24,396 bases of DNA, from the IMG/VR virus record IMGVR_UViG_3300025018_002266, positions 1 through 24,396 of that record, one strand, 5' to 3'. How positions within the stretch are numbered: position 1 is the first letter of the stretch; each line of letters starts with the position of its first letter. The notes under the pieces were generated by a model that saw only the letters and a program-made list of their open reading frames with translations, ran no database searches and had not been told where the DNA came from. The position numbers and the translations under genes were made by a program. The DNA comes from a virus (Duplodnaviria; Caudoviricetes). This document shows positions 1-24,396 of this stretch, piece by piece.

Positions 1-588
1 GAGCGTGACCCTCTTCCGATCGCAGATCGAGACGGTCTTCCGGAAGAACTTCGAGAGCATCTTGGCCTTGGCCATGCCCATCGTGGCGGCGTCCATCGCC
101 TGCGCCATCTCGGTCTCGTCACTCAACGCATCGAGTGAATCGAGCACGTAAAGGCCCCTTCCGCCATCTTCAATCGCTGTCACGAACTCAACGAAGTCAT
201 CAGCGAACTTCTCGACGGTCTCGCACCCCTGCCAGGGATCAATCGAAGAGGGGAGTCCAAGGGTCTGCGCGTACTGCGTGTCGCATGCCTTCTCGGCGTC
301 ATTGTAACGCATCGCCGTTCCTGGGAACTTCCTCTCAAAGTTCGCGAACGCCTCGATTATGAGCCCTGTTTTGTCAGATGACTTATCTCCCACGATGTTG
401 ATGACACCACCAACAGCCCACCCACCACCATTAGCAAGATCCAGCAATGTAGATCCGCTACCGAAGGTCTCCTTCGAACTCGTCGCCGAGAAGAACGTAC
501 CGCCGTCATCGATCGATGACACGTCGTCTGCACTGGTAGGAACAGGCTCGGAAAGCGGGACGCGACGGCGTTTGATCTTCTTGACCAT
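1..588 (-). CDS. RecA/UvsX-like recombinase, N-terminal part (runs off the left edge; absent from the ORF track)
   Basis: Hand translation from ATG 588: MVKKIKRRR...GSTLLDLANGGGWAVGGVINIVGDKSSDKTGL...YNDAEKA...LYVLDSLDAL...AKAKMLSKFFRK. This shows the RecA-type LD..LGGG motif, a Walker A-like motif, the DAE catalytic Glu motif and Walker B. Frame is open to base 1. Confidence 0.9.
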   Translation of the reverse strand, partial: MVKKIKRRRVPLSEPVPTSADDVSSIDDGGTFFSATSSKETFGSGSTLLDLANGGGWAVGGVINIVGDKSSDKTGLIIEAFANFERKFPGTAMRYNDAEKACDTQYAQTLGLPSSIDPWQGCETVEKFADDFVEFVTAIEDGGRGLYVLDSLDALSDETEMAQAMDAATMGMAKAKMLSKFFRKTVSICDRKRVTL

Positions 589-628
589 TGAAGCACTACC
601 TCTGCCAGTGAATCGTCGAGTCAGCGAT

Positions 629-1651
629 CTAGAAGGGGAAGTCCTCGTCGTCATCGTCCTCGAGGATCCGACGGGCCTCCTCACTCACACGGCTGGTGCC
701 GGGCTTTGTCACGGACCGCTTCTTGGTCTTGGTCTTTGACACCACCTTCTTGGCCTTCTTCTTGACCGTCTTCCGGCGTGGGGGATCGGGCTCGTCGTCG
801 TCCTCGTCACGGACACGGGACTTGCGTGGGGGGACTTCGAGATCCTCGTCACCGTCATCATCGTCATCGAAGTCGTACTTCCGCTGGGCCTTCCGCGAAC
901 CGCTCCGGGTCTCAGGAGCAGCGTCCGTCCCCGAGGACGCCTCCTTCTTCGAGACGGTGCCCGCGAAGACCTTCTGGATGTACTCCCCATCGAAGTGGTT
1001 GAGGATCGTGGGGATGGGGTTCTTGACGATCAGGCGCAGCCACTTCTTCTGCGTCGCAGCGTCATCGGAGATCGGCGATGCATGGCGGCTGAACTTGATG
1101 CCGTTGTACTTGGTCTTGAGACCCTGACCGTCACGCTTGAAGATCAGGTCGAATCCCTCATCGGGGTGATCCACCTCCAGCCACTCGCCCTCGACCTCGG
1201 CCTGCGCCATGATGTCGCGATCCACGGTCCAGGCGGCCAGCCACACCAGGGGACCGTCCTCCTCCCGCGTGCGGTCAATGATGAAGTACGCGACGCGCCG
1301 GGTGGGGGCCAGGGCACGAAGCTCCTCCTCGGTGGCCTCGGCCTTGACACGCTCGCGCTCCTCGCAGATCGGGCACCATTCCTTCATCTGCCGGTTCGGG
1401 CAGATGTAGGAATTCTTGTCCGCGCCGATCTGGTAGTGGACCCAGACATCGATCCCGAAGTGCTCAGGGTCATCCCACGTCGGGGGCATGATGCGCACCT
1501 TCGAGCGGACGTCGGGCTTCGGGCTCCAGGTCTCGAAGCCGTCCTTGAGGACCGCATCGAAATCACCACCACGCTGGTTCGCCCGCTTGCGGTTCTGCTC
1601 GTGGCTCCGCTTCTTGTACGTGTACCCGGTCTTCTCGCCGTGATCCCGCAT
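629..1651 (-). CDS. Phage single-stranded DNA-binding protein (gp32-like)
   Basis: VRIMPP motif, His/Cys zinc ligands (H..YICP..CPICE), acidic C-terminal tail ending DDDDEDFPF, AAGGAGG RBS upstream, and position beside recombinase and mediator genes. Confidence 0.8.
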   Translation of the reverse strand: MRDHGEKTGYTYKKRSHEQNRKRANQRGGDFDAVLKDGFETWSPKPDVRSKVRIMPPTWDDPEHFGIDVWVHYQIGADKNSYICPNRQMKEWCPICEERERVKAEATEEELRALAPTRRVAYFIIDRTREEDGPLVWLAAWTVDRDIMAQAEVEGEWLEVDHPDEGFDLIFKRDGQGLKTKYNGIKFSRHASPISDDAATQKKWLRLIVKNPIPTILNHFDGEYIQKVFAGTVSKKEASSGTDAAPETRSGSRKAQRKYDFDDDDDGDEDLEVPPRKSRVRDEDDDEPDPPRRKTVKKKAKKVVSKTKTKKRSVTKPGTSRVSEEARRILEDDDDEDFPF

Positions 1652-1657
1652 CTTGAT

Positions 1658-1816
1658 TCAGCCTCCTTGGTTCCGATTTCGCTTGACGAGATCCGCAAGG
1701 GATTGCCGCCAAGATTGCTGTTTTGCCGAGTGCCACCCACTTGAGATCACGTACGCCGCGATCCATAGACCGAGCAGGCACAGCACACTCAGAGCGATCC
1801 ACCACCCGATGGACAT
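1658..1816 (-). CDS. Small single-pass membrane protein (52 aa, below the ORF-track cutoff)
   Basis: Hand translation MSIGWWIALSVLCLLGLWIAAYVISSGWHSAKQQSWRQSLADLVKRNRNQGG*. The ATG abuts the upstream stop, the ORF fills the intergenic gap, and the N-terminus is a hydrophobic helix. Confidence 0.6.
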   Translation of the reverse strand: MSIGWWIALSVLCLLGLWIAAYVISSGWHSAKQQSWRQSLADLVKRNRNQGG

Positions 1817-2398
1817 CTAGAGATCCTTCTTCCAATCCGTCCGGCGACGGCGGGCAAGCTCGCTCTTGCCCTGGTTGGCCTTGGCGTCCCGCTCCGGGCT
1901 GCTGACGGCCCGTGTGGCCGTGTGTCCCGCGAGCACAAGCTGGGCCAGGTCACGGAGCATGTAGCCCCGTGACGACCAAGCCGTCCGCAGGGCGTCCCAC
2001 GTGGCGGACTCCCTGTAGGCGTCCTGGAGCGCCTCAAACGCGGTGATCCTCCGGGGGTGGCAAAGGATCTCATTGGCGAGGGCCTTCTCGGTCACACGCT
2101 CACCCGCCTCGGCCTTCTCCATCGCAATGGCCCTGTAGAGTTCGGCCTCCTCCCGAGCAAACACATCCTTTGCCGCGGTGGCTCGGGAGGATGCACGGGC
2201 AGCCTGCTCGGCGACCTCGAAGTAGCGCTCGGAGTGCTCGATGATCTCACGGTCAATGTTGCCTGGATCGATCCGCAGCTTCGACTCGAAGAACGCGATG
2301 GATACCTCGTGGCGTGGATTGAACTTCACGCCCAAGGGATTGTCGTCGTCACCGTCATCGAGCACAGGACGGGGCTTCTTTTTGATCTTCTTCGTCAT
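1817..2398 (-). CDS. UvsY-like recombination mediator
   Basis: All-helical protein with L.ID...ID.E start, ERVTEKAL and ..SRGYMLR.L pattern resembling UvsY; lies next to the SSB and RecA-like genes. Confidence 0.6.
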   Translation of the reverse strand: MTKKIKKKPRPVLDDGDDDNPLGVKFNPRHEVSIAFFESKLRIDPGNIDREIIEHSERYFEVAEQAARASSRATAAKDVFAREEAELYRAIAMEKAEAGERVTEKALANEILCHPRRITAFEALQDAYRESATWDALRTAWSSRGYMLRDLAQLVLAGHTATRAVSSPERDAKANQGKSELARRRRTDWKKDL

Positions 2399-2404
2399 CG
2401 TATG

Positions 2405-3340
2405 TCACTCCGTAAGGATCAGCCGCGCCAACGAAAGGAGAAGCGGTGCCATCTGGCTTTGTTGGGGATACGGACGCTCAAAGGCGGACAACACCTCCAG
2501 TGCCCGTTCGGTCTTTGCCGAGTGTGCGCCCATTGCCACCGCTGAGAAGTACGCGCAGACAACGATGCGAATGGACTCCGGATTCTTGTCCTTCATTCCC
2601 TTCACAACGTCAATCACACGATCCCAAGAGGCGCCCTTCAAAAGCAACTGGCAGAGCTTCCGTACGTCGCCGTCATCGGTATCCACCTCTTGAAGGATGG
2701 ACAAAGCCTCTGCCTTGGTGCCTGCCGACGCGCAGGCGGCCAGGCCGCTCAACGCACGGCGGGGACTGCCCTGGCTCTTGCGTGCCACGATGGCCAGCAC
2801 CTCTTCGGGCGTCTCCATCTTCTCGGCGGCAGCCACACGCTGCACCAAGCCGTAGATGTCCTCGATTTCGACCGGCTGAAGATCGTACCGCGTGGCACGA
2901 TTGCGGATTGTCTCAGGAACCTTGTCGGCCTCGGTCGTGAGCAGGAACCACCACACGTGCGGAGGGGGCTCCTCCGTCGCCTTGAGCAACGCCTGCACGG
3001 CCGTCTTGCTCAGGACGTGGCACTCATCCATGATCACCACACGGGTGGACGATCCGGTCATTCCCCGGAAGTTCACTCGCTCGGTGATCTGGCGCACGTC
3101 ATCCGCGCCGGAGTGCGTCGCGGCATCCACCTCCATGAGGTTGGCCGGATCGCATCCCACTTCGGCTGCGATGATTCGCGCCAGGGTGGTCTTGCCCCCA
3201 CCACTGATCCCGGTGAAGAGAAACGTCCGTGAAGAGCGCTGCTCCAAGACACGTTTGATTGAAGCCACCACGTTGCGGTGCCCAACCACTTCATCGAATG
3301 TCTTGGGACGGTATCGGTTCACAAGTGCCAGGTCGCTCAT
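2405..3340 (-). CDS. Clamp loader AAA+ ATPase (DnaX gamma/tau- or RFC-like)
   Basis: RYRPKTFDEVVG, Walker A GISGGGKTT, EVDAA, Walker B IMDECH, LLKATEEPP, IRNR arginine finger. Start placed at ATG 3340. Confidence 0.9.
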   Translation of the reverse strand: MSDLALVNRYRPKTFDEVVGHRNVVASIKRVLEQRSSRTFLFTGISGGGKTTLARIIAAEVGCDPANLMEVDAATHSGADDVRQITERVNFRGMTGSSTRVVIMDECHVLSKTAVQALLKATEEPPPHVWWFLLTTEADKVPETIRNRATRYDLQPVEIEDIYGLVQRVAAAEKMETPEEVLAIVARKSQGSPRRALSGLAACASAGTKAEALSILQEVDTDDGDVRKLCQLLLKGASWDRVIDVVKGMKDKNPESIRIVVCAYFSAVAMGAHSAKTERALEVLSAFERPYPQQSQMAPLLLSLARLILTE

Positions 3341-3364
3341 TGCACACACTCCATACGGATCGCT

Positions 3365-4333
3365 TCAAACGTCGTCGCCAAGAAGGGTGAACCGCGTTGA
3401 AACGGTTGCGGCGGGAAGGCACCCAGGAGAGATCCAAAGGCGCTCCTTGTGCCGATTGACTGTATTTCCCGTCTTCTTCCCCCGCTTCGAGTAAGACGCA
3501 CCAGCGCTGTATCGATGCCGAATCCAATCCGCAGGCATATGAGCCTCGTGCTCATCCGAATAGCCACAGAGGACGATTCGCAGGCGGGGGTCATTACCAT
3601 GAGCAATGCACCACTCACGCACCTTGATGCTCACATCATCATCCACTGCAACTGATCCAACACCATACATCCCGTTAGGCGTAAATGTTGAGTATGGAGG
3701 ATCTAGTACAATCCCAACACGACCGCCACCGCAGGCGAGCACACCATCGGTCAACACACGGGACCAGTCTCCAGTGCAAACCTTGACCCGGTGCAGCCTG
3801 TGGTGGAGCTGATTGAGGTACGCAGTCAACTTCTCCAGACTAGGGTGGCCATCATCACCGTAAAAAACCTGACGATGAACCCCGCTGCCTGATCCCATAT
3901 CGGGCAATTTGCTCTTCCCCACCTTGACGCACCAACCGCGGCCAATCCACGCGGCCTTCCCCCACAGCCACCAACCCGCGGCCTTGGCATCGTAGTACTC
4001 AGGATCGCGGACCAACTTCGCCTGACGCTTCCTGCTGGTCTTGAGAATCCATCGCTGCTTGGCGAGAAGATCCACCTCCAGAACAGGCGCAAAGGCATAC
4101 GAGGCCACGGCCTCGGGATCCTTAGCCAGCGCGCGCCACACGTTGCTCAATTCGGAATCAAGGTCATTCACGACCTCAACAGTCCCCTGGTGTGTTGTGG
4201 GACGTGCAAGAAGCACAGCCAAAGATCCAGCAAAGGGCTCGATGTACACATCGACGTCACCCAGCAATGACCACATAAGCTGCGCAACCTTCTTCTTCGT
4301 ACCAAAGTACGGGAAGGGAGCTTTCAACGACAT
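3365..4333 (-). CDS. D12/Dam-class N6-adenine DNA methyltransferase
   Basis: PFPYFGTK, YIEPFAGS (SAM binding), VNDLD and catalytic LDPPY, in alpha-class order. Confidence 0.9.
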   Translation of the reverse strand: MSLKAPFPYFGTKKKVAQLMWSLLGDVDVYIEPFAGSLAVLLARPTTHQGTVEVVNDLDSELSNVWRALAKDPEAVASYAFAPVLEVDLLAKQRWILKTSRKRQAKLVRDPEYYDAKAAGWWLWGKAAWIGRGWCVKVGKSKLPDMGSGSGVHRQVFYGDDGHPSLEKLTAYLNQLHHRLHRVKVCTGDWSRVLTDGVLACGGGRVGIVLDPPYSTFTPNGMYGVGSVAVDDDVSIKVREWCIAHGNDPRLRIVLCGYSDEHEAHMPADWIRHRYSAGASYSKRGKKTGNTVNRHKERLWISPGCLPAATVSTRFTLLGDDV

Positions 4334-4351
4334 CCTTCCACCTCCCTTCCC

Positions 4352-5926
4352 TTACTCAATGGACACATCCGCCACAAGCGGCCCAATGTCCTTGACGATT
4401 CGTTTCCGGGCCATCTCGGCGTACTCAGGATTCAGCTCCACAATGATCGCATTGCGAAGCAGTCGATTCGCCACCATTGCGGTCGTTCCCGCGCCGCCGA
4501 AGGGATCAAGCACCATACATGGATGAAGATCAGTCACACGTGCATACGCATCTAGTAGTCGATCCTGCGCACGAAGCACCTCACGACAATCCTTCCGCCA
4601 CTGCCGCATGGCATCTCGATCCTTTCGATCCTTTGGCTTAGGTGGGGCACTGTGCCATGTACCCAGCTCTACGTAGCAAGCGCAGGACGGACGCCAGCCC
4701 ACGGTTCGCGGGCCAGGGAAGGGAGAATCGTGATCCGCACCTGATGCTCTTGCCACTTTGACATTGGTGACCAAGCGATGCTGCATTGATGTTGAATCAG
4801 TACGGGCTACGTTCTTGCCACCGACGCGGCGCTTGGCCTCATGCGCGGCATTCATTCGATTCTGCGAGAACTGTGCGTCTGTTCCCGCCGTCTTGCCCCC
4901 GCTGATAGGCTTCCGGGGAGGAGGAGGAGGTTTGCGCAAGACACGCGCCCAGGGCGTCCCACAGGAGGGACAGGCGCCATGTCCTGATGTCCCGGCCAGG
5001 ATGCACCGCTTCGGGAGATGCGTCGGAAAGGTGGCGAAGTGCGAATCAGGAAAGGGGGTGGCTGTCATTCGCCACACATCCCGAGCATTCCTTGTTGCAG
5101 TGGGCTCCCAGGGCTCAGGGGAACCTACACCAACTGTTCTGCGCGCAGGGCGCTCGTAGCCCTGCCCACTGGAATGGGTACTCACAGCGCGCTCGGCAAT
5201 AGCAGTGCGATCATAAAAGTACCGCGCGGACTTGGTAAGAAGAAAGATCAGCTCATAGCTATGTGTTGGCCGATCGGTCACCGATTCAGGCATGGCGTTC
5301 TTGTCCCACACAATGGCGGAACGGAGGTACCAACCATCCGCACGCAAGGCGAACGCCACCATCCAAGGGATGCCGACGAGATCCTTCGATTTGAGTCCAG
5401 AAACACCACTACAACCCAGCCCCTCAGCCGTGAACGTCCGATCCGCTCGCTGGCCTGACGTCCCCTGCTTTCCCCCCGTTGAACCACAGTGGCTATCACC
5501 TAGATTCAGCCAGCAAACACCATCGTCGCGCAGCACACGGCGCACCTCGCGGAAGACACCAACAAGATTCGCAACGTACTGGTCGGGCGTCTTTTCCAAC
5601 CCGATCTGCGCATCCACCCTCAGCGCGCCGCACACGCCGCATTTAGATCGAAAGAGCCGCTCTTTCGATCTAAATGCGGCGTTGCTCTTCTTGAGCTTCT
5701 TCCCCGTACCGTCGGCCAACATGCCCAACGTTGATGTGCGTGCAACCTGCTCGGCGGTCACCTCGACGTGCTTGCACGTGGGATCCCCACCCTCCCAGGA
5801 CGCAGTACCGTAGTCACGAAGGTTGAAATACGGAGGGCTGGTCACACAGCACTGCACAGAACCATCGGGGATCTCGGCCAGGCGCTTGCGCACGTCACCA
5901 ACCAGGATTCGTGTCTTGGGCTTCAT
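4352..5926 (-). CDS. N4-cytosine/N6-adenine DNA methyltransferase (beta class) with large insertions
   Basis: TSPPY near the N-terminus, HFATFP, DPFGGAGTT near the C-terminus, and Cys-containing inserts (CPSCG...CAC). Confidence 0.9.
   Translation of the reverse strand: MKPKTRILVGDVRKRLAEIPDGSVQCCVTSPPYFNLRDYGTASWEGGDPTCKHVEVTAEQVARTSTLGMLADGTGKKLKKSNAAFRSKERLFRSKCGVCGALRVDAQIGLEKTPDQYVANLVGVFREVRRVLRDDGVCWLNLGDSHCGSTGGKQGTSGQRADRTFTAEGLGCSGVSGLKSKDLVGIPWMVAFALRADGWYLRSAIVWDKNAMPESVTDRPTHSYELIFLLTKSARYFYDRTAIAERAVSTHSSGQGYERPARRTVGVGSPEPWEPTATRNARDVWRMTATPFPDSHFATFPTHLPKRCILAGTSGHGACPSCGTPWARVLRKPPPPPRKPISGGKTAGTDAQFSQNRMNAAHEAKRRVGGKNVARTDSTSMQHRLVTNVKVARASGADHDSPFPGPRTVGWRPSCACYVELGTWHSAPPKPKDRKDRDAMRQWRKDCREVLRAQDRLLDAYARVTDLHPCMVLDPFGGAGTTAMVANRLLRNAIIVELNPEYAEMARKRIVKDIGPLVADVSIE
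5634..5682. repeat. Perfect 24-bp inverted repeat with a 1-nt centre, inside the methyltransferase CDS
   Basis: acgccgcatttagatcgaaagagc-c-gctctttcgatctaaatgcggcgt read directly from the sequence. Confidence 0.95.
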
Positions 5927-8580
5927 TTAAGCTGTACGTAACCTCCATTTGAGCCGGATTCAAACGTCCCGACATCCACCAGATCCGCCCAGTTGCGCCC
6001 TACCTGAACCTCGACGGTCAGGGGCACCGTCAGCCACGCAAACGTCGGATGTGGGGGGTGGAGCATCGCTGTAACAACACGCTCCATCGTCGCGTCAAAC
6101 GCGGCCTTCTCCGGCTCAAACGTCAGATCGTCATGGATCTGCAAACGAGGCTGCAGGTTGTCATTCCCCGTTTCATACGCCTCCCGAGCCATTCGATCCA
6201 GGGCGTCATTGGTGATCTCTGCCGCGCCGGATTGGATCGGGGTGTTGACAATCGCGGACATCGACAGCGGTGCGTACCGTCGTCGGCCTAGGGGATTGAC
6301 GACGTAGCCGTGCTCCTTGTAAAAGGCAACCGTCCGAAGCTGCCACTCCTTGACCGCACTAAACTCCTTCCAGAATCGCTTGAAGATTCGGGATGTCACT
6401 CCCTGCGGCATCTGAAGGTAGCGCGCAATCGTCCGCTCCCCGGCCAGATAGAACGCCGGGAACACGAAGAGGTTTTTGATTACACCACGAAGGGCTTTGA
6501 GATTGCCGTCGTGCCTCCGCAGGATTTCAGGGTACTCCGCGGCGATTCGCTTGCTCCACTCCAGATGCACATCGAAGTGCTCATGAAGCGATTGAATCAA
6601 CGTCGGGTCGCGTGACACCTCCGCAATGACCCGGTACTCAATCTGGCCGTAGTCGGTCGCCATGAACACACGTCCACGGCGTGCGTGAACCACCCCACGA
6701 ATCTCACGGTGATCCCGCTTGGGGTATTGCTGGAGATTGGGGTCCGACGCAGCCAGGCGGCTGGTGTCCGTCCCGGTGTCGGAGAAGGAGGCGTGCAGGA
6801 GCCCATCGGGGTGCAGAATCGTCTTCTTCGAGCCAGGCAGGAGGGTGTCCAGGTACGTGCCCTTCAGCTTGACCAGCCCGCGGTGGTCAAGTATGGCTTT
6901 CGCCAGGTCAACACCAGCCGCCGACATGGCCTTCAGCACAGCCTCATCCGTCGAGTACTTGCTGCCCCGCTTGCCCTCGGGGCGCTCCAGCATGTCGCGA
7001 AAGATCACACAAAGCTGCTGCGGGCTGTTCAGATTCAGACGACCATGTTGTTTGGCGTACTCCCGCACAACGGGCAGACGGTTGACCTGCTCCTCAGCCT
7101 TGGCCACCTTCCCCGCGAAATCGTCGCACAGGGCGCGCGCACGGCGCAGGTCCACGGACACCCCCCGGGCCTGCATTACGGCCAGCCCAGGCAAACGTCG
7201 TGCGTGGAAGCGGTAGAGGTCGTAGAGCCCCTCGGTGCGCAACGTGGAAGACTGCTCCACCTCCAGCAGCGCCGTTGATTCGGCGTCGATGGCGTTGTAC
7301 CGCAGGACCGTGTCAATCGGATACCGGATCAGGTTCTTGACGTCAATCTCGGACAGGGACTTGATCCGCAAACCGAAGTAGAGGAGACACCGGACATCCA
7401 GCTTGAGCATGCCCTTGCCGCCGTCGATCACGTACGCCTGGGCCTGGGTGCAGTCCCATTCAATCTCAAACAGGATTGACTCGTCCCCTCCCAACCACCA
7501 ACGATACCACTCCATCTCAAACCGTGCATTGTGCGCAACGAGGCGCTGGCAGCCCTTCAAGAACCCGCGGATGATCTCCTTCAGTTTCTCCAGGCTGCGG
7601 GGCTTCCACGTGCTCCCAGGATGGTCAACCGCAATGGCCACCGTTCGTTTGCCATCAGAGACCGCAAGGGAAAGGAGCTTGGCGCCCTCGGCATAAGGAC
7701 GGAGCTGATTCGTCTCCACATCGGTTGTAACGCACGTCTGATCGAGGTCCGCCAACGCTGCCCGAATTCGTGCCAGTTCGGCGGATCCCCCTCCAAGAAA
7801 CGATTGATACTCCTGGAGGAAATCGGACTCCTGCAGAACGTGCGGCTCTGGCAAATCGACCAGATCATCCCAAACGCGGCCGAGATCGGTAAACCACAAT
7901 GGGAGCCGGTCCGCATCGGAGCGTGACCCCGGAACCTTCTCACCCCGGCGATGGCGCTCCTCAGCAGCCTCAACGCGCACGACAAAGCCCGGATGAAACA
8001 CAGGATAAACCCAGAAGGCATGGCCATCAATCGCGAATGGAAACCGACGGCCACGCCACCCGTTGATCCCTCCTGTCGCCCCAAACCACGCTGCCGCAAT
8101 GGGACCGAGCGCCAGCACCGCACGAGGCTTGCTTTGTGCGAGGTCAGCCTCGATACGAGGAGCGCAGCACGCCACCTCATTGGGCTGGGGGTTCCGGCCC
8201 TTCGGTGGTCGATCCTGGATGACACTATTCCACCGAATCCGCTTGCGGAGGTTGGTCGGGATCTCCGCACGGAGGCGTTGACCCGCCCGCCCCAGGAGGT
8301 GCCGCACATGATGCCCACCGAACTTCGGGATGTCCTCGTCCGGGGTCTCGTCCTCAGCTTGCCCCGGTGCCTCATCCAGGACATAGAGCAGGGGACGCTC
8401 CGCGCCGGTCGGCGGCATCTTCGGCGTCAGCACATCCGCCGCGGACAGGGGACAGGCACGACACCCAAGCTGCCGCAGCCGCGCGATCGGAAACGTGGAG
8501 CCCTGGGTGCCTGAACGTGCGGATGCTTTGGGGCGGGAGTCAGCCCGTGTCTCGAAAAACCCAAATGGCGATCGAGCCAT
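5923..8580 (-). CDS. Family A DNA polymerase with N-terminal uracil-DNA-glycosylase-like domain and 3'-5' exonuclease (SPO1-like architecture)
   Basis: UDG family 4-like motifs CRAC, EAPG, RPP..R.P...E..CC, LALG and FHPG. Exo motifs DVET, HNARFE and YNAID. Pol motifs DYGQIEYR, R...K....F...Y and QIHDDL. Confidence 0.93.
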   Translation of the reverse strand: MARSPFGFFETRADSRPKASARSGTQGSTFPIARLRQLGCRACPLSAADVLTPKMPPTGAERPLLYVLDEAPGQAEDETPDEDIPKFGGHHVRHLLGRAGQRLRAEIPTNLRKRIRWNSVIQDRPPKGRNPQPNEVACCAPRIEADLAQSKPRAVLALGPIAAAWFGATGGINGWRGRRFPFAIDGHAFWVYPVFHPGFVVRVEAAEERHRRGEKVPGSRSDADRLPLWFTDLGRVWDDLVDLPEPHVLQESDFLQEYQSFLGGGSAELARIRAALADLDQTCVTTDVETNQLRPYAEGAKLLSLAVSDGKRTVAIAVDHPGSTWKPRSLEKLKEIIRGFLKGCQRLVAHNARFEMEWYRWWLGGDESILFEIEWDCTQAQAYVIDGGKGMLKLDVRCLLYFGLRIKSLSEIDVKNLIRYPIDTVLRYNAIDAESTALLEVEQSSTLRTEGLYDLYRFHARRLPGLAVMQARGVSVDLRRARALCDDFAGKVAKAEEQVNRLPVVREYAKQHGRLNLNSPQQLCVIFRDMLERPEGKRGSKYSTDEAVLKAMSAAGVDLAKAILDHRGLVKLKGTYLDTLLPGSKKTILHPDGLLHASFSDTGTDTSRLAASDPNLQQYPKRDHREIRGVVHARRGRVFMATDYGQIEYRVIAEVSRDPTLIQSLHEHFDVHLEWSKRIAAEYPEILRRHDGNLKALRGVIKNLFVFPAFYLAGERTIARYLQMPQGVTSRIFKRFWKEFSAVKEWQLRTVAFYKEHGYVVNPLGRRRYAPLSMSAIVNTPIQSGAAEITNDALDRMAREAYETGNDNLQPRLQIHDDLTFEPEKAAFDATMERVVTAMLHPPHPTFAWLTVPLTVEVQVGRNWADLVDVGTFESGSNGGYVQLK

Positions 8581-8592
8581 TGGATGGATCGA

Positions 8593-9645
8593 CTAACTAC
8601 CGGCCGCGACGAGGAAGCAGAAGGAGCCGTCCGCATCGAAGAAACAGAACTTGGGGCTCGCATGGAGAACGAAGCGGTCCACACGACCGATGCACTGAGC
8701 GGCCACAGCGGGGGGGATCTTCACGTTCATGTCGGCGTGCTTGCCGATCTTGAAACTGTCCCGCGCGTGCCCCAGGGGCGTTGTGACCTCCACGACCATC
8801 TTGCCCCCGGAGATCCGACAGTCGGCGGCAACGTCCCGCATGTTCCCGATCAGCACGCTGGTCCGCTTCAGCGCTCCGAACCAAGTCTTGGGCAGGGGCA
8901 CCGCGGCCTTGAAGTTCTCATCGGCGTCCGAGAAAAGCCCCTGAAAGAGCCCCAGGTTCTTCATCGTGGGCACGGCGCTGAAGAGTGTTGTGCCCTCGCC
9001 GATCATGGCGGCGTACCACTCATCGGAGAGGTAGATCGACGTCGTTCCGCCCTTCTTCATTCCGGCCAGGAATAGCTCGACGAACCGTCCGGGCAGGAGG
9101 GGATCCTTGCCGCGCAGTGCAATGGGGGTCTTCATCTTGACCACCGCGCGACTTGCAGCGGCGTCGTCGCAGGAGTAGAGGACTACCTTCCCCTTGGCGA
9201 TCTCCACCTGCACACCATTCCGCCAGGGTTGGGGGCACCCCGTAGCCATTGAGATGGTCACGTGCTGCAGCGCTGCCAGAAGCTGTGGCGTAACCTCCAA
9301 CCGAGGGCAGTCCCCCAGCGACGGTGGCGCAAAGATGAAGTCCTCCTCGGGCAGGACGGGAAACTCGGTAGAGGCCCTGCCGCACTTGACCTTCATGCTC
9401 GACTCGGTCACGTCCAGGGTGACCACCTTCGCCCCAGCGGCGCTCAACCAGTCCTGCATGGGCTGCCCCCGCACACCGCCCCGCCAGGGCGTCACCAGCG
9501 GCGTCACCAGCGCAGCGGAATCGTCGAAGGCGAAGACGCGCTCACCGTCGAAGCAAAAGCAGGGGTGAATCGGCACCAGTGATTTGGGGCCCCCCAACGT
9601 CCCACTCACACTCTTCAACGCACTGAGCAGCGCGGTTCTCTCCAT
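8593..9645 (-). CDS. DNA polymerase III beta-clamp-like sliding clamp
   Basis: About 350 aa. N-terminal MERTALLSALKSV..., FPVLPEEDF and W.NGV......LYSCD resemble DnaN. AGGAGG RBS lies 6 nt before ATG 9645. Same gene block as the polymerase and clamp loader. Confidence 0.7.
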   Translation of the reverse strand: MERTALLSALKSVSGTLGGPKSLVPIHPCFCFDGERVFAFDDSAALVTPLVTPWRGGVRGQPMQDWLSAAGAKVVTLDVTESSMKVKCGRASTEFPVLPEEDFIFAPPSLGDCPRLEVTPQLLAALQHVTISMATGCPQPWRNGVQVEIAKGKVVLYSCDDAAASRAVVKMKTPIALRGKDPLLPGRFVELFLAGMKKGGTTSIYLSDEWYAAMIGEGTTLFSAVPTMKNLGLFQGLFSDADENFKAAVPLPKTWFGALKRTSVLIGNMRDVAADCRISGGKMVVEVTTPLGHARDSFKIGKHADMNVKIPPAVAAQCIGRVDRFVLHASPKFCFFDADGSFCFLVAAGS

Positions 9646-9704
9646 GTCCATCCTCCTGGCAACAGTGGCAGTTGTCGTTCGTCGCAAGCACATACGGAGC
9701 AACA

Positions 9705-9732
9705 CCAGGCGTCCCCTCGCGGAAACGCCTGG
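9705..9732 (-). terminator. Intrinsic terminator-like hairpin
   Basis: Minus strand CCAGGCGUUUCC-GCGA-GGGGACGCCUGG: 12-bp stem with two G-U pairs and a GNRA loop, followed by UGUUGCU, just downstream of the stop at 9760. Confidence 0.6.
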
Positions 9733-9759
9733 CATGTGTGAAGTGTCGGGGTGAGCGGA

Positions 9760-10365
9760 TCACCGCGCGATGGTGAAGCCCATCGCGGTTGCCTGCTTGA
9801 TCAGGCCCATTGCCCCCTGGTAGACCCCCCGGAGGGTGTTGGGGTCGAAGGTGTGGCCCTTCGCCTCGGCCAACTCGCCGATCGTCTCGACGGTGGCGAG
9901 CTGGTTCTCCAGGCAGAGGGCCCGGATCACGTAGCTGCGGTTCTGACGCAGCTCCCGCGGCTGCTTCTCCTTGGGGGCCTTCGGCTCCCGGACCTTCTTC
10001 TTCTCACGCTTCGGCTTGGCCGTCTTCGTGGCCTTCGGTGCGGGCTCCGGCTCGGCCGTCTTCGCTGCCTTGGTGGCCTTGGCCTTCTTCGGCTTCGCGG
10101 TCGTGGTCGCCATGTCAGAATCCTCCGTGGGCGTCGCTCCGGCGTCGAGGGGAGTGAGGTTCATCTCACGGCCACCCTTCCGCGCGGCGTTGATCTCGGT
10201 TGCCGTCTCGTTGACCCAGCTCTGGGCCTCGTCGGAGAGTGCGTTCCACTCGTCCTCCGGCAACTTCGTTGCAGCCCTGGCCACCCTGACCAGGAAGTCC
10301 TGCGTGGTCTCACCTGTCTCCTGCGTGACGCCCGTCGCCGCGAGGAGTTCGCTCTTGATGCTCAT
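9760..10365 (-). CDS. Putative DNA-binding protein with a Lys/Ala/Pro-rich (histone H1-like) linker
   Basis: GGAGG RBS before ATG 10365. Helical N-terminal domain, AKPKKAKATKAAK-type linker, and a C-terminal HTH-like segment. Confidence 0.55.
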   Translation of the reverse strand: MSIKSELLAATGVTQETGETTQDFLVRVARAATKLPEDEWNALSDEAQSWVNETATEINAARKGGREMNLTPLDAGATPTEDSDMATTTAKPKKAKATKAAKTAEPEPAPKATKTAKPKREKKKVREPKAPKEKQPRELRQNRSYVIRALCLENQLATVETIGELAEAKGHTFDPNTLRGVYQGAMGLIKQATAMGFTIAR

Positions 10366-10433
10366 CTGTGCCTCCGGTTCGTGTTCCTCCGGCGTTCCTG
10401 CCGGGTTGCTCAATGGACACATACGATCATCGG

Positions 10434-11045
10434 CTACGGATGTATCCGATTTCGTGCCCACTTCCTCATCCTTTTCTGCGCGGAATCGAGGTTTTCCTCC
10501 TCGAGCCCCGCCTGCCGTGCAAGGCACTGCCTGCGCGTCTCCCGGACGCCGTCCTCCGTCCGAGTGCCTGCCAGCTCCCGGCCGATGACCAGCATCGCGT
10601 ACCCACGGAGATCCTCCGGCACCTCCTCGATCAGCTCCCTCAGCTCGATCCGGTCCATCGTCGTCATGGAGTCCGGGACCGAGGCGAAGAAGTCGGTGGT
10701 GTCCGAGTCGAGATCGGCGGTGATGGTCGCCGTGCGGGCCTTCCGGCGCAGGAACTTGTTGGTCAGGTCGATCATGCGGTTGCGGAGCGCCGTCTTGTAC
10801 ATCCAGACGAACGCGGCCCGGTCAGGCTTCCACTTCCGCCCGGCCACCAACTCCGCGTTGTCCTCACGCGTCGCCCACGCGCGGTGCCAGCGGTCGGCGC
10901 ACTTGTTGTACACCAACCACGCCTCCTGTAGGAGGTCGTCCATGTCGTAAACCGCGCGTGTGTGCCAGTGGTTCTTGGCGCAGAAGGCGCGGGTGATCCC
11001 TTCGATCATCCCGTTCCACTCGGGGACGTAGGCTGTCGGTTCCAT
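10434..11045 (-). CDS. Phage sigma-70/ECF-like sigma factor
   Basis: Region 2-like DDLLQEAWLV...AFVWMYKTALRNRMIDL; about 200 aa; AAGGAG RBS. Confidence 0.7.
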   Translation of the reverse strand: MEPTAYVPEWNGMIEGITRAFCAKNHWHTRAVYDMDDLLQEAWLVYNKCADRWHRAWATREDNAELVAGRKWKPDRAAFVWMYKTALRNRMIDLTNKFLRRKARTATITADLDSDTTDFFASVPDSMTTMDRIELRELIEEVPEDLRGYAMLVIGRELAGTRTEDGVRETRRQCLARQAGLEEENLDSAQKRMRKWARNRIHP

Positions 11046-11117
11046 CGTCGGCTCCTTCCCGTAAGGTTGACCAGAAGGATACCAGTGACCGAATCGGATG
11101 CCACCTGAATCCCCACC

Positions 11118-12062
11118 CTAAAGCGAAAAAACTGATCGCACGAGGGCACGTGCCTCCGCGGGGAGCAACTCGCCAGGATCCTTACGGTGGTGGGGCAGCC
11201 GCGCCACCAGGGGGCGTACGGTCGGCAGCGACCGCTGCAGCAGCCTGGCGGCAACGTCAGCGCCTCGATCGAAGAGGATCGCGGTCCGCTCGCAACGGCC
11301 CCCCCGATCGGATAGTCGGGTGAGTTGAGCGTCGGTTACGTCGGTACCCATTGTGCCCACCACGTCTACACCAAGGGTCCGACAGGCATCGGCCAGCGGA
11401 ATGACGTCGAGGGGCCCCTCCACAATGATCAGGAACCGTGCGTCCCGATCCGGGCCGGAGAAGAGGTACTCCTTGATCGTGTGCCCCTGGGGCTCAGCAC
11501 GGTACCGCAGCTCGGCCTTCCCGATCGCACGTCCGGTCCACCCGACCAGGTGATCACCATCGAACACAGGAAGGATAAGACGATCCCGCCACTCGCCGGA
11601 CACGGCACACCTGATGGAATAGTCGCGCACCACGCGATCGACGTTTGGCAGTCCTCTCGCCTTGAGGTAGGCGTGGAAACGTCGGGTGATTCCCGTGCCA
11701 CAGGGAACGCGGAACTCCGGGGGGAACACAATGTCCGCACTGGCCTGCGGCTTTGGCCTGGTGCCAAGGGCATCAATGCGGCGACGAATCTCAGCCATTG
11801 GCGCCGCGCTGTGGGCTCCCTCCTGGTCCTGGAGGTACTCCTCAACCTGACGCACGTTCCAGCCGGTGATTGCGCGCACAACACGAGCAAGGGGGCCCCC
11901 GTGCGACCGCACACGCCAACAGCCCCAACGGGTACCATCGATGCGGATACCGAAGTTATCCCGGCCCTCGTCCTGGCACCAAGGGCATTGAAGATAGACA
12001 TTGTCCCGCTTCGTCGTGTACTCGATCCCCAATGAATCAAGCAGCCGAACGGGATCAAACAT
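11118..12062 (-). CDS. DNA primase (zinc finger plus TOPRIM)
   Basis: CPWC...CW...H zinc-binding domain, RLILPV, GWTGR, IVEGPLD, FD...D and KDPGE. Confidence 0.88.
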   Translation of the reverse strand: MFDPVRLLDSLGIEYTTKRDNVYLQCPWCQDEGRDNFGIRIDGTRWGCWRVRSHGGPLARVVRAITGWNVRQVEEYLQDQEGAHSAAPMAEIRRRIDALGTRPKPQASADIVFPPEFRVPCGTGITRRFHAYLKARGLPNVDRVVRDYSIRCAVSGEWRDRLILPVFDGDHLVGWTGRAIGKAELRYRAEPQGHTIKEYLFSGPDRDARFLIIVEGPLDVIPLADACRTLGVDVVGTMGTDVTDAQLTRLSDRGGRCERTAILFDRGADVAARLLQRSLPTVRPLVARLPHHRKDPGELLPAEARALVRSVFSL

Positions 12063-14628
12063 CCTGCTTTCCCTTGATCACCGCGTCGAAGAGGTCACGG
12101 CCGTTCATCAAGGCGTCCAGCAGCTTCTCGTCCACCGTTCCACGGATGACAAGGTCGTAGATGAATACGTGAAACTCCTGACCATGCCTCCACAGGCGCT
12201 TCTCCATCTGGCGGCGCTTGATGGGGCTCGGCGGTGACTCGAAGAAGATCGCGTAGTTGCCTGCCTGCAGATTCAACCCGTAAGCAGCGGCATCGCTGGC
12301 CACCAGAATGTGGAGCCGCCCATCGATGAAGTCCGCAACCGCCTTGTTCTTCGCCCTGTTCGATTGCCCCCCGTAGACCCGTCCAACGCGGTACTTCTCC
12401 TTGCGCAGGGCATCGGCCAGGAGTTGGCCGGTGAACTTGTAGAAACAGAAGACCATCACCTGGCGCCCGAGGGGAATCGACGAAAGCAGCTCCAGCAGGA
12501 GATCGAGCTTTGGATTGGACGGGAAGATCAGGGGCTGCTCGGTGCCCTCGTCATCCTTGGGCAGGGCGTACCCCGAGGACAAGCGCCGCAACCGATTCCA
12601 CGAGTTCTCGGTGTCCCGGAAATCCCCCTTGGCAGCACGAAGCTCGTCCATCGCCTGCTCGTAGAAGGCAGCGGTCGATGCGGGGAGGCTGGCACGACGA
12701 ATCAAGAGGTCGCCACCGGACACAAGGCCCCCGGTGATTGGTGGAAGGTCCACCATCTCCTCGGACGTGTACTTGATAGTCCGGTGCGCCAACAGACGAT
12801 TGAGGTTAGGGGTGAGCGCCTTCTTGAAGTGGTACTCGAACCCACCCCAGTAATTCCGTACCGTCGAGAAGAACGCCGCACGGAAGAGCCCCAACGTAGG
12901 CCCCAAGGACTCACCCTGATCGATCAGGTAGAGCTGACTCCAGAGATCATGAGGCTCGTCGCCAAACGGGGTTCCCGTCAGCTCATAGACATGCGGACGG
13001 CCGATCTCCACCTGCTTCCGCAAGCACTTGAACGTCAGTGATTGATGGTTTTTGATCGCGTGCGCCTCGTCCAGGACCAGGCACCCGAAGCGCTGGGCAG
13101 CCTCCTCCAACCGTTCGGCGCTGGGCACCATCTTGCCCTTGATCCGATCGCAGACCATCGAGAGGTAGCCCGCGTAAGTGATCACCACCATCTCCGCGTC
13201 CGACTCCCAGAAGATGGAGCGGCGTTCAGCGGGGGAACCATCCACACCAATGGCAGCCAGATCGGGGCGGTGCTTGGGCGCCTCGCGTTCGGCCCACTCA
13301 GGCACCTGCGTACCGTAGGGCACCAGCACCAGCGCTCGATTGAATGACCCCCGATCAATGTGCCATCGAACCAGGTTCAAACTGATGGATGTGTTATGTG
13401 TGAGAACGAAGCCACGTGTAACAAACAGTCCATCCGGAGCATCGACACAGATGCACGTACAGAAAGAGACCCCAGCAGGGCTGATAGTGGAGATAGCATG
13501 TGTTGGGTAATACTTCCGTTTTCTCCCAGAAAGCACAGCCAACTTGGTCTTGTTTGCGAGAAATGGAGAAATGCCCTGCGGAAGGTTGATCGACATCCTG
13601 TAATAAGGCCGAGCACACTTCCACCCAGGAAGCTTTACATACTTCACCTTTTGACGTCGGGCCACACCACCAAGCGACTGAACAAGAAACTCAACATCTT
13701 TATAAAGCTGCTCCGATGCAGTGAGCCACCCCACCCCACGTGAAATATCACCATCTGTATCCAAAATGCCCTGCAAAATCAACACACGATTCTTGGGACT
13801 AGCATAAAGATACTTCTTGGGGATGAACTTGTCACGGGAATGAACTCCATTCAACCCCAGAGATCTAATCTCCTTAGAAACACCCAAAATGCTCGATGAA
13901 ATCCCATGAGAAGCGCCCCACACCACACCCCGCCGAGATAACTCCTCACGAACGGCGGCCTTCCTCGCACCAAGTGTAACCACCGGGGTGGCGGATGAGC
14001 TGACACACCCATCACCAAGAATAACACCCAAAACGTAAGGATCAATACACAACACATCAGGCTGATCGTTGAATACCACGGGAGCAACCATTGGCAGGTG
14101 GTGCATCCGGTTCCCATTTGAATCAACAAGCTTTTCACGAATTACATCTAAAGATCGAACACGAAAAGGCTTCCCCCGCTTTTTATCAATTGGGGACCGC
14201 GTAGCCCACAAGTGATCATCGGTACTTCTCACCTCAATTCCATCGGAAAGCCTGATTCGAAAAACAGGACGAACGCCTTGAGGAAAAACACCAGTCACAC
14301 GAACGGCTCGTCCAGAAGAGCCAATCACGTAGTCACCAACACGGAGAGATCCCATCTCCACCAAGCCCGTCGGAGTCCACACCAATTCATCATCAGGTAG
14401 CGCTTTCCCGGCTCCCATATCCAACCAGAATGCATAGCCTGGGTACTTGGCACCGAGGAGCAGGCAGATCTTCTGGTGTGTGCGTGGTGGCAGTGGTGAC
14501 GGACGCAGTGGTGGATCCAGCCGTGCCAGCTTGGCGTCGAGCTTCTTGTCGGAGTACCGCTTCGCCTTGCGCGAATCGGCCAGATCTCTCCGATTGAGGA
14601 ACTCCCGCACCGCCGTCCGGCTGATCAC
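12055..14628 (-). CDS. SNF2-family (SF2) helicase interrupted by an intein
   Basis: DMGAGK|T Walker A split by the intein, LVLDEAH, LTGTP, YGLNLQ, and RLWRHGQ motif VI. Confidence 0.92.
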   Translation of the reverse strand: MISRTAVREFLNRRDLADSRKAKRYSDKKLDAKLARLDPPLRPSPLPPRTHQKICLLLGAKYPGYAFWLDMGAGKALPDDELVWTPTGLVEMGSLRVGDYVIGSSGRAVRVTGVFPQGVRPVFRIRLSDGIEVRSTDDHLWATRSPIDKKRGKPFRVRSLDVIREKLVDSNGNRMHHLPMVAPVVFNDQPDVLCIDPYVLGVILGDGCVSSSATPVVTLGARKAAVREELSRRGVVWGASHGISSSILGVSKEIRSLGLNGVHSRDKFIPKKYLYASPKNRVLILQGILDTDGDISRGVGWLTASEQLYKDVEFLVQSLGGVARRQKVKYVKLPGWKCARPYYRMSINLPQGISPFLANKTKLAVLSGRKRKYYPTHAISTISPAGVSFCTCICVDAPDGLFVTRGFVLTHNTSISLNLVRWHIDRGSFNRALVLVPYGTQVPEWAEREAPKHRPDLAAIGVDGSPAERRSIFWESDAEMVVITYAGYLSMVCDRIKGKMVPSAERLEEAAQRFGCLVLDEAHAIKNHQSLTFKCLRKQVEIGRPHVYELTGTPFGDEPHDLWSQLYLIDQGESLGPTLGLFRAAFFSTVRNYWGGFEYHFKKALTPNLNRLLAHRTIKYTSEEMVDLPPITGGLVSGGDLLIRRASLPASTAAFYEQAMDELRAAKGDFRDTENSWNRLRRLSSGYALPKDDEGTEQPLIFPSNPKLDLLLELLSSIPLGRQVMVFCFYKFTGQLLADALRKEKYRVGRVYGGQSNRAKNKAVADFIDGRLHILVASDAAAYGLNLQAGNYAIFFESPPSPIKRRQMEKRLWRHGQEFHVFIYDLVIRGTVDEKLLDALMNGRDLFDAVIKGKQDV
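13393..14403 (-). mobile_element. Class 3 intein (337 aa) with LAGLIDADG homing endonuclease
   Basis: Begins with Ala (ALPDDELVWTPTG) and ends THN before Thr+1. Block B DHLW, block F CTCICV, LAGLIDADG motifs LGVILGDG and LQGILDTDG. DNA is visibly more AT-rich than the flanks. Confidence 0.92.
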
Positions 14629-16049
14629 ACCTCGTCCTCGGCTGTGGCATCAAGATCGGCATCGCCGCTCATGGCCCGCCAGTAGTCATCGGTCATCAAA
14701 CAGGAGTCGAGAGCGAACTGGCCCACCTCAAACCGCTGGGAAAGCAAGATGGTAAACCGATCGGCATCCTCACGTCCCGCCGCGACAAACAGCCGGGCCA
14801 AGCCCAACTGCTTCTCCTCATCGGTACGGGACAGGGTCAGCACGGTATCGGCCACAGCGATCTTCCCAAAATCCTCGGATGCGTTGTAGACGTCCACCTG
14901 CTTCTGCTTAGTGCCACTGCGGTTGGATTGAGTCACAGTGGCAATGCCGATGTTGCGCTTCTGCGCAAGACCGCGCAACCCGACATACGTTGCCCGTGTG
15001 GACTCCCGCAGGTGGTGGGAGTCCAACTCCATCAAGTCAGCGTAATCCAGGCAGATCAGGTCCGGAATGATCCCATGGGACTCCAGCCCGTCCAGGTACG
15101 CCGTCAACCCCCGCAGGGACAGCTCGCCAGAGGGAAACTCCTTGACGATGAACTTCGGCCGGTTCCGAAGGCGAGATTGAAACTTGCGCAGCTTCGCTTC
15201 CACGCCAGGTGCATCCATTGACGTGTGGCGCCGGACATCCACCATCTCCAGATCCAGAAAGTACCCATCGTCATCCCGTTTGAACTTCGGCCGTTTGATC
15301 GCGGACAGCTCTCGTGTGGACAGTCCGAAGAAGACCTGGAACGCACGCTTCAGCACCAGCGGGCGCTTCAGCTCCAGGGTGATGTAGACCACACACCGCC
15401 GCCCGTGGAGCAATGTGTGCTTCGCGAGATTGAGGAGGAACCATGACTTCCCACCCTTCGCCAATGCGATCAGGAGGTAAAGGCGCCCAGGGCCAGGACC
15501 CAAGTTCCGCGCGTCCAACTCCTTGATCCCGGTGGGCCAGGTGTCGTCCTCGTCCGTCAGGAAGTCAAGTGCGCCCTCATCCGTGATCGCCGTGCCCGGG
15601 TCGAAGACATCGATGCTGGCCTTCAAACACGCTGACAGGGCTGACTCAGCCTCCTCCAGGCCATCCACTGTGTCACGATCCATCGCGGTCGTAGCCAGGT
15701 CCAAACCCATCCGGACACGCTGGTACCGGACGAATGCCTGCGCCGAATCGATGATGTAGTCAACGTGAATGGACGCCGCAGTATCGACCATGCTCTCGAA
15801 GAGCTTCCGGAACACGGGCGCGCGCTTCTCATTCCGTGCGCAGAGGGCATCAATCAAGTCCTTGGTCTGCTCCCCCGGAGGAACACCATACCGATCGATG
15901 TACGCGAAAGCGGCCTCGGCAATCTCCCTGTAGAAAGGATCATAGGCCCTGTGAGGGATCAGGTTCCGGACGAACCTGGCGCCCTTCACACCATCCACAA
16001 AACAGAGAATGCTGATCAGGCTTTCCTGGATCGCTCCCGTGAGTTTCAC
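14625..16049 (-). CDS. DnaB-like (SF4) replicative helicase
   Basis: PTGIKELD, Walker A ALAKGGKS, YITLE, ICLDYADLM, TQSNR and SEDFGKIAVAD. Confidence 0.9.
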   Translation of the reverse strand: MKLTGAIQESLISILCFVDGVKGARFVRNLIPHRAYDPFYREIAEAAFAYIDRYGVPPGEQTKDLIDALCARNEKRAPVFRKLFESMVDTAASIHVDYIIDSAQAFVRYQRVRMGLDLATTAMDRDTVDGLEEAESALSACLKASIDVFDPGTAITDEGALDFLTDEDDTWPTGIKELDARNLGPGPGRLYLLIALAKGGKSWFLLNLAKHTLLHGRRCVVYITLELKRPLVLKRAFQVFFGLSTRELSAIKRPKFKRDDDGYFLDLEMVDVRRHTSMDAPGVEAKLRKFQSRLRNRPKFIVKEFPSGELSLRGLTAYLDGLESHGIIPDLICLDYADLMELDSHHLRESTRATYVGLRGLAQKRNIGIATVTQSNRSGTKQKQVDVYNASEDFGKIAVADTVLTLSRTDEEKQLGLARLFVAAGREDADRFTILLSQRFEVGQFALDSCLMTDDYWRAMSGDADLDATAEDEV

Positions 16050-16077
16050 GCCGGTCCTTCCCTTCCCGACGAAAGGC

Positions 16078-16308
16078 TCATCCCCTCAAGGCGATACGTG
16101 CAAGACAGACAACACACACGTTGCACGTACCACCAAGTGCGATGACGTCGCAGCCCTCATCCGCAATCTTCGTCAATACCTCGGAGTACCGATCGAGGCG
16201 ACAGAAGACACACTCTCTTGGCGGGTGGAAATCCTCCGTCGGATTGGGGCAGTGAAGCTGCTCGTACCGGCACCGATAAACTCCAACTCCACCACCTGGA
16301 TCAATCAC
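16078..16308 (-). CDS. Small Cys-rich hypothetical protein
   Basis: GTG start overlaps the upstream stop (GTGA); contains CVFC and CNVCVVC. Confidence 0.5.
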   Translation of the reverse strand: MIDPGGGVGVYRCRYEQLHCPNPTEDFHPPRECVFCRLDRYSEVLTKIADEGCDVIALGGTCNVCVVCLARIALRG

Positions 16309-16616
16309 GGTAGACACCTCCGAAGCCTCCGTACATTCCGCTGAAGGGACTTGATCGCACCACCTATGGACCGTCCCCACCCGATCACAGTTGCTTCCTG
16401 TCGCCGCCCACGCGCCGTCCCAATGTGAAACTGCACCTCGGCGCGGTACCAGCCACCCTCATAGAGGAACTTCCCCTGATGAAACCTGTTGTTCATCATT
16501 ACGGTCACCGAACGCTCAGGGGACCACCCCCAAGCCCACGGACCCCGTCCAGGAGTGTCGTTCCACTCAACAGCGACACCAAGGATGCGCTTCGGCAGAC
16601 CAGCGAGTTTGCTCAC
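16305..16616 (-). CDS. Hypothetical protein
   Basis: 4-bp overlaps with both neighbours and an AAGGAG RBS. Confidence 0.6.
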   Translation of the reverse strand: MSKLAGLPKRILGVAVEWNDTPGRGPWAWGWSPERSVTVMMNNRFHQGKFLYEGGWYRAEVQFHIGTARGRRQEATVIGWGRSIGGAIKSLQRNVRRLRRCLP

Positions 16617-17152
16617 GCTGAAGACTCCTTTCCCCGTGCAGCATCAACCCGACGGCGCAGAAGGAAGGGGAGCATGCCGGTGGCTCCGTAGCCGGGGAAG
16701 GCTGCATCAACGCATGCTCCAACCTTAGACAGGCCATACAGGATGGTCACGAATCGATCCTCCATCTCCCGGATCGGCAGCCGCCGAACCAGGACTTCCA
16801 GAAGGATACGGATCGCCAACCTATGCTCCCTCCGTGTCTTCGGCTGCAGGTGCTCCCTTGCGTACTCCCACACGACGTCTGAGCCACACAGAAGCGCCCT
16901 GCGGGCCTTGGGCACGCGCAACGTAGCCTGGACCGTGTGGGGCACCGAAACGCCAGCACGCGCACACACGTCGGCCAGGACGCCAAAAACCGCAACAGCG
17001 CGCTGGTGGTGTTCGGTGCCAGCCTGCTTCCCCGCGCCGGAAGCGAGGAGCGCTGCGGATATCATCGAGCGCTCGGCAGCGGTCAGTTTGGGAAGGGAGG
17101 CAAGAATTGCCTCTACCGGGACCGGAATGTGCGGTCGGTTTTCCGTGCCCAT
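16613..17152 (-). CDS. Hypothetical protein
   Basis: Fills the operon and has helical composition; no family recognised. Confidence 0.6.
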   Translation of the reverse strand: MGTENRPHIPVPVEAILASLPKLTAAERSMISAALLASGAGKQAGTEHHQRAVAVFGVLADVCARAGVSVPHTVQATLRVPKARRALLCGSDVVWEYAREHLQPKTRREHRLAIRILLEVLVRRLPIREMEDRFVTILYGLSKVGACVDAAFPGYGATGMLPFLLRRRVDAARGKESSA

Positions 17153-17337
17153 TCCACCACGTCCCTCTCACGGAATCGAATCGCATCCTTCACACGACCG
17201 GTCACACGGACATACGGGAGGGACCTGCACCGTCGCCACTTCTCCACCGTTGCCTTGGTGACGCCGAAGCGAAGGACCAGATCGGCTGTGGTCAGCAACT
17301 CCAGTTCTTCAACTACCGTTCCGTGCATCGATTCCAT
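17113..17337 (-). CDS. MerR/excisionase-like winged-HTH DNA-binding protein
   Basis: LLTTADLVLRFGVTKATVEKWRR...LPYVR....IRFRERDVVEW; GAGG RBS before ATG 17337. Confidence 0.8.
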   Translation of the reverse strand: MESMHGTVVEELELLTTADLVLRFGVTKATVEKWRRCRSLPYVRVTGRVKDAIRFRERDVVEWARKTDRTFRSR

Positions 17338-17424
17338 GAATTCCTCAAAAGTTGGTGGGCCGGGTGGAAAGGGCGAATGCGAGGTTTTAGGGGAAAGGAG
17401 ATCGTCAGGCCCTTTTACAGCCTC

Positions 17425-17490
17425 GGGAGGTGGCGAACCACCCGCCCACCATGAATGTGTAATATACCTCTCAGTGTGCCGGTATCCATA
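17425..17490 (-). promoter_or_regulatory. Possible promoter and UUCG hairpin upstream of the HTH gene
   Basis: Minus strand TGGATA-16 nt-TATATT, followed by the hairpin GGGCGGGUGG-UUCG-CCACCUCCC, in a non-coding gap. Confidence 0.35.
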
Positions 17491-17530
17491 ACCAATCCAC
17501 GCACAACTTTTTTGATGGTGCATGAGGAAG

Positions 17531-17749
17531 TCACAGCTCCAGTCGCGCACGGAACGCTGCGAATTCAGCAGCCATCCGATCCAGCGCGCGACGGGCCTCG
17601 TACGCGACCTCCGCGACGCGGTGGACACATGGGTGGTCTGGTGCGCAGTCACACTCACCACAAAGACCCCATAAGACCTCATCAGAAATCTCAGCAGGCT
17701 GATCGAACCACTCCTCACCAAAATCACCAAAAAGGGTGGGGTGCGTCAC
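17531..17749 (-). CDS. Hypothetical protein (CGEC...HPC, possible metal binding)
   Basis: Tight spacing to the upstream ORF and a GGAG RBS. Confidence 0.55.
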   Translation of the reverse strand: MTHPTLFGDFGEEWFDQPAEISDEVLWGLCGECDCAPDHPCVHRVAEVAYEARRALDRMAAEFAAFRARLEL

Positions 17750-17751
17750 AC

Positions 17752-18033
17752 CTACACTCCCTCAACCGTGCGCTGGAACTCGCGGACCCACGCCGGATCG
17801 TCCTCATCAATCACGCAGTAGGCATACTCGCCGTCGGCGGAAATCCGCCCAACCGCACCGCAGTGGTCACATGTGGACTTGGCATCCTCCTGCACGACCA
17901 GATGGTCCGGCAGGGAGCAACCAGGCTCACACTCGGTGTAGTCCTCACCGTCACCACAGTACGCAGGGAAGTCGATCTCGTCGCCGCAGACGTCACAGGA
18001 GAACGACAAGACGGGCTTGCTCTCGGCGCTCAC
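17752..18033 (-). CDS. Acidic zinc-ribbon-like protein
   Basis: CDVCG and CDHCG pairs; GTGA overlap with the ligase stop. Confidence 0.6.
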   Translation of the reverse strand: MSAESKPVLSFSCDVCGDEIDFPAYCGDGEDYTECEPGCSLPDHLVVQEDAKSTCDHCGAVGRISADGEYAYCVIDEDDPAWVREFQRTVEGV

Positions 18034-18698
18034 GCCTTCACACCCTTCGGCTGCCCGTCTCGATCCAGCGTCTTCTTGAACGCAATGCCGCCCGCAACGT
18101 GGAAGACAACGATGCCCTCCGGTGACATGAACCCCGGGGACGCGATCGAGCCCGACGCCCCCAGGGAATCGAGAGCATGTTGCGCCTGCACCGTCGAAAA
18201 CTCACCCTGGTACAGCACCGGAACGACACTCACACACGCCGGAGCCTCAACCGTCGTCTTCGGAGGCGCACGTGGGTCCGGTGATGCAAAGACCCGCGGC
18301 GTTTCACCATGTGAATGCCAGCGCATGGTGTTGAACAGACTCCACCGCTTCTCTCCCTTGGCGAGACCGTAGCCGCGCTGGATGCCGGAGCCCCACCACT
18401 CACCGAAGTGGCGGCCCGGCCCGAGAAGGGTGATCTCTTCAGCATGATCGAGTACCCATGCGGCAAAGCCGAAGTTATCGTCCGCTGGGGTGATCCAGCG
18501 GTTGCGCGAACCCGCGTAGATGGTGAACTCGGTGCCGACGACGGTAGGTTCTGCCCCGCTGACGGCGGCCTGATCGGCAGGCACGATCATCACCTGCGCG
18601 TTCGTGCCGTCGATCTTCTCCGTGATGAGCGCCTCACGCGACAGGCGTGTGATCTTCGGGAATGGCCGGAAGTCCACGCTCATGGTGTCGTCACTCAT
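18030..18698 (-). CDS. RNA ligase-like nucleotidyltransferase (Rnl2-type adenylation domain)
   Basis: Motif I TEKIDGTNA, GSRNR, FGEWWG, motif IV EGIVV, motif V FKK; GGAGG RBS before ATG 18698. Confidence 0.85.
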   Translation of the reverse strand: MSDDTMSVDFRPFPKITRLSREALITEKIDGTNAQVMIVPADQAAVSGAEPTVVGTEFTIYAGSRNRWITPADDNFGFAAWVLDHAEEITLLGPGRHFGEWWGSGIQRGYGLAKGEKRWSLFNTMRWHSHGETPRVFASPDPRAPPKTTVEAPACVSVVPVLYQGEFSTVQAQHALDSLGASGSIASPGFMSPEGIVVFHVAGGIAFKKTLDRDGQPKGVKA

Positions 18699-18930
18699 CG
18701 TCATCCTCCGCGCGAATGTCATGGAACGCCTCAAGGTATCCCTCGCACCAAGCATGGGAATTCATCGGCGTCATCGTGTGTGCTACCCACTCCTCGTCAT
18801 CGTCCGGGTTCGCCTCATCGTGATACTGACCGATCGCATCCGCCTCGTCACGAGCAATGCAAATGAACTCGATGTCGTTCTCACCCGGTGCGGTGACAGC
18901 GAATAGTGCAAACTGATCGGTGTGAGTCAA
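18691..18930 (-). CDS. Small acidic hypothetical protein
   Basis: GGAG RBS, TTG start, and overlap with the ligase start. Confidence 0.55.
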   Translation of the reverse strand: MTHTDQFALFAVTAPGENDIEFICIARDEADAIGQYHDEANPDDDEEWVAHTMTPMNSHAWCEGYLEAFHDIRAEDDDE

Positions 18931-18966
18931 TGGTATCTCCCCGTGAAAGGGTCAGGCGACGGGCAC

Positions 18967-19644
18967 TTATTCCATACGTGGCACACGCTCCTGAATCAGA
19001 TCGGCCAGCACATGCAGGCGATCGTAGAGATCCGGGTCGTCGGCAAGCAGCCCGTTCGTGACCGCATGGATGAGCCGATTCGCATCAGACATATACGACA
19101 CGCCGGAACGCACCAAGCCAGCGGCATCGACCTGCTGTGGGGTGAGTGTCTGTCCGGCAAGGTGATGGATCGGGCGCCGAAGAAGTACGGTGTTCCCCTT
19201 GGAATCAAACGCGGTCTTACGCTCGATCAGTGCTGCCAGACGTGCATTGGTCAGGCCCACCAATCCAGCGATCCGCGAATCGTCCCAGCCCTCCTCACGG
19301 AGGAGCATGGTGGCACGGTGGATGTCGGCGGCACAGAGATCCTTGCTCCCACGTCCCACATTGGTCCGAATCGCGTCAGCCTTGATTTCACCCTCGCTCT
19401 TGTAGGTACGGTACTCGACAGCAACAACTGCATCGGGACCGAACAGGCGAATGAGCGCACGACGCCGGTGAACGCCATCAACAATGCGCTTGGTGGACCG
19501 ATCCACAAGGATTGGCGGAATGGTCGCACCAGCCTCGATGGCGTCCTTGATCTCGGTGACGTGGCCATCGTAGACCGTGTTCCGCGGGTAGATGCTGAAA
19601 TCTTCAATCAGCTTCGATGCCCAAACCTGAACGATTCTGCTCAT
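18967..19644 (-). CDS. ParB/Srx N-terminal-domain protein
   Basis: IPPILVD...IVDGVHRRRA (ParB box II-like GxxRxxA), followed by HTH-like GWDDSRIAGLVGLT; GGAGG RBS. Confidence 0.85.
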   Translation of the reverse strand: MSRIVQVWASKLIEDFSIYPRNTVYDGHVTEIKDAIEAGATIPPILVDRSTKRIVDGVHRRRALIRLFGPDAVVAVEYRTYKSEGEIKADAIRTNVGRGSKDLCAADIHRATMLLREEGWDDSRIAGLVGLTNARLAALIERKTAFDSKGNTVLLRRPIHHLAGQTLTPQQVDAAGLVRSGVSYMSDANRLIHAVTNGLLADDPDLYDRLHVLADLIQERVPRME

Positions 19645-19677
19645 CTTTCAATCCTCCGGTGTAAGAAGTAACATCGA

Positions 19678-20010
19678 GCGAACGCTTCTGGACTTGGGGT
19701 CTCATGCCACTTGGTGCGCTCGTCTCGATTGGATCTCTCTAGGTCGGTGGCTCGCTCTACTTCAATGGGGATCTCGGACGTTCTTGGCACGCTTGCCCTA
19801 CTTGGGGCTCTCATCCTTCGTTGGCACGCTCACGCTGCATGGGTCTCTCGTAGGCATTGGCACGCTACTATCTGTTGGGTCTCTCATAGGCATTGGCACG
19901 CTCGGGGTCGTGGGGTCTCTCCTCAATCGTGGCACGCTTGAACCGGATGGATCTCTCATGCTTCATGGCGTGCTTCATTCGATTGGGTCTCTCCGCGTGC
20001 GTGGCACCAG
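19678..20010 (-). repeat. TIGR-like dual-repeat guide RNA array, about 9 units, 36-nt period
   Basis: Plus-strand TGGCACGCT-like repeat starts at 19712, 19748, 19785, 19822, 19858, 19894, 19930, 19966 and 20002. It alternates with a TGGGTCTCT(C)-like repeat at 19695, 19730, 19766, 19803, 19840, 19876, 19912, 19948 and 19984. Variable segments of about 9 nt separate them. Confidence 0.9.
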
Positions 20011-20035
20011 ACATAGCACACGCAAATCAACTGGT

Positions 20036-21088
20036 TCAGCCCCGGCCATTCCGATCCGCGCCGCCACGGTGGGTGTGCCCGAGCTTGTCCTCCTGATACG
20101 TTCCGATCACCGGCAGCCCCTCGGCTTTCCGCCAGGCGGTCCAGAAATCGGCCAGGAGCATCTTCACGCTCTGGCGCATGGCGTCATTGTGGCGGTGCGC
20201 CGCACCCTCGCCCCAAGGGGCCCAGCTAGGCGTGAACACCGTCCCCGAGGCGTACGGCAGCCCCAGAGCGGCCTTCTGCTCCCAGGTGAGCCGCGCCTTC
20301 TGCATTCGGATCTCGTCCTTCCGGTCACCAGACTCGAGAAACGCCGCCTCCCGGGCTTCGTACTTCGCACGGGCCGCCGCCACCTCCACGGGGTACTTCT
20401 CATTCTCGGTGTTGCCGACGCAGTTCCAGCAGCCGACCTTCTTGCCTGCCTCCTTGGTGACGTAGCCATCCGCCCCCTTCTTGGGCTGCACCGCCTGGCC
20501 ACTCCCACCACAGAGCATGCAGGGCCCCCGCTGATTGCGCCGACGCCGGACGACATCACGATAGATGTCGTGGTACTTGCCATGACAGAGCTTCACGAAG
20601 CTCTGGCCCAGGAGGTACATCCGCGTCCGCAGCCAGGAGTTGTAGCTGTTCCGCTGGCCCTTGGTCCGACGCGGTGATCGGCCCGTCTCCTTATCGAGAC
20701 CCAGCCCTGCGAAAGCCCAGAAGGAAGAAGGGTACCGAGCAAGACGAATGTCGAACTCGGAGAGCATCCCCGCCGCGATCGTCGGGCCCATGCCATCGAC
20801 CGCCATCAACCAGGGCCACATGATGTGTTCGGCACCGATCCGAGCACACTCACGCTTCATCGCATCTTCCAGCCGTTTGGTCTCGGCCAGCAACCGCTTG
20901 TTGGCGGTGATCTCGTGATCGGTCAGGATGACCTTCGGTGCTTTTCCTCCCTTGGGCACACCGCGGTTGCCGTGCCCCTGACGCAGCTTCTGGACGTCGT
21001 AGAAGGTCCGTACCGCGGACCGCAGACGGAAGATGAACGGGTCCATCACCTTCTGTTCCTTCTTCGGGGGTGATTCAATGCTCGACAT
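20036..21088 (-). CDS. tasA: TasA-like Nop-domain RNA-binding protein (IS110 C-terminal-like, no RuvC/HNH) with zinc-finger insertion
   Basis: Coiled coil, then WLMAVDGMGPTIAAGMLSEF..PSSFWAFAGL..YNSWLRT..GKYHDIY..HRHNDAMRQSVKMLLADFW. No DEDD RuvC domain at the N-terminus. Directly followed by the 36-nt dual-repeat array. AGGAG RBS. Confidence 0.8.
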   Translation of the reverse strand: MSSIESPPKKEQKVMDPFIFRLRSAVRTFYDVQKLRQGHGNRGVPKGGKAPKVILTDHEITANKRLLAETKRLEDAMKRECARIGAEHIMWPWLMAVDGMGPTIAAGMLSEFDIRLARYPSSFWAFAGLGLDKETGRSPRRTKGQRNSYNSWLRTRMYLLGQSFVKLCHGKYHDIYRDVVRRRRNQRGPCMLCGGSGQAVQPKKGADGYVTKEAGKKVGCWNCVGNTENEKYPVEVAAARAKYEAREAAFLESGDRKDEIRMQKARLTWEQKAALGLPYASGTVFTPSWAPWGEGAAHRHNDAMRQSVKMLLADFWTAWRKAEGLPVIGTYQEDKLGHTHRGGADRNGRG

Positions 21089-21091
21089 GGG

Positions 21092-21362
21092 GATCTCCTA
21101 CTTTCCCGGTCTGGATCACCAGCAGCGTGCCAATGATCATCAGCGGTACATACGCTCGTCAGGATGGATCCTGCTCTTGATAATCAGCAAGAATTGATCG
21201 GTAGCACCCTGTAGATCAGGCCATCCTTCTGGATCCTGCGGGATCAAATGACAGCATTGATGACCTGTAGCAGGATCCAGTGGCTATTGATGCCGATCTA
21301 GAGGAGCCCGCTGCTGATCAATGCAGGATCTACAGCGGTAGCTGTTGATACCCATGCTGATC
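21092..21362. other. GATC-dense, phased repeat region; candidate replication origin or regulatory region
   Basis: 13 GATC sites in about 270 bp, repeated GCAGGATC and TGCTGATCAA motifs in both orientations, non-coding, located at the strand switch. Confidence 0.5.
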
Positions 21363-21599
21363 AAGCCAATTCATGCAGGATTAGGATGCTTATCAGCAGC
21401 TTTTCTACTTCAAGCATCAACCGTGGTGAGACCCCAACCCAGCGCAATCAAGTAAATCATGAGATAAACTTGATCGTCTGGGTCAGAGTAGCGGCAGGCG
21501 CATCAACACGCGGAGCCGACCCCGAGCCGTCGTTTCACCATTTACTCCCGGGAAGAGCCACTACTCGACGGTCTAGAGTGCATCGAATCGCTCCGATGG

Positions 21600-21992
21600 C
21601 CTTGATTAGGTCTTCAACTGATCAAGGGCTTATATGCCCCGGTAATGTGTTGGGGCACCCGTAGCCTCTGTGACACGCCGTCCGGCGCTGCCACGGGATC
21701 CGCTTTGGTGTTTCCCGGAGGTACTCAACGGGGGGATCCAGGCTGGGCCATGTTCACGCGGGGCTCGCGTCCCCTTGCTGTTCGGTGTTCCCCAGACATG
21801 GCCATGAACCGGGGCCTGCTTGTCCTGCGCGTTCCCGCCGCGCTTGAAGGTTAGGACGTCACCTCCTACTTCTCGATCATGTTCCGGACGGTACTCCCTA
21901 CTTCTCGAGCTGGGCTGGAGCGGGGGCGGTGTCGAAGTAGGAAAACACCGCCCCACTGGCGTCCAGACCAGTTCAAGCCCTTGCGGGCTCGA
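21600..21992 (+). ncRNA. Candidate structured non-coding RNA
   Basis: Several stems, some with G-U pairs that favour the plus strand: 21600-21627, 21746-21753/21796-21803, 21907-21974 and 21976-21989. No convincing CDS in the region. Confidence 0.35.
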
Positions 21993-22306
21993 CGTGGGGA
22001 GGATACGCGCATGGAATGGTCACGTCAAGCGCCAACGTTTGCGCGTGCGCCGACTTTTTCGTCAGGACGTCCCAGCGCACGGAACACATGGCTGCGTGGC
22101 GCACAGGCGGTGTCAGGTGGTCGCTGCGGCTTTCGCAACCACTTGCTCAGCCAACTCGATCTCCTGGATCTCGTGGCAACAGCAGATCCCGACGCTGTGG
22201 TCCCGGAGTGGCTCCCGATCGCCTTTCCGTATTTTCTGCATCCAGGAAGAGCTTTCGATCGTATCTTCAGGTGTGACGTGTGTATTCCACACGCAAGGAG
22301 GCGCTC

Positions 22307-22549
22307 ATGCCGATCACCGAAGCTCCGATCAAGAACCGTACCCTCTGGCGGGGTGTGCCCCCGACACACTGCGATCTCTGCTGTGGATTCCTCGGCGGTG
22401 AGGTCTTCATCGACGGCAAGACCCAGATGGGCCCCTGGGCCAAGCTCTGCTTCGTCTGCTGGATCGACCATGGCGTCGGCTGTGGCACCGGCAAGGGGCA
22501 GATCTACGAGAAGATCGGGTCGAACGTGTGGGCAAAGGTGACCGGTTGA
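22307..22549 (+). CDS. Small zinc-binding phage protein
   Basis: AAGGAGG RBS; CDLC...DGKT..GPWA.LCFVC..HG.G.G.G.GQ.Y. Confidence 0.75.
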   Translation: MPITEAPIKNRTLWRGVPPTHCDLCCGFLGGEVFIDGKTQMGPWAKLCFVCWIDHGVGCGTGKGQIYEKIGSNVWAKVTG

Positions 22550-22568
22550 TCCGTATCGGCCCTGTGCC

Positions 22569-22952
22569 ATGCGCATCGCAATCGTCGGCAGCCGGAAGTG
22601 GTCCTACAAGCTGAATCAGCTTGAGGACGCCATCCAGCACCTGATCGATGCAATTCAGTCTGCAGATCCCGATGCCATCGTTGTCTCGGGGGGAGCCGTA
22701 GGCGCGGACACCGTCGCCGAGCAGACCGCACGCGCCGCGGGCCTGGGCGTCCTGATCTTCCCTGCGCAGTGGGATCGGCACGGCAAGTCCGCTGGGTTCA
22801 TCCGCAACCGCCGGATCGTCGAACACGCTGACCGTGTTGTCGCCTACTGGAATGGGACCAGCCGCGGGGCGAAGAACACGATCGATCTGGCCGTGAAAGC
22901 CAAGAAGCCGGTCATGATCTACTACCCTGACGGACGACGGGAAAGGCGCTAG
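22569..22952 (+). CDS. SLOG-superfamily protein (DprA/YspA-like nucleotide-binding fold)
   Basis: IAIVGSR, VVSGGAVGAD, GKSAGFIRNRRIV and WNGTSRGAKNTI. Confidence 0.85.
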   Translation: MRIAIVGSRKWSYKLNQLEDAIQHLIDAIQSADPDAIVVSGGAVGADTVAEQTARAAGLGVLIFPAQWDRHGKSAGFIRNRRIVEHADRVVAYWNGTSRGAKNTIDLAVKAKKPVMIYYPDGRRERR

Positions 22953-22954
22953 AT

Positions 22955-23686
22955 ATGGCCGTCGAGGAACTTCGTGGCTGTGGGACGAGACGCGTAGGCG
23001 GGACGTATATCGTATCCGACCCAGGGGGATCGGACTGCGAGCGCATGCCGCTGCCCCTGGTCGCCTGCTCCCACTGTGGAGAAGGGATCAAACAGAACCG
23101 TGGGTTCCGTTGGGTGCCCTACGAGCGGATCTTCGACGGGGACCCAAGCAAGGCGAAGCCCTGCGGAATGGGGATCAAAGGACACTGCCGGACGTGTCCG
23201 GTTTGCACGCCGTCGAAGCTGGCCAAAGGATCCCCACTTGGCCTGGTTGGCATCCTCTGGATCGGCGCCCGGTACTACCCCACGCCTGAGGACTTCCTGG
23301 AGGAGGCCAGCAGGCTGGGCGTGTCGCGCCGTGTGGCGGCCTGGCCGAAGGGCTTGACCCCTGGTACCTCCTGGGTCGCAATGGCGCACCCAGCCGCACA
23401 GCGTGGCCCGGAAGGCGAACCCCTGCCGGGCATCGTCCACGTCTTCCGCCCGGCGCGCATGGAGCTGATCGTCACACCGTCCATCCGCTCGGAGGATTGG
23501 GTGCAGCGCGCGGTGAAGCAAGGGGCCACACTGATCGAGGTGCCCGACAACGATCCCGATCACGCCCCGACCGGCAAGCGCGTATCCCCCCGACGCAAGA
23601 CGATTCAGCGGCTGGAGAGACGGGCACCCCCGCCACCGAAGTTCGGCCTGCTACGTACCCCGATCGAAGAAGGGAACACACCATGA
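22955..23686 (+). CDS. Cys-rich hypothetical phage protein
   Basis: RGCG.R..GG.Y start, CSHC and CRTCPVC, LLWIG-like..YPTPEDF..EA..LGVSRR; 2 bp after the upstream stop. Confidence 0.75.
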   Translation: MAVEELRGCGTRRVGGTYIVSDPGGSDCERMPLPLVACSHCGEGIKQNRGFRWVPYERIFDGDPSKAKPCGMGIKGHCRTCPVCTPSKLAKGSPLGLVGILWIGARYYPTPEDFLEEASRLGVSRRVAAWPKGLTPGTSWVAMAHPAAQRGPEGEPLPGIVHVFRPARMELIVTPSIRSEDWVQRAVKQGATLIEVPDNDPDHAPTGKRVSPRRKTIQRLERRAPPPPKFGLLRTPIEEGNTP

Positions 23687-24099
23687 GTAACGATTGGGAC
23701 GGTGTCCTCTTTCGGCACAGCACAGATGCACGAATTTCACTCGGCTGGAAGCTGATCGAGGAGGACAACTGCCCTGCGTTGATCTTCGCATGCGCTGTCT
23801 GTTCCTTCGCGGATCGCAATCGGTATTCGAAGCGCCTTGCACGACGGATCATCTCCGGAAGGATTCGGGCACACGCCCGAGGGGGAAGTACACCTCGTTC
23901 CGTGGTGTTCGTCTTCCCAGACGAGGCCACGAGGGACCATGCGATCAGACGCATGATCGGTGTGTTTGACGAGATGACACGAAGCAACCTACATTGGATA
24001 CACGCAAACGTACGCAGCCGCGTGGAGCTTCACTCCTGGATCATCGTGGCGCTGGGACGGCAGGCGTGGGCTGAAAGCCCTACCCCTTCCGGTTCCTGA
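23683..24099 (+). CDS. Hypothetical protein
   Basis: ATGA overlap with the upstream gene places the start at 23683. Confidence 0.6.
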   Translation: MSNDWDGVLFRHSTDARISLGWKLIEEDNCPALIFACAVCSFADRNRYSKRLARRIISGRIRAHARGGSTPRSVVFVFPDEATRDHAIRRMIGVFDEMTRSNLHWIHANVRSRVELHSWIIVALGRQAWAESPTPSGS

Positions 24100-24394
24100 T
24101 CTCGGCTTCCAGTGACGTGATCCGGCCGCGAAGCTGCGCGTCCCGTGCGTCCCGTGCGGACGCCTCGCGCCCTGCTTCAGCCCGCGCATTCTGCATGGCC
24201 GCGCGTAGGTTCAGCTCCACCTGCTCCTGTGCTGCGCGTACGTCGGCCAGGGAGCGGCTCAGTGCGGCGATCCGGTCCTCCTTGGCTACCGCTGCCCTGG
24301 ACGCCTCAACGGCCTCCATGCGTGCCGTAGCGAGCGTTGTGCGTGTGGCCTGGTGCGCTTCGCGCTCCTCCTCCAGGTCGGACCGGACGTTGGC
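24080..24394 (-). CDS. Coiled-coil protein, C-terminal part (start lies beyond the right edge)
   Basis: Frame stays open upstream of 24319 to the window end (ANVRSDLEEEREAHQATR...); Ala/Glu/Arg heptad composition. Confidence 0.6.
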   Translation of the reverse strand, partial: ANVRSDLEEEREAHQATRTTLATARMEAVEASRAAVAKEDRIAALSRSLADVRAAQEQVELNLRAAMQNARAEAGREASARDARDAQLRGRITSLEAEIRNRKG

Positions 24395-24396
24395 CA

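Follow-up and report, generated by a model that had tools for sequence, protein, structure and literature searches.

A phage contig with a dual-repeat TIGR array flanked by a nuclease-free tasA and a gene for a ParB-like protein

On the minus strand of this contig, two short repeats alternate with spacers of about their own length in the space between two genes. What is this tract, and what could it do for the phage that carries it? A sequence-only reading had proposed an array of 9+9+9+9 architecture whose transcript would be bound by a protein dimer. We parsed the tract, analyzed the two neighboring genes and searched for relatives and targets. The window (the whole stretch analyzed, 24,396 nt) derives from a phage, is classed as a virus record and carries a replication module.

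The array and its reading as guide RNA

Parsing of the minus strand yielded nine units (19682..20007), each with the order edge repeat AGCGTGCCA, spacer A, loop repeat (G)AGAGACCCA and spacer B. The edge repeat is truncated at both ends of the array, at the 5' side where the array starts (20007-20002) and at the 3' side where it ends (19686-19682). The units start at 20010, 19974, 19938, 19902, 19866, 19830, 19793, 19756 and 19720 and measure, in this order, 36, 36, 36, 36, 36, 37, 37, 36 and 34 nt. The nine spacer pairs listed by the sequence-only reading were all found on the minus strand in the order given, and the two 37-nt units it had pointed out were recovered. The dual-repeat array is thus real, while the strict 9+9+9+9 layout needs amendment: the last unit has 34 nt, its spacer B is likely 9 nt long, and the loop repeat is better described with 10 nt.

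A fit to AG-N4-CCA had been ascribed to both repeats. It holds exactly for 15 of the 17 full repeats (8/8 of the AGCGTGCCA type, 7/9 of the AGAGACCCA type), and two repeats of the AGAGACCCA type deviate. The 15 motifs form a single chain with steps of 18, 19, 36 or 37 nt. When the whole window (24,396 nt) was simulated by a first-order Markov model, the longest chain was 1 in 282 and 2 in 18 of the 300 samples, versus the 15 observed. Furthermore, more than seven AG-N4-CCA motifs occurred in none of 5000 simulated samples of the 333-nt tract.

Leaving aside the truncated first edge repeat and the shortened last loop repeat, positions 2 and 7 can pair in 8/8 edge and 8/8 loop repeats, whereas the 3:6 pair is present in 7/8 edge repeats versus 2/8 loop repeats. 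Since the 3:6 pair is found mainly in AGCGTGCCA, the published edge-repeat rule identifies AGCGTGCCA as the edge repeat and AGAGACCCA as the loop repeat. In the last unit, which is 2 nt short, the 3:6 pair is broken. Comparison by hand with a second allele described below suggests that the loop repeat of this unit lost the 2 nt and that its spacer B comprises 9 nt (19695-19687) rather than 8 nt.

Spacer A ends with G in all nine units, as noticed before, while the first base of spacer B is A or T in 9/9 and its last base a purine in 8/9. The invariant G probably belongs to the loop repeat, which the sequence-only reading had also considered. In the closest TasA locus found (L001), G precedes 31/37 loop-like and 26/35 edge repeats, and in the more distant L004 it precedes 10/29 and 6/29, respectively, all four counts being based on loose patterns. 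On the basis of these counts, of the 16 variable bases per unit in SpTIGR and of the 10-nt repeats of published tasParB loci, we count the G with the loop repeat. The layout is therefore better given as a 10-nt loop repeat and a variable spacer A of 8 nt.

These properties are those of the dual-repeat TIGR arrays described in PMC12045711, in which edge and loop repeats of 8-12 nt alternate with spacers of approximately 9 nt in mostly 5-15 units, the edge repeats are truncated at both ends and a predicted terminator typically follows. According to the same source, box C and box D are common to both repeats, an extra pair occurs in the edge repeat only, and the transcripts are processed to 36-nt guides (tigRNAs), which in SpTIGR have 16 variable bases per unit. 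The window array has nine units of 34-37 nt, truncated edges, shared box C/D and the extra edge pair. Moreover, the pseudo-symmetric RNA bound by a protein dimer as in box C/D RNPs, which had been proposed from the letters of the tract, is the published TIGR-Tas architecture (PMC12045711), and the neighboring gene encodes a Tas protein. Both the array and its first interpretation are supported by these data.

A CRISPR array was rejected as an explanation, since it needs one repeat of 25-36 nt with spacers of similar size and the tract has two kinds of repeat of 9-10 nt. Searches of the window with Rfam and ARAGORN gave no match. Elsewhere in the window, a second tract with a 36-nt period (9884-10178) was rejected as an array; it lies inside a Lys/Ala/Pro-rich coding region and reads as a coding repeat. 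A lone copy of the edge repeat is present on the plus strand at 21124-21132.

Could the tract instead encode part of a 12-aa repeat protein? This was the competing explanation named by the sequence-only reading, and reading frames, three-base periodicity and substitution pattern all speak against it. All three minus-strand frames contain stops across the array. One plus-strand frame (19694-20677) stays open through it, as expected, because such a frame was open in 42% of 5000 arrays with fixed repeats and randomized spacers. The differences among the five 36-nt units with full edge repeats are distributed 15/17/15 over the codon positions and are thus not 3-periodic. In sequencing run X1, which may be the source of the window, the four differences that fall inside the plus-strand frame are all nonsynonymous there and silent in tasA. 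In line with this, the product of the plus frame had no match in NCBIfam. We consider a translated repeat protein an extremely remote explanation of the array.

The TasA protein and its relatives

The gene upstream of the array (20036..21088, minus strand) encodes a Nop-domain Tas protein of 350 aa without an N-terminal nuclease domain, as shown by profile, PDB and fold comparisons and by its presence in a published table. It matched the NCBIfam TIGR-Tas profile NF052498 with 140.9 bits (cut-off, 100), position 1 of the profile falling on residue 22. In a phmmer search of the PDB, TasH (21kl; E = 9.9e-15) and TasR (9mty; E = 2.9e-12) were the sole matches at E up to 1. A structure model built from a 129-row alignment, which replaced an earlier one from a 5-row alignment (pLDDT 53), reached a pLDDT of 88 and has helices from residue 17 on. 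The ten best Foldseek matches of this model were all TasH or TasR chains (E = 1e-10 to 7e-8). Pfam detected no nuclease family in the protein. With the profile match starting at residue 22 and helix 1 at residue 17, the protein has no room for an HNH or RuvC domain ahead of them and is thus a TasA. Indeed, the identical protein with the same coordinates is listed in Table S1 of PMC12045711 (sheet ProteinInfo, row 5933), and the protein in row 5946 of that table differs from it by one residue. The assignment to the TIGR-Tas family is virtually certain.

The same data bear on the idea that the locus is an IS110-type insertion element with a bridge RNA. Pfam Transposase_20 (E = 3.9e-5) and the PHROG label "transposase" would fit such an element, but the IS110 profile NF033542 was matched with 21 bits only, against a cut-off of 140, and the IS110-family recombinases IS621/ISCro4 ranked far below the Tas chains in the fold search. 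Moreover, with Nop helices starting at residue 17 there is no space for the N-terminal DEDD domain, and an IS110 element was rejected on the absence of this catalytic domain. This origin of the locus can for practical purposes be set aside. The likeness that exists is to a wider group: like the window, IS110 bridge-RNA recombinases and box C/D snoRNPs have an RNA-binding domain of the Nop type and tandem guides flanked by box C/D (PMC12045711). The window differs from them in the missing DEDD domain and in its many clustered guides versus one bridge RNA, and no fibrillarin or L7Ae-like gene was detected among the window proteins scanned.

Near the C terminus, a Tyr/His loop (Y331, H338 and H340; 20069..20098, minus strand) is the predicted guide-processing site. 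Y331 and H338 align with positions 289 and 296 of TasH, as counted by hand, and Y289/H296 is the catalytic guide-processing pair of TasH (PMC13421893). A search for the TasA family returned 2606 representatives at E up to 0.001, the best 150 of which were listed. Of 151 aligned proteins, 149 retain Y331, 134 the residue of the H340 column and 48 that of the H338 column; either H338 or H340 may be the partner of Y331 in this putative site.

Inserted into the Nop domain is a second element with two CxxC motifs (residues 190-224; 20417..20521, minus strand), a likely zinc-binding element. The insertion has 122 residues versus a median of 53 in the 151 aligned proteins. At least two CxxC motifs are present in the same insertion in 87/151 of them, and the motifs are therefore a feature of a clade rather than a novelty of the window TasA. 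The word "zinc" does not appear in the main text of PMC12045711, PMC13421893 or bioRxiv 10.64898/2026.09.09.750476.

Of the characterized systems, SpTIGR-TasH of Salicola phage CGphi29 (21kl, 9w04; PMC13421893) is the best match to the window TasA in both sequence and fold. It shares the AGCG-GCCA frame of the edge repeat, variable spacers of 8 nt and the Tyr/His loop (PMC12045711; PMC13421893; 10.64898/2026.08.11.744272). SpTasH differs by its N-terminal HNH domain and DNA cutting, whereas the window TasA has the 122-residue insertion with two CxxC motifs and the ParB-like neighbor. TaTIGR-TasR (9mty) resembles the window in its 36-nt unit, the box C "CCA", the 2:7 pair in both repeats and the extra pair in the edge repeat only. 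It deviates in box D (UG; AG in the window) and in the active RuvC domain of TasR.

Three distinct viral relatives of TasA were found (L001, L003 and L004). All of them pass NF052498 and carry arrays of the same form. In L001, a block of dual-repeat units forms part of the tasA reading frame, where it separates the two CxxC motifs (1449-1763), and further arrays are located at 557-873 and about 1985-2751. Intragenic TIGR arrays are described in bioRxiv 10.64898/2026.09.09.750476. A collection of phages contained 85 records with weak TasA-like matches, 80 of them mycobacteriophages; identity was about 26% among the matches listed, and these proteins are annotated as hypothetical protein or transposase.

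The ParB-like neighbor and a proposed silencing mechanism

Downstream of the array, after 37 nt, follows a gene for a ParB-like protein of the tasParB type (225 aa; 18967..19644, minus strand). A GGAGG at 19653..19657 (minus strand), 8 nt before the ATG, is its likely ribosome-binding site. The protein matched PHROG 1033 (ParB-like; E = 4.3e-11), but no ParB family in Pfam or NCBIfam, and no solved structure was matched at E 0.01. A DG-HR motif is invariant in 11/11 aligned relatives.

Operons of tasA with a ParB-like gene are known. PMC12045711 (section 44) describes them as conserved, with arrays sometimes between the genes and with 10-nt repeats, and models a TasA-TasParB assembly. Like the window locus, these tasA-tasParB operons (Faure et al. 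2025, PMC12045711) combine a nuclease-free TasA, an array between the genes, the same orientation and 10-nt repeats. Compared by description, the window locus shows no difference of kind from them. Since the identical protein is in the discovery table and the tasA-parB pairing is published, the locus is an already known system, a dual-repeat TIGR-TasA with a tasParB-type gene.

A scan of viral contigs with the ParB-like gene revealed six loci (L006-L011) with 31-40% identity over nearly the full length. In 6/6 of them, at around 2400-5200, the gene adjoins a PHROG 4652 gene, and the profile of the six PHROG 4652 proteins matched the SUSP1 Vipr protein (E = 3.8e-15). Several GGY/NN tracts were present at 4/6 loci. 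The TasA profile matched at none of the six, and NF052498 found no match in the five of the six records that were searched whole, four of which are incomplete. With relatives beside Vipr-like genes and the window gene beside tasA, the ParB-like family accompanies both TIGR-TasA and VIPR. In genome contigs, partial matches to the ParB-like protein were detected at 18 loci, in actinomycetes, and the phage collection contained no relative.

VIPR (bioRxiv 10.64898/2026.04.26.720920) resembles the window system as phage-borne, RNA-guided DNA silencing with one accessory gene, and the ParB-like family stands beside Vipr-like genes. It differs by its RAMP effector and its GGY/NN guide code; no GGY/NN tract was found in the window. 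For SUSP1 VIPR, the accessory gene is reported to enhance protection and is not described as ParB-like in the parts covered here (10.64898/2026.04.26.720920; 10.64898/2026.10.15.759431). "ParB" is not mentioned in the texts of three VIPR preprints or in one supplement file of 10.64898/2026.04.26.720920; the accessory genes are named in the figures.

The analysis shows how the array is built, that its neighbor is a TasA with no space for HNH or RuvC, and that a Tyr/His loop and a ParB-like neighbor are present. From these we propose, with moderate confidence, that guides from the array steer a TasA dimer to bind and not to cut DNA, likely silencing competing mobile elements or host genes. The spacing and common strand of tasA, the array and the ParB-like gene suggest that they would form one transcript: the gaps are 28 nt between tasA and the array and 37 nt between the array and the ParB-like gene. 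In agreement with one transcript, no terminator consensus was found between the three elements. The predicted terminator that is typical after TIGR arrays (PMC12045711) was missing here, which counts against the model, and a promoter scan was uninformative (2 sites versus 1.1 expected). TasA dimers would bind this transcript and cut within the edge repeats by means of the Tyr/His loop, giving about nine 36-nt guides; processing through the Tyr/His loop was shown for SpTasH (PMC13421893). In each guide, the two spacers would pair with opposite DNA strands at neighboring sites, resulting in targets of 16-18 bp, and such pairing of tandem spacers with both strands was shown for TasR (PMC12045711). 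The nuclease-free complex would then stay on the DNA and block transcription. Such repression was reported from E. coli with a TasA of the stem-loop type and with dead TasR (bioRxiv 10.64898/2026.09.09.750476), neither of which is a dual-repeat TasA accompanied by ParB. For the ParB-like protein, an accessory role is probable, in which it would strengthen or spread the block.

The proximity of the ParB-like gene permits another role, in which TasA-guide complexes would act as an RNA-defined parS, a programmable site where the ParB-like protein is loaded for DNA tethering or segregation. The position of the gene directly after the array, the conserved tasA-parB operons and the modeled TasA-TasParB assembly (PMC12045711) are compatible with it. 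However, Pfam revealed no ParA-like gene among the 22 window proteins, and no ParB-like profile match was obtained in the 6 kb examined of L001, the closest TasA locus found. The ParB-like family also occurs beside Vipr-like genes, whose products, reported to be silencers, are unrelated in fold, and a general accessory role therefore suits it better. Loading of ParB for segregation thus appears unlikely.

What would a silencing TasA be directed at? The composite-target search suggested by the sequence-only reading, in both orders and both registers, gave no exact match in the window; the best candidates had 3 mismatches. When targets of 8+8 nt with gaps of 0-3 were searched in the window and the loci of its relatives (215 kb, mostly unrelated DNA), there was again no exact match and none that was credible. 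Nine sites with 1-2 mismatches were obtained in the 215 kb, one of them (2 mismatches) inside the window, and short composite targets are known to give many false matches (bioRxiv 10.64898/2026.09.09.750476).

These results also weigh on a variant in which the same TIGR-TasA machine aims its guides at the phage's own genes. A role in controlling the viral life cycle is considered possible in bioRxiv 10.64898/2026.09.09.750476, and self-targets may lie elsewhere in the genome, the 24 kb examined being probably a fragment of it. Nevertheless, no full-length composite was found exactly in the contig, where at least 3 mismatches remained, and a single 2-mismatch site among nine in 215 kb lies in the window. 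We regard self-regulation as rather improbable. Since the contig (24 kb, probably partial) contains no exact target, the proposed silencing is more likely aimed at competing elements or host genes.

Regarding the remainder of the contig, the replication module (629-16049, minus strand) comprises genes for a gp32-like SSB, a clamp-loader-like AAA+ protein, a sliding-clamp-like protein, primase, DnaB and two DNA methyltransferases. A family A DNA polymerase (5923-8580, minus strand) has an N-terminal uracil-DNA-glycosylase-like domain (PF03167; E = 3.6e-9). At 12055-14628 (minus strand), a SNF2-type helicase is split by a LAGLIDADG-containing insertion whose first residue, behind the P-loop GK, is Ala and whose last two, ahead of Thr, are His-Asn; it resembles a putative Ala-start intein. 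An RNA ligase-like gene (18030-18755, minus strand) follows the ParB-like gene two open reading frames downstream; a gene of the SLOG/YspA family (22569-22952, plus strand) is located in the opposite direction, beyond tasA. The region upstream of tasA (21091-21480) has a lower GC content and over most of its length no open reading frame of 60 aa. Its 390 nt contain 14 GATC sites, compared to a window mean of 4.3 and a maximum of 11 elsewhere, and it is possibly an origin or control region.

Array variation and its meaning for TIGR loci

Two observations concern the variability of the array. Units 4 and 5 (19830..19902, minus strand) are identical at 26 of 27 positions across edge repeat, spacer A and loop repeat and differ in their B spacers. 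Only 0.027 such near-identical spacer pairs are expected by chance among the 72 same-class pairs. Furthermore, assembly of run X1 yielded the window-type array unchanged (0 differences; contig depth, 16.5) together with a second contig of 87 nt and a depth of 9.7. Of this contig, 30 nt match the window (19674..19703, minus strand), corresponding to the last spacer B and the terminal half edge repeat, and the remaining 57 nt, upstream of 19703, are loose and diverge from the window. By hand, 30 letters of the loose part were read as a complete loop repeat, another spacer A (again ending with G), the edge repeat AGCGCGCCA and a B spacer that is absent from the window.

This single short contig from one run thus points to a second array allele in which the last spacer B is kept and spacer A is different. 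Runs X2-X7 contained no contig over the array. A 22-nt stretch from the shared end was found in no viral contig and, among metagenome contigs, in the window's own record only, so the second allele is seen through the 30 letters only. The contig over the ParB-like gene in X1 (depth, 20.3) branches just after the stop codon (18936-18972), and this branch suggests that a second genome in X1 shares the ParB-like gene.

The irregular units could also mean that the TIGR locus is a relic that decays and is no longer active: the last unit lacks 2 nt and has its 3:6 pair broken, and two units have 37 nt. Yet tasA is intact with all near-invariant residues kept, its differences between X1 and the window are synonymous in 5/5 cases, and the second allele has well-formed units. 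In addition, spacer lengths of 8-10 nt do not depart from those in print (PMC12045711; bioRxiv 10.64898/2026.09.09.750476). Taken together, decay of the locus is very unlikely.

The likeness of units 4 and 5 and the second allele hint at exchange at the loop repeat. The terminal A spacers of the two alleles agree at 4/8 free positions and could have drifted apart from each other, which counts against such an exchange. In the relatives, near-identical spacer pairs were rare (1/702 in L001; 1/380 in L004, with both halves alike; 0/272 in L003), and these loci therefore give no general support for half-unit exchange. We nevertheless put forward, as a tentative and somewhat doubtful extension of the silencing model, that two unrelated RNA-guided DNA-binding systems of phages, TIGR-TasA and VIPR, use the ParB-like protein as a common plug-in amplifier of silencing and that the array changes by loop-repeat exchange, re-pairing A and B half-guides to give new targets without acquisition machinery. 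According to PMC12045711 and bioRxiv 10.64898/2026.09.09.750476, the way in which TIGR arrays acquire or alter their spacers is unknown.

The locus is not new as a system: its family, the pairing of tasA with parB and the TasA protein itself have all been published. Its relevance lies in two other points. The ParB-like genes beside Vipr-like genes provide an opening for a swap test of tasParB function. Moreover, with two alleles sharing the last half-unit and units 4 and 5 sharing a spacer A, the locus is suited for studying how TIGR spacers change.
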